Source: an uncultured Candidatus Saccharibacteria bacterium
GTDB taxonomy: Bacteria > Patescibacteriota > Minisyncoccia > Ryanbacterales > HO2-45-13
DNA length: 64,000 bases
Direction of reading: 5' to 3'
Assembly (NCBI GenBank): GCA_964354975.1
Contig: CAYHBS010000001.1
Span: forward strand, 56,282 to 120,281
Part shown: one piece after another, positions 1 to 64,000 of the stretch
Numbering within the stretch: the first letter of the stretch is position 1
Layout: every line of letters starts with the position of its first letter
The notes under the pieces: model-generated
Told to the model about the DNA's origin: nothing
The model's input: the letters and a program-made list of their open reading frames with translations, nothing else
Database searches by the model: none
Program-made: the position numbers and the translations under genes

Positions 1-379
1 GGGCCCGTCTTGCCTTATGGAGACCGAATTTCTTGCGCTCCACTACGCGCGGATCACGCTTGAGATACCCCGCTTTCTTGAGCGCCGGACGAGTTTCTGC
101 GTCACGCTCAACAAGTGCGCGCGATATTCCAAGACGAATTGCCTCTGCCTGCGCATGCACTCCGCCACCTTTCACGACTGCAGTGATTTTTACCTTACCA
201 AGAATGCCCGCGGAATTGAGCGCATCGGTGATGATATTGCGCGTTTCATCGGTAGGAAAATACTTTTCGTGCGACTTTTTGTTCACCGTAATTTCGCCCT
301 TCGTATCAAACAAGCGCACACGTGCGGTTGCGGCCTTGCGGCGACCAATTGTTTCGATATATGTTGCTTCAGTTGCCAT
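1..379 (-). CDS. rpsI: 30S ribosomal protein S9 (3' end runs off window start)
   Basis: Not in ORF track (no in-window stop). Reverse complement from ATG at 377-379 reads MATEATYIETIGRRKAATARVRLFDTKGEITVN... and ends ...FGLHKARRA at the window edge, a typical S9 C-terminus. The start overlaps the rplM stop by 11 nt. Confidence 0.8.
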   Translation of the reverse strand, partial: MATEATYIETIGRRKAATARVRLFDTKGEITVNKKSHEKYFPTDETRNIITDALNSAGILGKVKITAVVKGGGVHAQAEAIRLGISRALVERDAETRPALKKAGYLKRDPRVVERKKFGLHKARRA

Positions 380-767
380 GTGCTTTGATAATCAGTTGGT
401 GTAATCGCGCCTTTTTTAATTTATTACGGGGAATCATTCCGGAAATTGCATTCATCATTGGTGTCGTTACGTCACGCGCTACCACATCGCGCATTTTTTT
501 GTGAAGCAGTCCACCTGGGTATCCGGTGTAATGTACATACGTTTTTGTGAGTGTTTTCGATCCCGAAAACTTCGCGCCGGCGACGTTAATGATCGTGACT
601 GATACGGGAATGATTTGATTGCGCTCATATGCGGGAGATTTCTTGCCCATTAAAATAGCCGCAGCTTGAGAGGCAACGCGTCCAACGGTCTTGCCCGCCG
701 CATCAATAACAATATCTTTTTTCCCCACTCCTTGTTTGACTGGTTTCTGCTTCATATGATTATACAA
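369..767 (-). CDS. rplM: 50S ribosomal protein L13
   Basis: 132 aa; standard rplM-rpsI order; L13-like sequence (KQGVGKKDIVIDAAGKTVGRVAS...). Confidence 0.9.
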   Translation of the reverse strand: MYNHMKQKPVKQGVGKKDIVIDAAGKTVGRVASQAAAILMGKKSPAYERNQIIPVSVTIINVAGAKFSGSKTLTKTYVHYTGYPGGLLHKKMRDVVARDVTTPMMNAISGMIPRNKLKKARLHQLIIKAHGN

Positions 768-1104
768 ATTCTATAAGCGCTACACGGGCGGCGTCCCCTC
801 CACGATTTCCCAGTTTCGTAATGCGCAAGTATCCGCCACTGCGATGCTCATACCCCTTTGCAACGGTCATCACCCGCGCAGCTGCACGCGCATTGAGCTG
901 CGAGCCTACCCGGCGTCGTGCGGTCAGAGTTTGTTTTTTTGCTGTGGTAATAATTGGCTCAAGGAATTTACGCACTTCTTTTGCGCGCGCCTCCGTTGTT
1001 TTCATCTTTCCATGGATGATGAGCGACGACGCTAATCCTGACAGAAGCGCGCGGCGCTGATCTGTCTCGCGTCCAAATTTTCGCCCCCGTCTCGCGTCTC
1101 GCAT
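760..1104 (-). CDS. rplQ: 50S ribosomal protein L17
   Basis: ORF 760..1146; an internal Met giving MRDARRGRKFGRETDQRRALL matches the L17 N-terminus (MRHRKSGRKLNR type). Downstream of rpoA as in the alpha operon. Confidence 0.85.
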   Translation of the reverse strand: MRDARRGRKFGRETDQRRALLSGLASSLIIHGKMKTTEARAKEVRKFLEPIITTAKKQTLTARRRVGSQLNARAAARVMTVAKGYEHRSGGYLRITKLGNRGGDAARVALIEFV

Positions 1105-1108
1105 ACTG

Positions 1109-2092
1109 TTAGTTTCGGTGTTCAATGGTAAATCCAAGCGTCCCAATGGCGCGCTGTACCTCGGTCAGCGCTTTCTCGCCAAAACCGTCAAACTCAAGAA
1201 GATCCTCGTGCGTATATTTGAGCAAATCACCAATCGTTGCAACCCCCGCTTTCGAGAGCGCATTAATGGTGCGCGATGACAGCTTCAGATCTTCAATTGG
1301 CGTGCTCATTGCATCGCTTGCTTCTTGGGAAACTGATTTTGCCTCTTCAAGAAACTCGCGGCGCACATCTTCTGCAACAGGGGCATCAATGATGTCCACC
1401 TCGGTATTAATGTGTTCAAGCTGTTTGAGCTGTGCGGTGAGAATGGATACGGCTTTTGTAAAGGCCTCGGAAGGCGCTATGGAACCATCCGTCTGAATGG
1501 TAAAAATAAGCTTGTTGTAGTTGGTTGAGGTCCCAACACGCATATTTTCGATGTCGTAGCGTACTTTTCGTACGGGCGTAAAAATTGCATCAAGTCCGAT
1601 CGTGCCAATCGCAACCTTGTCTTTTGAAAGCATTTCGCGGGGAATATACCCCACACCTGCTTCAATAGTCAGCTCCGCTTGAAATGTGGCTTTTGCGTTT
1701 GTGAGCGTTGCAATATGAAAATCGGGATTGATGACTTCCACGTTTGTCGGGCATTTGATATCGGACGCAAGAATCACACGCTCACCCTTTATATCAATGG
1801 TGACGGTTTGTGGTCCTTCGGTGTGCAATTTAAAGCGTACTTGCTTGAGATTGAGTAGTATTGCAAGCACATCCTCGAGCACCCCATCGATAGTGGAGAA
1901 TTCGTGTTTTGCACCTTCAATGCGCACGTGCGTGACCGCGGCTCCCGGAAGTGACGAGTGGAGCACGCGCTTCAGCGCATTGCCAAGCGTAATGCCGTAT
2001 CCCGGGTGCAACCCTTCGATTTCAATTGTTGCTTCATGCCCGGACTCACTCACAATGCGCGGAGATTTTGGAAGTAAAATTGCGTCCATCAT
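1109..2092 (-). CDS. rpoA: DNA-directed RNA polymerase subunit alpha
   Basis: 327 aa; N-terminal and C-terminal domain motifs of RpoA; located between rpsD and rplQ. Confidence 0.93.
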   Translation of the reverse strand: MMDAILLPKSPRIVSESGHEATIEIEGLHPGYGITLGNALKRVLHSSLPGAAVTHVRIEGAKHEFSTIDGVLEDVLAILLNLKQVRFKLHTEGPQTVTIDIKGERVILASDIKCPTNVEVINPDFHIATLTNAKATFQAELTIEAGVGYIPREMLSKDKVAIGTIGLDAIFTPVRKVRYDIENMRVGTSTNYNKLIFTIQTDGSIAPSEAFTKAVSILTAQLKQLEHINTEVDIIDAPVAEDVRREFLEEAKSVSQEASDAMSTPIEDLKLSSRTINALSKAGVATIGDLLKYTHEDLLEFDGFGEKALTEVQRAIGTLGFTIEHRN

Positions 2093-2095
2093 AAA

Positions 2096-2725
2096 TTAAC
2101 GTGAATAATATTCAATAATTGCTTTCAAGTTGTATGACGTGCCGACATCAGGTACCGATGGGCTCCCCACCACAGTTCCCGTTTGCTTCTCCACGTTCAA
2201 TTCCAACCAAAGCGGTGCTTTATGTTTTTTCAGGAGTGCATCTAAGTGTTTTCCAAGAGCTCCTTCGCGCGCGGTCGTTCCCAGTGTGACCACATCTCCA
2301 TCATCAGCTCGATACGAGGCGATCGTCACGCGCTTGCCGTTCACATACACATGCCCGTGACTTACCATTTGTGCCGCAAGCGAACGCGAGACGGCAAAGC
2401 CAAGACGGAATACAACGTTATCCAGACGGCGTTCGAGCGAGCTGACCAATGTACCAAGTACGTCTGATTTTGATTCCATTGCCTTTTCAACATACGTTTC
2501 AAACTGCCGCTCCATAACACCATAGGCATGCCGCATCTTTTGCTTCTCCTGTAATTGCGCGCCATATTCTGACTGTCGAGGCTTACGACCGCCTTTTTTC
2601 CCACCATGAATACCCGGAGCGTATGGCTTCCGAACAAGTGCGCACTTCGGTGAGAAACAGCGCTCCCCCTTGAGAAAGAGCTTCTCACCGGCACGGCGAC
2701 ATGTTTTACATTTTGTATCAGCCAT
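2096..2725 (-). CDS. rpsD: 30S ribosomal protein S4 (zinc-ribbon type)
   Basis: 209 aa; N-terminal CKTCRR...C..KC zinc ribbon and S4 domain; operon position. Confidence 0.93.
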   Translation of the reverse strand: MADTKCKTCRRAGEKLFLKGERCFSPKCALVRKPYAPGIHGGKKGGRKPRQSEYGAQLQEKQKMRHAYGVMERQFETYVEKAMESKSDVLGTLVSSLERRLDNVVFRLGFAVSRSLAAQMVSHGHVYVNGKRVTIASYRADDGDVVTLGTTAREGALGKHLDALLKKHKAPLWLELNVEKQTGTVVGSPSVPDVGTSYNLKAIIEYYSR

Positions 2726-2728
2726 ATG

Positions 2729-3172
2729 TTATACGCGACGTGGTTTCTTAAGTCTTGGGTGACCATGTGGAATTGGTGTTAAATCTTTGATAGCCGGAAT
2801 GGAAAATCCTCTCTGAACGAATACGCGGACAGCGGAATCTCGCCCGGCACCGATACCATTTACTTTCACAAGTACTTCTTTCAGACCCAGTGCTTGCGCA
2901 AATTCTCCTACAATTTCAGCGGCGCGAGATGCAGCATATGGAGTGCCCTTCTTCGATCCGCGAAAACCGAGTGCTCCGGATGACGATTGAAATATCGTGT
3001 TTCCCATATCGTCAGTAAGTGTAATGAGCGTGTTGTTATAGGAAGAGTGTACGTTCACAATGCCCTTATCAAACTTCTTTTTTGTTTGATTGGCCTTGGT
3101 GCGCGCAACCTGAAATAGTGTCTGCTCGTCGGCAGTCTCGGTTGCTTTTTTAATAATACGTTTCTTTCCCAT
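2729..3172 (-). CDS. rpsK: 30S ribosomal protein S11
   Basis: 147 aa; VNVHSSYNNTLITLTD...TPIPHGHPR..KRRV are S11 hallmarks. Confidence 0.93.
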   Translation of the reverse strand: MGKKRIIKKATETADEQTLFQVARTKANQTKKKFDKGIVNVHSSYNNTLITLTDDMGNTIFQSSSGALGFRGSKKGTPYAASRAAEIVGEFAQALGLKEVLVKVNGIGAGRDSAVRVFVQRGFSIPAIKDLTPIPHGHPRLKKPRRV

Positions 3173-3224
3173 GCTATTCAGTAAATCATTAAATCACGAA
3201 AACACGGGTGTCTCCCGAAAAATA

Positions 3225-3300
3225 GTGGTAGTTGTGCTCTTGTGATTTCATGATCATACGATCTCGTAATTTTATGTTCTTGTGCTCTTGTGTTTTTATG
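3225..3300. repeat. Degenerate ~16-nt tandem repeat array (mRNA sense AAAATCACGAGAACAT-like units) in the rpsM-rpsK spacer
   Basis: gatttcatgatcatacgatctcgtaattttatgttcttgtgctcttgtg; the same family occurs at 3771-3856 and 22055-22160. Confidence 0.6.
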
Positions 3301-3305
3301 ACCTT

Positions 3306-3692
3306 TTATTTCTTCTCTACTTTGCGCCGCCCCGAACCCATTGTTTTGCGAACATTCCCGCGCACGGTGCGAGTATTCGTTTTAGTGCGCTGACCGCGAA
3401 CCGGAAGGCGTTTCGCGTGACGCGTGCCGCGGTACGTCCCCGCATCCTTCAGGTGCTTGATGTTCATCATGATCTCCTTACGGAGCGCCCCTTCAACGGT
3501 AAGGCTCTTCTCAATAATATCGCGAAGTTTGTTTACTTCGTCTACAGTAAGCTCACGCGCGCGCTTGTTCATATCTACTTTCGCCTCAGCCAAAATTCGG
3601 TACGCCACCGTGCGTCCGATACCATAGATGTAGCAGAGTGAATATGGAATTTTCTTGTCATCGGGGATGTTGACCCCTGCAATACGTGCCAT
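3306..3692 (-). CDS. rpsM: 30S ribosomal protein S13
   Basis: 128 aa; MARIAGVNIP...GIG...RGQRTKTN S13 signature. Confidence 0.93.
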   Translation of the reverse strand: MARIAGVNIPDDKKIPYSLCYIYGIGRTVAYRILAEAKVDMNKRARELTVDEVNKLRDIIEKSLTVEGALRKEIMMNIKHLKDAGTYRGTRHAKRLPVRGQRTKTNTRTVRGNVRKTMGSGRRKVEKK

Positions 3693-3770
3693 ACAATCAT
3701 CAAATCATTACACCATTAAAACATGAAATCAAAATGCGATGAGACGTCGCGTGCGCCCGCATTATTGTGT

Positions 3771-3856
3771 GATGATCCCGTTGATTTATTGTTTTCATGT
3801 TTTTGTGATCTCGTGATTTAATGTTCTCGTGATTTTATGTTCTTATGCTCTCGTGA
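3771..3856. repeat. Degenerate ~16-nt tandem repeat array in the rpmJ-rpsM spacer (same family as 3225-3300)
   Basis: ttgttttcatgtttttgtgatctcgtgatttaatgttctcgtgattttatgttcttatgctctcgtgatt. Confidence 0.6.
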
Positions 3857-3970
3857 TTAACCCTGCCTCTGTTTATGTTTTGGCGTAGAACAAATCACTC
3901 GCACGCGTCCTCCACGGCGAATGACTTTGCATTTTGCGCAAATCTTTTTAACTGAAGATCGAACTTTCAT
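3857..3970 (-). CDS. rpmJ: 50S ribosomal protein L36
   Basis: Not in ORF track (37 aa). Reverse complement reads [37 protein letters not shown], a canonical L36, located between infA and rpsM as expected. Confidence 0.9.
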
Positions 3971-3973
3971 ATG

Positions 3974-4198
3974 TTACAAACGTTCAATGATTCGCCCGCG
4001 ATAGTTGTCGTACTCCGAAAACTCCACGCGCACACGATCGCCCAGCACGACTTTAATATAGTGCATGCGCATACGCCCAGAGAGATGGCAGAGTACTTCC
4101 CGCGCTCCTTCGTCGAGGCGAACGCGAAAAATGCCTCCCTTCAAGGGCTCTATAACTATGCCCTCGAGTATCTGTTTCCCATCGGCCCCTTTGGTCAT
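3974..4198 (-). CDS. infA: Translation initiation factor IF-1
   Basis: 74 aa; S1-like IF-1 sequence (GIVIEPLKGGIFRVRLDEG..HLSGRMR..IKVVLGDRV). Confidence 0.92.
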   Translation of the reverse strand: MTKGADGKQILEGIVIEPLKGGIFRVRLDEGAREVLCHLSGRMRMHYIKVVLGDRVRVEFSEYDNYRGRIIERL

Positions 4199-4256
4199 GC
4201 GATCATCATCATTGAGACTTGCTGAATACTACCAATACTGCTCATTCCCGTCAAGT

Positions 4257-5747
4257 CTAGGGGCTAAGCACTTCTATGTGAATTTTGGAGGTTCGCGAAG
4301 GAATTCTCCGCCACCACGAAGGGGTAAACCGCACATCGGCCGACTCGATAGCGCTATACCCGGAAAAGACGTCTTTAATCGTACTCACTTTGGCCTGTTG
4401 GATGTCTTCGGCAAGCTGATTTGCATCTGGCATGACCGCAATGCGGATGCTACCGGAAAGTTGAATGCTCGCTTGCTTCGCTTCGCTAAAATTGAGCACC
4501 GAAAATCCATCAAATGAGAGCGTGCGTAAACTGTTTTTTTCTGCAGGAAAATCTTCAAATAAAATTTCTTCGAGTATATTATTGAGATCCTCGGTGCGCA
4601 CAAGTACGCCCGATAGTGTGCCCGACATGGATATTTCAAATGATTCTGCTGGTTTTCCTACCACGGGATTTGATTCTGCCGCTCCGAGCGCTGGTGCACC
4701 GAACGGAATAAGTGTAAATCCTTCCGCCGCCGATGATGTGAGTTCGGCGGTAAGCACATCAGTGAGTTGCTGACGCAGCTCCGTAGAAGCGGCAGTGACG
4801 TCTTCAATTGCGACAATGCCGGACTCACCGATAAATCCCCCATCAATCACTCCTACAGATTCTCCATAGAATCCTTGATATTTCGGCGAGCCCTGAAATC
4901 CAGGAATCGTAAACTTCGTCGTGTCCGTGATATTGTATGCGGTTCCTGGTTGATCTGCATACACCGTCACCTCAATGCTTTTCGGAACAATCTTGCCACC
5001 TTCCGTTGTCGCGGCCGGGACAGTGACCGCTTCTTTAATGCGATATATATTCCCTGCCGGTGACATAAATCGCGTGCGTGCGGAGAGCGCCTGCGGGGAT
5101 GTGCCAAAATTATTCACGATCTTTATGCGCCCTGATGCGACGCTACGCACGGGTTGTTTTTTTGTGGCAGTGCGTGTCACAGAAACGGTCTTGTCCGCGC
5201 TCACTTTACTTCCCGCGAGCTCGAACACCGCGGGCTTTTCCAATTTGTACAGCTGTTCACGTGGAGTCACCACTACTACCATTGCACCAAAGGCATTCAT
5301 GGCGAACACGCCCCCAATAACGACCGCAATAAACGCAAGCCCCGTGAGCACTGCTGTGCGTGGACCTTTTCGGCGCGGCGTATTTCCTGCTGCGGTAGAC
5401 GCGGAGGTGGCCGCTGTTGACATCGATGCACTTTGCACTGGTTTGCGTGAAAAATATTGTTCAGCAATCACCTCTTTTTTCTGTGGAGCAGAAAGTGGTG
5501 GATGTGCTTGTTCATTTGGAGGACGCATGGCTCCAACCTGAATTTTTGACGTAGGCACGGCGGTGGGTGGGGGCGTGAGCGATGTGGGCATGGAACGAAG
5601 CGTCTTCGGTGAAGCGCTCGTACTTTTTACGGGGCGCTCAATGGGAGTCACTTGCGCGCGAGGAACAACTCTCTTTGTTGCCGGAGGAGTTTGAGGCGGA
5701 CTTTTTTTGGAGGTGTTTTTATTTGCTGGTCGTTTGATTCCGTCCAT
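4257..5747 (-). CDS. Bitopic membrane protein with Pro-rich cytoplasmic N-terminus and large extracytoplasmic domain (hypothetical; possible PilN/PilO- or divisome-type partner of the upstream actin-like ATPase)
   Basis: 496 aa; single TM (LTGLAFIAVVIGGVFAMNAFGAMVVVV) after a ~130-aa P/T/S-rich segment; tightly coupled (2-nt gap) downstream of the FtsA/PilM-like gene. Confidence 0.6.
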   Translation of the reverse strand: MDGIKRPANKNTSKKSPPQTPPATKRVVPRAQVTPIERPVKSTSASPKTLRSMPTSLTPPPTAVPTSKIQVGAMRPPNEQAHPPLSAPQKKEVIAEQYFSRKPVQSASMSTAATSASTAAGNTPRRKGPRTAVLTGLAFIAVVIGGVFAMNAFGAMVVVVTPREQLYKLEKPAVFELAGSKVSADKTVSVTRTATKKQPVRSVASGRIKIVNNFGTSPQALSARTRFMSPAGNIYRIKEAVTVPAATTEGGKIVPKSIEVTVYADQPGTAYNITDTTKFTIPGFQGSPKYQGFYGESVGVIDGGFIGESGIVAIEDVTAASTELRQQLTDVLTAELTSSAAEGFTLIPFGAPALGAAESNPVVGKPAESFEISMSGTLSGVLVRTEDLNNILEEILFEDFPAEKNSLRTLSFDGFSVLNFSEAKQASIQLSGSIRIAVMPDANQLAEDIQQAKVSTIKDVFSGYSAIESADVRFTPSWWRRIPSRTSKIHIEVLSP

Positions 5748-5748
5748 A

Positions 5749-6897
5749 TCACAGTGGCTTTCTTAATAGTAATGATAGTATACCAAAATCTCCCGCTCCT
5801 TCGAAGTGTTCATAACCCTTCACTTTGTCCTGGAATGCTTTTGGATCCATCTGATGCATTTGTGGAGGAATAATCATCTTTGTCATAATCTCAAGTGACA
5901 TAATGAGCGCCTGCACATCCGCCAGGAGCGCTCCGCCGCCTACAAGGAAAATATTTAACGATCGCTTACTCCCCGAGGGCATTTCTCGAAACGCCATCTC
6001 AAAATGCGGTTTCCAATTGATGACGATGGTGCGAAGAATTTCATCAATTTTCCCTTCTTCTCCGGGCTCAAGTCGATTGGCAATGTACTTGCGCCAAATG
6101 ACCTCTCCGCTTTCAAAGTCAATTCTGTAGAGACGCGCGATTTCTTCCGTAAGATCCAACACTCCCACGGGGAGTGTATATACATTTTGGATGATTCCTC
6201 CTTCCAAAATAACTATTTCAGAAAGCTCTCCACCAATATCAACAATCACTTGCACACCATGATCCAGAATATTTTCCTTAAACATATCCGCATAGAGTTG
6301 CGGAAACGTGTGAAGCACCGTTCTGACCTCCGTATGAAAACGCAGTGACAAATCCTGAAATCCATGGATGAGCATCTGGTGCGCCGCCGCGTAGCGCATG
6401 GTGAGCGCGAGCTCGGTGCCCGAGCGCCCAACAATATTATTAGTTGGGTACCCATTCAAAAATTGTTCAAGTGGGCGCACTTCAAACACCGCCACCGCAG
6501 ATGGGTGTTTAAAATGTTCAAGAAATGTATCTACGCCGCGCGCTTTGATATTTTCCATGTCATCCGCAGTGATGATGTGTGTTGCATCGAACGCCTGCCG
6601 TACTTTTACCGTCTCTGCAGTATAATAGGGCGCGGTGAGTCCGTAATGAATTTCTGTTGGCGAAAAATCTGGTAATTCTTTTTGAAGCGCCGTAAATAAA
6701 TCCTTAAGTTCATGCATAAGGCGCGATTGAAAATCGCGCACGTTACTGCGCACCGACGGAAGCCGGTGTCTGCGATAAATACCAAGTATATGTGGTATGT
6801 CCGTTTGGGAATATTCAACAGCAGCCATCAAGATGTTGGCTGTTCCTAAATCAATGAGCACCTGTTGGTTTCGCCGTCGGCGAGATATCTGTATCAT
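5749..6897 (-). CDS. Actin-like ATPase of the FtsA/PilM family
   Basis: 382 aa; N-terminal IDLGTANILMAAV (phosphate-1-like) and C-terminal LVGGGALLADVQALI (GGG adenosine motif) typical of FtsA/PilM/MreB-fold proteins. Confidence 0.7.
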   Translation of the reverse strand: MIQISRRRRNQQVLIDLGTANILMAAVEYSQTDIPHILGIYRRHRLPSVRSNVRDFQSRLMHELKDLFTALQKELPDFSPTEIHYGLTAPYYTAETVKVRQAFDATHIITADDMENIKARGVDTFLEHFKHPSAVAVFEVRPLEQFLNGYPTNNIVGRSGTELALTMRYAAAHQMLIHGFQDLSLRFHTEVRTVLHTFPQLYADMFKENILDHGVQVIVDIGGELSEIVILEGGIIQNVYTLPVGVLDLTEEIARLYRIDFESGEVIWRKYIANRLEPGEEGKIDEILRTIVINWKPHFEMAFREMPSGSKRSLNIFLVGGGALLADVQALIMSLEIMTKMIIPPQMHQMDPKAFQDKVKGYEHFEGAGDFGILSLLLRKPL

Positions 6898-6900
6898 TGG

Positions 6901-8685
6901 TTAATTCACAGATGCACGAATACGCCGGACACCCGCACTGGATGCCTCTTCCTTTAGTATAACGAATTTTCCGATTTCTGACGTGTGTGTAACGTGCGGC
7001 CCTCCGCAGAACTCTTTTGAAAATACATCTCCTGTTTTTTCGTCATGCACCGTATAGACGGAAACAATTTGGGGATATTTATCTCGGAAGAAATACAGCG
7101 CTCCGGAATCTTTTGCCACCTCATATGGCAGCTCTTCCGAAGTCATGATGTAATCATTTGTAACGACGCCGTTCACGAGTCGCTCCACTTCTGCAAGTTC
7201 CTCCGGTGATACTTTGCGGGGAAACGAAAAATCAAATCGCGTGCGCTCGGCGGTAATATCTGACCCCATTTGTTTTACTTCATCCCCCAGCACCTTGCGC
7301 AGTGCCGCCTGCATGAGATGCGTTGCAGTGTGCAAACGAATTACCTTCTGCATTTCCTCCTCATTTGCCGCTTTGAGTTCTCCGGTATTTAATATGAGGC
7401 CGTGTCCGCCGAACTTCTTTTCACTGCCCGCCTTTGATTTTTCTTGATGCTCCTGAAATTCCTTTTTAAATGATTGTTCATCCACATTGATGCCGCGCTC
7501 TGTGGCGAGCTCGCGCGTCAGCTCCATCGGAAATCCATAACTCTGATATAAATCAAACGCATTTTTCCCTGAAATATTTCCCCGCCCGACAATTTTTTCA
7601 AACTCGCTAATGCCGCGCGTGAGCGCCCTGTGAAATTTCTGGTGTTCATCAAATATCACTTTCTGAATATGCGCGATGTCTGCGCGAAGATTCGGGTAAG
7701 GGAGCGCGTAGATGTCAGCGACCGTTGAAATAAGTGTACCGAGCGTTTCATTGGTGATGTGCTGTTGATACATCATCCGGCTCACGCGACGAATTAAACG
7801 ACGGAGCACATATCCGCGCTCCGCGTTAGATGGCAGCACACCATCACCAACCAAAAATACCGACGCGCGGATATGATCGGCAATAATGCGACGCTCTCGT
7901 TCCGGGATCTCACTCACAATATTCATGAGCGGTGCAAATATATCTGTCTCGTAGCTCGAAGAAAATCCTCCCAGTACCATCAGGAGTCGCTCAAATCCCA
8001 TTCCGGTGTCTACGCCGGGTGTTGGTAATTGTTGAAGCTCTTTTCCAGGTGCGCGTGAAAGTAATTCATCTCTGGTGCCAGGATAGATATATTCGTTAAA
8101 CACCAGGTTCCAAATTTCAATTGCGTCTCCTTTTGCGTTTTTCACATATATTTCTGTTGTCGGTCCGCACGGCCCGGAGTTTCCCGTTGGCCCCCAAAAC
8201 ACATCGTCCATTCCTTGTTCGCGAATATCGGTCATACCAAGCGACGTCCAAATATCTCGCGACTCCGTATCCTTTGGTACAATGTCGGAGCCCTCAAAAT
8301 AGGTTACGTACGCGATGGATAACTTGAGTACTTGTGTAATGTAATCATGCGCAAACGTAATCGCTTCTTTTTTGAAATATGCGCCGAAACTGAAATTCCC
8401 CATCATTTCAAAAAAAGTATTGTGCGAGTCGTCTCCCACTTCCTCAATATCAGAGGTACGAAATGATTTTTGTATCGTCGCCGCGGCGAGCGTACCAAAG
8501 TCGCGCAGTGCGTCTGCGTCTCCGGTAAAATACGGCTTGAATTGTTGCATTCCCGCAGTAGTGAGGAGCACCGACGGATCGTCCGGAATCAAACTACTTG
8601 AGGCCACAATAGTGTGTCCTCGCTCTTTCATAAAATTGAGAAATCCATCTCGTACTTCCTGTGATGTCATATATTTATTCTGCAA
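6901..8685 (-). CDS. alaS: Alanine--tRNA ligase, short form (594 aa, lacks C-terminal C-Ala domain)
   Basis: N-terminus FLNFMKERGHTIVASSSLIPDDPSVLLTTAGMQQFKP is the class II AlaRS signature; editing-domain HTATHLM motif present. Confidence 0.88.
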   Translation of the reverse strand: MQNKYMTSQEVRDGFLNFMKERGHTIVASSSLIPDDPSVLLTTAGMQQFKPYFTGDADALRDFGTLAAATIQKSFRTSDIEEVGDDSHNTFFEMMGNFSFGAYFKKEAITFAHDYITQVLKLSIAYVTYFEGSDIVPKDTESRDIWTSLGMTDIREQGMDDVFWGPTGNSGPCGPTTEIYVKNAKGDAIEIWNLVFNEYIYPGTRDELLSRAPGKELQQLPTPGVDTGMGFERLLMVLGGFSSSYETDIFAPLMNIVSEIPERERRIIADHIRASVFLVGDGVLPSNAERGYVLRRLIRRVSRMMYQQHITNETLGTLISTVADIYALPYPNLRADIAHIQKVIFDEHQKFHRALTRGISEFEKIVGRGNISGKNAFDLYQSYGFPMELTRELATERGINVDEQSFKKEFQEHQEKSKAGSEKKFGGHGLILNTGELKAANEEEMQKVIRLHTATHLMQAALRKVLGDEVKQMGSDITAERTRFDFSFPRKVSPEELAEVERLVNGVVTNDYIMTSEELPYEVAKDSGALYFFRDKYPQIVSVYTVHDEKTGDVFSKEFCGGPHVTHTSEIGKFVILKEEASSAGVRRIRASVN

Positions 8686-9739
8686 TGATACCTCCTCCTA
8701 CCACAATGTGTTTATCTCCGATGCGCTCATAGACCACACATGACTGGCCTGCTGATGGTTTCGTCACCGGGGAAGCAAAATGGATAGTATTCGCATTGTC
8801 TAAATCCGCCGTTGCAGAAACGAGTGGCTGCCGATAGCGTATGCGCGCACTCAACTTCTCTATACCTGTTACTTTTTTATACCATGTCATCTGCTTCACC
8901 GATACCCCGTTTGCTTCACGTACGTTCTTTTCATTTGTACGGGCAACAACGAGTGTATTGGTAGCCATATCTTTTTGTACGACAAAATATGGCGTACCCC
9001 CGCCAATACCAAGTCCGTGGCGCTGGCCAATAGTGTAATACGCAGCACCGTCATGTGTGCCAACGCGTTCGCCACTGGTAGTAACCACTGCGCCTTCGCT
9101 CGGTGGAATATACGTTTGTAAAAATGATTTCATATCAAGTTCGCCGACAAAGCACACTCCCTGGCTATCTGGTTTTCTCGCAGTCACGAGTCCCGCTGCT
9201 TCGGCAATGTTGCGCACCTCTTCTTTGATGAGTCCACCGATGGGAAAATATACGTGCGCAAGAATTTCTGGTATAAGTCCCCAAAGAAAATATGTTTGAT
9301 CTTTTGCGGTATCTTTACTCGTTGAAAGATATGTCACACCATCCAGCGTGGTGGTAGTTGCGTAATGTCCCGTTGCAATCGCGTCAGCTCCGTGTTCCAT
9401 TGCCCATCTATAAAACACACCGAATTTAATATACGTATTGCACATCACATCAGGATTTGGTGTGCGACCCCTCGCATATTCGCTCACCAAATATTCCACC
9501 ACGTGCGTACGATAGTCTTCGCCGACATCAAGCACGCGAAATGGAATATCAAGCACTGCGGCCACGCGCGCGGCATCTTGTCTATCTTCCTCCCATGAAC
9601 ACTTCGCGCCAGGAGCTTTCCAGCCCTGCATAAATACGCCCGTGACGTTATGTCCCGCGCGTTTCAGGAGGAGTGCAGCAACCGACGAGTCCACGCCACC
9701 GCTCATTGCAACAAAAATGTTCTTTTTTGCACTGACCAT
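8675..9739 (-). CDS. mnmA: tRNA-specific 2-thiouridylase MnmA
   Basis: 354 aa; PP-loop VAMSGGVDSSVAA; MnmA-like body. Confidence 0.9.
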   Translation of the reverse strand: MVSAKKNIFVAMSGGVDSSVAALLLKRAGHNVTGVFMQGWKAPGAKCSWEEDRQDAARVAAVLDIPFRVLDVGEDYRTHVVEYLVSEYARGRTPNPDVMCNTYIKFGVFYRWAMEHGADAIATGHYATTTTLDGVTYLSTSKDTAKDQTYFLWGLIPEILAHVYFPIGGLIKEEVRNIAEAAGLVTARKPDSQGVCFVGELDMKSFLQTYIPPSEGAVVTTSGERVGTHDGAAYYTIGQRHGLGIGGGTPYFVVQKDMATNTLVVARTNEKNVREANGVSVKQMTWYKKVTGIEKLSARIRYRQPLVSATADLDNANTIHFASPVTKPSAGQSCVVYERIGDKHIVVGGGIIAE

Positions 9740-9780
9740 GCGAACAATTATGCCACGAAAATGTCTATATGAAAAGAGAA

Positions 9781-9811
9781 AGAGCGCGTTCCAGTATTTG
9801 GAACGCGCTCT
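9781..9811. terminator. Bidirectional rho-independent terminator (13-bp perfect stem agagcgcgttcca/tggaacgcgctct) flanked by A- and T-runs
   Basis: seen in sequence; follows the small ORF 9824-9952 on the minus strand. Confidence 0.7.
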
Positions 9812-9823
9812 TTTGTTTGTTGT

Positions 9824-9952
9824 TCATTCTCGAAGAAAGAGAATCCACATCATCCGCGCTGCGCAGTAAGTCACCGCAGCACCGTGCACCCAAGGGTGAA
9901 CGGAGAAGCACGTGATTCCCACCGCGATGAGGGTTGTGTAGAAGAAGCCCAT
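9824..9952 (-). CDS. Small hydrophobic protein (42 aa), hypothetical
   Basis: Not in ORF track. MGFFYTTLIAVGITCFSVHPWVHGAAVTYCAARMMWILFLRE* preceded by a strong SD (AAGGAGGATCAAGATG) and followed 10 nt later by the terminator hairpin. Confidence 0.45.
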   Translation of the reverse strand: MGFFYTTLIAVGITCFSVHPWVHGAAVTYCAARMMWILFLRE

Positions 9953-10075
9953 CTTGATCCTCCTTTTCCTGCGCACCTTTCGGTCGCGACTTATAGCTTG
10001 AACTTTCTGAAAACACTATAGCATGAATATACTATTTCGTCAAGCATTTTTTGCCTTACCTATCAACAATATTTA

Positions 10076-11032
10076 CTACCTCAAATACAACGCTTTATTT
10101 TGTTTATGCTCTTCAAATGTGCGCGCGTAGTATGGAGTTCCATCGCGACTATGTAAGTAATACCAATATGCCGATGCGGTAGGATGCAACGCAGCATCAA
10201 TCTGTTCAAGTCCCGGATTCCCTATCGGCCCCGGCGGGAGTCCTTTATATTCATAGGTATTATAGGGCGAATCTAAATTCAACTCTGCGTCTCCGAGATC
10301 CCTCGAAGCAAGTCCCGTGATGTACGTGAGCGTTGCATCAATCTGGAGCGGAAAATTATCCGCGAGACGATTTTGAATAATTCCCGAAATGATTTTTGCG
10401 TCTTGTTCCCCATTTGCTTCGCGAGCGAGGAGGGACGCAATAATCAGAATTTCACGAAGTGACTTTCCACTTGTCTCTGCTTCACGTACAAGATCCCTAG
10501 TACGCACGCGGAAATTATTTCTCATCAATGCTATTAACTCGTCCGCAGTAACATTGTCCGGGATTTCATAGGTATCTGGGAATAATTCACCTTCATAAAT
10601 AACAGCTTTTGCATAAAATTCCTCACTTTTCAGAATACCTCGCTCGGAAAGATATGCGGCGATGCGTCGCGAGTCCCACCCTTCAACGATCCGAATGGTG
10701 CGCGCCTCGGGAGTTGAGGTAAGTCGCGCAATCACGTCAAATACATTCGCAGATTTGGTGAACACATATGGTCCGGGACGCAGTGCGCGATCCTTTCTGG
10801 TAAGCTCTGCGGTGAGCACAAACGCATGCGTACTGCGAATGATACCTGCCGACTCCAACAGTGCGCCAATGTCCCAGGCGCTCGCTCCGGACGCGATGAC
10901 AATTTCTTTATGATCAACATTCATGCGGGGTGCAAACCACACACCCAAAAGCGTAAGCAAAAAGACCGCGGCAAACACGACCGCAATAGATACAAGAATA
11001 TATATTCGTTTAAAAAACAGCCCAAATGGCAT
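10076..11032 (-). CDS. mltG: Endolytic murein transglycosylase MltG (YceG-like)
   Basis: 318 aa; N-terminal TM then a YceG-like domain (EGWDSRRIAAYL ... YYLHSRDGTPYYARTFEEH). Confidence 0.85.
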   Translation of the reverse strand: MPFGLFFKRIYILVSIAVVFAAVFLLTLLGVWFAPRMNVDHKEIVIASGASAWDIGALLESAGIIRSTHAFVLTAELTRKDRALRPGPYVFTKSANVFDVIARLTSTPEARTIRIVEGWDSRRIAAYLSERGILKSEEFYAKAVIYEGELFPDTYEIPDNVTADELIALMRNNFRVRTRDLVREAETSGKSLREILIIASLLAREANGEQDAKIISGIIQNRLADNFPLQIDATLTYITGLASRDLGDAELNLDSPYNTYEYKGLPPGPIGNPGLEQIDAALHPTASAYWYYLHSRDGTPYYARTFEEHKQNKALYLR

Positions 11033-11064
11033 AGGGCTAGTATAGCAAACAATATGAGTAAGTT

Positions 11065-12000
11065 TTATTCGCCTCCCGTACGCTTGCTTGCCTCACGTGC
11101 AATATCAAGAATGCGTTCAAATATTTCGCGCTGTGCGGAGCGCTCTCGTACAAGTGACTCATAAATCTGTTGTAACTCTTTTGTACCAAGTGTTGCTGCG
11201 GTCGTGCTTGCAGTGATCGCGGCGAGACGCGTAGAAGACGAATCAATCAGGGCTTGTACACCATCAATCTTTGTAACAATGCCGGACATATCAACCCCGG
11301 ACGCAATATATGCCTCTGAAGCGGTACGCTGCTCGGTTACGCGCGCCTGCAGGGTGGCAAGAGATTGCCTACGCATCACGCCAATGTGCGCAAGCACCGT
11401 AAGGCGTCGTATATGCACCCGCGTAAACTCTTGTCTTTGTGTCAACAGCGTTTTGGTGATTTCTTTGATCATATCCACTGATTCCGCAGAGCGTACTTGC
11501 GTCTCAAAAGATCGCAGTGACGCAATGTCCGCGTTCACCAGTGCAGTGAACGATGTGAAAATGTCCTCGTCAATAAATGGCAATTGTTCCATTTGGGCGC
11601 GAAGGTACTCGTCGTATGAAATAAGCGCGCCAATATATTCGAGTAAATATTGCCGTTGATCGGTTACGGTGCGCTGTGAGGCCTTGAGCGACGTACGAGC
11701 GTAATTAAGCTGCACCAGTGATGAACTAAACTGGCTCTGTGTTTTTGATTCATTCACCGCGTCTCGAGAACGCTCAAGCACATGTTCAGAATCCTTGCGC
11801 TGTTCAATGCGTTCATACAATTTTCCGATAAGAGCCCGCGCGGACACGTGAAGACTTTCGGCGTCGTCCGATTGATCGTCCGCGTCCTCACGCGCAAACA
11901 CCGAGATACCAAACATGTTCCAATCAAAGAACGCTGAAGCGCGTGCCGGCGTTGCGATAATGGTGAGTATGATGATCAGTGGTAGTGCGAGTTTTTTCAT
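11065..12000 (-). CDS. Secreted coiled-coil protein, hypothetical
   Basis: 311 aa; signal peptide MKKLALPLIIILTIIATPARASA; heptad-rich body; downstream of the anti-sigma gene. Confidence 0.6.
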   Translation of the reverse strand: MKKLALPLIIILTIIATPARASAFFDWNMFGISVFAREDADDQSDDAESLHVSARALIGKLYERIEQRKDSEHVLERSRDAVNESKTQSQFSSSLVQLNYARTSLKASQRTVTDQRQYLLEYIGALISYDEYLRAQMEQLPFIDEDIFTSFTALVNADIASLRSFETQVRSAESVDMIKEITKTLLTQRQEFTRVHIRRLTVLAHIGVMRRQSLATLQARVTEQRTASEAYIASGVDMSGIVTKIDGVQALIDSSSTRLAAITASTTAATLGTKELQQIYESLVRERSAQREIFERILDIAREASKRTGGE

Positions 12001-12001
12001 A

Positions 12002-12670
12002 TTATTGTGTCAACTCCTGTTCGTATGACGTGAGCGCAATTTCATCGGCAACAAATGATTCAAATTGAGGAAATACGAGAACCGCCTCGGTCGCGGCAAT
12101 GGCATTCGGATCAAACGCGGCGGAATCGATTGGAGCAGAAGATTTTGCCGCCATCGTTGTCGATTCTGCTGGTGCAAGCGATGTATTCAGTCCCTCCGCA
12201 GGATAATCTCCGGCACTGTCGGTATTTCCTCCGACCGGAAGCTCATGGCGTGTTGCGATTGCATCCTCACCGGACGCAGGTGAGAGTTGCGTGACTTCCG
12301 TACCGGATTGATATTGAATGGAAGGAGCGGGTGCCGTGACCGTATTTACCGCGAGCACCGCAATAATAAGCACCGCGAGCACCGCTGCCGGCATACGTAC
12401 GGATGGACGTAAGAGAAAATCAAGCACTGCAACGGTACGCGACATACTGCGCGCCAGCGAATCGTGCGGAGAAAATGCAGCGCGCAGTTGTTCGCTCGGT
12501 ACTTCCGAAAGTTTTACGTCCTCAAGCATCAAAACGACTCCGAGCATTTCTTCAAGCTCGGCCTTATGCGCTGGGTACTTCGCGAGAATGTCCTCCACCG
12601 ACGCTCCCGCCCGCAGTGCGGTGACTGCGTTGTCAAAAATTTCTTCAATTTTCGGTGGTTTATGATTCAT
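12002..12670 (-). CDS. Putative anti-sigma factor (single-pass membrane protein)
   Basis: 222 aa; cytoplasmic N-domain, TM (AAVLAVLIIAVLAVNTV), 11-nt overlap with the upstream ECF sigma factor gene. Confidence 0.6.
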   Translation of the reverse strand: MNHKPPKIEEIFDNAVTALRAGASVEDILAKYPAHKAELEEMLGVVLMLEDVKLSEVPSEQLRAAFSPHDSLARSMSRTVAVLDFLLRPSVRMPAAVLAVLIIAVLAVNTVTAPAPSIQYQSGTEVTQLSPASGEDAIATRHELPVGGNTDSAGDYPAEGLNTSLAPAESTTMAAKSSAPIDSAAFDPNAIAATEAVLVFPQFESFVADEIALTSYEQELTQ

Positions 12671-13217
12671 ACGTTTGCATTTCTTCTTTCAGCGCTTTAA
12701 TCGCACGGTATTGCATTGCGCGAATGGCTGCGGGATTTTTCTTCATTGCAACGGCAATTTCATCGGTCGTGCGATCCTCTAAAAAGCGTAGCGTCACCAA
12801 TGTGCGCTGTTCGGCGCTAAGGACTGACATTGCGCGCTTCAACACTTGAACGTCATCGTGGATCTCCACTTGTGTGCTCGCAATGGGACGCGTATCCGGA
12901 ACCGCAGCAAAAAAAGTCTCTTCATCATCAATCCGCACATTACGTTTTTTCTTCCAATAGTCGATAACCGTATTTCTCGCGATGGTATATAACCATGATG
13001 AAAATACAACCGAACCTTCACGCATATTCGGCAGAGATTTCCAGGCCTTCATAAACACCGTTTGTGTCAGATCCTCTGCATCCTCTTTGTTGTTTACCCG
13101 GTACTGCACAAAGCGGTAAATCGGAGCTAAATGCTCCTGATACAGGGTCGAAAACGCCGCAGAATCTCCTTCTGCCGCTCGTTCTATCAGTCTAGCCATA
13201 TCCTGTTCATTCAACAT
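12660..13217 (-). CDS. RNA polymerase sigma factor, ECF (sigma-70 region 2 and 4)
   Basis: 185 aa; region 2 (DLTQTVFMKAWKSL, WLYTIARN) and region 4 HTH (TDEIAVAMKKNPAAIRAMQYRAIKALK). Confidence 0.88.
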   Translation of the reverse strand: MLNEQDMARLIERAAEGDSAAFSTLYQEHLAPIYRFVQYRVNNKEDAEDLTQTVFMKAWKSLPNMREGSVVFSSWLYTIARNTVIDYWKKKRNVRIDDEETFFAAVPDTRPIASTQVEIHDDVQVLKRAMSVLSAEQRTLVTLRFLEDRTTDEIAVAMKKNPAAIRAMQYRAIKALKEEMQTYES

Positions 13218-13247
13218 ATGGGACGAGGGATATCTCCCTGTGTGACG

Positions 13248-13721
13248 TTAGAGTAATGGCGCACCGGGCGTGACCGCTTCAATAGGTGCCACAAGAACGG
13301 GTTTTTCACCCTCTTTTGCCGCAAGTATCATGCCGTTGCTCTCTATGCCTTTCAGCGTACGCGCTGCCAAATTGGTCGTAAAGATGACGGTTTTGCCAAT
13401 CAAAAAATCCTTTTCATACCACGGCTTAATCCCCGAAACAATCGTGCGTGTTTCTGATCCGAAATTCACGGTGAGCTTGTAGAGCTTGTCCGATCCCTCA
13501 ATGTCTTCTGCGTTTTCGATTATGCCTGCTTGAATGTGCACGCGCTGGAGTTCTGCCAGCGAGATACGATCTTTCCCCGAAAACATACTGTCAAACACCG
13601 CCGAACAATCTGCGCAGATATGTTTTTTGGTCGCAACACCATCCTTTGGTACACCAAAATAAAGTGCTCCTGGGGCGTTGAGCTCTTTCTTACAAAAATT
13701 ATAAGTGATTTGAAGGCTCAT
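13248..13721 (-). CDS. Stand-alone tRNA-binding domain protein (Trbp111/CsaA/MetRS C-terminal-like OB fold)
   Basis: The C-terminal 110 aa (ISLAELQRVHIQAGII..DKLYKLTVNFG..IVSGIKPWY..LIGKTVIFTTNL..RTLKGIESNGMILAA) match the tRNA-binding arm. The ORF-track N-terminus (to 13940) overlaps tRNA-Trp and was trimmed to Met at 13721; an alternative start at 13586 gives a 112-aa protein. Confidence 0.65.
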   Translation of the reverse strand: MSLQITYNFCKKELNAPGALYFGVPKDGVATKKHICADCSAVFDSMFSGKDRISLAELQRVHIQAGIIENAEDIEGSDKLYKLTVNFGSETRTIVSGIKPWYEKDFLIGKTVIFTTNLAARTLKGIESNGMILAAKEGEKPVLVAPIEAVTPGAPLL

Positions 13722-13804
13722 GCGGGGAATAAGGGAATCGCAAGCACTATGAGGGCTTATAATTTTCGCGCTACAAACATATGCGATACACACGGCGATT
13801 CCGG

Positions 13805-13876
13805 CGGGAGTGCCAGGATTCGAACCTGGATAGCTGGTTTTGGAGACCAGAGTCTTAGCCGTTGGACGACACTCCC
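13805..13876 (-). tRNA. tRNA-Trp (anticodon CCA)
   Basis: Reverse complement GGGAGTGTCGTCCAACGGCTAAGACTCTGGTCTCCAAAACCAGCTATCCAGGTTCGAATCCTGGCACTCCCG: 7-bp acceptor stem, anticodon loop CTCCAAA, T-loop GGTTCGAATCC. Confidence 0.85.
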
Positions 13877-13941
13877 CTCTACACTCAAAGACAGCTTTTA
13901 GCTTATAGGTTTTAGTGCGGCACGCCAAGCCGCGTCTCACA

Positions 13942-13967
13942 CAAACGGCTCCATACGGAGCCGTTTG
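13942..13967. terminator. Perfect 11-bp stem-loop (caaacggctcc atac ggagccgtttg) between rpmG and tRNA-Trp; no clear U-tract
   Basis: seen in sequence; may be a processing/structural hairpin rather than an intrinsic terminator. Confidence 0.35.
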
Positions 13968-14063
13968 CTACTAAGTACACGTATTGCTTTCTCTGTAATC
14001 TCCGACGCATTTGGTCGGGTCCCGACTCCCATGAAAAGTAGAATATAACGTCGGGACTATCCG

Positions 14064-14222
14064 CTATTTCTTCATTTCCTTATGCGGAGTATGTGTTTTA
14101 CACCACTTGCAGTGTTTTTTGAGATCAATCTTGCGCTCAACTTTCTTTTTGTTTTTGCTGGACCAATAGTTAATACGCTTGCATTTGGTGCACTGCAGTT
14201 TTATCAGATTAGGTTGCGGCAT
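14064..14222 (-). CDS. rpmG: 50S ribosomal protein L33
   Basis: Not in ORF track (52 aa). MPQPNLIKLQCTKCKRINYWSSKNKKKVERKIDLKKHCKWCKTHTPHKEMKK*, a Cys4 zinc-ribbon L33. Confidence 0.88.
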   Translation of the reverse strand: MPQPNLIKLQCTKCKRINYWSSKNKKKVERKIDLKKHCKWCKTHTPHKEMKK

Positions 14223-14234
14223 ATCAGTAGAGTG

Positions 14235-14263
14235 ATAGTACACTGAACACGCTCAATAATCAA
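14235..14263 (-). promoter_or_regulatory. Sigma-70-type promoter for rpmG (TTGATT-17 nt-TACTAT on minus strand)
   Basis: seen in sequence; -10 ends ~12 nt upstream of the rpmG ATG, so the leader is very short. Confidence 0.5.
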
Positions 14264-14293
14264 GAACACGTGATCACCCGATTGCCAAAATTA

Positions 14294-14322
14294 TTGACAA
14301 GAGTGTGATTATATTGTACTAT
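14294..14322 (+). promoter_or_regulatory. Consensus sigma-70 promoter TTGACA-17 nt-TACTAT for the NUDIX gene
   Basis: ttgacaagagtgtgattatattgtactat; divergent from the rpmG promoter. Confidence 0.6.
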
Positions 14323-14362
14323 CGGTACAAATCTACTGCGCTCAGCGCAAGGAGAACGTACG

Positions 14363-14845
14363 TTGCAAGAAGAGTACATAAAACCTGAAAAACGTTTCTA
14401 CAATTGTGACCCTTGTGAGGATTGGTCTTCACTCGTCTTCGTGAGAGTTGTGGAACACGGTAGTTTACTTGGCTACGTATTTATTTACGAACCGCACCGT
14501 GGAGATCCGCGGCTCTACAAACTACCGGGAGGATCTAAGGAGGCGAATGAATCTCCGGTAGAGACCGCTCAACGGGAGCTCAAGGGAGAGACGGGTATTT
14601 CTCTTCCCTTGTCAATGTTCGAGTTCGTCGATAAGGAGTGGCGAGAAAAACCCTCGGAACACTGGCGCATCTACTTTCAGGTGGATATCACGGTCACTGA
14701 CCGCGACTGGATGCGAGATGACGCATCCGGAAACGAAGGAGAAGTTCCCGAATTCTTTACACCGCGGAGGTGGAGGGATCTTATCGCAAACGGAGGTTTT
14801 CTCGAGCCACATTTGCGCGTATTGAGCGCAAATGAACTGCTATAA
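14363..14845 (+). CDS. NUDIX hydrolase
   Basis: 160 aa; TTG start with SD AAGGAGA 7 nt upstream; Nudix box GGSKEANESPVETAQRELKGETGI. Confidence 0.8.
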   Translation: MQEEYIKPEKRFYNCDPCEDWSSLVFVRVVEHGSLLGYVFIYEPHRGDPRLYKLPGGSKEANESPVETAQRELKGETGISLPLSMFEFVDKEWREKPSEHWRIYFQVDITVTDRDWMRDDASGNEGEVPEFFTPRRWRDLIANGGFLEPHLRVLSANELL

Positions 14846-14889
14846 CAAAGCGCCCGTAACCACATTCGTGGTCGGGCGCTTTATATTTC

Positions 14890-15164
14890 TGGAGCCGTTG
14901 GCCGGAATTGAACCGGCGACCTACTCCTTCATTTACACCCCAATTTCGTAAAACATATATGGGGATTAGACTGTATCTTTGGCATATCCTTTCGGACGTA
15001 GCCACCCTTGTCAGTCGTTCGGGCCCTCGACTTCGCTCGGGCCACGGTCTTAACTCGATTTGAGTCTTTGACCGTAATTCGGGATTCATCTCAGAATTTC
15101 TTCTGAGATGGGCAGGGGCGTGTGGCCCCACCATGGAGTTGCTCTACCATCTGAGCTACAACGG
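14890..15164 (-). tRNA. tRNA-Thr (anticodon GGU inferred) interrupted by a 199-nt group I-like intron in the anticodon loop; CCA encoded
   Basis: 5' exon 15164..15129 GCCGTTGTAGCTCAGATGGTAGAGCAACTCCATGGT; 3' exon 14929..14890 AAGGAGTAGGTCGCCGGTTCAATTCCGGCCAACGGCTCCA; perfect acceptor, D, anticodon and T stems once 199 nt are removed. Confidence 0.75.
14930..15128 (-). ncRNA. Group I-like self-splicing intron (199 nt) inside the tRNA-Thr anticodon loop
   Basis: 5' exon ends in U (U-1), intron ends in G (omega-G); possible P1 between exon TGGT and intron GCCA; candidate P7 strands GACTG / CAGTC (ACGACTGACAAGG ... ACAGTCTAATCC); no ORF inside. Confidence 0.6.
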
Positions 15165-15217
15165 CACATGGGAACGAGTAACTCTGTATCCGCCAACCAG
15201 CGGAGCGCTACATGAGT

Positions 15218-15805
15218 TTATGGTAGCTCTGCGATGAACGCACACAGCTTATCACGAAGTTTTCGATTATTAAAGTGCACAGTGAGTACTCCATATTTCG
15301 CTTTATGTTTATAGTTGCCCACTCCTCGCGCCGGCGTGATAATCACTTTTTGAAACGCTGCCCGCGGAGCTGATATCTCACGCCTCCAATATGCGAGCGC
15401 AACCGATGGATTGGTGTCTGAAAATATTTGCAGGCCATATCTTAACTTCGCTTTATGTATACGAAATCGCTGTTCAAGAAATTTAAGAAAGTATCTAATG
15501 AGTTTTGGGTCGCTATTTCCAAGTCGCACTGAAGAAAGATTACGCTTTGTTCCTTCGCCCCAATATAAACCTATGCCTAAACCTTCCAAAAATGCTTCTT
15601 CTCGAATTTTAGGTGCAGCATATGAAAACGGATCACCTCCTGGGTTATGTTTAATATATACCGCATCCCGAATAGCACGTTTAGGAATTTCGTGCTTTTT
15701 TAGCCAATAATTAATGGTGCTTGTCCCTTTTTTCGTACGCTGGGCAATTTCCTTTGCCGACAACTGCTCACGTACATACATTTGCAACAGCGTTAATTTA
15801 TCCAT
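15218..15805 (-). CDS. HTH + LAGLIDADG-like (I-SceI-type GIGLxxGxG motif) homing-endonuclease-like protein, paralog of 29858-30487
   Basis: 195 aa; N-terminal HTH (LSAKEIAQRTKKGTSTINYWLKKHEI); EGLGIGLYWGEGTKRN resembles I-SceI EAGIGLILGDAYIRSR (from memory); stop codon 54 nt upstream of the intron-containing tRNA-Thr. Confidence 0.6.
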   Translation of the reverse strand: MDKLTLLQMYVREQLSAKEIAQRTKKGTSTINYWLKKHEIPKRAIRDAVYIKHNPGGDPFSYAAPKIREEAFLEGLGIGLYWGEGTKRNLSSVRLGNSDPKLIRYFLKFLEQRFRIHKAKLRYGLQIFSDTNPSVALAYWRREISAPRAAFQKVIITPARGVGNYKHKAKYGVLTVHFNNRKLRDKLCAFIAELP

Positions 15806-16061
15806 ACATCTAAATATATAAAATTACAAACTACACATTATTTAATTGATATACATTAATTTACCTGTAGTATAATAGTAACATATTAGGATATCGGTAC
15901 GCCACGCGTTCATGTGTGTGAGGAGTCTTGGAGTCATCGGGAATGATGAGATGAGTTAGAGGCACATATGTAATATAATATTTACGAGTGCACTGGTTCC
16001 CTGTACAGTATCAAGCACATACGTTAGTGGCCCCCTACACGGGACACTGATGATAAATAAT

Positions 16062-16145
16062 GCGTCGGTGGCGGAGTGGTCAATCGCACCAGACTGTAAA
16101 TCTGGCGGCCTTAGGCCTACGAAGGTTCGAATCCTTCCCGGCGCA
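16062..16145 (+). tRNA. tRNA-Tyr (anticodon GUA), long variable arm
   Basis: GCGTCGGTGGCGGAGTGGTCAATCGCACCAGACTGTAAATCTGGCGGCCTTAGGCCTACGAAGGTTCGAATCCTTCCCGGCGCA. Confidence 0.85.
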
Positions 16146-16304
16146 CACATTGCCAAAATCGGAGCACGGCTCCGGTTTTGTTGCTATGTGTAGTGATCGC
16201 GAGGGATTCGAAGGCGAGCACGCAAGGGTTCCATCAGTAGATGGAAACGTGCGAGCGTGGTCAGGCGGAGAAATGTTTCGACGGAAACATTTCGAGCGCT
16301 TGAC

Positions 16305-16324
16305 CGAATCCTTCCCGGCGCACA
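16305..16324 (+). repeat. Exact 20-nt direct repeat of the tRNA-Tyr 3' end (cgaatccttcccggcgcaca; first copy 16128-16147)
   Basis: seen in sequence; 157-nt spacer contains a 10-bp perfect hairpin gaaatgtttc gacg gaaacatttc (16270-16293). Confidence 0.8.
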
Positions 16325-16498
16325 ATATAAAAAATACTCGACATGCGTCGGGTGTTTTTTATATATCTCTTGAAAGTTGAATTCACCGTTTTTGAGCTTG
16401 ACTTCTTTCTAACCAATAATATGCTATTCTGTGCGAGGTATCGAGCTGGGTTAAAGTAGCTCGGTTATACATTTCAAACCCGAAACGGAGGTATAGTC

Positions 16499-16756
16499 AT
16501 GACGCAGTTCTTGCCAATCGCCACACTGCTAATGTCATTTGTGAGTTTCCTGTTTATGTTGTTGGTGACATTCGTCTCGCCTCTCGGCCAGTCCAAGTCG
16601 TTCTACTTCCTTTGTGGCGAGTCAGCTTTCATCACAGCGATCATCTTCGGAGCACTGTCGGTACATAAAGTCCACAGGTTCAACCCTTTCGAAACGATTC
16701 TCTGGTTCATCGTTGGTTCCATAATGTTTGCGTACTCGGCGTGGTTCACTAACTAA
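16499..16756 (+). CDS. Small membrane protein (3 predicted TM), hypothetical
   Basis: 85 aa; SD GGAGG 6 nt upstream; hydrophobic. Confidence 0.6.
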   Translation: MTQFLPIATLLMSFVSFLFMLLVTFVSPLGQSKSFYFLCGESAFITAIIFGALSVHKVHRFNPFETILWFIVGSIMFAYSAWFTN

Positions 16757-16862
16757 GGTCGGATATGTTCCGACCAACGGGCCCAAGGGGACATCAAATT
16801 CCACCTGGGCCTTTTTTCTTTTTAATTTATCCCTGTATGTGTCATATTTAATAGAACAAAAA

Positions 16863-16897
16863 GACGCCCACGCAATTGCGGGGCGTCCTTTTTTCTT
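16863..16897. terminator. Bidirectional rho-independent terminator (gacgccc acgcaattgcg gggcgtc + T-run)
   Basis: seen in sequence; directly follows the clpB stop (minus) and the + strand membrane protein gene. Confidence 0.7.
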
Positions 16898-19574
16898 AAT
16901 GCACTGCCGCTTTCTTTTGGTGATGCCGGGCATGCTGCTTTTTTCCAAGCACTTCGGTGTGTAGCTTACCATCCTTCACCGACACCTTCAGTGTACTCCC
17001 CGACTCTGCCTCCCCACTGACGATATGACCGGCAAGCGTGTTCAGCAGTGTATTTTGAATAAGTCGCTTGAGCGGGCGTGCGCCATACTGCGGACTATAT
17101 CCCTCTTTGGCAAGATATTCTTTTACGTCTTTCCCGATCATAATTTTCATTCCGCGGTCGGCAAGACGCTTTTCCACGCGCATCAGCTGAATATCCACAA
17201 TCTGCACGAGGTGCGTCCTCGTGAGATTATTGAATACCACAATTGCGTCAAAGCGATTGAGGAATTCCGGACGAAATCGATTTTCGAGCGTTTCAAAGAT
17301 TTTGCGCCGAATTTCATCGTCGTGAATTTTGTCTTTATCATCATTCTCGTTTGAGAGATCAAACCCTAGGGCTCCAGCTTCACGTACAAGTTCTGACCCG
17401 ATATTCGAAGCCATAATAATGACCGTATTCTTAAAGTTGACGTGCCTCCCTTTCGCATCGGTGAGTCGCCCATTATCAAGAATCTGAAGCATAATGTTAA
17501 ACACTTCGGGATGTGCTTTTTCAATTTCATCGAAAAGCACCACGGAGTATGGACGGTGACGAATGATTTCAGTCAGTTGGCCTCCCTCTTCAAATCCAAC
17601 GTACCCGGGAGGAGAGCCAATAAATTTTGATACCGCGTGCTTCTCCATGTATTCAGACATGTCGACGCGCACCAGCGATTTTTCATCGTTGAACATAAAC
17701 TCCGCGAGCGAACGTGCGAGTTCGGTCTTCCCCACGCCCGTTGCTCCGAGGAACATAAATGAACCAATGGGGTGATCTTCCTCTCCAATTCCGGCGCGGT
17801 TGCGTCGCACCGCGTTTGCGATTTCACGCACTGCTTCATCTTGACCGATGACACGCTTGCGCAGCACCTCTTCCATTTTCATGAGCTTCTTTGCCTCTTC
17901 CTCGAGCATGCGTTTTACGGGAATTCCTGTCCAGCGCGCAACTACCTCGGCGATCTCTTCGGCATCAATTTCTTCTTTGAGAATTTTGCGATTTGACTGC
18001 AGTCTGCGCAGGCGCTTTTCATCTTCGCGCAGTTGCTTCATGAGATCAGGAATGCGCGAATAACGAATCTCCGCTACTTTGGTGTAGTCTGAAACACGCT
18101 CGGCGTTTTCGGATTCAAGCCGGAGACGTTCAAGATCTTTCTTTGCCTCCTGCAAACGTGTAATAGTCTCCTTCTCATTATTCCATTTCAACTCAATAGA
18201 CTTCTCGCGCTCTTTGAGTTCCGCGAGTTGTCGCTCGATGGAGCGAATATCGCGTTTACGATCTTCCTCACGCTTCAGTGCCTCGCGTTCTATCTCAAGC
18301 TTCATAATATCCTTGCGAATCACCTCAAGATCTCGTGGCACGCTGTCAATTTCTAATCGCAGTGCGGACGCCGCTTCATCAACAAGATCGATGGCTTTAT
18401 CTGGTAAAAATCTATCGGAGATATATCTACTCGAAAGCTCTACCGCAGATTGAATCGCTTCATCAGTGATTTTAATTCCATGAAAGACTTCGTATTTTTC
18501 TTTCAGACCCCGAAGTATTGCCACTGCGTCGTCCGCCGTGGGCTCTTCTACATATACCGGCTGGAAGCGGCGCGCGAGTGCGGGATCTTTTTCGATGTGT
18601 CGCTGATATTCTTTGAGTGTGGTGGCACCAATCGCATGGAGCTCGCCACGCGAGAGCGCGGGCTTGAGTAAATTTGCTGCGTCCATCGCCCCTTCCGCGG
18701 CTCCCGCACCAACAATGGTGTGAATTTCATCAATAAATAATATGAAGTGATTTTTTGAACGCTCAATTTCGCGTAGTACCGCCTTCAATCGCTCTTCAAA
18801 TTCCCCCCGATACTTTGTGCCCGCAACGAGCGCGCCAAGATCAAGTGAGATGAGCTCTTTGCCACGGAGGCCTTCTGGAACTGTTCCTGCGACGATCCGC
18901 TGTGCGAGTCCATCGACAATGGCGGTCTTTCCTACTCCGGCCTCCCCAATAAGAATGGGGTTATTTTTTGTGCGACGAGAGAGCACCTGCATCACACGAC
19001 GAATTTCGTCCTCGCGACCAATGACCGGATCTAATTTATCTTGACGCGCAAACTCCGTGAGATTGCGCGCATATTTCTCGAGCACTTGATATTTCGATTC
19101 TGGCTCTGCATCGGTCACTCGCTGTGAACCGCGAATACTTGCAAGCACTTTCAGCACAGTTTCCTTATCAACTTGGAATCGCTCAAGAATTTCCTTCGTT
19201 TTTGACGGTGTCTCCAAAAATCCAAGAAACAAATGCTCGGTTGAAATATATTCATCTTGTAGTGACGCGGCTGCTTTGTGCGCCTCTTCCAGTACGCGTG
19301 CGAGCTCTGGTGTTAAATAGAATTGCTGGGATGGTGTGACCACTTGTCCGCCCTTCCTGGAGTCGAGCGCGTCAAGCACATAATCAGTGAATTGTTGATA
19401 ATCAATTCCCAGCTTTTCAACCAGCGGGATAATCATCCCCTCGTCTTCTTGCAGGAGCAGTGCCCCAAGCACGTGGAGTGCGTCGAGCGATGTTTGCCCG
19501 CGCTCAAGCGCAAGTTCATGTGCCTTGCGAAGCGCTTCTTGTGCTTTGATAGTGAAATTCTGAAATGGAGGCAT
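16896..19574 (-). CDS. clpB: ATP-dependent chaperone ClpB
   Basis: 892 aa; Clp_N, two AAA+ modules ([22 protein letters not shown]) and long coiled-coil M-domain. Confidence 0.93.
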
Positions 19575-19606
19575 ATGGGTAGTATAACGATTTAGGTAAG
19601 TATTTT

Positions 19607-20857
19607 CTACTGCTGAAATTCGGTAAGAATGGCACGTATCGTAAGGGTTTCTGTCCCCCTTAGCAATACAATGGAGACGGCATCTCCCGGAGCACGCGCC
19701 TGGATGAGATCCGACAAACGATGTTCGGAATTTACCGCGACGCCATGGAATGTGCGAATAATATCTCCCTCTTTAATACCGGATTTTGCTGCGGGAGAAT
19801 TTGGTATCACGCCAGGATCCCCGGCGGTACCAAGCACAAGTGCCCCTTCTGTGACAGTGAGACCGCGACTACGCGCAATATCTGCGGTGATGTCGGTGTA
19901 GCGTACACCGAGATACGGATAAATAATACGTCCTGATGATTGTATCGATGCGAGATCGCGTTTGAGCAAATTAATGGGAAGTGCAAAGCCAACATTTTCC
20001 GCCCCCGTAGCAACCGCTGTGTTTATACCGATAACATTCCCCTGAATATCAATGAGGGGGCCGCCCGAGTTTCCTGGATTAATTGCGGCGTCTGTTTGAA
20101 TCACGGAACGCAACTGCTCCGTCTCCCCCTGTGAGCTCGCAGTAATAGTGCGCGAAAGTCCAGAAATAATCCCCACAGAAACACTATTTTGAAATTCGCC
20201 TAGTGCATTTCCGATTGCGATGACGGAAGTGCCAATTTGGAGCGTGTCAGAATCTCCTAGCGGTATCGACGAAATACCGAGATTAGCAACCTTGAGTACT
20301 GCGAGGTCCTGAAACGGATCCCGCGCAAGCACCGTAGCGGTAAGTGTTTTGCCATCACTCGTATTTATATAATATGTAGCGTCAGCATCGGCAACAACAT
20401 GCTTGTTGGTTGCAATAAGCCCATCTGAAATGACAAATCCTGTTCCCGCAGATACTTGGCGTTCTTCCGTCCCGTTCTGGCATAATTGCGGATTAAATAA
20501 ATCAGGAAACATGCGCCCAAAAAAATCGTTTGGACTTGATGGAGACTGGCATTGCGTATATGTAGAAACATTTTTTTTGGCAATGACGCTCACCACCGAC
20601 GGTGAATACTTCTGCACAATATTTGCAATTCGGTTCTCTCTGTCTTCAATGGTCACGGGAGCTCCCATGGGCACATTGTTTGTCGTAATTGCTGGCGTCG
20701 TTGTTGGTGAGGCGTTTAGTGCAGCAAACAATGCCTCCCCGCTACGAGATCCAATAACGAATGAAGTCGTTGCAGAAGAAACGACTGCCGAGATAAGCGC
20801 GGCAGTCGCGACAACAACGATAAATTGATGTCGATCCATATAATAACTATTTCTCAA
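19607..20857 (-). CDS. HtrA/DegP-family serine protease with PDZ domain
   Basis: 416 aa; TM/signal, trypsin-like catalytic motifs (GTGFVISDGLIATNKHV, GNSGGPL) and a C-terminal PDZ. Confidence 0.88.
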   Translation of the reverse strand: MRNSYYMDRHQFIVVVATAALISAVVSSATTSFVIGSRSGEALFAALNASPTTTPAITTNNVPMGAPVTIEDRENRIANIVQKYSPSVVSVIAKKNVSTYTQCQSPSSPNDFFGRMFPDLFNPQLCQNGTEERQVSAGTGFVISDGLIATNKHVVADADATYYINTSDGKTLTATVLARDPFQDLAVLKVANLGISSIPLGDSDTLQIGTSVIAIGNALGEFQNSVSVGIISGLSRTITASSQGETEQLRSVIQTDAAINPGNSGGPLIDIQGNVIGINTAVATGAENVGFALPINLLKRDLASIQSSGRIIYPYLGVRYTDITADIARSRGLTVTEGALVLGTAGDPGVIPNSPAAKSGIKEGDIIRTFHGVAVNSEHRLSDLIQARAPGDAVSIVLLRGTETLTIRAILTEFQQ

Positions 20858-20887
20858 AAATAACGATGATAAGAAAAACGCGTGATG

Positions 20888-21133
20888 TTACTCGACCGCT
20901 TCAACGCGGTCAATCCCATTGATGCGCTCCTTGAGGATCATCTCGATTCCTTCCTTGAGCGTCAGCTCCGAAAGTGGGCAACCTTTGCACGTTCCGAGCA
21001 GGCGCACGTATATAACGCCGTCTTCAAACTTTACATATTCCACTTTACCTAAATGCCGCCCCACCATGGGATTGATTTCATCTTGAATAACACGCTCTAT
21101 TTCTTGTTGGTATAACGTTGTGGTTGCGTCCAT
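20888..21133 (-). CDS. NifU C-terminal-like (Nfu) Fe-S carrier domain protein
   Basis: 81 aa; CKGC motif (LLGTCKGCPLS). Confidence 0.75.
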   Translation of the reverse strand: MDATTTLYQQEIERVIQDEINPMVGRHLGKVEYVKFEDGVIYVRLLGTCKGCPLSELTLKEGIEMILKERINGIDRVEAVE

Positions 21134-21135
21134 AG

Positions 21136-21405
21136 TTACGGATAGAGTTGCTGATCCTGATCATCAAACACGGAAATCGCGCGCGTAGGGCATGATTTTG
21201 CGGCAAGCAGAATGGTGTCTGCGTCCGCGCCATCAACGGATAGAACGGTTGCCTTGTTATCATCATCGAGCACAAACACACCGGGCGCGATAGCCACGCA
21301 TGACGCGGCGCCGATGCACAGTTCGCGGTCGATAATAATTTTACTGATTTTTGGTGGGATATTATCCATAGTATTTTTCAGTGTAAAAACGAACGAGCTC
21401 TTCAA
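21136..21405 (-). CDS. Small ferredoxin-like protein (single [4Fe-4S]-type Cys cluster)
   Basis: 89 aa; CIGAASC...AAKSCP Cys pattern; start may be the internal Met at 21369. Confidence 0.6.
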   Translation of the reverse strand: MKSSFVFTLKNTMDNIPPKISKIIIDRELCIGAASCVAIAPGVFVLDDDNKATVLSVDGADADTILLAAKSCPTRAISVFDDQDQQLYP

Positions 21406-22021
21406 TAGCTGGTGTGGCTTCGGGTGAACCCACCCCGACTTTCAATTTTTGCTGCACCTCCTCGAGCGTACGCGCGCCTTCAAGCACTGCTTCCTCGATA
21501 TCTTTATCCGTGATATTCAATGTTGCGTCAATCACTTTAGAACCTTCTACCATTATACGGTCGTACTGACCGATAGATCGGAAATAATTGTTAATGGTTT
21601 TGTGAAATGCCTTGTCCGCCAGCACCGAGCAATGAATCTTGCGATCCGGAAGCCCCCCGAGACGTTCCATAATATCCTGCGGGCGTACCTTCACGGCGTC
21701 CGAAATCGCCATACCGCCGTTTTCCGTAAGCATGACCGAATACATGCTTGTTGCCGCAATGGCAGATCCACAACCAAATGTCTTCCATTTGAGATCAATA
21801 ATACGCTCCGTACTGGAATCAATTTTCACCCACATGCGCATCATATCTCCACAGGCGGGAGATCCCACTTCGCCGATTGCGTCATACGATCCTTCTGCGG
21901 GCTCTTCAAGAAGCAAATTACGTGGATGAAAGAAGTGGTCTTTAACAATATCGGAATACACCCACCCCTGCCCGGTGTGTGTGTTCACAACTTCATATTT
22001 TCCTTTTGGTATTGGTTGCAT
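21362..22021 (-). CDS. Fe-S cluster assembly scaffold, NifU/IscU N-terminal domain protein
   Basis: 219 aa; GSPACGDMMRMWVKI, KTFGCGSAIA, HCS motifs. Confidence 0.85.
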   Translation of the reverse strand: MQPIPKGKYEVVNTHTGQGWVYSDIVKDHFFHPRNLLLEEPAEGSYDAIGEVGSPACGDMMRMWVKIDSSTERIIDLKWKTFGCGSAIAATSMYSVMLTENGGMAISDAVKVRPQDIMERLGGLPDRKIHCSVLADKAFHKTINNYFRSIGQYDRIMVEGSKVIDATLNITDKDIEEAVLEGARTLEEVQQKLKVGVGSPEATPAIEELVRFYTEKYYG

Positions 22022-22054
22022 AAGTGTAAGTTGATGTTGTTTGTTGTTTTAATG

Positions 22055-22160
22055 TTTGAGTGATTTCATGAGCTTGTGATTATTGTTTTCATGATCTCGT
22101 GTTCTAGTGATTTTATGATTTTATGTTCTCGTGTTTTCATGATTTTATGATCTTCTGTTT
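22055..22160. repeat. Degenerate ~16-nt tandem repeat array (same family as the rps-operon spacers) in the nifS-nifU spacer, overlapping the nifS stop
   Basis: ttgttttcatgatctcgtgttctagtgattttatgattttatgttctcgtgttttcatgattttatgatc. Confidence 0.6.
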
Positions 22161-23441
22161 TTTTGCTTTCTGCTCCCAATGTGGCATACCCTGTCCCGCG
22201 AATGCCGCGCGCGATGCGATGCCAGTGCCGTCGGTTGGGAGTGATATCGGCGATATCTTTCGGAGTGTTGTAGTGATTCCTGGCATGACGCTAAGCACAT
22301 AATCGATATCTTCCTTGGTTGTATGTCTCCCAAGCGTAAATCTAAGCGACGCATGCGCGTATTCATATGGACGCCCCAGTGCAAGAATCACATGTGACGG
22401 ATCTAATGTGACCGAGTCACAGGCCGATCCCGTGGACGCCTCGATGCCCTTGTGATCGAGATACAAGAGATACGCCTCTCCCTCGATATCGAGAATTGAA
22501 ATATTGACGTTGTTTGGAATTCGTCTTTCGCCAAGCCCTTGAGAGGGGTCGGGACCATTGAGCACAATTTTAGGAATGATGTTGAACAGTTCGGAAATAA
22601 AATAATCACGTAATACGGTGAGCCGCTTCCCTTCCGTATCTCTCATTTCTTGAGTAATCTTCAGCGCTTCGGCAAATCCAACAACTCCCGCAACATTTTC
22701 TGTTCCACTGCGCAGACGATTTTCTTGACCTCCCCCGTGCCACAACGGTGAGAGGAGAATACCTTTCCGCACATAGAGCGCACCAATCCCTTTTGGACCG
22801 TAAATTTTGCTGCCATTCATGGTCATCAGATCCACACCAAGTTCACGCACATTTAAAGGGAGATACCCCGCAGCTTGGCACGCGTCAGTATGAAAATATA
22901 TTGGACGCGTTTCTCCTGTTTGCTTGCGTCGCTCTCGTTCCATCTTAATCGCGCGAGCGATATCTGCCATTGGCGCAATCGTCCCGGTTTCGTTGTTTGC
23001 ATACATAATGGAAACGAGTGTCGTTTCCGATGTAATGGCGGTTGCGAGTTCGTCGATTTTTACGAATCCATCTCGGTCCACTCCCACATACGTTACGGAC
23101 ATTCCGTCCTTTTCGAGTTGGCGCGCATTATTGAGTATTGCGTGATGCTCGGTGGTAGCCGTCACCAATGCACCTCCGTGCTTTCGTAGTACACCAAAAA
23201 GCGCAAGTGCATTTGCTTCGGTGCCGCTTCCAGTAAAAATAATTTCTTCGGGTTTTGCTCCAAGGATTCCCGCAACGGTAGCGCGTGCGTCCGCAAGCGC
23301 AGTTTTTGCGGTGCGCCCCGATAAATATATTGCGGATGGATTTCCGAACGAATCCGAAAGATACGGCATCATTGCGGTCAGTACGCGCTCATTAAGCGGC
23401 GTGGTTGCTGCGTGATCTAAAAATACGTGTCTTGTGCTCAT
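22137..23441 (-). CDS. Cysteine desulfurase NifS/IscS family
   Basis: 434 aa; class V aminotransferase fold (HAATTPL; active-site Cys in STGSACDS); the extra Lys-rich C-terminal tail is encoded by the repeat region. Confidence 0.88.
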   Translation of the reverse strand: MSTRHVFLDHAATTPLNERVLTAMMPYLSDSFGNPSAIYLSGRTAKTALADARATVAGILGAKPEEIIFTGSGTEANALALFGVLRKHGGALVTATTEHHAILNNARQLEKDGMSVTYVGVDRDGFVKIDELATAITSETTLVSIMYANNETGTIAPMADIARAIKMERERRKQTGETRPIYFHTDACQAAGYLPLNVRELGVDLMTMNGSKIYGPKGIGALYVRKGILLSPLWHGGGQENRLRSGTENVAGVVGFAEALKITQEMRDTEGKRLTVLRDYFISELFNIIPKIVLNGPDPSQGLGERRIPNNVNISILDIEGEAYLLYLDHKGIEASTGSACDSVTLDPSHVILALGRPYEYAHASLRFTLGRHTTKEDIDYVLSVMPGITTTLRKISPISLPTDGTGIASRAAFAGQGMPHWEQKAKKQKIIKS

Positions 23442-23710
23442 GGTTTGATTGGTGCGCTAAACACTCCACATCCCACGCACGGATGCGCGGTATTATAGGT
23501 ATAGACAACTTGACGCCCGGTTTGAGCACGAGCAATCACTCCTTTTGAAAGTAAAATATGGAGATGATGCGACACCGTTGGTTGCGTAAGTTCCATGTGG
23601 TTGGTGATTTCAGTCACTGTACGAGGAGATGCTTGGAGCAGGCGCAAAATACGGAGTCGGGATGAGTCCGCAAGCGCCTTAAAACAGTGTGTGCACGATG
23701 TTCCCGCCAT
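23438..23710 (-). CDS. ArsR/SmtB-family transcriptional regulator
   Basis: ORF 23438..23761 trimmed to Met giving MAGTSCTHCFKALADSSRLRILRLL...; winged HTH; heads the nifS-nifU cluster. Confidence 0.75.
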   Translation of the reverse strand: MAGTSCTHCFKALADSSRLRILRLLQASPRTVTEITNHMELTQPTVSHHLHILLSKGVIARAQTGRQVVYTYNTAHPCVGCGVFSAPIKP

Positions 23711-23773
23711 AATATATAGATGAGTATCTATGAATGGCGTGGGAAAGTCAATACTACACATTGAATATATATC

Positions 23774-23815
23774 AAAAAAACCTCAAGCAGAACGTGTGTC
23801 TGCTTGAGGTTTTTT
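23774..23815. terminator. Bidirectional rho-independent terminator (A7 - cctcaagcaga acgtgtg tctgcttgagg - T6)
   Basis: seen in sequence; terminates the hypothetical gene 23849-24112 and insulates it from arsR. Confidence 0.8.
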
Positions 23816-23848
23816 GGCGGGCCGGACGCATTCTAGACGGGCGTGTGG

Positions 23849-24112
23849 CTACCGTAATCCGAAGACGAAATTCGTCTCGAAAACGTTCAATGTTCCACTG
23901 TCGCCAGGACAATGATACTTTTTCCTGGACTCCACTGTCTTTATGGAAGTGACAGAGTATCCGTCCCTCTCGAACTCTCTGATCAGGTTATTTACCCTAC
24001 CCTCGTGAACCTTCTTGGTCTTGTCCCGATCCCAGATTTGCCAGGAGTTGGTTTCCAGGCTCTTTACTACGGTCTGCTGCTTCTTGGGCCCGCTTTGAGT
24101 TGCTTCCGTCAT
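23849..24112 (-). CDS. Hypothetical small protein (87 aa)
   Basis: Strong SD GGAAGGAGG 10 nt upstream of the ATG; bracketed by terminators. Confidence 0.55.
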   Translation of the reverse strand: MTEATQSGPKKQQTVVKSLETNSWQIWDRDKTKKVHEGRVNNLIREFERDGYSVTSIKTVESRKKYHCPGDSGTLNVFETNFVFGLR

Positions 24113-24231
24113 AACTCTTTAGCCTCCTTCCTAGATAGTGTACTATTATCGAGCTAGGTTCTCGATTATTTCACCGTCATTGTATTAACATAACTGTTTC
24201 TGTAAGTCAACAATACATATAATTTATATAG

Positions 24232-24256
24232 AAAAAAGGACCGCGCTAGGCGGTCC
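24232..24256 (-). terminator. Rho-independent terminator for the LOG-like gene (ggaccgc gctag gcggtcc followed by T6 on minus strand)
   Basis: seen in sequence. Confidence 0.7.
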
Positions 24257-24282
24257 ATGAGAGTGAAACTGCGAGTTGGAGA

Positions 24283-24762
24283 TCAGGCCAAAAATGCTTT
24301 CACACCATCTATTGATCGTGTGAAAACGACTTCACGCCCAGTGGGCTCAACTTGTTTGATGTATGCTGCCATCTCTGGCGTACCCCCAATGATGAGTAAA
24401 GGGCGCCGCTGCTGAATTGCGAAGGCAATCTCAGATAAAGTACCGGAAGACCAGGGGCCGATAGCAATAACGATTTTTGAAGAAAGAATGTTGATGAAGT
24501 TCCTCGCGCCACGTATTCCTGTAACAATCGGAATGTCAACGTCCGCACACATATCATCAGCGTTGTCAGTGGGACAAATACCCACCACCAGACCGCCCGC
24601 ATCTTTAGCACCTCGACATGCTTCGGCCATTGTTCCTTTCATTCCCCCTGAAAGGAGCGTATGGCCACGCTCTGCCACGGCCTTCCCGATTTGGTATGCA
24701 ATTTTCAGTTGTTCCGCCGTTGCAGTTGCCCCGGGGCCCATAACACCAACAATGAATTTCAT
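24283..24762 (-). CDS. TIGR00725/LOG-family Rossmann-fold protein (lysine-decarboxylase-like)
   Basis: 159 aa; MKFIVGVMGPG...LLSGGMKGTMAEA...PLLIIGG pattern. Confidence 0.7.
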   Translation of the reverse strand: MKFIVGVMGPGATATAEQLKIAYQIGKAVAERGHTLLSGGMKGTMAEACRGAKDAGGLVVGICPTDNADDMCADVDIPIVTGIRGARNFINILSSKIVIAIGPWSSGTLSEIAFAIQQRRPLLIIGGTPEMAAYIKQVEPTGREVVFTRSIDGVKAFLA

Positions 24763-24937
24763 TTTTTCCTCCCTATATCGACGTCGTATGCTGCGCTTTC
24801 TGTGTCTTTGTTACCATAAAACATACATCCTTATCAAGTGTTGAGAAAATCTTATTACTCATGCACTAATGCAAACAAGCGCTGATATTCTCAAATGTGT
24901 TATGATCTAGGATAGAAAATATGGAGGTATCGTAACC

Positions 24938-25162
24938 ATGCCTTCTTCAAAAAAAGCAAAGATCGATCGCGCCACTTCCAAGGACACCGCCGTGGAAAGA
25001 GCTTTGAAAAAACGAAAGCGTAATATCGCCAAGCACCTCGCAGCGGCAGAAGAAAATATAAAGCAAGGTCGAGTGCACGGCCCGTTTACCACAACCGAAG
25101 AGCTCTTCGCTGCTGCGCGTAACTTTCAAACATCTGAAACAACGACAAGGAGGAAGAAATGA
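24938..25162 (+). CDS. Small basic protein, hypothetical (74 aa)
   Basis: SD GGAGG 8 nt upstream; Lys/Arg-rich; ATGA overlap with the next gene. Confidence 0.5.
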   Translation: MPSSKKAKIDRATSKDTAVERALKKRKRNIAKHLAAAEENIKQGRVHGPFTTTEELFAAARNFQTSETTTRRKK

Positions 25163-25533
25163 TCAATCCTGAAATCCGAGATGTTGAAGCCGAAAGAGGC
25201 GTGCTCACTTTCATACTGCCCGACGCGCGAGTAATCGTTCAAGATTTCGTGGCGCAGAATCCTGCATTTCAATCGAACTGTGTATTCAACGATCACGGAC
25301 CGCGTCCCCGAATACTACTTGAGATTTGGAGACCGAACATGCACACGCTGAATACTGAGGAACAGAAGAGCATCGCTACATGCGTGTTGCGCATCGTGCA
25401 ACTCAAACCTCCTGGTGAGCTTGAGTATGTACGATCTCTCCACCCTATGGGCGTAGCCTACTTCCGTATCACATCGAACGCGAAAACCATCGTGCGTAAA
25501 GGCCCGGAACACGGACCAGAAAAAGTGTACTAA
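25159..25533 (+). CDS. Hypothetical protein (124 aa)
   Basis: SD AAGGAGGAAG upstream; translationally coupled to 24938-25162; followed by a hairpin. Confidence 0.5.
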   Translation: MINPEIRDVEAERGVLTFILPDARVIVQDFVAQNPAFQSNCVFNDHGPRPRILLEIWRPNMHTLNTEEQKSIATCVLRIVQLKPPGELEYVRSLHPMGVAYFRITSNAKTIVRKGPEHGPEKVY

Positions 25534-25539
25534 ACCACC

Positions 25540-25563
25540 CCCCGGACTCTCGTGAGTCCGGGG
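25540..25563 (+). terminator. Stem-loop ccccggact tcgtg agtccgggg after the two-gene + strand cassette (weak U-tract)
   Basis: seen in sequence. Confidence 0.45.
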
Positions 25564-25583
25564 AATATTGTTATGTACTAGAC

Positions 25584-25979
25584 CTACTGAAACCGCACCT
25601 GAAAGTTGTACATTCCCATACTACAGAGACCCTTGAGCACGTATCCAGACTTTTGAGGAGGTAGTTCTATTTCAGCTGTTCCTGATGGTGGAAGATTTTT
25701 TCGATAATTGATCGAAGGAATCACGAGCGCGGACGAACAATCAAATGTACCTGATGTGCGCACGCGTATCGTCGTGGGCATTCCGGCGGCAGCAGTCGTC
25801 ATGCGAGGCGCGTATCCTCCCTTTGCGCCGATTTCAATAATTTGTTTTCCGTCCACCATCAACACATTCTGCCCATCGCGCGGAAGTGGTGTATTGGCGC
25901 TCGGCTGATTTCGGCTGAACATAATCGCCCCACCGATAATGAGTGCGGCAACAAGAATAGAAACTGTAGTTGAGTTCAT
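25584..25979 (-). CDS. Membrane-anchored exported protein in copper cluster, hypothetical (possibly cupredoxin-like)
   Basis: 131 aa; N-terminal TM; last gene of the csoR-copA operon. Confidence 0.5.
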   Translation of the reverse strand: MNSTTVSILVAALIIGGAIMFSRNQPSANTPLPRDGQNVLMVDGKQIIEIGAKGGYAPRMTTAAAGMPTTIRVRTSGTFDCSSALVIPSINYRKNLPPSGTAEIELPPQKSGYVLKGLCSMGMYNFQVRFQ

Positions 25980-25987
25980 GCGGAAAA

Positions 25988-27007
25988 TTACAACGTGTAG
26001 AGCGGAGGAATAATTCCTTGTGCCATCAGCGCGTTGAGTAAGTTAATGATACCAAAAAACAACACTATCATTCCCGCTGTTTTATAAAATACTCCCGTCT
26101 GCAGTTTTGAGTGCACTCCGAGTGAGCTAAAACTGATCAGTGCGAGCACCGGAAATGTGCCCGCGGCGAACGCGGTCATCAACAGCCCGCCCGCGAAAAA
26201 ATCACCAACACCGAGCGTGTAGAGTTGCATCGATTGTGTAAACCCGCAGGGGAGAAAAAAAGTAACAATACCCACAAGAAGTGGAGTGAGTATGTGGTTA
26301 ACGTTTTTAAGTGCGTGCATGTGGCTGGCAATCCATCTCGGGAGCGTCAGCTGGAGTGATTTCGCGCGGGGAAATATATCAAGCAAATTAATGCCTAGTA
26401 TCAGGAGCACAAGCGCCACGGCCATACTTAACAGAAACGTGCCGGTATTCCCAAGTTGGAGTCCTGCTCCAAACGCACCGATGGCTCCACCAAGTATAAA
26501 AAATGCCACAAATCTCCCGATGTGAAATAAGATTTGTGGACGGATCGCATCTCCTTCTTTTGCAAAATTTGCTGACATAGAAAGCACCACTCCCCCCACT
26601 ACCGCCATACACGTCGAGACTGAAGCAATCAGTCCGAGAATAAATGCGGTACTGTAACTCACTTCTGAAGCGGTTACGAGATTTACGATGCCAAGTTTTT
26701 GGAGAACGATAAAAAATAAAATGAACACGGTGGCAATGGGCAAGGCGTAGTGAAACTCATTCCATTTTGAGTTGTGCGTCTGTTGTGCAACCGAAAGTGT
26801 GTAGCCGTGTGGACGCAACGGCTCGCTCAAATCTCGAGCAATATGTTCCGCGCGTTTATCCCCAAAATCGCCCGTTACATGCACATTGAACTTTGCGAGC
26901 GAAGCACGCACGGTGCTCACTTCCGCAACATCCCGAAGCGTATGTTCAATTAATGCCACACACGAGTTGCAATGCATGCCCCCAACGTGAAAGGTGTAGC
27001 TCTGCAT
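25988..27007 (-). CDS. HMA (heavy-metal-associated) domain fused to a polytopic membrane domain with conserved Cys (CcdA/DsbD- or permease-like)
   Basis: 339 aa; N-terminal GMHCNSC metal-binding motif; about 7 TM with Cys in TM segments (STCMAV, FFLPCGF). Confidence 0.65.
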   Translation of the reverse strand: MQSYTFHVGGMHCNSCVALIEHTLRDVAEVSTVRASLAKFNVHVTGDFGDKRAEHIARDLSEPLRPHGYTLSVAQQTHNSKWNEFHYALPIATVFILFFIVLQKLGIVNLVTASEVSYSTAFILGLIASVSTCMAVVGGVVLSMSANFAKEGDAIRPQILFHIGRFVAFFILGGAIGAFGAGLQLGNTGTFLLSMAVALVLLILGINLLDIFPRAKSLQLTLPRWIASHMHALKNVNHILTPLLVGIVTFFLPCGFTQSMQLYTLGVGDFFAGGLLMTAFAAGTFPVLALISFSSLGVHSKLQTGVFYKTAGMIVLFFGIINLLNALMAQGIIPPLYTL

Positions 27008-27011
27008 ATTG

Positions 27012-29303
27012 CTAAATCTTTTTGGTCTTTAATCGAAGTGAATTTCCCACCACCGAGACGCTAGAAAACGCCATCGCAAGCCCTGCAAATACCGGATTGA
27101 GTAAAATTCCAAACGCCGGGTAGAGCACTCCTGCAGCAATGGGAATTCCCACAACGTTGTAAATAAACGCCCAAAACAGATTCTGCTTGATACCGCGCAT
27201 GGTCAATTTTGAAAGCCGAACGGACGCTACGAGTTTCGAAATATCCCCGTGGAGCAGTGTGATGCCGGCGGTCTCTATCGCAACGTCGGTTCCTGTGGCC
27301 ATAGCAATGCCGACGTCTGCGCGCGCAAGCGCCGGTGCGTCGTTGATACCGTCTCCCGCCATTGCAACAATATGGCCGTCACGTTGCAATTCCTGAATCT
27401 TACGTAACTTATCGTCTGGAAGTACTTCTGCAACTACTTCATCAATGCCCACCTCCCGAGCGATTGCCTCGGCGGTGCGCTTTTGATCCCCGGTGAGCAT
27501 CACGGTACGAATGCCCATGCGGTGTAGTGCACGTATTGCTTGAATGGCTTCCGGCTTGATCGCGTCAGCAACCATTGCAATCGCGAGTACTGCCTCGGCG
27601 GACGCGATAATAATTGGCGTATGTCCAAGCGAAGCACCGACATTGATGCGCTCTTGGTCAACGGAAAGTCCCCGCTCCGTCATCAGTGTAGTGTTTCCCG
27701 CAACATACTCTTTCCCATCAATGGTGCCACGCACCCCCTTCCCCTTTATCGCGGAAAAATTCGTCACGGTGCGCTCGGAAATACTCTTTGTTTTTGCATA
27801 CGTAAGCACCGCTGAAGCGAGCGGGTGCTCTGACTTTCGCTCTAGTGCATACGCGATTGAAATGACCTCATCATCCGAAAGTTTTGACATATTGGTAAAT
27901 TGGACAACCTCTGGTTTTCCTTTTGTGATTGTTCCGGTTTTATCCATCACGATCGTATCTACCTGATGCAACTTCTCGAGCGTTGCGGCGTCTTTAATCA
28001 GAATTCCGGACCGTGCGCCTTTCCCCACTCCCACAATAATTGCCGTCGGAGTCGCAAGTCCAAGTGCACAAGGACACGCAATCACGAGTATACCCACAAA
28101 CGACATCAGCCCATACGACAACGCTTTTGAAAAACCAAATGCGGGCGTTCCAAATAGCAGCCAAACTCCCAAGGTGACCACCGCAAGTGCAAGAACTACC
28201 GGCACAAAAATTCCGGATATTTTGTCAGCGAGCGCTTGAATAGGAGCCCGACTTCCTTGGGCGTCTTCCACCATTTTAATAATATGCGCCAGTAATGTTT
28301 CATTACCCACCTTTGTTGCGCGCATCGTTACTGCGCCCGTGGTATTCATGGTGCCTCCCACTACCGCATCCCCCGTTTTTTTACCTGCCGGCATGGGCTC
28401 TCCGGTGACCATAGATTCATCGATGTGCGTTTCGCCCTCGGTGATCACTCCATCAACCGGAATACGCGCGCCGGGTTTAATCACTAGCAGATCCCCATGC
28501 ACAACCTGCGTGATGGGAATTTCGACTTCGGTACCATTTTTGATGATCAGTGCAGTTTTTGCTTGTAAATTGAGTAATTTTTCAATCGCGTCTCCCGTTT
28601 TTATTTTTGCGCGCGCTTCTAAATACTTCCCGAGCGTGATAAATGCAATCACAACAATGGTGACGTCGTAATAGGTGCTCCCAACGTCTATGAAAGAACG
28701 GAGTGAATCTTCAAATGCGGTGACGATAAAGCTATAAAAAAATGCCACCGACGTTCCAATACCAATCAACGTGTCCATGTTCGCGCTTCCATATCGAAAA
28801 AAACGGTACACGCCGAGCAGATATGGCTTTCCCACGACGAACAACATATAGGTCGCCATAATGGGAAGCAGATGGTGAAAAAACTCTTCGAGCATCATCG
28901 ATGGCGCTCGCACCATAGAAAATTCCACAAGCATATCCCACGTCAAGATAAGAATACTCACAAGCGTGAGCGGGATTGAGGCGAGCACCTTGTTTTTCAT
29001 ATCCGCCACTTCGGCAAGTTTTTCCTGCTTCGATACGCCAAGCCCTGTGTGCGCCGCGTGCTCACTTGCGCTCATCCCCATTGACTCCGCTGACTGCTGC
29101 ACCAGCGAATATCCCAACGGAGAGATGAGTTCTGAAAGTGCGCCGGCATTCGTAGCGCTTGGGTCATACGCAATCTTTGCGGTTTCGGTACCGTAGTTGA
29201 CCTCCACCGCGTGCACTCCTTTATTTTTTTTCAGTGCTTTTTCAATGTTGATTGCGCAAGAGGCGCAGTGCATTCCTTTGACGGTAAATAATTCCGTGTT
29301 CAT
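27012..29303 (-). CDS. copA: Copper-translocating P1B-type ATPase
   Basis: 763 aa; N-terminal HMA GMHCASC, TM CPC motif (ACPCALGLATP), DKTGT phosphorylation site, GDGINDAP. Confidence 0.93.
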   Translation of the reverse strand: MNTELFTVKGMHCASCAINIEKALKKNKGVHAVEVNYGTETAKIAYDPSATNAGALSELISPLGYSLVQQSAESMGMSASEHAAHTGLGVSKQEKLAEVADMKNKVLASIPLTLVSILILTWDMLVEFSMVRAPSMMLEEFFHHLLPIMATYMLFVVGKPYLLGVYRFFRYGSANMDTLIGIGTSVAFFYSFIVTAFEDSLRSFIDVGSTYYDVTIVVIAFITLGKYLEARAKIKTGDAIEKLLNLQAKTALIIKNGTEVEIPITQVVHGDLLVIKPGARIPVDGVITEGETHIDESMVTGEPMPAGKKTGDAVVGGTMNTTGAVTMRATKVGNETLLAHIIKMVEDAQGSRAPIQALADKISGIFVPVVLALAVVTLGVWLLFGTPAFGFSKALSYGLMSFVGILVIACPCALGLATPTAIIVGVGKGARSGILIKDAATLEKLHQVDTIVMDKTGTITKGKPEVVQFTNMSKLSDDEVISIAYALERKSEHPLASAVLTYAKTKSISERTVTNFSAIKGKGVRGTIDGKEYVAGNTTLMTERGLSVDQERINVGASLGHTPIIIASAEAVLAIAMVADAIKPEAIQAIRALHRMGIRTVMLTGDQKRTAEAIAREVGIDEVVAEVLPDDKLRKIQELQRDGHIVAMAGDGINDAPALARADVGIAMATGTDVAIETAGITLLHGDISKLVASVRLSKLTMRGIKQNLFWAFIYNVVGIPIAAGVLYPAFGILLNPVFAGLAMAFSSVSVVGNSLRLKTKKI

Positions 29304-29315
29304 ATTGCGAGTATA

Positions 29316-29582
29316 TTATTTTCGTTTTAATTGATACACCTTCATCATTTCTTTCGTCGCTTTTTGCGTCTCGCCGGACGTGATCTGCTTGATAATACAA
29401 GTACCAAGATGTCCTTCAAGTAGTGCGTCTTCAACGCCCGAAAGCGCCTGCTTTACTGCAGAGGTTTGTGTAATTATATCAATACAGTATTTATCACTAC
29501 TCACCATTTCCTGGAGTGCGCGTACCTGTCCTTCAATAATTTTTAACCGCCGAAGTGCTCGTGTTTTATTTGTAGACTTCAT
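29316..29582 (-). CDS. csoR: CsoR/RcnR-family metal-sensing repressor
   Basis: 88 aa; DUF156-like helical bundle (RLKIIEGQVRALQEMV...C..H..C). Confidence 0.8.
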   Translation of the reverse strand: MKSTNKTRALRRLKIIEGQVRALQEMVSSDKYCIDIITQTSAVKQALSGVEDALLEGHLGTCIIKQITSGETQKATKEMMKVYQLKRK

Positions 29583-29593
29583 ATGATGCCATC

Positions 29594-29614
29594 ATATACC
29601 CCCTAGGGGTATAT
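29594..29614. promoter_or_regulatory. Candidate CsoR operator: 9-bp perfect inverted repeat ATATACCCC-cta-GGGGTATAT 12 nt upstream of csoR
   Basis: seen in sequence; matches the GC-core pseudo-palindrome TACCC-N-GGGTA typical of CsoR boxes (established knowledge). Confidence 0.65.
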
Positions 29615-29663
29615 GCAAGTGGATATCTCAAAATAGGAAACCCGCACATGCATGCGGGTGTAT

Positions 29664-29738
29664 TGGAGCCACCTCTCGGATTTGAACCGAGGACCCACGC
29701 TTTACAAAAGCGTTGCTCTACCACTGAGCTAAGGTGGC
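29664..29738 (-). tRNA. tRNA-Thr (anticodon UGU), CCA encoded
   Basis: GCCACCTTAGCTCAGTGGTAGAGCAACGCTTTTGTAAAGCGTGGGTCCTCGGTTCAAATCCGAGAGGTGGCTCCA. Confidence 0.85.
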
Positions 29739-29852
29739 AAATTTTTTCGAACGTCGGGATTCCGACTTCATTATTTATATACCAGATAGTGCGTCAGAGC
29801 AAAACAGTTGCGGCATTTACCCCACATCACGCGCAGCGTTGGTGGGGGGGGC

Positions 29853-29881
29853 CTGAGCTAAGGTAGCAAATTTTTCGAACG
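29853..29881. repeat. Direct repeat (29/30 nt, 1 mismatch + 1 indel) of the tRNA-Thr(UGU) 5' end plus 14 nt of its upstream region (first copy 29724-29753)
   Basis: ctgagctaaggtagcaaatttttcgaacg vs ctgagctaaggtggcaaattttttcgaacg; contains the stop codon and last codons of the adjacent homing-endonuclease-like gene. Confidence 0.8.
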
Positions 29882-30487
29882 ATATTCGTCAATCCAGTAG
29901 TTCAATCGATCCAGCAATAATACGTCCGAATACCGCACTGAAACTGTACCATACGCCGATAATCTTTTGTAGCTTCCGCGCGAAGTATTGTGAATTCGCG
30001 ATTTACTGAATTGTGTCAGTGGAATTTGCACCGTACGCGCCCAGAATTCTTTCAATTCTCTCTCTGATTGATGTGGGTAATAGTGCATCAAAATCCTCAA
30101 GCGAGTCTCATCAATTCCACAAATCTTCCTTAAGAAACGTACAAACAGTAATATGAGGTCCGGATCGCTATTTGAAAGCGCCACTGAGGTTCCCGACTTC
30201 GTGCCCTCACCCCAATACAACATAATCCCTGCAACGCTCAACAACGTCTCCTCCCGCGACATATTCACCTTTACCGAATGTGCCTTCTTGTGATGCTTTG
30301 TTCTATGTAACTCCCGTGCAGCAGCTGAAGTGTCTCTGCGTGAAATTTTTGAATCAATTAAAGTGGTGCGCACCCGATACGGCGTCATCTTTAAAGCTTC
30401 TGCAATCTGCTGGACTGACAACTTTTGCTCAGTGTATAGTCCTATAATTTTAGCTCGCTCGGTCCGCACCAGTTCTTCTCGCCTCAT
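29858..30487 (-). CDS. HTH + LAGLIDADG-like homing-endonuclease-like protein, paralog of 15218-15805
   Basis: 209 aa; HTH (LSVQQIAEALKMTPYRVRTTL); SVAGIMLYWGEGTKSGTSVALSNSDPDLILLFVRFL aligns with EGLGIGLYWGEGTKRNLSSVRLGNSDPKLIRYFLKFL of the other copy (about 35% identity overall). Confidence 0.6.
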   Translation of the reverse strand: MRREELVRTERAKIIGLYTEQKLSVQQIAEALKMTPYRVRTTLIDSKISRRDTSAAARELHRTKHHKKAHSVKVNMSREETLLSVAGIMLYWGEGTKSGTSVALSNSDPDLILLFVRFLRKICGIDETRLRILMHYYPHQSERELKEFWARTVQIPLTQFSKSRIHNTSRGSYKRLSAYGTVSVRYSDVLLLDRLNYWIDEYRSKNLLP

Positions 30488-30623
30488 ATCACTATGATAT
30501 CACGCGCTAACTGTTTTATACTAGTTAGTCTGTGTATATATTTTGGGTTGCGTAGTTAAAGAAACTGAAGCCGTGGTAAGTATAAAGCTACCTGTGTAAC
30601 AAGAATATTAAATATGTTTGAAT

Positions 30624-31061
30624 CTACTTGAGTGGATGATGCGACACGTCCTGATCTGTTTCAGGAAGCGCCGTTGCATTTGGATCCTCTGCGACTCCCT
30701 TCTCTTCCTTGCGCCAGTGTGAAATGGTGCGCCAATAGAGCGATTCTCTCGGTTGTGCCTGTGATTTACGAAATAATGCGCGACGAGCCTTCAGTGCACG
30801 CGTATTCACCTGTTGCGCACCGCGCTCAATGAGTACCATGAGCTTTGATACAATCGAAACAAAAAAAGGAAATATGTGCGTGGTGAACCACACCTCGATG
30901 CGATCCGCCCCCATTGTAATCAGCGCAAGCGTCGCGCGGCCATTCGCTTCGGGAACTGCAAGGGAGGTTTTTGGGCCGTGCTGTGTTTTTGGCATGTGCC
31001 GAAGTAACATAAACGCCATACCAAAAATGGAGATGGAAAATACTGTCGCGAGGTAGAGCAT
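30624..31061 (-). CDS. Hypothetical membrane protein (145 aa)
   Basis: ORF only; two hydrophobic segments; 1-nt overlap with the tsf start. Confidence 0.4.
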   Translation of the reverse strand: MLYLATVFSISIFGMAFMLLRHMPKTQHGPKTSLAVPEANGRATLALITMGADRIEVWFTTHIFPFFVSIVSKLMVLIERGAQQVNTRALKARRALFRKSQAQPRESLYWRTISHWRKEEKGVAEDPNATALPETDQDVSHHPLK

Positions 31062-31516
31062 TATGAAAGAGACATACGGGTAAAGCTGTCGATCTCCACA
31101 CGCTCGCCAAATTTTGATGTGAGTCCAGAAATGATCTCTTTGACCGTTTTGGTCGGATCGGTCATGATGGGTTCTGCAAGTAATACTTCTACGCTTTCCG
31201 TTCCCATAGCGGCAATGTGCATTGCAATCTGATGAATGGCTTGCTGAAACTCTGGATTATTCGCAACAAAATCAGTTTCCGTTTTTACTTTCATCATCAC
31301 GCCAACTTGCTTGTTGTGATGAATATATGCATCGATAACTCCCGCATTAATTTCGCGAGTCGCTTTTTTTTCTGAAATTTCTTCTCCCATGCGCCCGAGC
31401 ACTTCGAGTGCACGCGCTTCGTTACCATCCGCTTCCACAAGCGCTTTACGCACGAGCATCATTGACATCCCCGTTTTGTCACGGAGCGCTTTTACCTGAT
31501 CTGCAGAAATTTCCAT
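31061..31516 (-). CDS. tsf: Elongation factor Ts, short form (151 aa)
   Basis: N-terminal UBA-like ISADQVKALRDKTGMSMMLVRKALVEADGNEARALEVL; downstream of rpsB. Confidence 0.85.
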   Translation of the reverse strand: MEISADQVKALRDKTGMSMMLVRKALVEADGNEARALEVLGRMGEEISEKKATREINAGVIDAYIHHNKQVGVMMKVKTETDFVANNPEFQQAIHQIAMHIAAMGTESVEVLLAEPIMTDPTKTVKEIISGLTSKFGERVEIDSFTRMSLS

Positions 31517-31554
31517 ATAAAAATCAAAAAGAAATAATACAAAACACGGGGGTA

Positions 31555-32319
31555 TTATCCCACAGTGGGCGTAGCAACGGCAACTTGTGGTGCATCTACC
31601 GCAGGGGCTCGCGTGAGACCCACGAGATACGCATCCTTTAATCGCATGAGAATATGTTCAATACTCCGCTGGGCATTGTCGTTTGCAGGAATTGGAAACT
31701 TCACGCCCGATGGATCACAGTCCGAGTTCATAATACCGATGATTGGAACGCCGGTTTTGCGTGATTCCGAAAGTGCAGTGCTTTCTTCATTGACATCTAC
31801 AATCACTACTACATCTGGCATGCGTGCGAGTGATCGCACCGAACCAAATGATTGATTCATTTTTTCAATTTCTTCACCCTTGCGCATGCGCTCGTGTTTG
31901 CGATATTTTTCAAACTCCCCTCGATCTCGCTGTGCCTCAAGCGACTCGAGATATGCAATGCGTGTCTTGATAGTACGAAAATTCGTGAGTGTACCTCCAA
32001 GCCATCGTCGGCTCACATATGGATGTTTCAATTCGGTACCAATAGCAGTAATTGCCTGCTCCGCGGCTGGTTTTGTACCTACCCACATCACCACTTTTTT
32101 CCCCTCTCCGAGGAATTCAAGGTGTGCACATGCTGCGGTAATTTGTTCATCTACCTTATCAAGATGAAATATTTCAACGTTACTTTTTACGCCCGCAATA
32201 AATGGGCGCATTTTGGGGTGTCGGCGCGTTTTGCGATATGCGACATGTGCTCCTGCGTGAAAAAGCGCCTCTATTTCGGGCGTAATTTGCTCTTCTGGCT
32301 GTAGCGTCGTTTCTGACAT
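31555..32319 (-). CDS. rpsB: 30S ribosomal protein S2
   Basis: ORF 31555..32388 trimmed to [12 protein letters not shown]...; S2 body (HFGH-like [27 protein letters not shown]). Confidence 0.88.
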
Positions 32320-32405
32320 GCACACAGTGTATAGAAGGGGGTGAGATATTGCAAGACCTAGAGAGTCGTGGTATATTGAACCCCACACATATTGCTCTAT
32401 ATCTT

Positions 32406-32675
32406 ATGAAAAAAGATCTCCACCCAATATATTTTGAAAACGCAGTTATTCAATGCGCCTGCGGAAACATCGTTCACGCCGGAGCGACAAAGGAGAAGAT
32501 TGCCGTAGAAATTTGCAGTAAATGCCATCCATTCTACACAGGAAAAGAAAAGCTGGTAGACGCAGGGGGCCGTATTGTGAAATTCAAAGCACGCTTGGAG
32601 AAGCGAGGTGCGATAGGTGCAAAACCAAAGAAAATCAAAGCGCCGTCAGTAAAAAAATCTCGAAAGATTGCATGA
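32406..32675 (+). CDS. rpmE: 50S ribosomal protein L31
   Basis: ORF trimmed to [21 protein letters not shown]...[11 protein letters not shown] (Cys4 L31). Confidence 0.88.
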
Positions 32676-33388
32676 GTGGTGTGGTGCTAGAAATTCGCGC
32701 AGGAGCGGGAGGCGATGAGGCCTCCCTCTTTGCTGCGCGCCTTCGTGATATGTACTCCAAATACGCTGAAAAACGTGGATGGCAAGTACGCCAGGTGAGT
32801 GAATCGCTCTCCGAGCTTGGCGGACTCAAAGAAGGTGTGTACGAAATCCACGGTGAAGGAAGTGACAAGGCACTGAAATATGAAAGCGGCGTACATCGCG
32901 TTCAACGCGTCCCTGCGACAGAAAAGACAGGACGTATTCATACCTCTACGGCAAGTGTGGCGGTACTCCCCCTCGTAGAGGCGTCCGTATTTGAGCTCAA
33001 TAAGTCTGATGTAGTGATAGAATTTTCCCGCGCGGGGGGGAAAGGAGGACAAAATGTCAATAAAGTAGAAACTGCGGTGCGTGTGGTACATACACCCACT
33101 GGCATTATGGTGCGATCCACTTCACAGCGTTCACAACTACAAAATAGGGAACGCGCAATGGAAATCCTCCGCGCCAAGCTCTATGACCTTCACGTACACG
33201 GGGAAGCGAGCGCGGTTGCGGAAGAGCGGAGATCACAGATTGGAAACCAAGATCGATCTGAAAAAATTCGCACGTACAACTTTTTGCAAGATCGTATCAC
33301 CGATCACCGCATCAAGAAGTCGTGGCATCATATGGACAAAATTCTTGCGGGAGACTTCGATAAAATCGCAAAAGCGTTTGAGAAATAA
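32672..33388 (+). CDS. prfA: Peptide chain release factor 1, N-terminally truncated (lacks domain 1), ATGA-overlapped with rpmE
   Basis: 238 aa from Met at 32672; RF1-type tripeptide region [16 protein letters not shown] and GGQ motif [18 protein letters not shown]; the longer ORF-track N-terminus would overlap rpmE out of frame. Confidence 0.8.
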
Positions 33389-33401
33389 ACGCCAAAATAA
33401 T

Positions 33402-34715
33402 TTATCGCACACTCGCAGTGATAATATTGATTTGTTCTTGATACACTGCAGCTTTTTCGAGCACTTGGCTTGCGTATCTCCGTCCCAGTGATCCATTCCA
33501 GTTTCCCCCCGCAAAATATCGTCCCGCCGCTTCGCGTTCACCAGTGACAGTACTTGCACCTAAATCTCCAAGATACACCGCGCTCGCCATAAATGCGTCC
33601 TCTGGATCCCACGGGTTTGGTGGGTTATGTCCGGTAAGCGCAGCAATTTTTCCCTTCATCAGTTGCCAAGTGGAAGGGATAAATTGTGCAGGCCCCATTG
33701 CGCCTCCCCATCCCACGCCTTGTGGACATGAAAGCGGCATTGCTTCTGGATCGAGTCCGAGTTCCGCGGTAATTTGCTTGTATGGCTCAATATCGCGCGA
33801 AGGCTTCATGATTGCTTGCCATCGGTATTGCGGGGGGTCGGTGGGAAGATTGCACTGCCCAATATTGCGCCCTAAATCAGTTTCCTGCGCAAGAATACCA
33901 AGAATAAATGCGACGCGCACTCCAGTACTCGCAGATGCACGCTCCGCAAAAAGCACCGCCTTTTCAAATGAAATCGCGGCAGACCCTTGAAGTTTAAACA
34001 GTTCTGCACGAATCGTTGTCGCGTCCCGCCTACGGGCGGTGACCACCTTTTGATACGTTGCCTCTACGCCTTTCGTATCCTTGAGCAACTTTTGTCGTTC
34101 CCGTTCTTTCGATTCCAGTCCTTGTCTTTCAATCGCAAGTAGCGCGCGCGCCTCAACTTGCTCTTCGCGCTCGCCTGCGTATTCATTTTTGAGCGTCACC
34201 TCCTCGTCTCGCGTGCTACGTAAATTGAAGAATTGTTTTTGGAGCGAGTCCTGCACCACATCAATCGCGTCCACGTCATTAAAATAGTCTGACAGTTTCG
34301 CATTTGAAAGCATCACCTCCACCATAGATGCATCGTCATACTCGTGGAGCTTTTTAATACTTTCCGCAAGTGATAACTTTTGCTCGTCGATGGTTGATGA
34401 AATATGCGTAATCGACTGTTCTTTTTCTTTAATCTGCGCGCTTAATTTAGAGATAATGAGTTCCAAGCTTTGCATCTCAAGCTTTGTTTTTTTTATCTGC
34501 GCGTCGAGTATCGAAATATCACGCTGGAGTGACGCGGCCTCGGAGCGTTTCCCATCTATCAATACTTGATACGTGCTGATTTCTTTTTCAATTGTGGCAA
34601 GATCCGCTTCGAGTTGTTTCCGGCGTTCAACGACCGCGTCAGAAAGTTCCTGTGCGCGCGCAACAGGAGAGAGCACGAGATAAAGGAAAGCGCCGATGAG
34701 TAAGGCGGTCCTCAT
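33402..34715 (-). CDS. Secreted coiled-coil protein with C-terminal lytic transglycosylase (SLT-like) domain
   Basis: 437 aa; signal peptide; about 250 aa of heptad repeats; the C-terminal GPAQFIPSTW motif is an SLT/MltB-type signature. Confidence 0.7.
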   Translation of the reverse strand: MRTALLIGAFLYLVLSPVARAQELSDAVVERRKQLEADLATIEKEISTYQVLIDGKRSEAASLQRDISILDAQIKKTKLEMQSLELIISKLSAQIKEKEQSITHISSTIDEQKLSLAESIKKLHEYDDASMVEVMLSNAKLSDYFNDVDAIDVVQDSLQKQFFNLRSTRDEEVTLKNEYAGEREEQVEARALLAIERQGLESKERERQKLLKDTKGVEATYQKVVTARRRDATTIRAELFKLQGSAAISFEKAVLFAERASASTGVRVAFILGILAQETDLGRNIGQCNLPTDPPQYRWQAIMKPSRDIEPYKQITAELGLDPEAMPLSCPQGVGWGGAMGPAQFIPSTWQLMKGKIAALTGHNPPNPWDPEDAFMASAVYLGDLGASTVTGEREAAGRYFAGGNWNGSLGRRYASQVLEKAAVYQEQINIITASVR

Positions 34716-35389
34716 TCTTCATCAGCTGATTTGTCTGCTTCTTCCTCTTCTTTCGGCGGCTTCTCAACTGCGTCCTGAATTGCGTCAAAATCGATTGCCG
34801 TATCCCCAGAGGTTTCTGCTTGCAACTGCTCTTCCGTCTTCGGAGGTTCTACGAGTGCCACCATGTGTGACTCATCTGCGGTTGCCTTCACTCCTTTTGG
34901 CATTGCAATGCTTCCGATCGTGATGTGATCCGTAAATGTGGCGAGTGATGAAATATCTACTTCAATTTCGTGAGGAAGTGCGTCCGGGAGTGCCTCGATT
35001 TCAATCTCGTGCATCGTTTTGACGAGTACCCCGCCGAGCACTTTTTCTGCGGGAGCTTCGCCAACGAACTTCAGATGTACGTGCACACGAATGGGCTTTG
35101 AAATATCCACTTCATAAAAATCTACGTGGCGCGGCGTATGCTTTACCGGATCACGATCAATACCGTGAATAAGCACCTTTCGCTTGGTTGATCCCTCCAC
35201 CGCGAGCTCGATGAGTGTAGACTCTCCGGCCTCGTGGAATACGCGAGAAAATTCCTTCAATGAAATACTGATGGGAAGAGCGGTTTTGAGTTTTGGGCCA
35301 TACACAATAGCAGGCACGTTCCCTGCCGATCTTACTTCGGAAAGTTGCTTCCCGAATGTACTACGCGTTGTTGCCTGAATGGCTAGCAT
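34712..35389 (-). CDS. rplY: 50S ribosomal protein L25 / general stress protein Ctc
   Basis: 225 aa; L25 beta-barrel N-domain plus acidic C-terminal tail. Confidence 0.85.
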   Translation of the reverse strand: MLAIQATTRSTFGKQLSEVRSAGNVPAIVYGPKLKTALPISISLKEFSRVFHEAGESTLIELAVEGSTKRKVLIHGIDRDPVKHTPRHVDFYEVDISKPIRVHVHLKFVGEAPAEKVLGGVLVKTMHEIEIEALPDALPHEIEVDISSLATFTDHITIGSIAMPKGVKATADESHMVALVEPPKTEEQLQAETSGDTAIDFDAIQDAVEKPPKEEEEADKSADEE

Positions 35390-35457
35390 ATCGTTATAAA
35401 TAGTTGTGACGAGTCAATAAAATATGTATGACTATTCTACTGAAATACACAGGAAAA

Positions 35458-36444
35458 TCAAGCCTCCGGTGGGTATGGCACCTGCTGGGGCGCCGGTGAG
35501 CCCGAAAGAACAGCGATAATGTTGCGCGCAGCCATGAGAGCCATTTCCGCTCGCGCCTCCACGGTTGCAGATGCCGTATGTGGCGTTACCACTACATTTT
35601 GAAGGGCCCCAAGTCCCTCGGTGAGCACGGGCTCCCGCTCAAACACGTCAAGCGCCGCGCCACGAATCGTGCCCGCAGAAAGAGCACGCACAAGTGCATG
35701 TTCATCAATCACTGGTCCGCGAGACGTGTTTACGAGATATGCGGTACGCTTCATGAGTGCAAATTGCGTGTCAGAAAACAAATGTGTGGTAGTGGGAAGT
35801 AACGGCACGTGGATACTTACGAGATCGCACACAGGTAACAACTCCGCCAAATTTTTATAAAAGGTCGCGTTCACTGACTTTTCAAACTCCGCATTTTGTT
35901 GCACATCGAAGTACACCACATGCATACCAAATCCATGATGTAAAATTTCTGCGACGCGAGAACCGATGCGCCCAAGACCTACAATGCCCACGGTTTTCCC
36001 GCGAACCGCACTCCCAAGTAATAATTCTGGTGCCCATGCGGTGTATGATCCTGCGCGCATGAATGCATCGGACTCCACAATACGACGCATGATCGCAAGT
36101 GCAAGGGTAACGGTGTGCTCCGCAACCGCGTCGGTGAGCACTCCAGGAGTATTTGAGACAATCTTCCCCAGTTTCTTCGCTGCTTTCATATCAATATTGT
36201 CATATCCGACCGCATAGTTTGCATAAATTTTTACTTGCGGCCCTGCCGCTTCCATGAGTTCAGCGGTAATTTTGTCTGTAAGTAAACAAAGAACCGCATC
36301 ATATTGCTTTGCAGTGAGTGCAGAAGTTAATTCATCAAGGGAGAGCACGCGATCTTCCACGCTACTATCAACCCGGTGACCCGCCGCGATGAGCGCATCA
36401 ACGCCTGCTGCGGGAATTTTTCTTGTGATGTATATGTTTGCCAT
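35458..36444 (-). CDS. D-isomer-specific 2-hydroxyacid dehydrogenase (glyoxylate reductase / phosphoglycerate dehydrogenase family)
   Basis: 328 aa; NAD-binding GIVGLGRIGSRVA and a catalytic His/Glu/Arg pattern. Confidence 0.85.
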   Translation of the reverse strand: MANIYITRKIPAAGVDALIAAGHRVDSSVEDRVLSLDELTSALTAKQYDAVLCLLTDKITAELMEAAGPQVKIYANYAVGYDNIDMKAAKKLGKIVSNTPGVLTDAVAEHTVTLALAIMRRIVESDAFMRAGSYTAWAPELLLGSAVRGKTVGIVGLGRIGSRVAEILHHGFGMHVVYFDVQQNAEFEKSVNATFYKNLAELLPVCDLVSIHVPLLPTTTHLFSDTQFALMKRTAYLVNTSRGPVIDEHALVRALSAGTIRGAALDVFEREPVLTEGLGALQNVVVTPHTASATVEARAEMALMAARNIIAVLSGSPAPQQVPYPPEA

Positions 36445-36449
36445 ACATG

Positions 36450-37328
36450 TTAAAGAACTGCGCGGCCGCTCGCGCCAAAGACAGTAATAATATGTGCGAC
36501 TTCTTCTTTCACTGCGTCTCGCACCGACTTCTCGTATTTATATGAAGCGACTTCGTCGGGATGTTCTTTGAGCGATCGCTCGAGAGCGCTTCGATAAATC
36601 ACGCGCACATTTGTGCTCACATGAATATTACTAATACCCGCCGCAATCGCATCGGTAAATTGTTTATCAGAAAGACCCGATCCACCGTGGAGCACGAGAC
36701 AGATATCTTCCGGCACGGCCGCGCGAATATTCGCGATGCGTTTATTATCAATCTTCTTTTTATTAGCAGCAATCCCATGATGTTCTCCTACGGCAATGGC
36801 AAGACGGTGAACGCCCGTTGCCTCGATAAATGACTGTGCTTCTTCCGGTGTGGTGAGTGTTTTTTCAGGCACCTCAATGACTTCGTTATAAATTTTCGAA
36901 GAGTCGGTGACAATACTTCCAATTTCACCTTCCACACTGACGTGTTCTCCGATCAGTTTACTCATTATAACAACCTCTTTTACCCCTGCGACATTTTCAT
37001 CATACGAAAGTTTTGAAAGATCGATCGCCAGTGAGCGATATCCGTGATCGATCGCGCCGCGTGCACGCTCCACGCTGTGATAATGATCTGCATTGAGGAA
37101 TAACGGCACATGATACGTTTCCGCGACCGATCGGACAAGCGGAGTAGTGAGCGCTTCTCCAAAAAAATCCGCCTCGCTCTCCGACGTACCAATCATGATC
37201 GGTGCGGAAAGCTCACGCGCAGCCTCCGCAATTGCTTGCAGTTGCAGAAAATTTGATACATTTATATGCGGCACCGCCCAGTGCTCCACCGAGGCGGCGC
37301 GTAAATATTCTGATAACGTCATACCCAC
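36450..37328 (-). CDS. fba: Class II fructose/tagatose-bisphosphate aldolase
   Basis: 292 aa; LNADHYHSVE, LVLHGGSG, GEHHGIAANK-like zinc-ligand motifs. Confidence 0.85.
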   Translation of the reverse strand: MGMTLSEYLRAASVEHWAVPHINVSNFLQLQAIAEAARELSAPIMIGTSESEADFFGEALTTPLVRSVAETYHVPLFLNADHYHSVERARGAIDHGYRSLAIDLSKLSYDENVAGVKEVVIMSKLIGEHVSVEGEIGSIVTDSSKIYNEVIEVPEKTLTTPEEAQSFIEATGVHRLAIAVGEHHGIAANKKKIDNKRIANIRAAVPEDICLVLHGGSGLSDKQFTDAIAAGISNIHVSTNVRVIYRSALERSLKEHPDEVASYKYEKSVRDAVKEEVAHIITVFGASGRAVL

Positions 37329-37366
37329 AGCATATCACATTGCACGGGAGTGAAGTATGGCACACT

Positions 37367-38359
37367 ATGTGTATGCAGCATATTGAATTTCTCTCAATGG
37401 GCGATATCACTACTGATGCATTTATTCGATTAGTAGACGCTGATACGCATATGAATCACGGAACCCAGGAGCTCTGTATGCGCTTTGGTGATAAAATCCC
37501 ATATGAATCTGTGGATATTGTGCGCGCCGTTGGAAATAGCGGCAATGCGGCCGTCGCAGCGGCGCGGCTAGGGCTTCATGCTGCGTTCGTAACGAATGTT
37601 GGCGCAGACGAGAATGGAAAAGAGTGTATTGATGAGCTAAAAAAAAATAATGTTGCCGTTGATTTTGTCCGTACCCATCATGGCAAGGCGACAAATTATC
37701 ATTATGTACTCTGGTACCAATCAGAGCGCACCATACTCATTAAACATGAGAAATATGATTATTTTTTACCAGATATTGGAAGTCCGAAGTTAATCTATTT
37801 GTCATCTCTTGGTGAAGCGTCACGTGTATTTCACAAGGAGATGGCTACATATCTTTTATCCCATCCGGATGTGCTTCTCGCGTTTCAACCGGGGACGTTC
37901 CAAATGAAGATGGGATATGAAGAACTGAAAGATATTTATGCTCGTACGTACATTTTTTTCTGCAATAAGGAAGAAGCACAGCGCATTCTTGGTATTACAT
38001 CTCCCGATATTATCAGTCTCCTAAAAGCAATGCATGAACGTGGGCCGCGTATTGTCTGCATCACCGACGGCCCACGTGGAGCACATGCGTACGACGGCGA
38101 GCATATCTGGCAAATGCCCATGTACCCCGACCCAGCACCTCCACTTGAACGCACTGGTGCGGGAGATGCTTTTTCTGCAACGGTTGCGGCGGCACTCATA
38201 AAAGGAAAATCACTTCCGGACGCACTCGCGTGGGGCCCGATTAATTCAATGTCGGTGGTGCAACGTATCGGCGCGCAAGCGGGACTGCTCTCGGAAGCCG
38301 CGCTACAGCAATACCTCACAAACGCCCCTGCAGACTACACAGCAAAAGAAATCAAATAA
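37367..38359 (+). CDS. PfkB-family carbohydrate kinase (ribokinase-like)
   Basis: ORF 37202..38359 trimmed to MCMQHIEF... to avoid overlap with fba; GG motif (VGNSGNAAVAAARLG) and the C-terminal GAGDAF signature. Confidence 0.8.
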   Translation: MCMQHIEFLSMGDITTDAFIRLVDADTHMNHGTQELCMRFGDKIPYESVDIVRAVGNSGNAAVAAARLGLHAAFVTNVGADENGKECIDELKKNNVAVDFVRTHHGKATNYHYVLWYQSERTILIKHEKYDYFLPDIGSPKLIYLSSLGEASRVFHKEMATYLLSHPDVLLAFQPGTFQMKMGYEELKDIYARTYIFFCNKEEAQRILGITSPDIISLLKAMHERGPRIVCITDGPRGAHAYDGEHIWQMPMYPDPAPPLERTGAGDAFSATVAAALIKGKSLPDALAWGPINSMSVVQRIGAQAGLLSEAALQQYLTNAPADYTAKEIK

Positions 38360-39358
38360 TTATTTTCGTGATACTGCGCGCTCGGCCGCGACTACAATGT
38401 GACTCACGCCCATACCGAAATGTTCAATGAGTTCTTTCGGTTCTCCTGACTCGCCAAATCGGTCTTTCACGCCAATAAATTCCATCGGCACCGGATGATT
38501 GGCCGCAAGCACTTCTGCAACTGCAGACCCAAGTCCTCCCGCGATTTGATGTTCTTCGACACTCACTACTGCGCCAGCGCGACGCGCAACGTCAACAATT
38601 GTACGTATATCTAGTGGTTTAATCGTGTGCACATTCACCACGATTGCGCGGTGTCCTTTTTTTTCAAGCTCCACTGCGGCAAGCAACGCATTATGGAGCA
38701 GTGGGCCACATCCGATGAGGGCGACATCTGCGCCCCCGGGTGATTCATAAAATATTTCTGCCTTCCCTATTTCAAATGGAGAACCTTCGGTCGTAAACAC
38801 TGGAGTTTTTTCACGGGTGAGTCGTATATATGTTGGTGATGATGTCTTCGCTGCAGCGATCGTGGCCTTGCGTGCCTCAATCATGTCACAGGGCACCAGC
38901 ACCTGCATACGCGGAAGGACGCGCGTGATTGCAATATCTTCGATCGCTTGATGCGTCGCACCGTCCGGACCCACCGATACCCCTGCGTGAGATCCTACTA
39001 TTTTAACCGGCATGTCGTTATAACAAATGGTCGTGCGCACTTGCTCCCATGATCTCCCTGGGCTAAACATTGCGTAACTTGCAATAAACGGAATCTTCCC
39101 CGCACGTGCAAGCCCCGAAGCAACCGAAGCAAGATTCTGCTCCGCAATCCCCGCTTCAATAAAGCGCTTTGGATATTTACGCGCAAAGAGCTCCATGCGC
39201 GTCGACTCCGTGAGATCCGCGCAGAGCGCAACGACGCGTTCATCATTATCGCCAGCAATTACCAGCCCCTCACCAAATCCACTACGGGTGGGCTGCTGAT
39301 CAATGGTTTGTATATCAAGCGCATGCGGCGCTAATTTTGCGGAGAGTTGAACGGGCAT
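38360..39358 (-). CDS. Transketolase, C-terminal (pyrimidine-binding + C-terminal domain) subunit
   Basis: 332 aa; FIEAGIAEQNLASVASGLA, HAGVSVGPDGATHQAIEDIA. Confidence 0.88.
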   Translation of the reverse strand: MPVQLSAKLAPHALDIQTIDQQPTRSGFGEGLVIAGDNDERVVALCADLTESTRMELFARKYPKRFIEAGIAEQNLASVASGLARAGKIPFIASYAMFSPGRSWEQVRTTICYNDMPVKIVGSHAGVSVGPDGATHQAIEDIAITRVLPRMQVLVPCDMIEARKATIAAAKTSSPTYIRLTREKTPVFTTEGSPFEIGKAEIFYESPGGADVALIGCGPLLHNALLAAVELEKKGHRAIVVNVHTIKPLDIRTIVDVARRAGAVVSVEEHQIAGGLGSAVAEVLAANHPVPMEFIGVKDRFGESGEPKELIEHFGMGVSHIVVAAERAVSRK

Positions 39359-39361
39359 GGG

Positions 39362-39514
39362 TTACCGCAACGCAATATAACTTGCTGGATCTAATGAAAC
39401 AATTTGCCCAGTAAAATCCACAGACGCACCAAGCATCATTCCGAGGATGAGCCCAAACATAAATGCACCAGAAACTGCAAATAGCATCTTAAAATGTTCT
39501 GTAATAAATAACAT
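39362..39514 (-). CDS. Possible small membrane protein (50 aa) between the transketolase halves
   Basis: C-terminal portion of ORF 39362..39688 not overlapping the tkt N subunit: MLFITEHFKMLFAVSGAFMFGLILGMMLGASVDFTGQIVSLDPASYIALR. Confidence 0.25.
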   Translation of the reverse strand: MLFITEHFKMLFAVSGAFMFGLILGMMLGASVDFTGQIVSLDPASYIALR

Positions 39515-39515
39515 A

Positions 39516-40403
39516 TTACTGGTGTTCACTGGTAATTTTCCCCTGTAACGTTCGTAGTTTGTGTAAAAATATTTTCTCTTGATCCTTTTTTGCAATTGGC
39601 GCGTCCGGCCCCTTCCCGGGGGGCACTCCATGCCACCGGTAATCAAATTCAATTTCTGGAATTCCTTTTCCTGGAATGGTGTGCGCAATAATCATTGTTG
39701 GTTTTTCATATATTGCCGCTGCTTCATCAAATGCATTCGCAATACTTTCAATATTGTGTCCGTCCACTTCAATGACGTGCCAATTGAACGCTTCATATTT
39801 TGCGCGCATTGGTTCGAGCGGCATAATATCTTCTGTCATACCATCAATCTGAATATTATTACGGTCAATAATTGCCGTAATATTTGAAAGTCGGTATTTC
39901 CCCGTAAACATCATCGCTTCCCATACTTGTCCAGCATTTTGTTCGCCGTCTCCCATGAGACAGTAAAAACGCTCCTTTCCTCCGTCCATGCGCGCTCCAT
40001 ACGCCATCCCTGCGGTTTGTGAGAGTCCTGATCCAAGAGGGCCCGATGAGGTTTCAATACCTGGAAGCCTTTCACGATGTGGATGCCCTTGGAGACGTGT
40101 ACCAAATTTGCGTAGTGTGAGCAACTCTGCTACAGGAAAGTATCCCGCATGAGCCATTGTGGCATATTGCACAGGGCAAATATGGCCGTTTGAGAGAATA
40201 ACGCGATCGCGACCTTCCATCTCGGGATGTTGAGGATCGTGACGTAATGTATGAAAATAGAGCACCGTAAAAATATCGGTCATACCAAGGGGACCTGCGG
40301 TGTGTCCTGACCCCGCCGCGACCAACATTTCAACAATAGACTGACGGATTTTCCCGGCAGTTTCTTCTAGTTGTTTGATGTTGTCATCGTGGATGTGTCC
40401 CAT
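39516..40403 (-). CDS. Transketolase, N-terminal (TPP-binding) subunit
   Basis: 295 aa; GSGHTAGPLGMTDI, GDGEQNAGQVWEA motifs. Confidence 0.88.
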   Translation of the reverse strand: MGHIHDDNIKQLEETAGKIRQSIVEMLVAAGSGHTAGPLGMTDIFTVLYFHTLRHDPQHPEMEGRDRVILSNGHICPVQYATMAHAGYFPVAELLTLRKFGTRLQGHPHRERLPGIETSSGPLGSGLSQTAGMAYGARMDGGKERFYCLMGDGEQNAGQVWEAMMFTGKYRLSNITAIIDRNNIQIDGMTEDIMPLEPMRAKYEAFNWHVIEVDGHNIESIANAFDEAAAIYEKPTMIIAHTIPGKGIPEIEFDYRWHGVPPGKGPDAPIAKKDQEKIFLHKLRTLQGKITSEHQ

Positions 40404-41485
40404 GTAGGAAGTGGTTGAAAATATGCATTAAAATTAAGTTCGTTGATGGTGTACGCCTTGATCTGCCTGTCAATAATAGTAAGTTCGAGCAGTAATCCTT
40501 TTGATGTATCCTCGGAAAATCGTTGATCGAACACAAAGTTTCCAAGACTGTATGCAATAAGAGCTCCACGATATTCCTCTACTTCTTGTCCGACATGAGG
40601 ATGGTGCCCGATAACTGCGTCAGCTCCTGCGTCAACCGCAACATACGCAAGCGCGCGCTGACGCGCATTTGCGGTTGTCTGATATTCCTCACCAAAGTGG
40701 AAGGATACGAGTAGTATATCAACTTGTGCGCTTGCCTGCCGGACGATCCTGTCGATATCCTCTTCGCTCGCAATATTGATCCCAGGGCGCTCGCTCGTTG
40801 CCTTGAGCCAGTTCGGCCCAACATCGGAAAATCCAATAAAGCCTATCCGTGTTCCTCCAATGTCCCGTACCACAGGACGCTCCGCCGCGTCCGCGGTCAT
40901 TCCTGCGCCCGTAAGCCCCACGCGCGATCCAGTAAAACGGCGTAGCGTATCGGTAAACGCATCGATATTCCAATCTCCCACGTGGTTGTTTGCAAATGAG
41001 AAAACATCAAACCCCACATCTTCGAGTACGCGTACATTTTCAATTGGCATGCGAAAGGAATAGATGCTCCCAACATTATTACCCATATCAGATACCGGCC
41101 CTTCAAGATTACCAAACGCAATGTCCGCAGGCGAGATAATGTTACGTATGTGTGCAAATGGGAAATAAGGATCTCCGTCGCCCGCTTTCCCCACAATAAA
41201 CTTTACACCGCGATCAAGCATAATGTCCCCCACCGCAATAACACGGATGGAATCATTTTGTGTACGCGCCGCGTCACTTCCCGTCGACGCAACTGCGGCC
41301 ACAAATGGCCGCAATGCTTCCCTACGCTCGCTTCCTTGATAAGAAACCACATCGGCAAACGAGGGTATATATGACACATCGCTGACAAAAAAAGCGAGCG
41401 CATACCCGATTCCTACTATGAACAATGCCCCAATAAATGTGCGGGGTGAATTACGAGCGTGCGAATGACGCGATAAGCGAGTCAT
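40367..41485 (-). CDS. CapA/PGA_cap-family metallophosphatase-like protein (poly-gamma-glutamate capsule synthesis-like)
   Basis: ORF 40367..41578; AVGDIMLDRG, HHPHVGQEVE, LGNFVFDQ motifs; start uncertain (trimmed to Met at 41485; still overlaps rpe by 35 nt). Confidence 0.7.
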   Translation of the reverse strand: MTRLSRHSHARNSPRTFIGALFIVGIGYALAFFVSDVSYIPSFADVVSYQGSERREALRPFVAAVASTGSDAARTQNDSIRVIAVGDIMLDRGVKFIVGKAGDGDPYFPFAHIRNIISPADIAFGNLEGPVSDMGNNVGSIYSFRMPIENVRVLEDVGFDVFSFANNHVGDWNIDAFTDTLRRFTGSRVGLTGAGMTADAAERPVVRDIGGTRIGFIGFSDVGPNWLKATSERPGINIASEEDIDRIVRQASAQVDILLVSFHFGEEYQTTANARQRALAYVAVDAGADAVIGHHPHVGQEVEEYRGALIAYSLGNFVFDQRFSEDTSKGLLLELTIIDRQIKAYTINELNFNAYFQPLPTWDTSTMTTSNN

Positions 41486-42119
41486 ATTGTGTACGAATAG
41501 ATGATCCAGAGAGTAAGTACGATGCGGAGACGAATCGAGACGCTCCATGTGATGCGCAGGCATGTATAGTGTCCGCATTCACGCCACCGTCAATAGCAAT
41601 GGGAAGCGTGGGATAGAGACGCAGAGACTGTGTGATTTTTTTAGTGGTTCCGTTGTCCATCTGCTGTCCGGATGAACCCGGGGACACCGCGAGGAGCTGC
41701 ATCACATCGAGGAGCCTTGCATCGTCCCCCAGCACCTCAAGGCGAGTGCTCGGAGCGAGACTGAATCCAAACTCCTTCCCGATGCGCTTTGCGGACGCAG
41801 CAATGCTTCGTGATTTCTCGCACCCCTCAAATTGCACAATATATCTCCCGACGTGCGGTCGCAACCAATACGAAAATCGTGTGTCTATGTTGTCCAACAT
41901 TAAATGTAGTTCAATCTGAAATACAGACGTAAGATTGTCGAGATCTTTTGGATCGTGCCAAAGCACATTTGGCGTCAGCGTTCCATCTGCAACATCGATA
42001 TGCACGTGCGTGGGTGCGTGCGGATGATCTTTCAGCTCTCGCTCTACGCGGCGCACTACGTTCAGCACTTCACTAAATGTGCTCGCGTTAACGGCGGGGA
42101 TAATTTGTACCGATTTCAT
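41451..42119 (-). CDS. rpe: Ribulose-phosphate 3-epimerase
   Basis: 222 aa; HIDVADGTLTPNV and AIDGGVN motifs. Confidence 0.85.
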   Translation of the reverse strand: MKSVQIIPAVNASTFSEVLNVVRRVERELKDHPHAPTHVHIDVADGTLTPNVLWHDPKDLDNLTSVFQIELHLMLDNIDTRFSYWLRPHVGRYIVQFEGCEKSRSIAASAKRIGKEFGFSLAPSTRLEVLGDDARLLDVMQLLAVSPGSSGQQMDNGTTKKITQSLRLYPTLPIAIDGGVNADTIHACASHGASRFVSASYLLSGSSIRTQYDSLIASFARS

Positions 42120-42583
42120 GCGCGAGATTGGTGCAATGAAATTTTTTTAATGCGCCGGACATGCCGCGCATCACGAGAAAATGGAGTGCGCAACCATATG
42201 CGCACCGCGTCAAGCGCTTCAGATTCTTTAAGAAATCTTGCACCGAGTGAAAGAACGTTTGCATCATTATGTTCTCGTGAGAGACGAAGGATATCTATAC
42301 TCCCTCCATAATATACTGTGGCACGAATGCGGTTATATTTATTCGCGACAATCGCTTCTCCTTGTCCTGATCCACCAAGCACAACCCCCATTGCCGCTGC
42401 GGAGGCGTCAAGATCGTTCTGCAGTCCGACCATGCACGCGCCTACTATATCTGGATAATCATCCTCACGGTTGAGTTCGTGCGCGCCATAATCGAGACAC
42501 TCGTGACCTTCAGCGATCAGATGAGTTTTTAAATATTCCTTTAGCACGAACCCCGCGTGGTCCGATGCAATGTGAATACGCAT
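42116..42583 (-). CDS. rpiB: Ribose-5-phosphate isomerase B (RpiB/LacAB family)
   Basis: ORF trimmed to MRIHIASDHAGFVLKEYL... Confidence 0.85.
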   Translation of the reverse strand: MRIHIASDHAGFVLKEYLKTHLIAEGHECLDYGAHELNREDDYPDIVGACMVGLQNDLDASAAAMGVVLGGSGQGEAIVANKYNRIRATVYYGGSIDILRLSREHNDANVLSLGARFLKESEALDAVRIWLRTPFSRDARHVRRIKKISLHQSRA

Positions 42584-42623
42584 AGCACTATGATGCCACA
42601 CACGGTGAAGTAAAACAAAAAAA

Positions 42624-42644
42624 CACCCCCGCTACGCGGGGGTG
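42624..42644 (-). terminator. Rho-independent terminator for the giant gene (cacccccgc tac gcgggggtg followed by T7 on minus strand)
   Basis: seen in sequence. Confidence 0.75.
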
Positions 42645-42709
42645 CTTACCCACACACGCCAGCCTGCCCGATGGTTGGCGGGCGTGTGGGCACGCAGCGC
42701 TTTCGTATC

Positions 42710-45700
42710 TTACTGCGCGAGTATTAACTGTAACTGACGCTGGAGTTCGAGTAACCGTTCACGAAGCGACTCAATCTGTGTGGGAGTAGAGGAGCTCGTA
42801 AGTCCGGGAGGTGGAGCACCGGAGCCTGCACATTGACCAACGGTGGCGCCACTTGCAAGTGCGGCTCTCGTACGCGGTCCCACTCCCCCATGTCCGGTGG
42901 TGGTGGGGTCTCCGCTACATACGCCAAGGCGTTCACATTGGTACCGTTTGAGTGCACGCTCGGTGAGTGCGCCAAAGTAGTCAGATTCCTCGCCGGGTGC
43001 TCCGGGACCGGAGGAAGCGACGGTATGTCCAATCTTGTTCAGGTACTGTTGGAGCGAGTGTACATCAGCCCCAAATTCGCCAAAGACGAGCCAGCGCGTG
43101 ATTGTGATACCGGGTGTGGTGACACTGCAGACTCCGGGATACGCAGATCCCGGTCCTTCAGTAATAATTTCTGATCCATCACTGTTGTAGTTTGCAGAAG
43201 GGCGCGTTGCGACTGTGGGGAGAGAAACATTTCCATGCACATCAAGCGCAAAGATGGCGTAAAAGGTATTGGGCACTGTAACTGCTCCGTCCACAATGGC
43301 TGTCATGGGACCTTCATATATAATCGCGGATCCATCAGCCCCGGAGGCACTCGTCGGGGCGTTTCCTGCTTTCCGCAAAATCCGCACACGCGAGAAATCA
43401 GAATCAGAAGGATTTACCCAGTGGAGTGTCGCAGTGCCATCGCCGTTCTGAACCGCGCTAAATGCAGTCGGTGAGAGTGGAGCGATATAGTCGGAGGTTC
43501 CTCCTCCACTCCCAACACTTCCTCCTCCGACAGTACCTGTGATGGTGCCGGGAAGAATGCGATATGAGATGAATTCTGGGTCAGAAAAAGTTCCTTCATC
43601 ATCGTATGTGAATACCGTGTAGTAGTACGCCGTGCCCACAACTGCAGAGGTGTCCGTATAGGTGGTTCCGGTGATGTCTGCGAGCGCAGTAGCGCGCGAT
43701 GGAGTGAGGATGAAATCGGTGTCGCTTCGCATCACAATGGTTCCTGCATAAAATTCATACTCCGTTGGATTATTCCAGCGTAGAATAATGGAACCACTTG
43801 AAGCGGTGAGCTCCGTGACCTTCGGGGATTTCGGGAGACGTGCAACCGTGTACGTACCTATAATGCTGGAGGTGCGCGTATTTCCAGCGGCATCTCTCGA
43901 TGATACTTGGACGTAATAGATGGTCTTGCGGTCGAGGTTATGAATGGTAACGGTGTGGGACGTCACATACCTCGGATCTTCTTCAGTGAGCTCCCCGAGA
44001 TCTCCGCTGGTACCATATGCCACTCGAGAGGTTGCGGGTTCATTCGTCGTCCATGTGACCACTAGCTGGTCGCCGCGCGAGGAGTCTGCCAAGAGATTCG
44101 AAATGGTAGGCGCGGTGGTATCAGTGATGACGGGGTCTGCTTCACTGTCGTCCGTGGCACTCGTGCATCCGGGGTCGTTGGAGGTAGCAGTGCCGTAGTC
44201 AATCTTGCCGTCTCCGTCATTGTCGATGCCATCCGCACACGCCACCGGGATCACGATATTCACAACAACACTGTCCGTGGACGCGACTGCGCCGGCTTGA
44301 TAGCACGTAAGAGCGTAGGTGGTAGCTTGGATGAGCGTAGGAGTGGTTTGCGTACCAGCAGTCCCCGTCCATGCAGTTCCGGAGGGGTTTGACACCACGG
44401 TGCAAGAACCTGCGTTTGTAGACGACCACTGAATAGCGGCCGTGGTACCGGTGTTGAGTGAAATAGAACCTCCGGTGTATGTGCCGCTGTTTGAGGGACG
44501 CGCCTTGATATCAGCAGTGCTCACGGGATTGATCTCACTGGTGTCGGTGGCACTTGTGCATCCAAAGTCTGCCGGATAGTCGATCTTGCCGTCACTGTCA
44601 TTGTCGAGACCGTCTGCGCAGACTGCGAGCGGCGCGTTGTATTCGTCGTTGTCGGTGCTCGAGGAGCATCCGAGATCAGCGAGATCAATCTTCCCGTCTC
44701 CGTCATTGTCGAGACCGTCGGAGCAGGTATATACAGGAGGTGGTGCGTTGTATTCATCGGTGTCGGTGAGACTCGTGCATCCGGGGTCGTTGTTTGTTCC
44801 GGTGCCAAAGTCAATCTTGGTGTCTCCGTCATTGTCGAGGCCGTCGGAGCAGGCGGGAGGTGGTGCGGTGACAATGGTGAGGCCATCTTGTATGGACCAA
44901 CCGTCAGCGCCAGATGCAAAATCAATATTCCACCACCAAAATGGAGTCCCACTGAAGACGGCGTACTTGGGTCCTGCAATTACCGTTCCATTTTGATTGT
45001 CGAGTTGATCCCCGATATCCGTACCCCCGGGGATGTCGCGCACGTTCAGGAATGTTGTTGTCGTGACTTTCACGGCGTTCCCAATCGCAAACTTCGTACT
45101 CACGGGGGTGGGATTGGATTCATCGTTGTCGGTTGCGAGCACACATCCATAGTCCGCCATGTCTACTTTTCCATCGCCGTCATCATCGATGCTGTTGGCG
45201 CAGAGTGCCGCTACAGGAGGAGGCGTCGTCACACTTACATTACAGCTCGCGCTCGTACTGTTTGACGTGACCGAAACACTCTTAGTGCCGGTGGTGCTGT
45301 AGGTAGTCGAGAATGTTGCTCCCGTGCCTGTGGAAGGAGTGCCTCCGGTCGCAGTCCAGGAGTAGGTGCCGTTTCCATTTGCGGCGGTAAATGAGGCGGA
45401 GGCGCTGGTGTATACCGACTGGGTTGTGGGACTGCAGGTCACTGGGGATATAGGAGATGGTGCGTTGTATTCATCATTGTCGGTGAGACTCGTGCATCCC
45501 GGGTCATTGCTCGCCCCTGTACCGTAGTCGATCTTGGTGTCTCCGTCATTGTCGAGGCCGTCGGAGCAGGCGGCTATGGGTGCGTTGTATTCATCCGTAT
45601 CAGTTGAAGATGAGCAACCAGGATCTGTCGGATAGTCTGTTTTCCCGTCGCCGTCATTGTCGATGCCGTCTGCGCAGACGGCAGGGGGAGGAGGAGTGGT

Positions 45701-48700
45701 GCCCTCGCTCATCGTCACTGTTTTGGTGGACATGTCGTAGGTGACGGTGCGACCATCTACCACAATGCGCAGAACGTTTCCGGAGACAATAGGACTTCCC
45801 ACGACAGGGGCAACTCCGGTTGCGGAGGGATAGAGGAGGGTGACCTGGACAAATCGATTTGACTCGGCATTTGTGGAGAGTTCCACATAGCGGTCAAGCA
45901 CTGCTTCTTCACTTCCGGCTGCAGCGTTCAGTGTTGTTGGACCGCGCAACGTCATCGCTTGATTCGAGTAGACGGTGTTGATGAAGACTTTATTGGTAGT
46001 TCCTGGTTTCGTGAGCGTGAGATTGTTGCCTCCGGGAAGTGAGGGGGTCACGTCTGCGGAATAGTGGTGGCGCTGCTGCCAACGTCGAGCCACGGAACTC
46101 GCGAGATCGTCAATGATCACATAAAATCCATCACTGTTACTCTTGCGCGCAAAGACAAAGTGGCGATCAGCATCAGTGATGGTATCAGGATCAATGGAAC
46201 CATCCGCAAATTCGCCGTGTCGTCGATATGCTTCCCCCAGATCTCCTGCAACGTGGTACATATTCCCCACTCGTTCGTTTTGCGTAATGGAAGCGACTTG
46301 TGGAGAATAACCTTGTAATGTTGGGTTGGAATTATGCTGATACCCCGTTGAATGACATGCGGAAAGTGTGCTATTACACGCCATCACTGGGTTGTGCGCT
46401 CGGCTGGACTGCAAATAAGCATACCCACTACTGTCATATCCTCCGGTGTTGAAGAAGGTGTCCGTAAGAAAGCGTACGCCAAAGGCGTTCAGGATATATC
46501 CTCCCTCATCAGAGTGGCCATGGAATCCACCATGGTTGCCTACCTTTGAAACTAATTGAATATCATTCGTCTGTTCAAATCCGGTGCGCATAAATATTTG
46601 TCCAGATCCTCGTGTTCCAGGATCCACTCCTGGGGCATTGTGTACGCGCACAAAGTCGAGCTCTCCTGCGGGCGCGTTCGATGGCCTCACTTCGGGAATC
46701 GATTTCCCCCACAGCATGATGGTGAGTAGGTCGTCAGTTTCGTAGTCCGCGCGAATATTTGTGGTGGTCATGGCGCCAATTCTTCTCCGATCCATTTCAT
46801 TCCAGTACCACATTGCAGCGCCATCGTTGTAGTACGCGGCGTTCATCGCGTAGGAGGCACGCTTTGAGAGTCCATCGCGACCGTCACCAAACCCAGCTGC
46901 ATTATTAAGATTTGGTGCGGTAATGTGCATGGTATATTCACCAAAACGTTGCAAGATCGGCTTTCCATTAATAATTCGGTATCGGAACAAATCTACACCA
47001 GCATAGTTATTAAGTATGTGGTGCCAGAGATACATATTACTTGTAACTACCGACTGGGTGTAATTGTACGGTTCATACTCGGACCCGGTTGGATCAATAT
47101 TATAGTTCAAGAAATATTTCATCATCGCTTCCCCCTTTGTGATGAGTGATGCGGGCGTGGGACCAGATCCATATCGTGTATAGTTTTTGAGCAGAGTCCC
47201 TGCGCCGTACACCGAACCTACCGCGTGGTACCATTTATTCCCCTTTCCTCTGGGCTGCGAGAGATCTCCCCAGAAATAATCTGTGGACACACTCACCGCT
47301 TCCGCATAAAACAAATCTTCGAGCCGATTACGAATAGAGAGCTCTGATGATGTGGTAAACGAATCGTATGCAATATCCATTGCAACAACCATAGGACTAA
47401 ACACCCCGAGTTCGTGGAGATCAATCAAATTTGGATCCGATGCAGTCGGTTGATTAGGAAACGCGCTGTAGTTGGAGAATCGCGTGAGGGCCGCTTTCAC
47501 CGCAGACATCATTGACGCATCATTTGCAATCGTTGCGCAGATTGCGACGTCACGTACTTTCGGAGCATCATAGAATCCATCGCGTACTGAATATCCAGAG
47601 CCAAATCCACTTGCCGGAAACACTGAATTTTGTACTGCAGATTTCTGACTATCGCAGTCAGCCTTAAACGCAAGCCAATATTTGTTGTTGACTAATGCGC
47701 TGTTGTTGACTTTTGCACGGATATCTACGAGATCTTGATCAGTAAATAACAAATACGGATGGTTTCCGCCATTTCCATTATTCCCTCCTCCCGTCACGGG
47801 TGGTGTAGACACACTCACACTGCAACTTGCGGTCGTGCTGTTTGAAGTCACGGAAACACTCTTGGTACCCGTCGTACTATATGTAGTTGAGAAAGAAGCG
47901 CCAGATCCCGTGGAAGGAGTACCTCCGGTGGCGGTCCAGGTGTAGGTGCCGTTGCCGTTTGCGGCCGTAAACGTAGCAGAAGCACTGGTGTATACCGACT
48001 GTGTTGCGGGACTGCAGGTCACTGGGGATGCGGGAGGAGGAGGATTGTATTCATCAGTATCGGTGAGACTCGTGCATCCGGGGTCGTTGTTTGTTCCGGT
48101 GCCGTAGTCAATCTTGGTGTCCGCGTCATTGTCGAGACCGTCAGCGCAGGCAGTAGGGGGAGGAGGCGCGGTGACTACGGTGAGTCCGTCCTGTATAGAC
48201 CATCCATCTGGAGCATTCGTGTAGTCAATATTCCACCACCAATAGTTCACGCCGCTATAGACGGCAAATTTAGGACCTTCCACTACGGTACCTGTAGCAC
48301 CAGATGGTTGTCCGGTGCCATCACCGACACTCGCTCCTCCTGCGGGCATGCGCACATTCACACCAGCGGTGTTGCTCACGCGAACGGTATTCCCCACCGA
48401 AAATTTCGTGCTCACGGGAGTCGGATTCGATTCACTCGTATCTGCGGGACTTGCACATCCCGGGTCTGCCATATCGATGAGGGTGTCTTCTCCGTCTGTT
48501 CCGTCCACTCCATCGGAGCAATTTGTGGTGGTCACTGGAGGCGTACTCACACTCACACTGCAACTTGCGGTCGTGCTGTTTGAAGTCACGGAAACACTTT
48601 TGGTACCGGTACTCGTATATGTAGTCGAGAAAGAAGCACCTGATCCGGTTGATGGAGTTCCACCGGTAGCAGTCCAGGCGTAGGTACCATTCCCATTTGA

Positions 48701-51244
48701 TGCGGTGAACGATGCAGACTGTCCGGTAATGACTGATTGTGACGTGGGACTACATGCGACGGGAGACGCGGGAGGTGGTGCGTTGTATTCATCATTGTCG
48801 GTGAGACTCGTGCATCCGGGATCGTTTGAGGTTGCTGTACCAAAGTCAATCTTGGTGTCTCCGTCATTGTCGAGGCCGTCAGAACAGGCGGCGGGGGGTG
48901 TTGTTCCTCCACCACTCATCGTTATCGTTTTTGTGGATTGGTTATAGGTAACGGTTCGTCCCTCAACGGTGAGACTGATGGAGCTCCCTGAAATAACAGG
49001 TTCAGGAACGGTTGGTGCAACACCAGTCGCCGATGGGTAGAGTAGTGTCATTTGGACAAAACGACCGGAAGAATTATTGGTGGTGAGTTCTACGTAGCGG
49101 TCAAGCACCGATTTTTCACATCCACCTCCGGAACAATTCAACGTCGTCGGCCCCCTCATGGTCATTGATTGATTTGCATAGATGGCGTCAATAAACACTT
49201 TGTTCGACGTGCCATTTTTGGTGAGCGTAAGTTTATTTCCTCCCGGAAGTGTGGGGGTGACGTCTTCTGAATAATGCTGTCGCTGTTGCCAACGACGCGC
49301 CACGGAACTTGTGAGGTCATCGATAATTACATAAAATCCATCGCTACTACTTTTGCGAACAAAGACGAAGTGGCGATCTGCGTCGGTAATGGTGTCGGGG
49401 TCAATAGTGGTGAGCCCATCTTCACCGTGACGCCGGTATGCCGCCCCAAGATCTGCCGCAACATGATACATATTTCCCGAGCGTTCATTGAGCGTGATGA
49501 CCGCGTCGGGTGCAGAATACCCTTGAATTTGCGGATTAGAATTGAGTCTATATCCGCTCGCATGGCATTCGGTGAGGTCACTACTGCATGCCATCACGCC
49601 GTTATGCGCTTTACTGCTCTGCAGATAGTAGTATCCACTACTATCATACCCGCCGGTATTGAAGAAGGTGTCGGTGAGAAATCGTGCCCCAAATGCGTTC
49701 AGAATATATGCGCCTTCGTCGGAGTGTCCGTGAAAGCCATTATAATCTCCCGCTTGTGAGGCAAGTTTAATATCATTTATACCTTCAAATCCGGTGCGCA
49801 TAAAAATATGCCCAGAACCCCATTGTCCTTGCGCAGAGCCCGCTGAATCATACGCTTTTACCAGGTCAATCTCGCCTGCCGGCGCACTACTTGGTCGTAC
49901 TTCAGAAATTTCTTTCCCCCAGAGCGCAATAGGGAGGATGTCGGTGGTTTCATATTCTCGAAGAATATTTGTGGTCGTGAGGGCTCCGACCGTTCGGCGA
50001 TCCATTTCTTTCCAGAACCACATCGCCACGCCGTCGTTATATTCAACCGCATTCATTGCATATGGTAGGCGACTCAACAAGACGTCGCGTCCATCTCCAA
50101 ATCCTATGGCGTGCTCCAAATCGGGAGCGGTCACATGCATCGCATACTCGCCGAATCTCTGAAGAATTGGCTTTCCATCGACGACGCGGTAACGCGCGAG
50201 GTCCGTTCCGGAATAGTTTTTGAGGATACGCTGCCAAAGATAGAGGTTACTAATGACCACGGATTGTGTATAGTTGTATGGTTCATATTCCGATCCATCA
50301 GGATCGAAGTCCTTGTCGAAGAAATATTTCATCATCGCCTCCCCCTTGGCAGTCAACTGTGCGGGAGTCAGCCCCGATCCATATCGTGTATACCCTTTGA
50401 GCAAGGTACCGGTGCCGTACACGATGCTCATGTATCCCATCCAGTGATTCCCCTTCGATCTTCCAAGAGACATGTCTGCGTAGGTTGTGTTGAGCACATT
50501 TATTGTCTGCGCGTACAACAAATCTTCGAGTTTATTCCGCGTGGTGAGATCGGTCGCAAGTGAATCATATGCAATATCCATCGGGATGATCATCTGACTG
50601 AACGCTCCAACATCGTAGAGTTCTATCTGTCCGTCCGTATCCACAATGGGGCGATAATTGGAAAACCGAGTGAGCGCGGCTTTTACGGCCGACATCATGG
50701 ACGCATCATTTGCAATCGCGGCACATACCGCAACATCAGTCACCTTGAGTGAGTCTTGATACCCACGAGACGTTGAATACCCCGATCCAAACCCACCCGT
50801 TGGAAACACCGAATTTTGCACTTCGGATTTTAGTCCGTCGCAACGAGATTTGAATGCGAGCCAAAATTTGTTGTTGATTGTTGAGGTGTCATTTACTTTA
50901 GCTCGAATACCTACGAGCTCTGCATCCGTGAACAAGAGATATGGATGATTCCCACCGTTCCCTTGATTTCCACCAGAGGTAGTTTGCGCCACCGCACCAC
51001 CTGCAAAGAAACCCTGAATAGCACCGAGCACTCGTTCAAGAATAGAGACGGTTGAGGCGATCATGTCGATCGTTGCTACGTCCGTGATTGCCGCGCGTGC
51101 GACGTTGGGAGGTACGGTGATCGAAATAATCGAGAGAACGAGTAAAAAAGAAAACAGCGCACGCGAGATGTGCCCGTGAGATGTGCTATTCATAAAAAAC
51201 AGTGAGTAATGTGGCGCTAATAATGTATATATTGTAGCAAGCAA
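42710..51244 (-). CDS. Giant secreted multidomain protein (2844 aa): two heparinase II/III-like polysaccharide-lyase modules, Cys-bracketed Asp-rich Ca-binding-type repeats, three Thr/Ser-rich Ig-like repeats, FN3-like domain, C-terminal peptidoglycan-binding domain
   Basis: Signal peptide. Each lyase module shows NHPYLLFTD...FHGHSDEG.YILNAFG..FLTDTFF.TGGYDSSGY.YLQSS.AHN.VMAC (Hepar_II_III-like). CxDGxDNDxDxKIDxxxxxxxDPGCTSxTDxDEYN repeats occur at least 9 times. C-terminal ALTERALKRYQCERLGV is PG_binding_1-like. Confidence 0.85.
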   Translation of the reverse strand: MLATIYTLLAPHYSLFFMNSTSHGHISRALFSFLLVLSIISITVPPNVARAAITDVATIDMIASTVSILERVLGAIQGFFAGGAVAQTTSGGNQGNGGNHPYLLFTDAELVGIRAKVNDTSTINNKFWLAFKSRCDGLKSEVQNSVFPTGGFGSGYSTSRGYQDSLKVTDVAVCAAIANDASMMSAVKAALTRFSNYRPIVDTDGQIELYDVGAFSQMIIPMDIAYDSLATDLTTRNKLEDLLYAQTINVLNTTYADMSLGRSKGNHWMGYMSIVYGTGTLLKGYTRYGSGLTPAQLTAKGEAMMKYFFDKDFDPDGSEYEPYNYTQSVVISNLYLWQRILKNYSGTDLARYRVVDGKPILQRFGEYAMHVTAPDLEHAIGFGDGRDVLLSRLPYAMNAVEYNDGVAMWFWKEMDRRTVGALTTTNILREYETTDILPIALWGKEISEVRPSSAPAGEIDLVKAYDSAGSAQGQWGSGHIFMRTGFEGINDIKLASQAGDYNGFHGHSDEGAYILNAFGARFLTDTFFNTGGYDSSGYYYLQSSKAHNGVMACSSDLTECHASGYRLNSNPQIQGYSAPDAVITLNERSGNMYHVAADLGAAYRRHGEDGLTTIDPDTITDADRHFVFVRKSSSDGFYVIIDDLTSSVARRWQQRQHYSEDVTPTLPGGNKLTLTKNGTSNKVFIDAIYANQSMTMRGPTTLNCSGGGCEKSVLDRYVELTTNNSSGRFVQMTLLYPSATGVAPTVPEPVISGSSISLTVEGRTVTYNQSTKTITMSGGGTTPPAACSDGLDNDGDTKIDFGTATSNDPGCTSLTDNDEYNAPPPASPVACSPTSQSVITGQSASFTASNGNGTYAWTATGGTPSTGSGASFSTTYTSTGTKSVSVTSNSTTASCSVSVSTPPVTTTNCSDGVDGTDGEDTLIDMADPGCASPADTSESNPTPVSTKFSVGNTVRVSNTAGVNVRMPAGGASVGDGTGQPSGATGTVVEGPKFAVYSGVNYWWWNIDYTNAPDGWSIQDGLTVVTAPPPPTACADGLDNDADTKIDYGTGTNNDPGCTSLTDTDEYNPPPPASPVTCSPATQSVYTSASATFTAANGNGTYTWTATGGTPSTGSGASFSTTYSTTGTKSVSVTSNSTTASCSVSVSTPPVTGGGNNGNGGNHPYLLFTDQDLVDIRAKVNNSALVNNKYWLAFKADCDSQKSAVQNSVFPASGFGSGYSVRDGFYDAPKVRDVAICATIANDASMMSAVKAALTRFSNYSAFPNQPTASDPNLIDLHELGVFSPMVVAMDIAYDSFTTSSELSIRNRLEDLFYAEAVSVSTDYFWGDLSQPRGKGNKWYHAVGSVYGAGTLLKNYTRYGSGPTPASLITKGEAMMKYFLNYNIDPTGSEYEPYNYTQSVVTSNMYLWHHILNNYAGVDLFRYRIINGKPILQRFGEYTMHITAPNLNNAAGFGDGRDGLSKRASYAMNAAYYNDGAAMWYWNEMDRRRIGAMTTTNIRADYETDDLLTIMLWGKSIPEVRPSNAPAGELDFVRVHNAPGVDPGTRGSGQIFMRTGFEQTNDIQLVSKVGNHGGFHGHSDEGGYILNAFGVRFLTDTFFNTGGYDSSGYAYLQSSRAHNPVMACNSTLSACHSTGYQHNSNPTLQGYSPQVASITQNERVGNMYHVAGDLGEAYRRHGEFADGSIDPDTITDADRHFVFARKSNSDGFYVIIDDLASSVARRWQQRHHYSADVTPSLPGGNNLTLTKPGTTNKVFINTVYSNQAMTLRGPTTLNAAAGSEEAVLDRYVELSTNAESNRFVQVTLLYPSATGVAPVVGSPIVSGNVLRIVVDGRTVTYDMSTKTVTMSEGTTPPPPAVCADGIDNDGDGKTDYPTDPGCSSSTDTDEYNAPIAACSDGLDNDGDTKIDYGTGASNDPGCTSLTDNDEYNAPSPISPVTCSPTTQSVYTSASASFTAANGNGTYSWTATGGTPSTGTGATFSTTYSTTGTKSVSVTSNSTSASCNVSVTTPPPVAALCANSIDDDGDGKVDMADYGCVLATDNDESNPTPVSTKFAIGNAVKVTTTTFLNVRDIPGGTDIGDQLDNQNGTVIAGPKYAVFSGTPFWWWNIDFASGADGWSIQDGLTIVTAPPPACSDGLDNDGDTKIDFGTGTNNDPGCTSLTDTDEYNAPPPVYTCSDGLDNDGDGKIDLADLGCSSSTDNDEYNAPLAVCADGLDNDSDGKIDYPADFGCTSATDTSEINPVSTADIKARPSNSGTYTGGSISLNTGTTAAIQWSSTNAGSCTVVSNPSGTAWTGTAGTQTTPTLIQATTYALTCYQAGAVASTDSVVVNIVIPVACADGIDNDGDGKIDYGTATSNDPGCTSATDDSEADPVITDTTAPTISNLLADSSRGDQLVVTWTTNEPATSRVAYGTSGDLGELTEEDPRYVTSHTVTIHNLDRKTIYYVQVSSRDAAGNTRTSSIIGTYTVARLPKSPKVTELTASSGSIILRWNNPTEYEFYAGTIVMRSDTDFILTPSRATALADITGTTYTDTSAVVGTAYYYTVFTYDDEGTFSDPEFISYRILPGTITGTVGGGSVGSGGGTSDYIAPLSPTAFSAVQNGDGTATLHWVNPSDSDFSRVRILRKAGNAPTSASGADGSAIIYEGPMTAIVDGAVTVPNTFYAIFALDVHGNVSLPTVATRPSANYNSDGSEIITEGPGSAYPGVCSVTTPGITITRWLVFGEFGADVHSLQQYLNKIGHTVASSGPGAPGEESDYFGALTERALKRYQCERLGVCSGDPTTTGHGGVGPRTRAALASGATVGQCAGSGAPPPGLTSSSTPTQIESLRERLLELQRQLQLILAQ

Positions 51245-51410
51245 AAAAACAATAATTTTTTCATTTCACAATATTTTTTTGCACACTAAATTGCAAAAAG
51301 TTGCAAAAAAATAGGGCTGATAAACCTTGATAAATATTTTGGCATTCTTGTTCATAACTTGTGCATATCTATCAAGGTGTAGTAATGCGTTATTGTTTGT
51401 TCACAAATAT

Positions 51411-51432
51411 AAAACCGCCTTGAGGCGGTTTT
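51411..51432. terminator. Bidirectional terminator hairpin aaaaccgcc ttga ggcggtttt downstream of gap
   Basis: seen in sequence. Confidence 0.65.
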
Positions 51433-51570
51433 ATATTTGTAATTATTCACAGGTTTCTTCCACATCACTTTCTTCTATGAGAAAGTGATGTGGAATTTAT
51501 CCTTCAATTTGCATTATATACAGAAACTTTTCATGAATATTTTATCAGGAAACCTAAAATTGGTGCGAGA

Positions 51571-52572
51571 CTATTTCAAAAACTGTGCGAGCGATTCTAC
51601 GTGCTTAATGAGCATCGCGCAGTATCCCCATTCATTGTCGTACCACGCGCATACTTTGACCATATTTCCATCTACCACGCGCGTAAGCGATAGATCAACA
51701 ATTGAACCAAAGGGAGATCCAATAATATCAGATGACACCAGTGGTTGTTCTGCAACGGTGAGAATACCACTCCACTCACGCGACGCTGCGGCCTTGGACA
51801 GAATTGCATTCACCTCCGCTACGGTCGTTGTGCGGCGAGAAAGAAATGTAAAGTCGATAATAGAACCCGTGGCCACTGGCACTCGCATTGCAATGCCGTC
51901 AAACTTTCCTTTTACTTCCGGCAACACATGCTCTACCGCCTCTGCGGCTCCAGTGGACGTTGGGATAATATTCATAGCCCCTGCGCGTCCTCTCGCAAAA
52001 TCTTTTGCGTCGGGACCATCGACGATTTTTTGTGTAGCGGTATATCCATGCACCGTAGTGAGCATCCCCTTCTCAATACCAAGTTCCTTCATCAGTACCG
52101 CAACGATCGGATTTGTGGCGTTTGTAGTGCAGGACGCATTTGAAGAAATATTACTGCGCGAGAGTGCCTGAAAATTTAAATTCGGAGTTGCGGTCGGTGT
52201 GTCGTCACGCGCGGGAGCCGAAATAACAACTCGTTTCGCTCCTGCGCGAGTATGGGCAGACGCCTCATCTTGCGTCATGAATACGCCGGTGGACTCAATC
52301 ACCACGTCCACACCAAGTTGTTTCCAGGGAAGTTTTTCCGGTTCCTTTTCGTGAAGCACCGCGATCTTTTGCTTCCCTACCACAAGCATGTCTCCCTTCA
52401 CGCTCACCGATTGTTCATACGTTCGGTATACCGAATCATACTTTAGCAAGTACGCGAGGTTATAAATTTCCCCAAGATCATTAATTCCCACTATAGTGAT
52501 CCCCTTCTTCCCGTACGCCTGACGGAAAAATGTGCGCCCAATACGTCCAAAACCATTGATCGCTATATTCAT
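51571..52572 (-). CDS. gap: Glyceraldehyde-3-phosphate dehydrogenase
   Basis: 333 aa; NGFGRIGR Rossmann motif, active site SNASCTTN, WYDNEWGY. Confidence 0.93.
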   Translation of the reverse strand: MNIAINGFGRIGRTFFRQAYGKKGITIVGINDLGEIYNLAYLLKYDSVYRTYEQSVSVKGDMLVVGKQKIAVLHEKEPEKLPWKQLGVDVVIESTGVFMTQDEASAHTRAGAKRVVISAPARDDTPTATPNLNFQALSRSNISSNASCTTNATNPIVAVLMKELGIEKGMLTTVHGYTATQKIVDGPDAKDFARGRAGAMNIIPTSTGAAEAVEHVLPEVKGKFDGIAMRVPVATGSIIDFTFLSRRTTTVAEVNAILSKAAASREWSGILTVAEQPLVSSDIIGSPFGSIVDLSLTRVVDGNMVKVCAWYDNEWGYCAMLIKHVESLAQFLK

Positions 52573-52576
52573 ATGA

Positions 52577-53536
52577 TTAGTGCTGCTCTTTAGGCGCTGC
52601 TGCGGGACTTACTTTTTCTATCGAAAGCAAATAATTGTACGCCGAAAGCGCAGCTTTTACGGCGTCCCCACATGAAATGTTATTTTGTTTGTACAATTCG
52701 TCCGTCACGTCCCCCGCCGAAAAGACTCCCAGGCAACTCGTTGCGGCAGTACGATGATCAATGATTATTTCACCATGTGGATTAATATCCACGAGTCCTT
52801 TCGCGATTTCTGAATTTGGAATAGATCCGATTTCAACAAATACTCCTTGTACGGCTAGTGATTTTTCTTTATTGGTACGCGTATCGGTGTATATAAGCGC
52901 GCTCACCATTTTTTCACCCTCAATACGCGCGGTCTTGGCATTCGTGATAATTGATACTTTCTTGTCTCCCTTTAATTTTTCAAGCGTGATCGGATCTCCC
53001 TTTGGAGCGTCACCATATTCAATAATGCTGATAGTTTTTGCAAATGGGATCAGGTCCACGGCGGCTTCGAGTCCCGCGTTTCCCCCTCCCACCACCGCAA
53101 CGTCCATCCCGGAAAATATCGGAGCGTCGCAGGTGGAACAGTACGCTACACCCGTGCCTTCAAATTTATCCTCTCCCGGCACATTCAGCTTTCTCCGGCG
53201 CGCGCCTGAAGCAATAATAACCGAGCGCGCTTTGTAGGTTTTCCCCTTGTCTGTTTCCACAAGAAAATCGCCGTTTCCTTTTTCAATTTTAATCACCCGT
53301 TCGGGCATACGAATTTCAAGATTTGGTTGCGCGCGCATGTGCGCCTCTAGCGCCTTCGCGAGGTCATAGCCAGATATTGACGGGGTTCCTATCCAGTTTT
53401 GTACATCTGCGCTTACGATGGACTGCCCACCGATACTTTCGGTAATCACCACCGCTTTCATTTGTTTGCGAGCAACATATACGCCAGCCGCTGCAGCCGC
53501 GGGTCCGCCGCCAATCACAATAACGTCATATTCCAT
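52577..53536 (-). CDS. trxB: Thioredoxin-disulfide reductase
   Basis: 319 aa; FAD motif VIVIGGGPAAAAAG, redox-active CSTCD, NADPH motif VVGGGNAGLEAA. Confidence 0.88.
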   Translation of the reverse strand: MEYDVIVIGGGPAAAAAGVYVARKQMKAVVITESIGGQSIVSADVQNWIGTPSISGYDLAKALEAHMRAQPNLEIRMPERVIKIEKGNGDFLVETDKGKTYKARSVIIASGARRRKLNVPGEDKFEGTGVAYCSTCDAPIFSGMDVAVVGGGNAGLEAAVDLIPFAKTISIIEYGDAPKGDPITLEKLKGDKKVSIITNAKTARIEGEKMVSALIYTDTRTNKEKSLAVQGVFVEIGSIPNSEIAKGLVDINPHGEIIIDHRTAATSCLGVFSAGDVTDELYKQNNISCGDAVKAALSAYNYLLSIEKVSPAAAPKEQH

Positions 53537-53580
53537 ATGATTCTATTTTCCCATGTATTAATGACCCGAGCAAACTATAT

Positions 53581-56500
53581 TCACCGAGGTGTATATAATT
53601 TATCGGGTCGGATCGCAAATTCGATATCAATGGTATTTTGTTTGCTACAACCCACATAATCGGCACCGCACGCTCCGTCCCATCCGACGAGCTTGACACC
53701 GTAGCGACCGGGAAGTACCGAAGCGTCCAAAATAGTAATCGTCACGGTATCATTTAAATCAGTATCGAAAATTAGACCTTCGGTGGATCCGCTTGAGAAC
53801 CGTGCTTCATATTCGGAAGATTGCAACGTTGAAAATTCAGCGTCCGAGCACGTCACTTCATCATCAACGCACTTCACGTACACGCTATCTACCTTTAGCT
53901 TGATGTCCCCCGTAAACCCTCCGAGACGAGTCGCGGTTACTTCAATCGTATTTGTTTTCCAGTTACCAGTACCCGACTCATCCACCGGCTTTACTACCGC
54001 AAATGTAGTTTCGTTTGATGTGACTTCAAGCTCGAACGCGGGACCAACTTTGCGAAGTAGCACACACATTCCCCAGAAGGTATTTTCAAATGCGTTATAT
54101 TCATTGTTGTCAGTGACGGATGAGCATCCTGGATCATTACTACTTCCTTCTCCATAGTCTTTATAGGTGTCCACGTCATTGTCGACGCCGTCGTTGCAGG
54201 CATAAGCCGCTGGTGGTGCTCCTGGCTTATTGCCTGGATCTGTACCGTCAGTAGGAAATACATCTCCACTTTGGTCGAGTTCCGAAAATAATTTATGTGA
54301 AAACCTCGCGCTCACCGCATCTACCGGCAAGAAGAAGTTCGTGTTGACGCGATCGGTGGTAATAATATTATTTGGCACGTAGTCCGGAATATCAGTGGTA
54401 GGAGACGAGCCTCCGATGCGATTCCCCTGTGGAGTCGCTTCAAATGAAAACCCGGGTGTGGTGGATGCGGCGTTATACAGCTCGATATACGCCGATTCAT
54501 CTTTCTGGTACCACCCCTCGCCGCTACCACCATGGGCGTCATATATTTGCAGCCAGATGTCGTAATATCCGGAAGGAACGGGTGTGGGAAATGTGGCGGC
54601 GGTTGTTGTCGCCTCAAGAATTATTGCCCCACCATGCCGCGAGTTTAGACGCCGATCGGAATCCGCTTTCCTAACCCCATTTGTACTACTATCGGTCTCA
54701 CCTGTTGCGAGGAGAAAATCAAGTACGTACTCTCCATTCTCGGGATCGTCTTTCCAGTCACACGCTATTTCAAATGTGACGAGGGATGCACATCCGTCTT
54801 CTGCCCCAGTCACTTGATACTGGAGCGTACTATACGTCGCGCCTGAAAAACTAATCCATCCGAGAATGTCGCCTCCCCATGCCCAGCCACTGTAATTACA
54901 ATCGCTAATCGTGACGCCGTACTGAATAGACTCATTTGCCTGCTTGCTCAAACTAATCCAGCCGTCCCATCCTCCCGGATGATCTGCAGCAGTTGCGCAC
55001 GTACCGGGAATTTCGTTTGAAGCGGTCGCGGTACCAAGACATGCACGCGCCCAGCCCGTCACCTTCCCTGTTGAGGTTGCGACCCTTGCCTCACACAGTC
55101 CCGCCGGACATTGCCCGAGTTGACTCTTATTAAACGAGATCCAGCCAATGTTTTCATTCCATGCATATCCCGAAATGAGCCCCGTGGGATCTACATTGAG
55201 TCCATAATCATTTGAGGGATTCGGGTCTGCAAAACTAATCCACCCCACCGTTTCGCTCCATGCCCATCCCGTAATTTCACGCAGCGCACTATCCTCACTG
55301 CGATCGGAAAGTGATACACATCCTGTGTCCGATCCAAAATCAGTTTGCCCGTCTCCATCATTGTCTATTTTATCCTCGCACTGTACGGCCACACGTGAGC
55401 ATGTTTCGCAGGTATACCCGTCAGTTCCGCGATAAGAAATACCGGGATATTCTGCAGGAGGTGATCCGGGAGCCGGGTCCCAATCCACTTCCCAGAACCA
55501 CGCACCTTTCCCGTACTGTCCCGTATTGCTGTTGTCGGCGTATATAGGATCACTATTTAGCGCGGTACCAATGACATTCTTGGGTACACCAAGAAAGTGC
55601 TCATGGTTATCTCCTGGTCCCGTGCATCCCATATCTGCAGAATAATCAATGATGCCATCACCATCATTATCAATATTGTCTTCACATGCGTCGAGCCCTG
55701 CTACTGTGTTCACCTCCGTTGTATCCGCGGCAGAACTACATCCCGTGTCGGAAGAAAAATCAATCGCGCTGTCCCCATCATTATCTATGCCATCATTGCA
55801 ACCATTTGGCACACTTCCATTGTGATAACACACTCCTTTTCCTGTGCCGGGATGAATAAAGCATCCTCTCTTATACACCGTAGTACTGTTTGAGATAGGA
55901 TCATCAGGATCGGACATAATTCTACTCCCCGCCGTGTGCGTGGTGGAAACACGGTTGAGTTCGCTATCATCATCTGCATACGCGCATCCCGGATCATATC
56001 TGTCTTTATATCCGTCCCCATCATTGTCCACCGTATCGTTACACGCGGCAGAAGCGTCTGGATTACTTTCCACGTCACTTTCATCGTTGTCGCTCGTTGA
56101 ACTACATCCAACGTCATTGAGGTCAATATAAGTGTCTGTATCATTATCTTGCCCGTCATTGCACTGCGCAGGAAGAATGAGATTTCCGTCCGCTGCCCAT
56201 CCATCGGTGCCAGAATCAAAATTTACTCTCCAGTACCACGCACCTCCTTCGTAGCTTGGCGCACCTATAAATCCATAAGTTGGTGTGGACAGGGTAACCG
56301 CTCCCCCCGCATTTAGCACTTGAGACCCGCTCGGCGTCATACCACTCGTGGGTGAAAGCGCCCCTGCCGAAATAGGGTACACACTTGCGCTCGCCACGCC
56401 CACGACTATTCGCTGCCCATTTGAAAATGTAGTTGGCGGTATCTCATCCGACTCGTTATTGTCGGATGATCCTCCACACCCCGGATCTGCAGCGTCTATG

Positions 56501-58551
56501 TAACCATCAGTGTCGTCGTCCCCGCTATTTGCACATTGCGCTGGAGCCGCTCCTGATGGCGGCACTGCAACTGCAATATGTACGGTACGATTATACGTTC
56601 CGAGGTGGTTCCAGTGCATGCTGGTATTCCCGATGCTGCCTGCTGCTTTAGTGCTCACACCAAATTGTAAATAGTATGTTCCACCGTTTGTTGTTCGATG
56701 TATTTCAGTTTGCGAGGGATCTGCGGTCGCTACATTGGTAATTTGCCCCGTCATAAACGCATCAACGACTAAACTGTTTGCAGTACTCACACTCACGGTC
56801 ACATCTTTGATTTCACAGGCAGTCGGCCAACAGGGTGTGCCTTCATCTGACGCACTTGGAGCATCGGCTGCTCCCGAAAGTAACACCGCAGAAGCCGACT
56901 TTCCAGGCACTGACCCATTCCAAGTAATCACCACATTGCTGGTTCCCGCGGGTGGATCAGTCACATACCACGTGGACACACAACTATTCCAGCCGGATTG
57001 TTTTGTTGTTGTGGCAACCGCCCGTTGTGGAGTGCTTGCCCCATATGTCACTGAATTGACCGCACACCCCACTGCGTTATTTCTTTCGGCATACGTAGAA
57101 ATAATAAGCAGTTGATCGACGGAAGCACTCGGTACGGTGAATGGGAACGTGGCGGAGCTTGAAGTAGTAGCGGTAAATGTATTTGCCGTACCATACGGAT
57201 TGTCGTAGCGGTAATCGGAGGAGACAACGGAGGGGGGAGATGAGGGTGGCGCATTATATTCATCAGTGTCGGTGGAAGAAGTACAGCCCGGGTCACCTCC
57301 AGAAAAATCAATGAAACCATCGGCTGGGCTATCGTCCTCTTGTCCGTTGTTACATTCGACGGCAGCCGATAGGTTCGCCGCATTCACCCATCCATCAGTG
57401 CCTGCATCAAAATTCACTCTCCAATACCATACTCCTCCGCCATAACTTGGGGCACCGGTAAATCCATACGTTGGTGTAGCAACATTGATTACTCCTTTTG
57501 CATCTTGGGACTGCGTGCCACTCGATGTCATATTGCTTGTCGGAGCAAGTGCCCCCGCAGCAATTGGGTAGAGATTCGTGCTAGCCACTCCCACAACTAT
57601 GCGCTGTCCATTTGTAAACGTTGTGGGTGGTGTATGTGATTCGTCGTTGTCGGATGACGCTCCGCACCCCGGATCTGCGGCATCAATAAGAGAGTCTCCA
57701 TCATCATCTCCGCCATTTTCACACGCAAATGCCGGAGGCACCACAACTGCAACGTGCGCGGTACGGTTGTAGGTATAATTCAGCGGATCATCACTCCAAC
57801 TCATGGTGATGTTCCCGGGAATAGTGCTGACTTCCGTGCTCACGCCAAACCGCAATGTACTATTGGTACCAAGATTTGTTTGATTATGAATTGGGGTCTG
57901 ATTCGCCCCCACCTCGGGTGTGGTATTGAGTATTCCTGTCACAAATGAACCGAGCACTAAACTGTTTGCCGTACTCACGCTCACGGTCACGTCCTTGATT
58001 TCACAGCCGCTCGGCCAACAGGGGGTGCCCTCATCTGACGCACTTGGAGCATCGGCTGCCCCAGAGAGAAGCACTGCGGATGCCGCACTTCCCAATATTC
58101 CGCTCGTCGTCCATGTAATAACCACATCATATGTTCCTGCGGCAGGAAAAGAGGCGCCGTCGAGATACCGTGTATCAACACACGTATTTAATGATGATGT
58201 GTTTTTCGTTGTCGTCGCGACGGCTGCGAATAGTGGCGTGCCGTTATATGTAATGCTCTGCACGGTACACCCCTCAACATTAATGCGCCTACCATATGCA
58301 GAGACAAGGAGGAGTTGGTCTGCAACTGGGCCTGTGACTGTGACTGGGAATGTTGCTGATGTAGTCGTTGTTGCACTAAACGTATTTGCCGTACCGTAGG
58401 GATTGTCGTAACGGTAGTCGGAGGAGACAACGGAGGGGGGAGGGACGGCTTGCGCAGATGTCGATGGACTGTCGAATATCAATACTGCTCCTGCGATGAG
58501 CATGAGCAGTATGAGCGAAGCGGCGTAGTGATGCTTCTGAATTTTTGGCAT
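53581..58551 (-). CDS. Giant secreted surface protein (1656 aa): two tandem ~430-aa N-terminal modules, multiple Cys-bracketed Asp-rich repeats, and a four-unit GWISF repeat domain shared with 59459-62779
   Basis: Signal peptide. Duplicated VPPPSVVSSDYRYDNPYGTANTF...CENGGDDDGDSLIDAADPGCG modules. CNDGxDNDxD repeats. ITGWAWSETVGWISF / ISGYAWNENIGWISF / GGWDGWISL / YSGWAWGGDILGWISF repeats. Confidence 0.8.
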   Translation of the reverse strand: MPKIQKHHYAASLILLMLIAGAVLIFDSPSTSAQAVPPPSVVSSDYRYDNPYGTANTFSATTTTSATFPVTVTGPVADQLLLVSAYGRRINVEGCTVQSITYNGTPLFAAVATTTKNTSSLNTCVDTRYLDGASFPAAGTYDVVITWTTSGILGSAASAVLLSGAADAPSASDEGTPCWPSGCEIKDVTVSVSTANSLVLGSFVTGILNTTPEVGANQTPIHNQTNLGTNSTLRFGVSTEVSTIPGNITMSWSDDPLNYTYNRTAHVAVVVPPAFACENGGDDDGDSLIDAADPGCGASSDNDESHTPPTTFTNGQRIVVGVASTNLYPIAAGALAPTSNMTSSGTQSQDAKGVINVATPTYGFTGAPSYGGGVWYWRVNFDAGTDGWVNAANLSAAVECNNGQEDDSPADGFIDFSGGDPGCTSSTDTDEYNAPPSSPPSVVSSDYRYDNPYGTANTFTATTSSSATFPFTVPSASVDQLLIISTYAERNNAVGCAVNSVTYGASTPQRAVATTTKQSGWNSCVSTWYVTDPPAGTSNVVITWNGSVPGKSASAVLLSGAADAPSASDEGTPCWPTACEIKDVTVSVSTANSLVVDAFMTGQITNVATADPSQTEIHRTTNGGTYYLQFGVSTKAAGSIGNTSMHWNHLGTYNRTVHIAVAVPPSGAAPAQCANSGDDDTDGYIDAADPGCGGSSDNNESDEIPPTTFSNGQRIVVGVASASVYPISAGALSPTSGMTPSGSQVLNAGGAVTLSTPTYGFIGAPSYEGGAWYWRVNFDSGTDGWAADGNLILPAQCNDGQDNDTDTYIDLNDVGCSSTSDNDESDVESNPDASAACNDTVDNDGDGYKDRYDPGCAYADDDSELNRVSTTHTAGSRIMSDPDDPISNSTTVYKRGCFIHPGTGKGVCYHNGSVPNGCNDGIDNDGDSAIDFSSDTGCSSAADTTEVNTVAGLDACEDNIDNDGDGIIDYSADMGCTGPGDNHEHFLGVPKNVIGTALNSDPIYADNSNTGQYGKGAWFWEVDWDPAPGSPPAEYPGISYRGTDGYTCETCSRVAVQCEDKIDNDGDGQTDFGSDTGCVSLSDRSEDSALREITGWAWSETVGWISFADPNPSNDYGLNVDPTGLISGYAWNENIGWISFNKSQLGQCPAGLCEARVATSTGKVTGWARACLGTATASNEIPGTCATAADHPGGWDGWISLSKQANESIQYGVTISDCNYSGWAWGGDILGWISFSGATYSTLQYQVTGAEDGCASLVTFEIACDWKDDPENGEYVLDFLLATGETDSSTNGVRKADSDRRLNSRHGGAIILEATTTAATFPTPVPSGYYDIWLQIYDAHGGSGEGWYQKDESAYIELYNAASTTPGFSFEATPQGNRIGGSSPTTDIPDYVPNNIITTDRVNTNFFLPVDAVSARFSHKLFSELDQSGDVFPTDGTDPGNKPGAPPAAYACNDGVDNDVDTYKDYGEGSSNDPGCSSVTDNNEYNAFENTFWGMCVLLRKVGPAFELEVTSNETTFAVVKPVDESGTGNWKTNTIEVTATRLGGFTGDIKLKVDSVYVKCVDDEVTCSDAEFSTLQSSEYEARFSSGSTEGLIFDTDLNDTVTITILDASVLPGRYGVKLVGWDGACGADYVGCSKQNTIDIEFAIRPDKLYTPR

Positions 58552-58575
58552 TAGCGAGTGCTTATAATGGTGTTG

Positions 58576-59088
58576 TTATAAACTTTGCAACTCTCTCCAA
58601 TCGGCTGCGTTATTACACCCCGCAGAAAGTTCGCATAGATTGAATTTGTTCGAGGTAGTGTTAAAAAGAATAGTTCCTTGCACAGCAGAAATCGCATCTC
58701 GCTGGTACTCCTCCATTTTTGGCACAATTACACCCCCCTTAGCATTAGTTGTGATTGACAGCGCGCCATTACTTTCATCTATGTATACATCGGGTGTAGC
58801 CGCACCATTGTAGAATCCTATAGATCCTTCGACGGTCAAATCTCCAAACACATCAAGACAGAGACCTCCAAAGCCAGCGCATAGCCCAAGAGGCCCATTT
58901 TTCGACTGCAACACCGGACCCGTATTCAGTGGAGCATATATTTTTACAGTATTGTCATATCCAGGCGGCTCATCGTCCGGATAGATGAATGCCGACACTG
59001 AAAAAGCTGCGGCCACCACTGCACCGCAAACAAGTGCGACCGTAATATAAAATAATTCTCGTGTAGGTTTCATATAATTACAAACCAA
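58576..59088 (-). CDS. Secreted/membrane-anchored hypothetical protein (170 aa)
   Basis: N-terminal hydrophobic anchor; overlaps the upstream gene by 11 nt (operon member). Confidence 0.55.
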   Translation of the reverse strand: MVCNYMKPTRELFYITVALVCGAVVAAAFSVSAFIYPDDEPPGYDNTVKIYAPLNTGPVLQSKNGPLGLCAGFGGLCLDVFGDLTVEGSIGFYNGAATPDVYIDESNGALSITTNAKGGVIVPKMEEYQRDAISAVQGTILFNTTSNKFNLCELSAGCNNAADWRELQSL

Positions 59089-59455
59089 ATCTTTTTAACT
59101 GCTCCTGTTCTCTCTGAAAAGTGTCTTCTGTTGGTAGCTCGTAACTTTCATTTTCAAATCGTTTTTTTTGGTCAATTAATCGTTGCTCTGCTTCTTCTTG
59201 TGGCAACATGTACGACCCTTCACGCAACCGCTGTTCCTGCTCAAGTCTTGCTTTCAAAAGCTCCTCACGGCTTGGCTCTGCATCACGAGTTACTACATAA
59301 AACATACCAATCACGAGGGCGATGAGTGCAACAAGTGCAATTGCCGTGACCACCGCGCCCTCACGCGTGAGCACATATGCTTTGATTTTTTGAAGAACTT
59401 CGTATCTTCGCTCGGCACTATGCCATTTCGGAAGTTGCGGGGTGTCCATATACAC
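59078..59455 (-). CDS. Single-pass membrane protein with charged coiled-coil tail, hypothetical (125 aa)
   Basis: TM AVVTAIALVALIALVIGMFYVV then E/R/Q-rich segment; 3 nt downstream of the 1106-aa gene. Confidence 0.55.
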   Translation of the reverse strand: MYMDTPQLPKWHSAERRYEVLQKIKAYVLTREGAVVTAIALVALIALVIGMFYVVTRDAEPSREELLKARLEQEQRLREGSYMLPQEEAEQRLIDQKKRFENESYELPTEDTFQREQEQLKRFGL

Positions 59456-59458
59456 CTG

Positions 59459-62400
59459 TTACTGTTCCCCGAGACTTTCACGTTCGTCTATGAGATAGGC
59501 AGGAATTAAGAGTATTTTATCTGCACAGGATCCTACAGTATCTTCAGCGCGAAGGCGCATAGTGAATTCACCAACTGGTTGGGTGCGAGAGTTGTCCAAC
59601 GTGAGGGTTATACGGAATGATCCGGAGCCAAGTGGAGTTGTTGTCTGATTTGCAATACGCATTGGTGCAGTATCTGACCCAATGATCACATCAGTGTCGA
59701 AGGAGAGATTGAGATTATTTGGATCAAATCCATTGAGACTAAGCACCACGTCTACCGAAAACGTATTTTGTGAATTGTTATCTTGCAAAATGAATGCCGC
59801 GGTCGGAGTTGTTCCTCCGACGAAGTTGAAGTTGTCAAAACATTGAACGGTATTGAGCGTAAGTGTATGTGTGTCACTTGTTTCTTCGCTGCCCGCCGTA
59901 CAGTTGATGGTATAGGTGACACTTGGTCCAGAAGAAGGTGCGGTGACACCAATGGTGTCATTCCCTGGTACGTTTGGATCGAATGTTTGATTCACTCCAC
60001 CTCCGGTGAGCGTACAACTTGCTCCCGTTGTGGGGCCATCGTAATTCACATCGAGATCAAAATCCTCACCCTGATCAACACTTCCAGGTCCATCAAGGTC
60101 TACGTCCGTGTAGACATCAACGTCAATCGTGTCCGAAACGGATGCGCCGCCGGATGCGCTCGTACAGGTAATAGTGTAGGTGCGATCCACGGTAATGGCC
60201 GAGAAGGAGTGTGTCCGCACTGTATTTTTGCTCCATGTACTACCAGAGCTTGAATCGAGCACACACGTTGCGGTGATGTCTGTTGTTCCCGTTGTTACGT
60301 TTCGCACGGTCCAGCGAAGGTCTGCTCCGGTTCCAACAATAATGCGTACGGGTCCATCAGTATATATACCACTCGATCTCGGTCTTCCCTGTAATGAAAC
60401 GCTAATCGGATCTGGCGGAGTTGCACTAATGTTCACTACAAATTTATCTATGGCGGGATTCCCGCTTATAAGCGTATTTGCATTGTCACACGTCAGAGTG
60501 AAGGTGGTGTCTGTGGTGAGTGCACCGGTGACGTATGTTCCACTATTTCCCGGAGTGCCAAAATCGACTCCGTCCGATGAGAGTTGGCAGGACTCGGCAT
60601 CAACAGACCCCCATGTAAGATCCACCGTGCTACCAGATGGAACCGTAATTGGACCATTAACATAATTGTATGCGGTTGGAGGGTCAGTTGGCTTGGGGGT
60701 CTTCCTTCCGTCGAGCATTGCAAGCGGACCATTGACATCAACCGTAATCGTGAAGTTCCCGCATTTATGTGTATTCGTCGAAGCTATGCCGGCAGCAGAG
60801 TTACCAATTGACCTCACACACACTTGGCCAGTATATGTGCCATCAGGAACGATCGCACCAACCGTGAGATCAAGAGGTCTAGTGCAGCGAAGTGGGTTGC
60901 CTGATGGAAGACAGCTGACAGTAGAATCATAATCAGCATTAATGCCCGCGGAAGCGATTGGGCTCGTTGGAAATGTCACACTTACCATGCGTACCCGCTC
61001 CACCGCCGAAAGTGGAGAAAGCCATGTGATGACAACGTTAGATCTCACTGAAGTGCCCCCATATGACGTGACTGTTGCAGGAGTCGAAGGAACTACGGTG
61101 AAATTGACACCCGGAGCAGGAGGATTATCAATGGTGAGTATAAACGTATCATTTGCCGTTCTCCCCCCAGCTGCCTGGGTGTTGACGCGAAGCGTGTGCG
61201 TACCCACCGGAGCGGCAGACGTGATAGTGAGCACGCGAGCGATCTGACAAGTCGGAGATGGTCGACACAGCTGTCCGATCAATGCCGAAGCGGAAATACT
61301 TGAAGGTAGTGATGTGTTGTCTGCAAAAGTAACACTCGTGATACGCACGTCTTCGCTTGTGCCGGCGGTTCGAGTGATGAGAATCGGAATATTTTGAGTT
61401 ATAGAACCAGATGAAGGGCGAGTTACGGTGGTTTCCGCATTTGGCGCATCAACTGTGTAATTAAATGTGCTGCAGAAATTCACGCAGAGTTGAACGGTAG
61501 TATTGCGTATTGTTGACCCATTCACACCACGTACATTTACCGTGTATGGTCCGTCGGGCATACCTGATGGCACCGTGACATTCATTCGCAAGACGCACGA
61601 GCCCGTGCTTGGAATACAGGAGGTGGAGGGTGAAAATGCCGTGGTAATTGTGCTGACTGTCGCGCCCGATGAATTCGTTACTGTTGCTGAAAGATTCACA
61701 CTCGCCGCAGTACCTGCGGTGCGTGTGACAGTGATATCAGAATACTTGGTGGCGGGCGCAGTATATGGTATCGATATTGGATTTCGAGAGAGCGAGAAAT
61801 CAAATGTTGGCGCATCTTGCACCGTAAGCGTAGTAGTATCTGATTTCAGAATTCCTGTTGCGCTACGCGTGTTGGTCGTGAGCGTATACGTTCCTGCAGT
61901 CGCGCCCGATTCGATATCGATTAACCCGGTTGTAACGCATGGCGTACCAGAAATTGGCGTACATGAAGCGCCTGCCCATGATGGGTTTATTGCTGATGAA
62001 GCGGGAGAAACTGTGATGCTTGTGATAGTGACTACTTCATTTGTACTGCCCGAAGTCTTGGTGATGGTGACGGGAAGTGGTTCCGTAATGGATCCTGAAG
62101 CCGCCTTCACCACCGTAATCGCCGTTGGGGCAGCAATCGAATAGTTATATGGCGCAACACATGCGTCCCCGGTTCCGACTATTCCATAAGGGGATCCATT
62201 GGTTGCCGAATCCATAAAATTAATCCAGCCGAAGTCATCACTCCACGCGTACCCAGACCACTGACACGCGGACACGGAGACACCATATACAGCACCAGTG
62301 GTCGCAGTCCCACGAAGGCGCACCCATCCTCCATTTGGCAGTTCACTACCTAAGATGAAACGGGCCCATCCGGTAACTTGACCGGTAGATTTGTTTAACG

Positions 62401-62779
62401 CTGCCTGACAATTTGGTGCCGTCGGGCAAGTCGATGTATCAATAGAATTAAACGAAAGCCAGCCAATATTGTCCGTTTTTGTTATTGAATTTGTGGCCAT
62501 CCATGGAGATAACATCGCTCCTGCATTCGTATCTTCCGGGTTTGCCCATGCATACCCACTGATAACTCCCGTAGACGATACTTTCACTCCATAACCAGCG
62601 CCGCCCGTTGGTGGATCGGTATCATTAAAACTGATCCATCCGATAGTCTCTGACCAGGCAAAACCGGACAGATTATCAGTGGTTGCTGCAGAAGCCGGCT
62701 GAAACGCAAACATCGCAAGCGCAGCGAGCGCAAGCGTCCCGATGAAGAACCATTTATACTGTTTAACGGCAAGTATCAC
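59459..62779 (-). CDS. Large secreted surface protein (1106 aa): N-terminal GWISF four-repeat domain followed by a long Thr/Ser-rich array of Ig-like domains
   Basis: Signal peptide. LSGFAWSETIGWISF, ISGYAWANPED...NIGWLSF, GWVRLRG, WSGYAWSDDFGWINF repeats match the domain in the 1656-aa protein. Confidence 0.8.
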   Translation of the reverse strand: MILAVKQYKWFFIGTLALAALAMFAFQPASAATTDNLSGFAWSETIGWISFNDTDPPTGGAGYGVKVSSTGVISGYAWANPEDTNAGAMLSPWMATNSITKTDNIGWLSFNSIDTSTCPTAPNCQAALNKSTGQVTGWARFILGSELPNGGWVRLRGTATTGAVYGVSVSACQWSGYAWSDDFGWINFMDSATNGSPYGIVGTGDACVAPYNYSIAAPTAITVVKAASGSITEPLPVTITKTSGSTNEVVTITSITVSPASSAINPSWAGASCTPISGTPCVTTGLIDIESGATAGTYTLTTNTRSATGILKSDTTTLTVQDAPTFDFSLSRNPISIPYTAPATKYSDITVTRTAGTAASVNLSATVTNSSGATVSTITTAFSPSTSCIPSTGSCVLRMNVTVPSGMPDGPYTVNVRGVNGSTIRNTTVQLCVNFCSTFNYTVDAPNAETTVTRPSSGSITQNIPILITRTAGTSEDVRITSVTFADNTSLPSSISASALIGQLCRPSPTCQIARVLTITSAAPVGTHTLRVNTQAAGGRTANDTFILTIDNPPAPGVNFTVVPSTPATVTSYGGTSVRSNVVITWLSPLSAVERVRMVSVTFPTSPIASAGINADYDSTVSCLPSGNPLRCTRPLDLTVGAIVPDGTYTGQVCVRSIGNSAAGIASTNTHKCGNFTITVDVNGPLAMLDGRKTPKPTDPPTAYNYVNGPITVPSGSTVDLTWGSVDAESCQLSSDGVDFGTPGNSGTYVTGALTTDTTFTLTCDNANTLISGNPAIDKFVVNISATPPDPISVSLQGRPRSSGIYTDGPVRIIVGTGADLRWTVRNVTTGTTDITATCVLDSSSGSTWSKNTVRTHSFSAITVDRTYTITCTSASGGASVSDTIDVDVYTDVDLDGPGSVDQGEDFDLDVNYDGPTTGASCTLTGGGVNQTFDPNVPGNDTIGVTAPSSGPSVTYTINCTAGSEETSDTHTLTLNTVQCFDNFNFVGGTTPTAAFILQDNNSQNTFSVDVVLSLNGFDPNNLNLSFDTDVIIGSDTAPMRIANQTTTPLGSGSFRITLTLDNSRTQPVGEFTMRLRAEDTVGSCADKILLIPAYLIDERESLGEQ

Positions 62780-62799
62780 AAATATATGCGATTAGCCGA

Positions 62800-63627
62800 T
62801 TAGAGTGCCGACCACTTAGGCGCTCCTCCTACATTCTTACAAATATACGCAGTATCGTTCGACCCACCCACGAGAATAATTTTACCTCGCCATTGATTAC
62901 TGCAATTGCTCCCCGCCGCAGCACCGACTGCAAAGTCATTAATTTGCTGAGCGTCTGCTGTAGTGACTACTCCATCTCCATCAACATCAGCGCGGCGATA
63001 TTCGGACATACCAACTCCAACAGTTCCAGCTGCGATTTGTAGCGCACGCTGGCTGTCCAGTACAGTAATGGTTTTATCATTATTAACGTCTCCAACCATT
63101 CCAATAGCAAGCTCTGATCCGTAGACAAGCTGCTCTGCTTTCTCTTTTGGCTGACCAACGGCTCGCTGCATAATAATGAGCGCATCGGCAATATTTACTA
63201 CTCCATTACCATCAACGTCGTGAGCCGCATATTCAGCCTTAGAGACAAAATTATATTGGTTATCGAGATAACGAACGACACGTAGCGCATCTGTCGCGGT
63301 AGTTTTATCTGCTCCTTCAGTATAAATTGATCCGTCGATGTAAATTGATCCGTTAATATCAACCTGTGCTCGCAATACGTCCGTTCCGGTGTTAAATCCA
63401 GCCTTCCCCGCTGCTACGACAAACGAATTTTGATTTATCGTGGCTGTTCCTCCAACAATAAGACCTCCGGCCTTCATCTGCGCTATGTTGCTTTTATTAA
63501 TCGGCGCCTCTGGATTACATCCTGGAGGTGCACAGGCGGGCGGGGCCGCAAGCATTTCAGAAACTCCTGTAACAAACAACACCCCGAGCACAATGACCGC
63601 AATCTGTTTTATGAACGTAGACTTCAT
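62800..63627 (-). CDS. Secreted protein with three dockerin-like Ca-binding repeats (275 aa)
   Basis: Signal peptide; HDVDGNGVVNIADALIIMQRAVG, GDVNNDKTITVLDSQRALQIAAG, ADVDGDGVVTTADAQQINDFAVG fit the dockerin DxDxDGxVNxxDxxxxxR pattern. Confidence 0.7.
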   Translation of the reverse strand: MKSTFIKQIAVIVLGVLFVTGVSEMLAAPPACAPPGCNPEAPINKSNIAQMKAGGLIVGGTATINQNSFVVAAGKAGFNTGTDVLRAQVDINGSIYIDGSIYTEGADKTTATDALRVVRYLDNQYNFVSKAEYAAHDVDGNGVVNIADALIIMQRAVGQPKEKAEQLVYGSELAIGMVGDVNNDKTITVLDSQRALQIAAGTVGVGMSEYRRADVDGDGVVTTADAQQINDFAVGAAAGSNCSNQWRGKIILVGGSNDTAYICKNVGGAPKWSAL

Positions 63628-63649
63628 ATCTTTATATTAAATAATTAAA

Positions 63650-63895
63650 TTATTCACCGCTCTCTTCAGCAGGAGCAGTGTTCATTGAAAGTAATAATTC
63701 GTAATAATCGCCCAACGTATCCGAGGATTCCGTATTCATAGAAGCAAGTAACTCGTCATATTCCCCCTTTTCAGAAAGCTTGCCTCCTACTGAACGACCA
63801 TCTTGAGTGAGCCACCCGACCATACCCCACACCATTACCAAAAATATCACAATCATGCCCAAAAATTGCTTGGTCGTGAGCTTCTGGTTTTGCAT
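63650..63895 (-). CDS. Small membrane protein with acidic C-terminal tail (81 aa), first gene of the surface-protein operon
   Basis: TM GMIVIFLVMVWGMVGWL; 22 nt upstream of the dockerin-repeat gene. Confidence 0.5.
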   Translation of the reverse strand: MQNQKLTTKQFLGMIVIFLVMVWGMVGWLTQDGRSVGGKLSEKGEYDELLASMNTESSDTLGDYYELLLSMNTAPAEESGE

Positions 63896-64000
63896 ATATC
63901 TAGTGTACAGCCGAATGCGCCCACGCGCGCGAGTTGATGTGGATAAATAGCGCGCGTCGGCAATGTCTAATTCCTAATGACCAATCATAAAAGCACAAAA

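Follow-up and report, generated by a model that had tools for sequence, protein, structure and literature searches.

A duplicated gene-tRNA junction in a groundwater bacterium and a family of endonuclease-like genes adjoining specific tRNA genes

Results

A gene-tRNA junction in two copies

The stretch of DNA analyzed here (64,000 nucleotides, hereafter the window) comes from an ultra-small groundwater bacterium and holds a short gene that ends inside the sequence of a tRNA-Thr gene, with the junction between the two present twice. We favor, with moderate confidence, a reading in which the gene belongs to a family of free-standing selfish genes resembling homing endonucleases, tRNA genes act as the landing sites of this family, and the window preserves a duplicated junction that probably retains the relic of a second cassette.

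The gene (29858..30487; all features given below lie on the minus strand) is an intact member of the family that encodes 209 amino acids and closes with a TAG at 29858-29860. Its product is identical to the NCBI MAG protein AAB343_02480, has its closest homologue at only ~54% identity, and combines an N-terminal helix-turn-helix (HTH) with a C-terminal domain that carries an invariant LYWGEG motif. Every residue found to be invariant in the family alignments is retained, the AF2 model has a pLDDT of 92.5, and the C-terminus reads ...WIDEY RSKNLLP*. The open reading frame is flanked by hyp145 and the tRNA, is not part of an intron or intein, and has its own -10-like box (TATCAT, 30494-30499, ending 6 nt ahead of the ATG), as expected of a free-standing gene. 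By-eye comparison indicates homology of the short segment immediately upstream (30488..30514) to the native sequence that separates hyp145 from the tRNA in relatives. When the window sequence (ACAGTTAGCGCGT..GATATCAT--AGTGAT|ATG) is set by eye against that of L087 (GCAGTAGCGCGT..GATATCATCCAGTGAAC|GCC), the ATG of the gene occupies the position of tRNA +1 in L087 and L094.

Close inspection of the 3' end reveals a direct repeat. The first copy (DR1, 29 nt, 29853..29881) reads CGTTCGAAAAA-TTTGCTACCTTAGCTCAG and consists of a gene tail followed by a dead tRNA 5' stub. The tail part (29868-29881) supplies the codons RSKN and the initial two bases of the Leu codon that follows, and the stub (GCTACCTTAGCTCAG, 29853-29867) provides the rest of Leu-Leu-Pro, the TAG and 5 more nucleotides beyond the stop. 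DR1 holds the last seven sense codons and the TAG (the initial annotation, which rightly described the gene end and its stop as built from the 5' sequence of tRNA-Thr, had counted eight). The second copy (DR2, 30 nt, 29724..29753; CGTTCGAAAAAATTTGCCACCTTAGCTCAG) joins a 15-nt copy of the gene tail to the first 15 nt of a live tRNA-Thr(UGU), which ARAGORN places at 29664..29738 and Rfam scores at 71.6 bits. The two copies are 93% identical, with one mismatch (T versus C at tRNA position 3) and one extra A, and are spaced 129 nt from start to start; the working tRNA is 129 bases downstream of the dead stub. An Rfam search at E<=10 over 29600-29920 detected the live tRNA only and no tRNA at DR1, and base pair 4:69 is the sole difference between the live tRNA and the tRNAs of relatives with empty sites.

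The repeat, as first reported, is real. The 29-mer, searched at up to 3 mismatches, had matches in 0 of 100 shuffles, and the 15-mer tRNA start, at up to 2 mismatches, has exactly 2 matches against 0.07 expected; no third copy of the repeat was found within the window. Since the arrangement of DR1, spacer and DR2 is identical in at least eight independent contigs from different runs (L001-L006, L099 and L102-L106), it is not an assembly artefact, and a homologous stub and spacer are found in the related loci L087-L090. A chance match or an artefact, which has a low-complexity A/T run inside the repeat in its favor and nothing more, is therefore already refuted.

The two copies are separated by a 99-nt spacer (S, 29754..29852) that is ~75-80% identical to the spacer of L087, as judged by eye from the alignment. 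BLAST against all loci and a metagenome scan (one scan, with a 20-base motif whose six other matches were random GC-rich sequence) located S only in this strain and in L087-L090, and its identity as a repeated mobile element was rejected because of this confinement. Its interpretation as a decayed full tRNA was likewise dropped (the Rfam search found the live tRNA only, and a local alignment of the left part to tRNA nt 16-76 was not significant, p=0.04-0.14). S contains a GC hairpin, a weak terminator-like site (29826..29809) and a promoter-like site (CTGACG-16-AATAAT, 29797..29770), neither site being clearly above shuffles, followed by the start of a mini-ORF that runs into the live tRNA (29718..29771). 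Read directly from the sequence, the mini-ORF is ATG AAG TCG GAA TCC CGA CGT TCG AAA AAA TTT GCC ACC TTA GCT CAG TGG TAG. L087 retains the ATG AAG and maintains the reading frame across a 3-nt indel, and the protein of L013, the nearest relative, begins MKSEF, which may be compared with the start of the mini-ORF. We consider the mini-ORF a candidate remnant of another family gene that has undergone internal deletion, comprising a start codon, 5 codons and the tail. A profile built from promoter-plus-ATG regions of the Thr(UGU) clade (nhmmer) found no match in S.

The 14 nt that DR1 and DR2 share ahead of the tRNA start, initially described as promoter-proximal, may be fossil coding sequence and not native tRNA upstream sequence, given that the tail of the window gene, RSKNL, resembles the [RK]xKxL C-terminal tails of some family members (L020, L022-L024, L030 and L032), though a tail of this type is absent from its nearest relatives. 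DR1 begins, at its left edge, where the conserved core of the family alignment ends (WIDEY).

A family of genes adjoining specific tRNA genes

The family comprises at least 1,190 protein clusters of ~200 amino acids each and has a patchy distribution, being present in 291 of 185,579 GTDB species representatives, essentially all of them CPR/Patescibacteria. Of 80 loci, 77 have the family gene next to one specific tRNA gene. At 70 of these, the start of a tRNA on the same strand falls within -100 to +70 nt of the stop codon, and at 7 further loci the cognate tRNA-Thr(UGU) is located 57-100 nt upstream. A neighbor-joining tree of the 80 proteins divides into three clades, each corresponding to the neighboring tRNA: Thr(GGU), Tyr(GUA) and Thr(UGU). 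Nucleotides 8-10 of the live tRNA itself (U8-A9-G10, TAG) most often form the stop codon in the two threonine clades, with no duplication involved. A stop codon inside tRNA sequence is thus the norm of the family and not the product of the duplication in the window; the earlier suggestion that the duplication created the gene end does not hold, and the duplication appears instead to have copied an existing junction.

A scan of the family loci for a second copy of the tRNA start (at most 3 mismatches in 16 nt) found one in the window only, and the other insertion junctions, which the initial annotation had proposed to check, do not carry the same signature, the junction of the paralog described below included. 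The flagged repeat is a lineage-private rearrangement that records turnover at one site, and is of modest interest in itself. An orphan 5' piece of a tRNA precedes the intact cassette of L012 (p<0.002). When each upstream region was aligned to its own tRNA, L012 alone was significant and L020 and L030 were borderline, and the idea that the family promoter is, as a general rule, a degenerate copy of the tRNA was rejected.

The family genes look leaderless, as judged from sequence: in 45 of 74 genes the ATG is preceded by a -10-like hexamer whose end lies 4-9 nt away (mode 6), compared with 3.6% of control ATG triplets, and Shine-Dalgarno-like motifs occur in 3 of the 74. A palindrome is visible by eye between the -35 and -10 elements of Thr(UGU)-clade promoters. 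Comparison of gene-linked with unlinked tRNA-Thr(UGU) revealed no differences that would mark the target or explain self-immunity, and immunity substitutions in the gene-linked tRNAs were rejected, as none were found. A literature search found no account, in CPR, of endonuclease-like genes that abut the 5' ends of tRNAs.

Possible relation to LAGLIDADG endonucleases

The pattern [LIVMF][YFW]WG[ED]G matches 80 of 80 family proteins, and Y-W-G-E-G is invariant in three alignments. In both AF2 models, the first helix of the domain has the sequence G-x-x-L-Y-W-G-E-G at its C-terminal end; a LAGLIDADG-type helix with an acidic residue and then Gly is therefore present, the correspondence with LAGLIDADG being drawn by eye. 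Pfam LAGLIDADG_3 is the most recurrent weak match (5 of 29 C-terminal domains, best E=0.0077, and E=0.077 for the paralog, all failing the threshold), and the window gene has no Pfam LAGLIDADG match. Neither a PDB profile search nor Foldseek against the PDB with either model returned a LAGLIDADG match, and hhalign against I-CreI, whose sequence was verified, gave a probability of 0.24%. Phage LAGLIDADG endonucleases head the Foldseek results in BFVD (E=6e-4 and 4e-3), PHROG families of phage origin labeled 'HNH endonuclease' match the N-terminal HTH (E=1.5e-6), and no GIY-YIG match was found in Pfam, NCBIfam or PHROGs. Neither Pfam nor solved structures confirm the description of the gene as LAGLIDADG-like; nuclease activity, homing and co-transcription with the tRNA are presumed properties of the family.

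Related alleles at the same locus

Comparison with related genomes identifies the window gene as an insertion. In L092 and L094, hyp145 is followed directly by tRNA-Thr, with neither the gene nor the repeat, and these clean empty sites are what the initial annotation had proposed to look for. The polymorphism of presence and absence at the same locus, together with the patchy distribution, is as expected of free-standing homing endonuclease genes. L087-L090 represent an additional state, in which a tRNA 5' stub and a homologous spacer are present with no gene; in L087, the stub directly follows the native upstream region and the upstream copy has no 14-nt gene tail, so that the duplicate without an adjacent gene, which had been named as evidence for an unrelated duplication, is found in part.

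Within the strain, 16 of 16 contigs with an identical neighbor gene carry the family gene wherever they are long enough. An empty allele in the same strain was thus rejected, and there is no sign of ongoing mobility in it. This lineage yielded no close donor and no intermediate in which the gene overlaps the tRNA directly. The identity of DR1 and DR2 (93%) set against that of the window and L087 spacers (~78%) requires recent copying or conversion, or else loss of the gene in L087.

A paralog beside an interrupted tRNA-Thr(GGU)

The second member of the family reported in the window exists (15218..15805, 195 amino acids, 31% identity to the window gene, E=4e-21) and belongs to the Thr(GGU) clade, so that a single genome has paralogs at two different tRNAs. 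A tblastn match at 43183-43365 that suggested a third paralog was discarded as spurious, having no open reading frame. The paralog is located 52 nt upstream of a tRNA-Thr(GGU), with no duplicated junction. This tRNA (14890..15165, found by ARAGORN with introns allowed) is interrupted after the anticodon by a group I intron of 200 nt, at about 14930-15129. RNAalifold analysis of 12 homologous introns generated a consensus with the helix order P1, P2, P4/6, P7 (GACUG/CAGUC) enclosing P8, and then P9, in which 21 of 40 pairs show compensatory changes. The exon U is paired to G and all introns end in G; the 5' splice-site U.G in P1, a P3-P9 core with P7 and the terminal G are the features of group I introns. 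The Rfam Intron_gpI model did not detect the introns of tRNA-Thr(GGU), and intron-containing tRNAs beside family genes are missed both by default ARAGORN and by Rfam.

A group I intron is present in 13 of the 24 gene-linked Thr(GGU) tRNAs (that of the window paralog and 12 others). The association between intron and gene is not significant (13/24 versus 7/26, p=0.08), and the Thr(UGU) clade has introns at 0 of 26.

Discussion

In the reading that we favor, the family protein would join an N-terminal HTH of the kind found in phage free-standing nucleases to a C-terminal LAGLIDADG-like domain, and specific tRNA genes would serve the family as conserved landing sites. A typical gene would be expressed as a leaderless mRNA from a consensus promoter abutting the ATG and, being placed directly 5' of its cognate tRNA, would probably be co-transcribed with it, threonine-clade genes commonly stopping at U8-A9-G10 (TAG) of the tRNA. 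The ancestral junction of gene end and tRNA start is present twice in the window: DR1 has a dead 15-nt stub of the tRNA kept as last codons and stop, and DR2 heads the live tRNA. What remains of a second cassette (its promoter, ATG, some codons and the tail) is probably part of the spacer; the locus would have been duplicated in tandem, or have received a second insertion near tRNA nt 15-18, and then undergone an internal deletion, with the outcome that gene and tRNA are now uncoupled. The second-copy relic and the order of events are what we infer from this arrangement, the relic without statistical support.

The initial annotation had attributed the 29-nt repeat to insertion of the gene into the 5' flank of the tRNA, an event that would have created both the C-terminus and the stop. 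The end of the gene in duplicated tRNA 5' sequence, its absence from L092 and L094 and the coincidence of the left edge of DR1 with the end of WIDEY are all compatible with this origin, as is L012, where the intact cassette has a tRNA 5' fragment on its far side, which indicates that insertions duplicating the 5' part of a tRNA probably do occur in the family. However, the repeats flank the 99-nt spacer and not the gene, and are thus not the target-site duplication of its insertion. No copy of the tRNA start was found upstream of the gene, L087 has the stub and the spacer with no gene, a tRNA-derived TAG is the modal ending in the threonine clades without any duplication, and the tail fits those of some other family members. 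The insertion relative to the empty sites is retained, and we consider this origin of the repeat quite unlikely. A simple history would start from a gene overlapping the live tRNA and have the 30-nt junction duplicated locally and unrelated filler DNA captured between the copies, the arrangement being kept for freeing the tRNA from the open reading frame and giving it a promoter of its own, with never a second copy of the gene. Overlap between gene and tRNA is the commonest state in the threonine clades, the spacer has terminator-like and promoter-like sites, the family promoter profile does not recognize the spacer, and none of the other family loci scanned has the duplication, all of which suit such a history. 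It is harder to reconcile with a spacer that, at ~78% identity to that of L087, is older than the similarity of DR1 and DR2 suggests, with an L087 stub placed right after the native upstream region, which only precise loss of the gene could explain, and with conservation in L087 of the ATG AAG of the mini-ORF and of its frame. We grant it a real chance of being correct, albeit a small one.

It may also be asked whether the family is selfish and mobile at all. A domesticated DNA- or RNA-binding factor beside its client tRNA, be it a regulator of transcription or processing or an intron maturase, would be in line with the strict positional and isoacceptor specificity, the HTH domain, the palindrome seen by eye in Thr(UGU)-clade promoters, the group I introns of 13 of 24 gene-linked Thr(GGU) tRNAs and a nuclease fold that Foldseek against the PDB and hhalign did not confirm. 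Nevertheless, the patchy distribution and the empty sites in close relatives argue that the gene is dispensable, the intron association falls short of significance, and the HTH resembles those of phage nucleases. LAGLIDADG maturases often lose the catalytic motif, and the invariant acidic GEG of the family fits such a motif. Domestication is, in our judgment, unlikely.

Beyond the preferred reading of the family as selfish genes that land at tRNAs, we put forward, tentatively and with more doubt than conviction, that it may represent a third way of making the insertion of a homing endonuclease harmless, beside introns and inteins. The open reading frame, read from a leaderless mRNA whose promoter abuts the ATG and extending into the tRNA, would occupy the 5' leader of a tRNA precursor, from which RNase P would free an intact tRNA. 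As the stop codon (U8-A9-G10) belongs to the mature tRNA, processing would turn the message into a non-stop mRNA and would in this way couple the output of endonuclease to tRNA maturation. The junction in the window would then be a footprint of cassette turnover, the cassette carrying its own 5' part of the tRNA and being able to reconstitute it.

Several known systems offer points of comparison. Islands and prophages that depend on integrases, which are tyrosine or serine recombinases, insert into tRNA genes, where a copy carried by the element restores the tRNA; it is usually the 3' part of the tRNA that is duplicated, and the repeats flank the whole element. The window resembles these in its duplicated tRNA segment, one dead and one live, and in the use of a tRNA as a conserved landing site, whereas it duplicates the 5' part and its repeats flank only 99 nt. 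No integrase or recombinase is present among the genes called on the 6.6-kb locus L001.

SegB of phages T4 and T6 is a free-standing GIY-YIG homing endonuclease in a tRNA gene region, where tandem duplication of tRNA plus nuclease is driven by homology of the nuclease gene's 3' end to a tRNA 5' end, and it is reported to have no preference for particular tRNA isotypes (PMC13096335). SegB cuts inside tRNA genes (Brok-Volchanskaya 2008, as cited in PMC13096335). Both systems place a free-standing nuclease-like gene beside tRNA genes, an association that is widespread across the SegB family too. SegB is phage-borne and GIY-YIG, whereas this family is cellular (CPR), has a different catalytic domain and is isoacceptor-specific by clade; in addition, the SegB reading frame does not systematically extend into the tRNA, whereas the family gene typically shares nucleotides with it, the stop included. 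The resemblance to SegB is functional and positional only.

The 16S and 23S rRNA genes of CPR harbor LAGLIDADG homing endonucleases encoded inside self-splicing introns (PMC11270868; noted in PMC8172020). These share with the present family the phylum, stable-RNA genes as targets and a LAGLIDADG-type motif. They match Pfam LAGLIDADG models, whereas the family has no significant Pfam nuclease match, is not found in an intron, has an extra N-terminal HTH and is associated with tRNA loci; tRNA is not mentioned in PMC11270868. In collaborative or trans homing, free-standing endonucleases are found beside group I introns that lack an open reading frame, as for T4 mobE and I-TevIII (PMC2790892; review PMC3984707). 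The paralog and 12 other genes of the Thr(GGU) clade, which are located just upstream of a tRNA with an ORF-less group I intron, are reminiscent of this arrangement, although the intron association has p=0.08 and the Thr(UGU) clade has introns at 0 of 26.

If the favored reading is correct, selfish nucleases of the reduced CPR genomes colonize tRNA genes in addition to rRNA introns by having nucleotides, and probably the transcript too, in common with the tRNA, which raises questions on the coupling of translation, RNase P processing and ribosome rescue. If the proteins are active endonucleases, they would constitute a large untapped set of compact enzymes with specificities for tRNA genes by isoacceptor, useful for studying how highly conserved sites are recognized and perhaps as scaffolds for meganucleases. 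The results also bear on annotation: family genes are now annotated as hypothetical or 'DNA-binding' proteins, and the intron-bearing tRNAs next to them are overlooked.

Duplication of the tRNA-Thr(UGU) start at the end of the window gene

The 209-aa open reading frame at 29858-30487 (-) ends in TGG ATT GAC GAA TAT CGT TCG AAA AAT TTG CTA CCT TAG, followed by CTCAG, and its stop codon lies within DR1 (29853-29881, -), one of two direct-repeat copies of the junction between gene end and tRNA start. The other copy, DR2 (29724-29753, -), covers the beginning of the live tRNA-Thr(UGU) at 29664-29738 (-), which was detected by ARAGORN and Rfam. A repeat finder and a fuzzy search located both copies, and no third one in the window; they are spaced 129 nt start to start and are alike but for a single mismatch and an additional A. 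The initial annotation had correctly placed the TAG inside the repeat but counted eight codons ahead of it, where DR1 holds seven sense codons (RSKNLLP). The duplication that it reported is real: the 29-mer had no match in shuffles, the 15-mer tRNA start matched twice against 0.07 in shuffles, and DR1, the spacer between the copies and DR2 are identical in at least eight independently assembled contigs (Hainich groundwater samples and other runs). The protein encoded at 29858-30487 has an identical counterpart, annotated as hypothetical, in a Patescibacteria MAG.

A protein family that abuts particular tRNA genes

What makes the finding valuable is the family pattern to which the repeat led, rather than the repeat itself. 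A scan of one genome per GTDB species yielded 291 relatives, and we examined the loci of the best 80 of these plus the two window genes, which gave 80 usable loci. Almost all record titles were CPR/Patescibacteria. Seven contigs (L013, L027, L034, L042, L048, L052 and L057) come from MAGs titled Ruminiclostridium, Gammaproteobacteria, Bdellovibrionales or Pseudomonadales and carry typical family genes and CPR-like tRNA clusters; they have probably been binned wrongly and belong to CPR bacteria.

In 70/80 loci a tRNA on the same strand begins between -100 and +70 nt from the family stop codon, and the seven Thr(UGU)-clade genes that have no downstream tRNA all have a tRNA-Thr(UGU) 57-100 nt upstream. 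A neighbour-joining tree of the proteins resolved three clades that correspond to tRNA identity, namely Thr(GGU) (24/24), Tyr(GUA) and Thr(UGU), with single cases at Gly and Leu tRNAs. Two of these clades are represented in the window, Thr(UGU) by the gene at 29858-30487 and Thr(GGU) by its paralog at 15218-15805. The latter lies (13803-16146) between a divergent tRNA-Tyr gene and the tRNA-Thr(GGU) gene, with rpmG and tRNA-Trp downstream. The occupied tRNAs (Thr-UGU, Tyr-GUA, Gly-GCC and Thr-GGU) are the members of the conserved bacterial Thr-Tyr-Gly-Thr cluster, found upstream of tuf in E. coli; in many loci (L008, L012, L059, L063, L074 and others) two tRNAs of the cluster have the family gene between them.

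Genes of both threonine clades most often overlap the tRNA by 10 nt, with U8-A9-G10 of the tRNA serving as their TAG stop. Three family genes end at a TAA in the tRNA anticodon loop, and the Tyr clade mostly uses its own TAA, 1-7 nt ahead of the tRNA. The ORFs of L041, L048 and L069 lack a stop ahead of the tRNA or in its first part and cross the entire tRNA gene (84-94 nt overlap).

Empty sites in related genomes

Three relatives of hyp145, the gene neighbouring the window gene, were found. In two of them (L094, 82% identity, and L092, 64%) tRNA-Thr(UGU) follows hyp145 after 40-63 nt with neither family gene nor repeat in between, and in L092 CsoR/CopA genes come next, as in the window. These loci are empty sites, the configuration that the initial annotation had proposed to look for in related genomes. 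The third relative (71% identity; four contigs, L087-L090) likewise has no family gene and shows the native 40-nt upstream region, a tRNA 5' stub, a spacer homologous to that of the window over its whole length, and the live tRNA. Its stub comprises tRNA nt 1-18, split by a 39-nt GC palindrome (near-perfect, CCTGCCTGCCCTGTCTGCCGACAGGCAGGCGGCAGGCAGG, at about 4489-4527 of L087). A different GC hairpin, CCCCAC...GTGGGG, opens the window spacer; the dead tRNA copy seems to collect small hairpin insertions.

By eye, the 27 nt ahead of the gene's ATG are similar to the native intergenic sequence in L087 and L094, and the ATG therefore sits at their tRNA position +1. Compared with L087, the cassette (ATG, gene and 14-nt tail) lies precisely where the native promoter region meets the stub. 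On the hyp145 side, 30488-30514 resembles the hyp145 end plus the native intergenic region of the relatives, and is preceded by about 109 extra nt after the hyp145 stop (30515-30623, -), against a gap of just 40-63 nt in the relatives; this piece is bounded by AGTAG/AGTTAG and looks like a small insertion.

L002 (contig ERZ1292643, window strain, about 3840-3915) departs in sequence within the 3' acceptor strand of tRNA-Thr(UGU) (GAGAGGCGGCTCATGCGC...), giving a tRNA with an A4.C69 mismatch and no CCA, followed by different DNA; several other contigs also break inside this tRNA. The divergence may mark where, in some of the population, an element has integrated at the 3' half of the tRNA.

Origin of the repeat

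The initial annotation attributed the gene end and its stop codon to the duplication, an account that holds only in part. The repeat is a real, lineage-private rearrangement, but its copies flank the 99-nt spacer rather than the gene, and a stop inside tRNA sequence is the normal, inherited architecture of the family, whichever history holds. A check of other paralog insertion junctions for the same signature had been proposed; in the scan of family loci a second tRNA-start copy was seen in the window alone. In one locus, L012, an intact cassette is closely preceded by an orphan fragment of the tRNA 5' end, showing that the tRNA 5' part has been duplicated repeatedly in the family.

The 14 nt upstream of the stub in DR1 encode RSKN and the start of the next Leu. 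Because this tail fits the [RK]xKxL tails of some family members (not those of the window gene's nearest relatives), and the empty-site relatives have unrelated sequence at its position, the 14-15 nt that precede the live tRNA may be the fossil of a gene tail. Spacer and stub are common to the window and L087 at roughly 78% identity and are old, whereas DR1 and DR2 are 93% identical, so the junction copies would have been made or homogenised more recently. Within the spacer there are also a promoter-like site, a weak site of terminator type and a mini-ORF that starts ATG AAG, is conserved and continues into the tRNA in the frame of the tail.

On our best reconstruction, the locus would once have carried two tandem cassettes, both running up to their own copy of the tRNA 5' part. 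Most of the downstream gene would have been lost by deletion, leaving the spacer, and the upstream tRNA copy would have decayed to the 15-nt stub that still supplies the last codons and stop of the intact gene. Statistical support for the spacer as a relic of a second cassette was not obtained, and a rival account, in which the junction was duplicated once with filler DNA, would be simpler than tandem cassettes.

Domains and likely function

Pfam, NCBIfam and PHROGs recognised only the N-terminal helix-turn-helix (HTH) of the family protein; in PHROGs it matches the DNA-binding module of phage families that carry the annotation HNH endonuclease (E=1.5e-6 for the paralog). A domain predicted with confidence (pLDDT 95) makes up the C-terminal 135 residues. 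The initial annotation called the protein a LAGLIDADG-like paralog, and the case for this label is the invariant Y-W-G-E-G ending the first helix of the domain. Paralogy stands, but the label was not confirmed: LAGLIDADG_3 was the most recurrent Pfam match, every time below threshold, Foldseek against the PDB gave no LAGLIDADG match, and hhalign against I-CreI was insignificant. Foldseek against predicted viral structures ranked phage LAGLIDADG endonucleases top (E about 1e-3). We regard a LAGLIDADG-type fold as probable. The family comprises at least 1,190 clusters (E<=0.01), and 0/120 among those listed carried a nuclease Pfam annotation.

The family is most likely a free-standing, homing-endonuclease-like element recognising a particular tRNA gene: it is dispensable and patchy, forms isoacceptor-specific clades, occurs as two copies at two tRNAs in one genome, and combines an HTH of phage-nuclease type with an acidic motif invariant in the family. 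Cleavage, homing and co-transcription are inferred. A domesticated regulator or maturase is a possible alternative: a group I intron in tRNA-Thr(GGU) is common beside Thr(GGU)-clade genes, but the association (13/24 vs 7/26 elsewhere, p=0.08) is not significant. Gene-linked and unlinked tRNA-Thr(UGU) sequences showed no difference revealing a target or immunity change.

The homing-endonuclease reading extends a known kind, that of free-standing homing endonucleases linked to tRNA genes. Literature searches returned LAGLIDADG enzymes of CPR rRNA introns and a comment that group I introns can occur in CPR tRNAs, and nothing on the family or its tRNA-abutting architecture. Among documented systems phage SegB comes closest. 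This free-standing GIY-YIG endonuclease is widely associated with tRNA genes, within which it cuts, and homology between the 3' end of its gene and the 5' end of a tRNA drives tandem duplication of a tRNA-plus-nuclease unit (PMC13096335). Unlike SegB, the family is cellular and isoacceptor-specific, has another catalytic domain and shares nucleotides with the tRNA.

Expression architecture

In 45/74 genes, against 3.6% of control ATG triplets, the ATG follows the end of a -10-like hexamer at a distance of 4-9 nt (mode 6), and Shine-Dalgarno-like motifs are almost absent, which together suggest leaderless mRNAs. Where the ORF overlaps the tRNA, this geometry implies that the tRNA would be made from the same transcript. 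Thr(UGU)-clade promoters (L007-L035) carry an inverted repeat, TTGTTA-N-TAACAA, between -35 and -10, 20-45 nt upstream of the ATG (for example CAGTTGTTATCTAACAACTG in L023). As a candidate operator it would be bound by the HTH of the encoded protein itself, which would amount to autoregulation; the window gene promoter has no obvious copy.

Introns in neighbouring tRNAs

The tRNA-Thr(GGU) at 14890-15165 (-) contains a 200-nt intron after the anticodon and was missed by default ARAGORN and by Rfam, even at E<=10. Twelve homologues of this intron, from other CPR loci, fold alike into a group I architecture (U.G pair at the 5' splice site, P2, P4/6, P7 GACUG/CAGUC, P8, P9 and terminal G), with compensatory changes in 21/40 pairs; Rfam Intron_gpI detected none in a search of 15 loci. 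The tRNA-Tyr(GUA) genes beside Tyr-clade genes in L046 and L071 also have an intron of about 200 nt in the anticodon loop, so that 2/18 gene-linked and 0/17 unlinked copies of this tRNA are interrupted.

Follow-up and report, generated by a model that had tools for sequence, protein, structure and literature searches.

A probable wall-tethered tandem polysaccharide lyase of the heparinase II/III-like type in groundwater Saccharibacteria

Introduction

Giant surface proteins are, to our knowledge, common in the genomes of CPR/Patescibacteria and have almost never been assigned biochemically. The hyaluronate lyases of Gram-positive cocci are wall-anchored enzymes. Four further solved systems are close to the protein described here. 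Atu3025 of Agrobacterium tumefaciens (PL15, 3A0O/3AFL) is an exotype oligoalginate lyase consisting of a single module and located in the cytoplasm. The glycosaminoglycan lyases of PL35 (GAGase II/VII, 8KHV/8KHW; chondroitinase, 9O3Q) are single-domain enzymes belonging to GAG utilisation of the Bacteroidota type. Dp0100 (PL39, 6JP4) is a multidomain secreted alginate lyase from a free-living thermophile, and dermatan-sulfate epimerase 1 (6HZN) is a eukaryotic Golgi enzyme.

Residue roles have been worked out for several of these families. In GAGase II, H403, D405, D421 and H457 form a Mn2+ site (PMC12088678). In related families a His following the catalytic Asn helps to abstract the proton or to neutralise when the substrate is a particular uronate epimer, as seen for alginate activity; lyases of PL35 and PL12 work in its absence and carry Trp or other residues in its place (PMC12088678).

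Here, we analyze a gene in a 64-kb stretch of DNA (the window) whose product probably cuts acidic polysaccharides as a tethered enzyme, judging from domain and residue conservation. A giant protein would thus become assignable to a specific chemistry, the beta-elimination of uronate polymers, with concrete candidate residues.

Results and Discussion

The gene and its genomic surroundings

The gene lies in a single unbroken ORF on the minus strand (42710..51244, 2844 codons), the longest form of which starts at TTG. The ATG at 51193 is likely the start codon, yielding a product of 2827 aa; it was preferred over the TTG at 51244 because independent-contig gene calls and the orthologs begin at MNS... 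The gene calls on other contigs also give a length of 2827 aa, and the product read from the ATG begins with MNSTSHGH..., the orthologs with MNSK... Read by eye from the translation, a hydrophobic, signal-peptide-like segment ends at ARA/A. Neither an LPXTG motif nor a transmembrane segment is present in the 2827-aa protein.

42710..51193, minus strand: coding sequence from the probable ATG, 2827 aa plus stop; TTG of the longest ORF at 51244
51092..51193, minus strand: signal-peptide-like N-terminus (MNSTSHGHISRALFSFLLVLSIISITVPPNVARA, followed by A), read from the translation and kept in P0002 and L002
42621..42647, minus strand: intrinsic-terminator-like hairpin, 12-bp stem with 8 GC pairs and a T-run, 63 nt past the stop codon

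The neighbours comprise gap, trxB, rpiB, rpe, a PGA_cap-family gene, a split transketolase, a PfkB-type kinase, an aldolase and similar genes. No genes for uronate uptake or catabolism were seen in the 64-kb window, just central-carbon genes and the unspecific PfkB-type kinase, and no genes for acidic-polymer synthesis were seen within it around the lyase gene. An upstream ORF of 1656 aa encodes eight acidic repeats of the NF033662 type together with the same type of ~85-aa beta-rich domain that is found in the lyase protein (see below), and linker repeats are shared between the lyase protein and the neighbouring giant ORFs.

The two lyase modules

The initial annotation had read the 2844-codon frame as a secreted multidomain protein of a putative episymbiont, with two ~700-aa heparinase II/III-like modules and a C-terminal peptidoglycan-binding domain. 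This core reading is borne out by the uninterrupted frame, by the domain matches, by an ortholog in a Saccharibacteria MAG and by the origin of matching contigs from the 0.1 um filter fraction. The modules themselves are 68% identical and map as follows.

48890..50965, minus strand: lyase module 1, ORF residues 94-785, with an (alpha/alpha) toroid (~94-443) and an antiparallel beta-sandwich (~462-785)
45677..47779, minus strand: lyase module 2, ORF residues 1156-1856

Direct sequence evidence for lyase homology is weak and the transitive evidence strong. For Pfam Hepar_II_III_C (PF07940), whose gathering score is 24, the whole protein scores 24.3 bits and the separate modules fall short with 21.3 and 19.4; an ortholog with three modules reaches 42.7 bits. 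The N-terminal half of the modules has no Pfam match, and phmmer with module 1 as query against the PDB gave no match. A profile of close relatives by itself matched, in the PDB, the toroid part only of the PL35 chondroitinase 9o3q (1.2e-5) and, with an E-value of 0.1, PL35 8khv. Among 48 remote homologs, in turn, 39 carry Hepar_II_III_C and 21 carry DUF4962/DSE-like_N. A family profile of 26 sequences matched PDB entries of six PL families (PL15/39/35/17/21/12) with E-values from 5.9e-59 to 2.5e-9. The best matches were PL15 Atu3025 (5.9e-59), PL39 (1.2e-49) and PL35 (2.3e-48 and 2.1e-39), followed by dermatan-sulfate epimerase (1e-32), PL17 (1.9e-30), heparinase II (2.2e-25) and heparinase III (2.1e-16). 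The PL-family match expected in the initial annotation was therefore recovered clearly by the family profile, with the Pfam model at the borderline.

An AF2 model built on a 4-sequence alignment (pLDDT 38.8) was discarded, and the 26-sequence alignment was used instead. Both the two-domain fold of the heparinase II/III-like superfamily, an N-terminal (alpha/alpha) toroid followed by a C-terminal antiparallel beta-sandwich, and a significant profile relation to its characterised members were found, so that placement of the modules in this superfamily (the PL8/12/15/17/21/33/35/39/40 clan) has good structural support. Their identity to the nearest solved lyases is 14-16%, and the branch is about equidistant from PL12/15/17/21/35/39. 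Membership in two CAZy families was considered and rejected: in the case of PL15, neither clear sequence similarity nor the N-terminal beta-domain of that family was found; in the case of PL35, the match to 9o3q covers the toroid only, the modules have no DUF4962 match, and they read GNHW/GNKW instead of Asn-Asn-Trp.

Putative active and metal sites were mapped with HMMER alignments and the residue roles given in PMC12088678, i.e., by sequence alignment only. In module 1, the putative catalytic residues are N266-H267, Y325 and H505, and the putative metal site consists of H507, D509, D525 and H547. The equivalents in module 2 are N1336-K1337 (Lys for His), Y1395 and H1575, with H1577, D1579, D1595 and H1617 at the metal site. 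The Asn column of the family aligns with N186 of PL39 and N336 of exoHep, the column after it with PL39 H187 and Atu3025 H311, the invariant Tyr with PL39 Y239 and Atu3025 Y365, and the first His of the HGH motif with PL39 H405 and Atu3025 H531. In the close-relative profile alignment, H-x-H-x-D...(16 residues)...D aligns with H403/D405/D421 of GAGase II, while the His of the AH[NS] motif was assigned to GAGase II H457 by motif spacing. The catalytic His and Tyr named in the initial annotation are hence present, along with Asn, in both modules.

The Asn/Tyr/His set and the metal ligands are kept in 7/7 modules of two genomes. The His after Asn occurs in the first module of both orthologs only, and every other module has Lys. 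Relative to the ortholog, dN/dS is 0.097 for module 1 and 0.105 for module 2; strong purifying selection acts on both, along the whole module rather than on one binding face. Conservation of the catalytic residues and the strong selection on both modules argue for two functional, sub-functionalised catalytic heads. As the role of the His in related families concerns particular uronate epimers, the contrast between His and Lys suggests that the heads may differ in substrate or epimer preference.

Repeat architecture and accessory domains

The two modules are not isolated units, but part of a large, ancient super-repeat. Self-comparison aligns residues 89-1029 with residues 1151-2130 at 65% identity over 987 aa, giving a unit of ~1000 aa composed of a lyase-like module, an acidic repeat, a PKD domain, an acidic repeat, an ~85-aa beta-domain and an acidic repeat. 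The super-repeats are followed by further acidic repeats, an Ig-like segment, FN3 domains and PG_binding_1.

48785..48886, minus strand: acidic disulfide repeat 1 of 10, NF033662, CxDGxDNDxDxKxD...DPGCxSxxDxxE
about 48425-48520, minus strand: acidic repeat, ORF residue 909 onward, motif position
about 48047-48148, minus strand: acidic repeat, ORF residue 1033 onward, motif position
about 45575-45676, minus strand: acidic repeat, ORF residue 1857 onward, motif position
about 45467-45568, minus strand: acidic repeat, ORF residue 1893 onward, motif position
about 45107-45202, minus strand: acidic repeat, ORF residue 2015 onward, motif position
about 44750-44851, minus strand: acidic repeat, ORF residue 2132 onward, motif position
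about 44630-44725, minus strand: acidic repeat, ORF residue 2174 onward, motif position
about 44525-44620, minus strand: acidic repeat, ORF residue 2209 onward, motif position
about 44138-44239, minus strand: acidic repeat, ORF residue 2336 onward, motif position
48530..48763, minus strand: PKD copy 1, marginal (Pfam PKD 24.3 bits against a cutoff of 23.5 for the isolated copy)
47792-48025, minus strand: PKD copy 2, by self-similarity to the other copies
45212-45445, minus strand: PKD copy 3, by self-similarity to the other copies
48161..48412, minus strand: ~85-aa beta-rich domain copy 1 ('...YWWWNIDY...DGWSIQDGL'), by self-similarity
44861-45097, minus strand: ~85-aa beta-rich domain copy 2, 59% aa identity with copy 1
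44246..44512, minus strand: Ser/Thr-rich Ig-like segment, ORF residues 2245-2333, weakly self-similar to the PKD region
43175..44110, minus strand: FN3-type domains, ORF residues ~2379-2690, at least 2 stretches
42845..43087, minus strand: PG_binding_1 (PF01471), above the cutoff of 23 with 27-27.6 bits here and 30.5 in the ortholog
42713-42811, minus strand: conserved C-terminal helix after PG_binding_1

Nine or more Cys-bracketed, Asp-rich repeats had been counted initially; there are ten, and they belong to the NCBIfam model NF033662, 'acidic double-disulfide repeat' (149.2 bits against a cutoff of 41, 10 stretches). The label thrombospondin-type-3/dockerin-like, given to them at first, had to be dropped: neither Pfam TSP_3 nor Dockerin_1 is listed at E<=1, and the resemblance is confined to the DxDxDG-type acidic loop. 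The protein also gives a weak match to EF-hand_7 (18.8 bits against 30). A literature search on the acidic double-disulfide repeat returned nothing relevant.

Three ~85-aa repeats had been described as near-identical at the DNA level. Three copies do exist and are of the PKD type; they share, however, 78-79% DNA and 80-86% protein identity (pS 0.56-0.70). The ~85-aa beta-rich domain, SH3-like by eye, has no sequence match in Pfam or the PDB, and the Ser/Thr-rich Ig-like segment matches no Pfam family. The FN3-like and PG_binding_1 domains of the initial annotation were both retrieved above threshold, fn3 with 34 bits against 25 in the C-terminal piece. Given its score above the Pfam gathering cutoff, the C-terminal PG_binding_1 domain is predicted to bind peptidoglycan.

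Orthologs and rarity

A genome scan found the family in one species-representative genome only, the Candidatus Saccharibacteria MAG GCA_964360995.1. Its ortholog (L002, 5441..17314, 3957 aa) is syntenic, with the order trxB-gap-giant gene; identity amounts to 82% across residues 18-2009 and to 80% across the C-terminal 980 residues. A third module, at about 39% identity more divergent than the others, is present in it as well. With two modules here and three in the ortholog, module number shifts on an evolutionary time-scale. The same MAG contains a second, paralogous gene that adjoins rpiB-rpe and is split into three ORFs.

Beyond this species pair the family is sparse. Searched with a profile, 1.84 billion representative proteins yielded 52 matches at E<=1e-3, of which 12 had E<=1e-30; the ten top-scoring matches were checked, and all ten fell into singleton or two-member metagenomic clusters bearing no functional names. 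A word-indexed homolog search returned just 2 relatives, and a scan of JGI metagenomes gave none. The majority of the remote relatives carry an Asn-Trp motif like that of PL35. Dockerin and GH115_C domains accompany remote relatives in what are presumably free-living polysaccharide degraders. A literature search for polysaccharide lyases, heparinases or alginate lyases in Saccharibacteria/CPR retrieved nothing relevant. We conclude that groundwater Saccharibacteria encode a rare tandem protein of the heparinase/alginate-lyase type, strongly diverged and placed on a surface stalk, which may represent a new PL family. For carbohydrate enzymology it adds to the heparinase/alginate-lyase clan a very rare branch with a natural His-to-Lys contrast in tandem active sites.

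Proposed mechanism and role

With moderate confidence, we read the gene as encoding a Sec-exported, wall-tethered tandem polysaccharide lyase with two putative uronate-cleaving heads and a proposed role at the host interface. After Sec export and cleavage of the signal peptide, the protein would be retained by non-covalent binding of its C-terminal PG_binding_1 domain to peptidoglycan, which may be that of the cell itself, as the initial annotation proposed, or that of the host. The two catalytic modules of the heparinase II/III type lie distally, at the N-terminus, and would be pushed outward from the wall by a long stalk that combines FN3, Ig-like and PKD domains with the ten acidic, disulfide-bracketed DxDxDG-type repeats, presumably stiffened by Ca2+. 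For each module we propose beta-eliminative cleavage of a polysaccharide that contains uronic acid. Asn (N266 / N1336), with the neighbouring His267 or Lys1337, would neutralise the substrate's C6 carboxylate in subsite +1, the pair of Tyr (Y325 / Y1395) and His (H505 / H1575) would serve as Bronsted base and acid, and the His-Asp-Asp-His site (H507, D509, D525, H547 and equivalents) would bind a structural metal.

The role may be to open up or harvest an acidic polymer, belonging to the host envelope or to a biofilm, where episymbiont and host meet. As no uronate-catabolism genes adjoin the lyase gene, a nutritional role has no local support. A host-envelope-directed role is plausible, since host cell-wall glycans matter in Saccharibacteria attachment (PMC11623550); degradation of environmental EPS fits the data just as well. 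Should the substrate be a wall or capsule polymer of the host, the way in which ultra-small episymbionts gain access to their hosts or feed on them would have a molecular step that can be tested. A bolder version, which is conceivable though doubtful, holds that the PL family is new, its close form having been seen so far in just a few groundwater Saccharibacteria/Patescibacteria, and that the protein acts as a wall-tethered, two-headed 'glycan drill' whose Asn-His and Asn-Lys sites differ in the uronate epimers or linkages that they attack in an acidic polymer of the host envelope (e.g., the capsule or a teichuronic acid, the host being actinobacterial), thereby giving access to the host surface. 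Were this true, an enzymatic factor that breaches the host envelope would for the first time be assigned to a CPR bacterium.

Alternative explanations

That the duplicated architecture is an assembly artefact, or the gene a hyper-recombinogenic, phase-variable locus, as the initial annotation partly proposed, we regard as extremely improbable. Several short-read contigs from different samples do end within the gene (at residues 781, 979, 1836 and 2035), as expected for a repeat-rich gene, and module number differs between species (2 vs 3). Matching contigs, reached via the neighbouring gap gene in the 0.1 um filter fraction of Hainich groundwater, nevertheless include one from a different sample assembly (L007) with the complete 8484-nt gene between gap and rpiB, showing 4 mismatches and no indel. 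Three partial contigs (L009, L010, L011) are collinear with the window gene at 99.8-99.9% over 6105, 5508 and 2343 nt, respectively, and a further one (L008) represents a variant strain at 90.5%. The long identical DNA stretches reported at first were not recovered: direct DNA repeats in the gene are 72-85% identical, the longest exact one measures 51 nt, and pS is 0.56-0.70 between the PKD copies and 0.77 between the two modules, so that the repeats are old and diverged. The modules are saturated (pS 0.77), the duplication predates the species split, and four assemblies from different samples are collinear, which speaks against a contingency locus prone to recombination.

Regarding function, the modules might be uronosyl C5-epimerases or other non-lytic modifiers that remodel a polymer by the His/Tyr/His chemistry of dermatan-sulfate epimerase, whose shared fold and catalytic triad count against a firm lyase call. 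This is quite unlikely, given that the best matches are lyases, as is every other strong match (>35 chains, PL12/15/17/21/33/35/39/40) apart from the epimerase; we also know of no bacterial secreted epimerase of this fold. Somewhat less remote, though still unlikely, is a protein that serves chiefly as an adhesin for an acidic host-surface polysaccharide, with catalytically dead or slow glycan-binding heads. The long Ig/FN3/PKD stalk with Ca-type repeats resembles giant adhesins, nearby giant ORFs have linker repeats in common with it, host wall glycans take part in attachment (PMC11623550), and module 2 and relatives have Lys where PL15/PL39 have His. Yet Asn/Tyr/His and the metal ligands are complete in all seven modules, PL35/PL12 lyases dispense with that His (PMC12088678), and selection is strong over the entire module rather than over a binding surface. 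An active lyase that is not directed at a host, degrading free environmental or biofilm EPS (alginate- or glucuronan-like, in groundwater) or trimming its own exopolymer, would draw on the same molecular evidence as the wall-tethered lyase, and the remote relatives with dockerin and GH115_C in presumed free-living degraders fit it. The window, as distinct from the whole genome, reveals neither uronate uptake and catabolism nor acidic-polymer synthesis genes, which weighs lightly against it, and we consider it a minor possibility.

Comparison with known systems

Taking the wall-tethered tandem lyase as the preferred reading, the protein shares parts with each of the described systems. Atu3025 is 14-15% identical to the modules, but its N-terminal beta-domain (residues 1-115) has no counterpart here, the alignment beginning at residue 116; Arg314 is its neutraliser and Ser precedes its His, a place held by Asn in our modules, and its single cytoplasmic module stands against a tandem surface protein. 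PL35 is the sole solved family matched by the close-relative profile and has in common with the modules the Asn/Tyr/His triplet and the H-x-H-x-D...D...H metal (Mn2+) spacing. Identity is 16%, however, Asn-Trp replaces Asn-His/Asn-Lys, the Pfam model DUF4962/DSE-like_N misses the modules, and the single-domain architecture of PL35 is unlike the tandem protein. In Dp0100 the pattern N186, H187, Y239 and H405 is identical to Asn-His/Tyr/His of module 1, and this enzyme is a multidomain secreted protein as well; about 14% identity, one catalytic module, other accessory domains and the thermophilic source set it apart. Dermatan-sulfate epimerase 1 resembles the modules in fold and His/Tyr/His triad with high structural scores, but is 10-11% identical and has no lytic outcome. 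The NF033662 repeat proteins constitute a family defined by the repeat alone, represented here by ten repeats and 149 bits. In concept, the PL8 hyaluronate lyases of Gram-positive cocci (1LOH/1F1S) offer the same arrangement, a surface-retained lyase of toroid and beta-sandwich acting on an external acidic polysaccharide.

Relatives of the giant lyase gene

Relatives of the giant gene, which encodes two heparinase II/III-like lyase modules, map to the following loci outside the window:

L002 5441-17314: syntenic ortholog of 3957 aa with three lyase modules, in the Candidatus Saccharibacteria MAG GCA_964360995.1
L001 12-8070: paralogous gene in three overlapping ORFs (611, 1216 and 859 aa), in the same MAG as the ortholog
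L008 11380-14316: co-occurring strain variant, in a sample from another Hainich well

The additional lyase module of the L002 ortholog shares only about 39% identity with the other modules, and it gives the clearest Pfam Hepar_II_III_C match (42.7 bits). Along the first 2.9 kb, the L008 strain variant aligns to the giant gene at 90.5% DNA identity and with 25 gap openings, a sign that the first module is diverse at the population level.

The ORF breaks of the paralogous gene on L001 are located in the PKD and beta-domain repeats; therefore, either it is a pseudogene or assembly frameshifts are present. Its N-terminal 611 aa are unrelated, resemble beta-helix repeats by appearance and are without a Pfam match. 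The gene terminates in a lyase module, the PG-binding domain being absent, and it adjoins rpiB, rpe, the PGA_cap gene and tkt.

Genomic neighbourhood and the large-gene cluster

In the window, the giant gene is accompanied by the following genes and ORFs:

40367-41578 (-): PGA_cap (CapA-like) family gene
53581-58551 (-): second giant ORF, 1656 aa
58576-59088 (-): 170-aa ORF without family match
59459-62779 (-): 1106-aa ORF without family match

The PGA_cap gene lies among the pentose-phosphate genes downstream of the giant gene and overlaps its neighbouring ORFs; its synteny is kept in the related MAG. The giant gene is separated from gap by 377 nt, and this spacer contains a perfect 17-bp inverted repeat (hairpin, 51458-51495), which is likely to be either the terminator of gap or a regulatory element.

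The 1106-aa and 170-aa ORFs and the two giant genes jointly constitute a cluster of large putative surface-protein genes (42.7-62.8 kb), broken up only by trxB and gap. The counterpart of the 170-aa ORF on a matching contig, a precomputed 165-aa gene call, has a weak PTL_trimer match.

The 1656-aa ORF, which is without a Pfam match, has a signal-peptide-like N-terminus and an internal duplication of about 430 aa. It contains eight copies of the acidic double-disulfide repeat (107 bits to NF033662) and has the 'WYWRVNF...DGW' beta-domain type in common with the lyase protein. It looks like a further surface protein, built with the same linker kit as the lyase protein but with head domains that are without assignment.

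What the first reader, a model, noticed from the sequence alone, without database searches (positions are those of the whole stretch)
53581..63895. Six-gene minus-strand operon of cell-surface proteins sharing a novel four-unit GWISF repeat domain
From 63895 down to 53581 the genes are nearly contiguous, with gaps of 22, 20, 3, -11 and 24 nt. They encode a small TM protein with acidic tail, a secreted triple-dockerin-repeat protein, a 1106-aa protein, a TM coiled-coil protein, a 170-aa anchored protein and a 1656-aa protein. The two large proteins share a ~190-aa domain built of four repeats of the form G(W/Y)AWSExIGWISF: LSGFAWSETIGWISF / ISGYAWA...NIGWLSF / GWVRLRG / WSGYAWSDDFGWINF, versus ITGWAWSETVGWISF / ISGYAWNENIGWISF / GWDGWISL / YSGWAWGGDILGWISF. 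This is reminiscent in style of choline/cell-wall-binding repeats, but I do not recognise it as a described family. The 1656-aa protein also has two tandem ~430-aa N-terminal modules and the same Cys-bracketed Asp-rich repeats as the giant lyase. Co-expression of dockerin-repeat, anchoring and giant adhesin-like proteins suggests a dedicated surface assembly, for example for host attachment or cell-wall tethering of large enzymes. This may represent an undescribed system.
Basis: partly seen in the sequence, partly recalled or inferred. Interest (0 to 1): 0.7.

Follow-up and report, generated by a model that had tools for sequence, protein, structure and literature searches.

The report
Duplicated three-gene surface module, new Trp-barrel
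The six genes are two tandem copies of a three-gene cell-surface cassette that recurs across Patescibacteria (ultra-small, probably host-attached bacteria); it is built around an uncatalogued tryptophan-rich barrel-like domain, and its function is still only inferred.

Summary
Six minus-strand ORFs have the stated gaps. The 1106-aa and 1656-aa proteins share a four-hairpin "GWISF" domain (37% identity, E 2e-30).

The main new result is a conserved partnership, and it does not involve the dockerin:
- In 82 loci from other species, the GWISF gene sits next to genes for secreted proteins with a conserved N-terminus, AW-T-x-P-T-x-x-PP-x-G-N-V-x-AP-[IL]-N-V-G-x-x-x-Q-x-K-x-G-x-L ("PPGGN"). Their density near the GWISF gene is more than 100 times that in the outer flanks.
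- A small single-pass membrane protein with short tail repeats is often adjacent too.
- The window's 275-aa and 170-aa proteins are PPGGN members. The 81-aa protein fits the small-protein class; the 125-aa protein fits only by architecture.

The cluster is therefore 2 x [small membrane protein, PPGGN protein, GWISF protein]. My best mechanistic guess is that the barrel is a docking or anchoring module holding variable surface proteins on the cell. That step is inferred. A single operon is unproven.

The parts
63650..63895 (-). Module 1, small bitopic membrane protein (81 aa). N-terminal TM segment, acidic tail with two repeats, YDELLASMNT and YYELLLSMNT (nt 63674-63763).
   Evidence: ORF. Ortholog in L070 at E 2e-36. 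It fits the class of small TM proteins with tail repeats found next to GWISF modules, with a 7/8 internal repeat.
62800..63627 (-). Module 1, PPGGN-family secreted protein (275 aa). Signal peptide or anchor, then the conserved N-terminal motif AAPPACAPPGCNPEAPINKSNIAQMKAGGLI (nt 63457-63549). Three dockerin/EF-hand-type loops follow (nt 62923-63330), then a small C-terminal beta unit.
   Evidence: PPGGN N-terminus HMM E 9e-13. Member of the family found in 57 of 82 loci. Dockerin_1 at 50.8 bits. The AF2 monomer model is poor, with the motif unstructured.
59459..62779 (-). Module 1, GWISF protein (1106 aa). Signal peptide, then the GWISF barrel at residues 36-216 (nt 62132-62674) with a ~25-residue insertion in hairpin 2. 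Then four ~115-aa Ig-like modules (residues 213-663, nt 60791-62143), three ~70-aa 'LxWxxxxAxxC...TFTLTC' Ig-like modules (residues 700-960, nt 59900-60682) and a C-terminal region.
   Evidence: Ortholog in L070.
59078..59455 (-). Module 2, small bitopic membrane protein (125 aa). TM segment followed by a highly charged tail. Assigned by position and architecture only; it lacks the LxxLTAP-type motif.
   Evidence: No homologue was detected in the 82 loci.
58576..59088 (-). Module 2, small PPGGN-family protein (170 aa; probable start at the ATG at 59073). Motif PDDEPPGYDNTVKIYAPLNTGPVLQSKNGPLGL (nt 58873-58980). C-terminal 'G-x-I-x-F-N...C...W-x-x-L' element shared with other small family members.
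   Evidence: PPGGN HMM E 8e-5, one of only two hits in the 64-kb window. It aligns in A2 and A4 with the invariant P, Q and K columns.
53581..58551 (-). Module 2, GWISF protein (1656 aa). Signal peptide, then duplicated ~385-aa modules (nt 57259-58419 and 56080-57216). Acidic double-disulfide repeats: the regex maps eight (nt 57649-57723, 56461-56535, 56089-56163, 55969-56043, 55723-55800, 55609-55686, 55303-55380, 54109-54198), and by eye a further copy lies near residues 400-431. GWISF barrel at residues 1088-1262 (nt 54766-55290). Orphan C-terminal ~390 aa.
   Evidence: 88%-identical ortholog in L004.
51406..51495 (-). Context only. First terminator-like structures downstream on this strand: a 17-bp palindrome (51458-51495) and AAAACCGCC-TCAA-GGCGGTTTT followed by a T-rich tail (51406-51433). 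They lie after trxB (52577-53536) and gap (51571-52572).
   Evidence: No comparable hairpin lies between the six genes and trxB/gap.

Best explanation
The region holds two tandem copies of a three-gene envelope cassette that is widespread in Patescibacteria. Each copy encodes three proteins:
1. A small single-pass membrane protein with an extracellular charged tail, often made of repeats.
2. A secreted 'PPGGN' protein. Its mature N-terminus (about 30 residues) is conserved, and its distal part is variable and often fibre-like. Here the distal part carries dockerin-type calcium loops.
3. A secreted protein carrying the GWISF domain. Four Trp-rich beta-hairpin units are predicted to close into a small barrel-like fold. 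In most relatives the domain sits directly after the signal peptide and is followed by variable Ig-like or other modules.

Proposed mechanism (inferred):
- The GWISF barrel is the conserved docking or retention module of the cassette, not the business end.
- It holds large variable proteins at the cell surface through non-covalent binding to a co-encoded partner. That partner would be the conserved PPGGN N-terminal segment, the repeat tail of the small membrane protein, or both.
- The small membrane protein is the only component predicted to stay in the membrane.
- The variable distal domains would contact the environment or a host cell.

In this genome the cassette has been duplicated and its GWISF proteins greatly enlarged (1106 and 1656 aa, against a typical 300-450 aa).
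For: SHOWN
- Domain homology between the two large proteins.
- Family size of 6285 cluster representatives, and at least 577 hits in species-representative genomes, nearly all Patescibacteria.
- The domain starts at ORF residue 27-93 in 72 of 85 relatives.
- A PPGGN-family ORF lies within 5 kb in 57 of 82 loci. 81 of 83 such ORFs are on the same strand, and 23 lie within 41 nt.
- Motif-HMM hit density is 6.7 per 10 kb within 500 nt of the GWISF gene, against 0.04 per 10 kb at 5-7.5 kb.
- 29 of 39 loci with full flanks have a PPGGN gene within 2 kb.
- The only two PPGGN hits in the 64-kb window are the genes immediately upstream of the two GWISF genes.
- Small bitopic proteins make up 24% of genes directly adjacent to the module, against 3-6% farther away. 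Their tails are enriched in an LxxL(T/S)AP-like motif (26 occurrences against 1.0 +/- 1.0 in shuffles) and in internal repeats.
- The cassette occupies the same chromosomal slot in L015, between a DUF4015-like gene and trxB, as a single copy. L038 also has two copies.

INFERRED
- Both secreted classes have A-x-A-type signal peptides and no TM, lipobox or sortase signal (read from sequences), so they would need non-covalent retention.
- In both classes the N-terminal part is conserved and the distal part is variable.
- Copy number looks low (one or two GWISF genes per locus), which fits a dedicated complex better than a general wall anchor.
Against: - No direct evidence of any protein-protein contact. 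Co-folding could not be run.
- No GWISF-PPGGN fusion protein was found.
- About a quarter of complete loci lack a nearby PPGGN gene. One GWISF gene sits alone inside a ribosomal-protein operon.
- The small membrane protein was detected in only 39 of 81 loci, by crude criteria, and it is not a demonstrable homologous family. The window's 125-aa protein lacks the motif.
- The number of tail repeats does not track the number of partner genes (inspection).
- Regular-repeat relatives in Planctomycetota and one other large genome occur without PPGGN partners, so the barrel can work without them.
- Trp-rich repeats are also typical of carbohydrate or cell-wall binding.
- Only secondary structure and pLDDT of the barrel model were visible, so no ligand site could be examined.
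Confidence: 0.4

Rival explanations
1. The GWISF barrel is a cell-wall-polymer binding module, binding peptidoglycan or a secondary wall polysaccharide. It would be functionally analogous to ChW, choline-binding, GW or SLH modules and would tether large secreted proteins to the Patescibacteria wall. The neighbouring genes would share a location but not bind the barrel.
For: - Trp/Gly-rich hairpin repeats with conserved acidic residues at the hairpin turns.
- Position directly after the signal peptide, with many different passenger domains attached.
- Regular-repeat relatives just reach the Pfam ChW threshold (24.4 bits, cut-off 22).
- ChW is regarded as a surface-anchoring repeat with an unknown ligand (PMC5817068).
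- The barrel occurs without PPGGN partners in other phyla.
Against: - The window domains and all 67 Patescibacteria-type relatives give no ChW, CW_binding or GW hit, even at E <= 1.
- General wall anchors are usually scattered on many paralogues. This domain is low-copy in the loci examined and tightly linked to two other gene classes.
- The predicted fold is a closed barrel, not an open solenoid.
Confidence: 0.3
2. The GWISF barrel is itself the adhesin or lectin that recognises a host-cell surface glycan, and the cassette is a host-attachment organelle whose specificity lies in the barrel.
For: - Cultivated Patescibacteria are episymbionts and their host-recognition factors are largely unknown (abstracts listed).
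- An aromatic-rich beta fold is compatible with sugar binding.
- Weak CBM_6 similarity, E 0.029, below threshold.
Against: - The barrel is the most conserved part across very different lineages and habitats, whereas host-recognition parts usually vary most. The distal domains are the variable ones.
- The conserved columns are mostly the structural G/W/A motif residues.
Confidence: 0.12
3. In this lineage the 275-aa dockerin-type protein docks onto cohesin-like ~115-aa modules of the adjacent 1106-aa protein, as a mini-cellulosome-style pair.
For: - Dockerin_1 hit on the 275-aa protein.
- A profile of the ~115-aa modules finds, as its top two PDB sequences, Ruminococcus flavefaciens cohesins (5m2o_A, 5aoz_A).
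- The dockerin is kept in the L070 ortholog.
Against: - Those PDB hits are not significant (E 0.16-0.2), and the two chains are near-identical over the aligned stretch.
- There is no Pfam Cohesin hit.
- The aligned stretch is a generic beta-sandwich strand motif.
- Dockerins are rare among PPGGN and GWISF relatives, so this cannot explain the conserved cassette.
Confidence: 0.12
4. The adjacency has no functional meaning. These would be unrelated secreted-protein genes, or a phage-derived tail-fibre island, that merely lie side by side in a compact, strand-biased genome.
For: - Almost all genes in the window are on the minus strand with short gaps.
- PPGGN proteins give weak PHROG tail-fibre hits on their GNVGIGT segments.
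Against: - PPGGN genes are more than 100-fold enriched next to GWISF genes in 82 different species.
- The cassette keeps a conserved chromosomal slot among housekeeping genes.
- The GWISF domain was not found in 2.9 million IMG/VR viral contigs, and there is no viral fold match.
Confidence: 0.04

Closest known systems
ChW repeat (Clostridial hydrophobic W, Pfam PF07538)
   Same: - Extracellular repeat with a conserved G-W dipeptide inside a hairpin-like stretch (YrAHVQNIGW in ChW, as recalled from memory, against YAWSENIGW here).
- Thought to mediate surface anchoring or protein-protein contact, with an unknown ligand (PMC5817068).
- Regular-repeat relatives of GWISF in Planctomycetota reach 24 bits against a cut-off of 22.
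   Different: - The window domains and 67 of 67 Patescibacteria-type relatives do not match the ChW model.
- The units are ~35-45 aa, come in a fixed set of four with a degenerate third unit, and are predicted to close into one barrel.
- The taxonomic range (Patescibacteria) and the gene partners differ. ChW occurs mostly in Firmicutes and Actinobacteria endolysins.
Choline-binding / cell-wall-binding repeats (CW_binding_1, PF01473) and Listeria GW modules
   Same: Aromatic-rich short repeats used to hold secreted proteins non-covalently on a monoderm surface.
   Different: - No HMM match.
- Those repeats form open superhelical solenoids or SH3-like modules (established knowledge). The GWISF model is a compact barrel-like unit.
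Soluble eight-stranded up-and-down beta-barrels of surface proteins (hemophilin, HpuA, TbpB and fHbp C-terminal barrels; avidins)
   Different: - No lipobox.
- Those proteins belong to diderm surface-lipoprotein systems.
- The similarity is topological and does not show homology.
N-terminal attachment motifs of fibre proteins (Bacillus BclA N-terminal domain on the exosporium basal layer; adenovirus fibre tail on the penton base; phage tail-fibre N-termini)
   Same: A functional analogy only, from my own knowledge: a conserved short N-terminal segment, a variable and often collagen-like or fibrous shaft and head, and attachment to a conserved base protein. Some PPGGN proteins carry collagen repeats (Pfam Collagen 2.6e-9) or tail-fibre-like GNVGIGT segments.
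   Different: No sequence relationship was detected, and attachment has not been shown here.
Cohesin-dockerin assemblies
   Same: The 275-aa protein carries dockerin-type loops. The general logic of modular non-covalent surface assembly is similar.
   Different: - No cohesin was detected (E 0.16).
- The dockerin is a lineage-specific passenger and is not part of the conserved cassette.

Membership tests
ChW (PF07538) | Match to the Pfam ChW HMM above the gathering score (22 bits) | tested here: not met
   No hit for either window domain at E <= 10. 0 of 67 Patescibacteria-type relatives match at E <= 1. Only Planctomycetota-type relatives reach 23.5-24.4 bits.
ChW (PF07538) | About 50-aa repeat with a conserved GW dipeptide, 1-12 copies, in cell-surface proteins or endolysins of Firmicutes and Actinobacteria (PMC5817068) | tested here: inconclusive
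   The GW dipeptide and an extracellular location are present. The unit length, the fixed four-unit architecture, the taxa and the partner domains differ.
Choline-binding repeat CW_binding_1 (PF01473) / Listeria GW domain | HMM match | tested here: not met
   No Pfam hit.
Choline-binding repeat CW_binding_1 (PF01473) / Listeria GW domain | Open solenoid or SH3-like fold | tested here: not met
   [not shown]
Dockerin type I (PF00404), for the 275-aa protein | HMM match above the gathering score | tested here: met
   50.8 bits against a cut-off of 22.9, E 2e-13.
Dockerin type I (PF00404), for the 275-aa protein | Duplicated Ca-binding loop plus helix | tested here: met
   Three D-x-D/N-x-D/N loop-helix units at residues 137-154, 180-197 and 214-231.
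Cohesin (PF00963), as a partner in the 1106-aa or 1656-aa protein | HMM or significant sequence/profile match to cohesins | tested here: not met
   No Pfam hit. The PDB profile search finds two cohesins at the top, but at E 0.16-0.2.
Acidic double-disulfide repeat (NCBIfam NF033662), in the 1656-aa protein | HMM match above the cut-off | tested here: met
   107.3 bits against a cut-off of 41, 8 stretches. Eight copies mapped by regex, with a further one seen by eye near residues 400-431. Shared with the 2844-aa ORF.
Slam-type surface lipoprotein barrels (hemophilin, TbpB, HpuA, fHbp) | Homology, N-terminal lipobox, diderm host with a Slam translocon | tested here: not met
   [not shown]
Type IV pilin / pseudopilin, for the 170-aa and 275-aa proteins | Class III signal peptide (G/A | F/M-T-L-I/L-E) with a retained hydrophobic helix | tested here: not met
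   The N-termini are Sec-type n-h-c signals ending ...A | W/F-T-E/G-P (alignment A2). Genuine pilins with KGFTLIELLVV occur as separate genes in some loci.
Proposed Patescibacteria three-gene cassette (defined here) | GWISF protein directly adjacent to a protein with the PPGGN N-terminus | tested here: met
   In the window, 275 aa precedes 1106 aa and 170 aa precedes 1656 aa. HMM E-values are 9e-13 and 8e-5, and these are the only hits in 64 kb.
Proposed Patescibacteria three-gene cassette (defined here) | Adjacent small bitopic protein with tail repeats | tested here: inconclusive
   The 81-aa protein fits (LLASMNTE motif, 7/8 internal repeat). The 125-aa protein fits only by architecture. 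This class is not a demonstrable homologous family.

The most novel reading that the evidence does not exclude
A previously undescribed three-component surface-assembly system that is widespread in Patescibacteria. A new four-hairpin Trp-barrel domain would act as a socket for the conserved N-terminal docking peptide of interchangeable fibre or adhesin proteins. The complex would be tied to the membrane by a small repeat-tailed protein. Besides type IV pili, it would be a main apparatus by which these ultra-small, probably episymbiotic cells display variable binding proteins.
Probability: 0.3. Interest if true: 0.8.

Novelty: new variant of a known kind. Interest (0 to 1): 0.62.

Why it matters
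- Patescibacteria make up a large share of bacterial diversity, and all cultivated members live attached to other microbes. Apart from type IV pili, their surface machinery is almost unknown (abstracts listed).
- A domain family with thousands of members and no entry in Pfam or NCBIfam, locked into a conserved gene cassette with two other uncatalogued protein classes, is a concrete and testable candidate for how these cells mount variable proteins on their surface.
- The barrel and the ~30-residue PPGGN peptide are small enough for direct binding and structural tests.
- If they do pair, they would also be a new orthogonal docking pair for protein display.
- If the barrel instead binds a wall polymer, it would define a new wall-anchoring module for a phylum whose envelope chemistry is poorly known.

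Tried and rejected
1. Known-family assignment of the GWISF domain. Pfam, NCBIfam, PHROGs, and PDB sequence and profile searches all gave nothing.
3. Dockerin as the conserved partner: rejected. Among the ORFs near GWISF genes only the L070 ortholog matches the dockerin region. 1 of the 120 listed homologues carries PF00404.
4. Phage origin: rejected. No relative in IMG/VR, and the flanks are housekeeping genes.
5. Rosetta-stone fusion of GWISF with PPGGN: none found.
6. Matching the number of tail repeats in the small protein to the number of partner genes: no consistent relation (inspection).
7. Exact-sequence look-up of the window's 1656-aa protein in public assemblies: not on record.
8. Promoter and terminator scans inside the cluster: no more sites than in shuffled sequence. 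No Shine-Dalgarno-like sequences.
9. Homologues of the 1656-aa N-terminal module: none found. PDB search with both full-length giants: nothing significant.
10. AF2 of the 275-aa protein: too poor to use (pLDDT 57.9).
11. Literature search for the motifs and for a described Patescibacteria surface cassette: nothing found.
12. A word-index homologue search with the PPGGN alignment returned only short 'hypothetical' proteins. The tool seems to favour hits of similar length to the query.
Full report
**1. The observation**

The six minus-strand ORFs exist exactly as described: 63895-63650 (81 aa), 63627-62800 (275 aa), 62779-59459 (1106 aa), 59455-59078 (125 aa), 59088-58576 (170 aa) and 58551-53581 (1656 aa). 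The gaps are 22, 20, 3, -11 and 24 nt.

BLASTP aligns residues 36-216 of the 1106-aa protein with residues 1092-1263 of the 1656-aa protein at 37% identity, E 2e-30. A regex finds the four quoted units in both proteins. The third unit is degenerate (GWAR...GGWxGWxxL), and the 1106-aa copy has a ~25-residue insertion in hairpin 2.

The side claims also hold:
- The 275-aa protein matches Dockerin_1 (50.8 bits against 22.9) and has three Ca-loop/helix units.
- The 1656-aa protein has a tandem duplication, residues 45-431 against 446-824, 59.6% identity.
- It carries the NCBIfam NF033662 acidic double-disulfide repeat (107 bits, 8 stretches). These repeats are shared with the 2844-aa ORF at 42710-51244.

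The rest of the window is ordinary housekeeping genes (rpoA, alaS, mnmA, clpB, htrA, transketolase, fba, gap, trxB). The closest public relative is a Patescibacteria MAG with 88% identity over the domain.

**2. What the GWISF domain is**

It matches nothing in the catalogues searched:
- Pfam-A, even at E <= 10.
- NCBIfam and PHROGs.
- PDB sequences, by single sequence or by profile.

It is nevertheless a large family:
- phmmer against 1.84 billion cluster representatives finds 6285 proteins at E <= 1e-3 and 2998 at E <= 1e-10.
- A pattern scan of one genome per species returned at least 577 confirmed sites. Nearly all are Patescibacteria (Paceibacteria/Parcubacteria-type MAGs).

The typical member is 300-450 aa, and the domain starts 27-93 residues into the ORF in 72 of 85 cases, directly behind a signal peptide. 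PKD or other Ig-like modules follow in some members.

The conserved columns are almost all the G/W/A motif residues of the four hairpins.

AlphaFold2 with a 67-sequence alignment gives a confident all-beta model (pLDDT 83.5, pTM 0.81). Fold comparisons gave the following:
- Foldseek finds nothing at E <= 0.001 in the PDB or among viral models.

I read this as four hairpins closing into a small barrel-like fold with no close solved relative. Only the secondary structure and confidence of the model were visible to me, so surface or ligand-site analysis was not possible.

A second subfamily has four regular ~40-aa units (YGVxxDxxGxLSGYAWSENIGWISFSCxNTxSCG). It occurs in Planctomycetota and one other large genome. 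It just reaches the Pfam ChW threshold (24.4 bits against 22). None of the 67 Patescibacteria-type proteins, nor the window domains, match ChW even at E <= 1. ChW is therefore the nearest named repeat in style and possibly a very distant relative, but membership is not met.

**3. The surroundings: a conserved three-gene cassette**

I took the 80 best genomic loci (each from a different species) plus two loci fetched by exact protein look-up, translated every ORF, and clustered everything within 5 kb of the GWISF gene.

*PPGGN partner.* One family stands out. It is present in 57 of 82 loci (84 ORFs). 81 of 83 are on the same strand as the GWISF gene, 23 lie within 41 nt and half within 500 nt, and they fall upstream and downstream about equally.
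- Its members share a Sec-type signal peptide followed by a conserved mature N-terminus: AW(T/S)(E/G)P(T/S)xxPPxGNVxAP(I/L)NVGxxxQxKxGxL. P, Q and K columns are invariant.
- After that they diverge into GNVGIGT-type fibre-like segments (weak PHROG tail-fibre hits), collagen repeats or small Cys-rich heads.
- The family has no Pfam or NCBIfam model, and its members are annotated 'hypothetical'.
- An HMM of the N-terminal motif gives 6.7 hits per 10 kb within 500 nt of the GWISF gene, against 0.04 per 10 kb at 5-7.5 kb. That is more than 100-fold enrichment.
- Among loci with at least 2.5 kb on both sides, 29 of 39 have such a gene within 2 kb.
- In the whole 64-kb window the HMM hits exactly two ORFs: the 275-aa protein (E 9e-13) and the 170-aa protein (E 8e-5). 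Each lies immediately upstream of a GWISF gene.

*Small membrane protein.* A third, looser component is a 60-150-aa single-pass membrane protein.
- It makes up 24% of the genes directly adjacent to the module, against 3-6% farther away, and was detected in 39 of 81 loci.
- The tails of these proteins are enriched in an (I/L)LxxL(T/S)AP-like motif (26 occurrences against 1.0 +/- 1.0 in shuffles). 16 of 42 have a >=6/8 internal 8-mer repeat, against 2 of 42 in shuffles.
- The window's 81-aa protein fits (YDELLASMNT and YYELLLSMNT). The 125-aa protein fits only by architecture.

*Reading of the window.* The window is therefore 2 x [small membrane protein, PPGGN protein, GWISF protein].
- In L015 a single cassette (85, 179 and 576 aa) sits in the same slot, between a DUF4015-like gene and trxB. 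The close relative (L070 and L004) keeps the window's order, and L038 also has two tandem cassettes.
- The window's peculiarity is the duplication and the very large GWISF proteins.
- The dockerin is a lineage-specific passenger. Among ORFs near GWISF genes, only the L070 ortholog matches that part of the 275-aa protein.

**4. How it most likely works**

Shown:
- The three gene classes are linked far beyond chance across many species.
- In both secreted classes the N-terminal part is conserved and the distal part is variable.
- All parts carry export signals and extracellular-type modules.

Inferred from reading the sequences:
- GWISF and PPGGN proteins have A-x-A-type cleavage sites and no TM anchor, lipobox or sortase signal, so after export they need non-covalent retention.
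- The small bitopic protein is the only predicted membrane-embedded part.

My preferred model (confidence about 0.4) is that the barrel is a docking or retention module. It would bind the PPGGN N-terminal segment, the repeat tail of the small membrane protein, or both. The resulting surface complex would have variable distal domains (Ig-like arrays, acidic disulfide repeats, dockerin loops, collagen or fibre heads) that do the outward-facing work. The logic resembles fibre proteins that attach by a conserved N-terminal tail (BclA, adenovirus fibre, phage tail fibres). That comparison is from my own knowledge and is an analogy only.

The main rival (about 0.3) is a ChW-like wall-polymer anchor.
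- For it: Trp-rich repeats suit carbohydrate binding, and barrel relatives in other phyla work without PPGGN partners.
- Against it: the lack of any ChW, CW_binding or GW match, and the tight, apparently low-copy linkage to two other gene classes.

Lesser rivals:
- The barrel is itself a host lectin (about 0.12). It is the most conserved part, which argues against this.
- A lineage-specific cohesin-dockerin pairing between the 275-aa and 1106-aa proteins (about 0.12; top PDB profile hits are cohesins, but at E 0.16-0.2).
- Meaningless adjacency or a phage island (about 0.04; no IMG/VR relative).

**5. Operon status**

Consensus scans found no more promoter-like or terminator-like sites than in shuffled sequence, and no Shine-Dalgarno-like sequences. 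On this strand the first convincing terminator-like hairpin (AAAACCGCC-TCAA-GGCGGTTTT followed by a T-rich tail, 51406-51433) lies after trxB and gap. The transcription unit may therefore extend beyond the six genes, or there may be internal promoters. Conserved gene order supports functional linkage of the cassette. It does not prove a single transcript.

**6. Comparison with the known, and novelty**

By the tests run here, the domain is not a member of ChW, the choline-binding repeats, GW modules, cohesins or the Slam-type lipoprotein barrels. The dockerin and the acidic disulfide repeats are ordinary members of known families.

No paper in the searchable library mentions the motifs, and I found none describing such a Patescibacteria surface cassette.

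I rate it as a new variant of a known kind. Modular, non-covalent surface display is known. The barrel domain, the PPGGN N-terminal module and their conserved cassette are not catalogued.

The most novel reading still open is a dedicated socket-and-peptide surface-assembly system found widely in the phylum. I give that a probability of about 0.3.

**7. Limits**

- The function is inferred from anatomy and gene neighbourhood only.
- The 82 loci are the best-scoring ones, not a balanced sample.
- Gene calls in the loci are my own stop-to-stop ORFs.
- The small membrane protein class rests on architecture and motif enrichment, not on demonstrable homology.
- The model's coordinates could not be inspected, co-folding could not be run, and the AFDB fold libraries were unavailable.

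Noticed in passing
L001:10001-10843 (JGI Ga0103682_10000040): A 280-aa GWISF protein (P0010) is encoded between rplB and rpsS, inside the ribosomal-protein operon of a Patescibacteria contig. No PPGGN gene lies nearby, which is an unusual place for a secreted protein gene.
   Followed up: partly
window 51406-51495: Downstream of gap on the minus strand there is a perfect 17-bp palindrome (51458-51495), then a classic terminator-like hairpin AAAACCGCC-TCAA-GGCGGTTTT with a T-rich tail (51406-51433). The consensus scan missed the second one. It is the first such structure after the six-gene cluster, trxB and gap.
   Followed up: partly
window 42710-51244 (-): A giant 2844-aa ORF carries nine acidic double-disulfide repeats like those in the 1656-aa protein, plus a C-terminal PG_binding_1 match (27 bits).
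   Followed up: partly
L069:12091-15132, L008:7311-9083, L072:9357-11102 and others: PilB-like ATPase genes (10 loci) and type IV pilin genes (9 loci) lie within 5 kb of the GWISF cassette in other Patescibacteria. No such genes are in this window. This could be shared synteny or a functional link.
   Followed up: no
window 60791-62143 (1106-aa residues 213-663): Four ~115-aa Cys-pair beta modules give, as their best PDB profile hits, two Ruminococcus flavefaciens cohesins. The hits are not significant (E 0.16-0.2). The adjacent gene encodes dockerin-type loops.
   Followed up: partly
window 58576-59088 and 62800-63627; P0283, P0275: Small PPGGN proteins share a second element at the C-terminus, roughly C...G-x-(I/L)-x-(F/Y)-N...(Y/L)-C...W-x-x-L. 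In the AF2 model of the 275-aa protein this part is the only well-predicted beta unit (residues 250-274, pLDDT about 80).
   Followed up: no
L015:3332-10603; L070:6148-8630; L002:4122-6281: The cassette often lies between a FAD-oxidoreductase gene plus a DUF4015-like gene on one side and trxB on the other. Thiol-disulfide genes (a DsbA-like ORF in L015, VKOR in L002) are nearby, which fits the many extracellular Cys pairs in the cassette proteins.
   Followed up: no
L085:4394-8170 (4.1-Mb contig ERZ25072999 ctg322019): A regular-repeat GWISF relative with a dockerin-like tail (P0113) sits in an array of alternating small PEP-CTERM-type and Lcl_C-domain secreted proteins. This is a different context from the Patescibacteria cassette.
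   Followed up: no
window 53581-58551, residues 35-270 and 446-660: The duplicated ~230-aa N-terminal module of the 1656-aa protein has no detectable homologue in the word-indexed protein search, and no Pfam or PDB match. It appears to be an orphan domain.
   Followed up: partly
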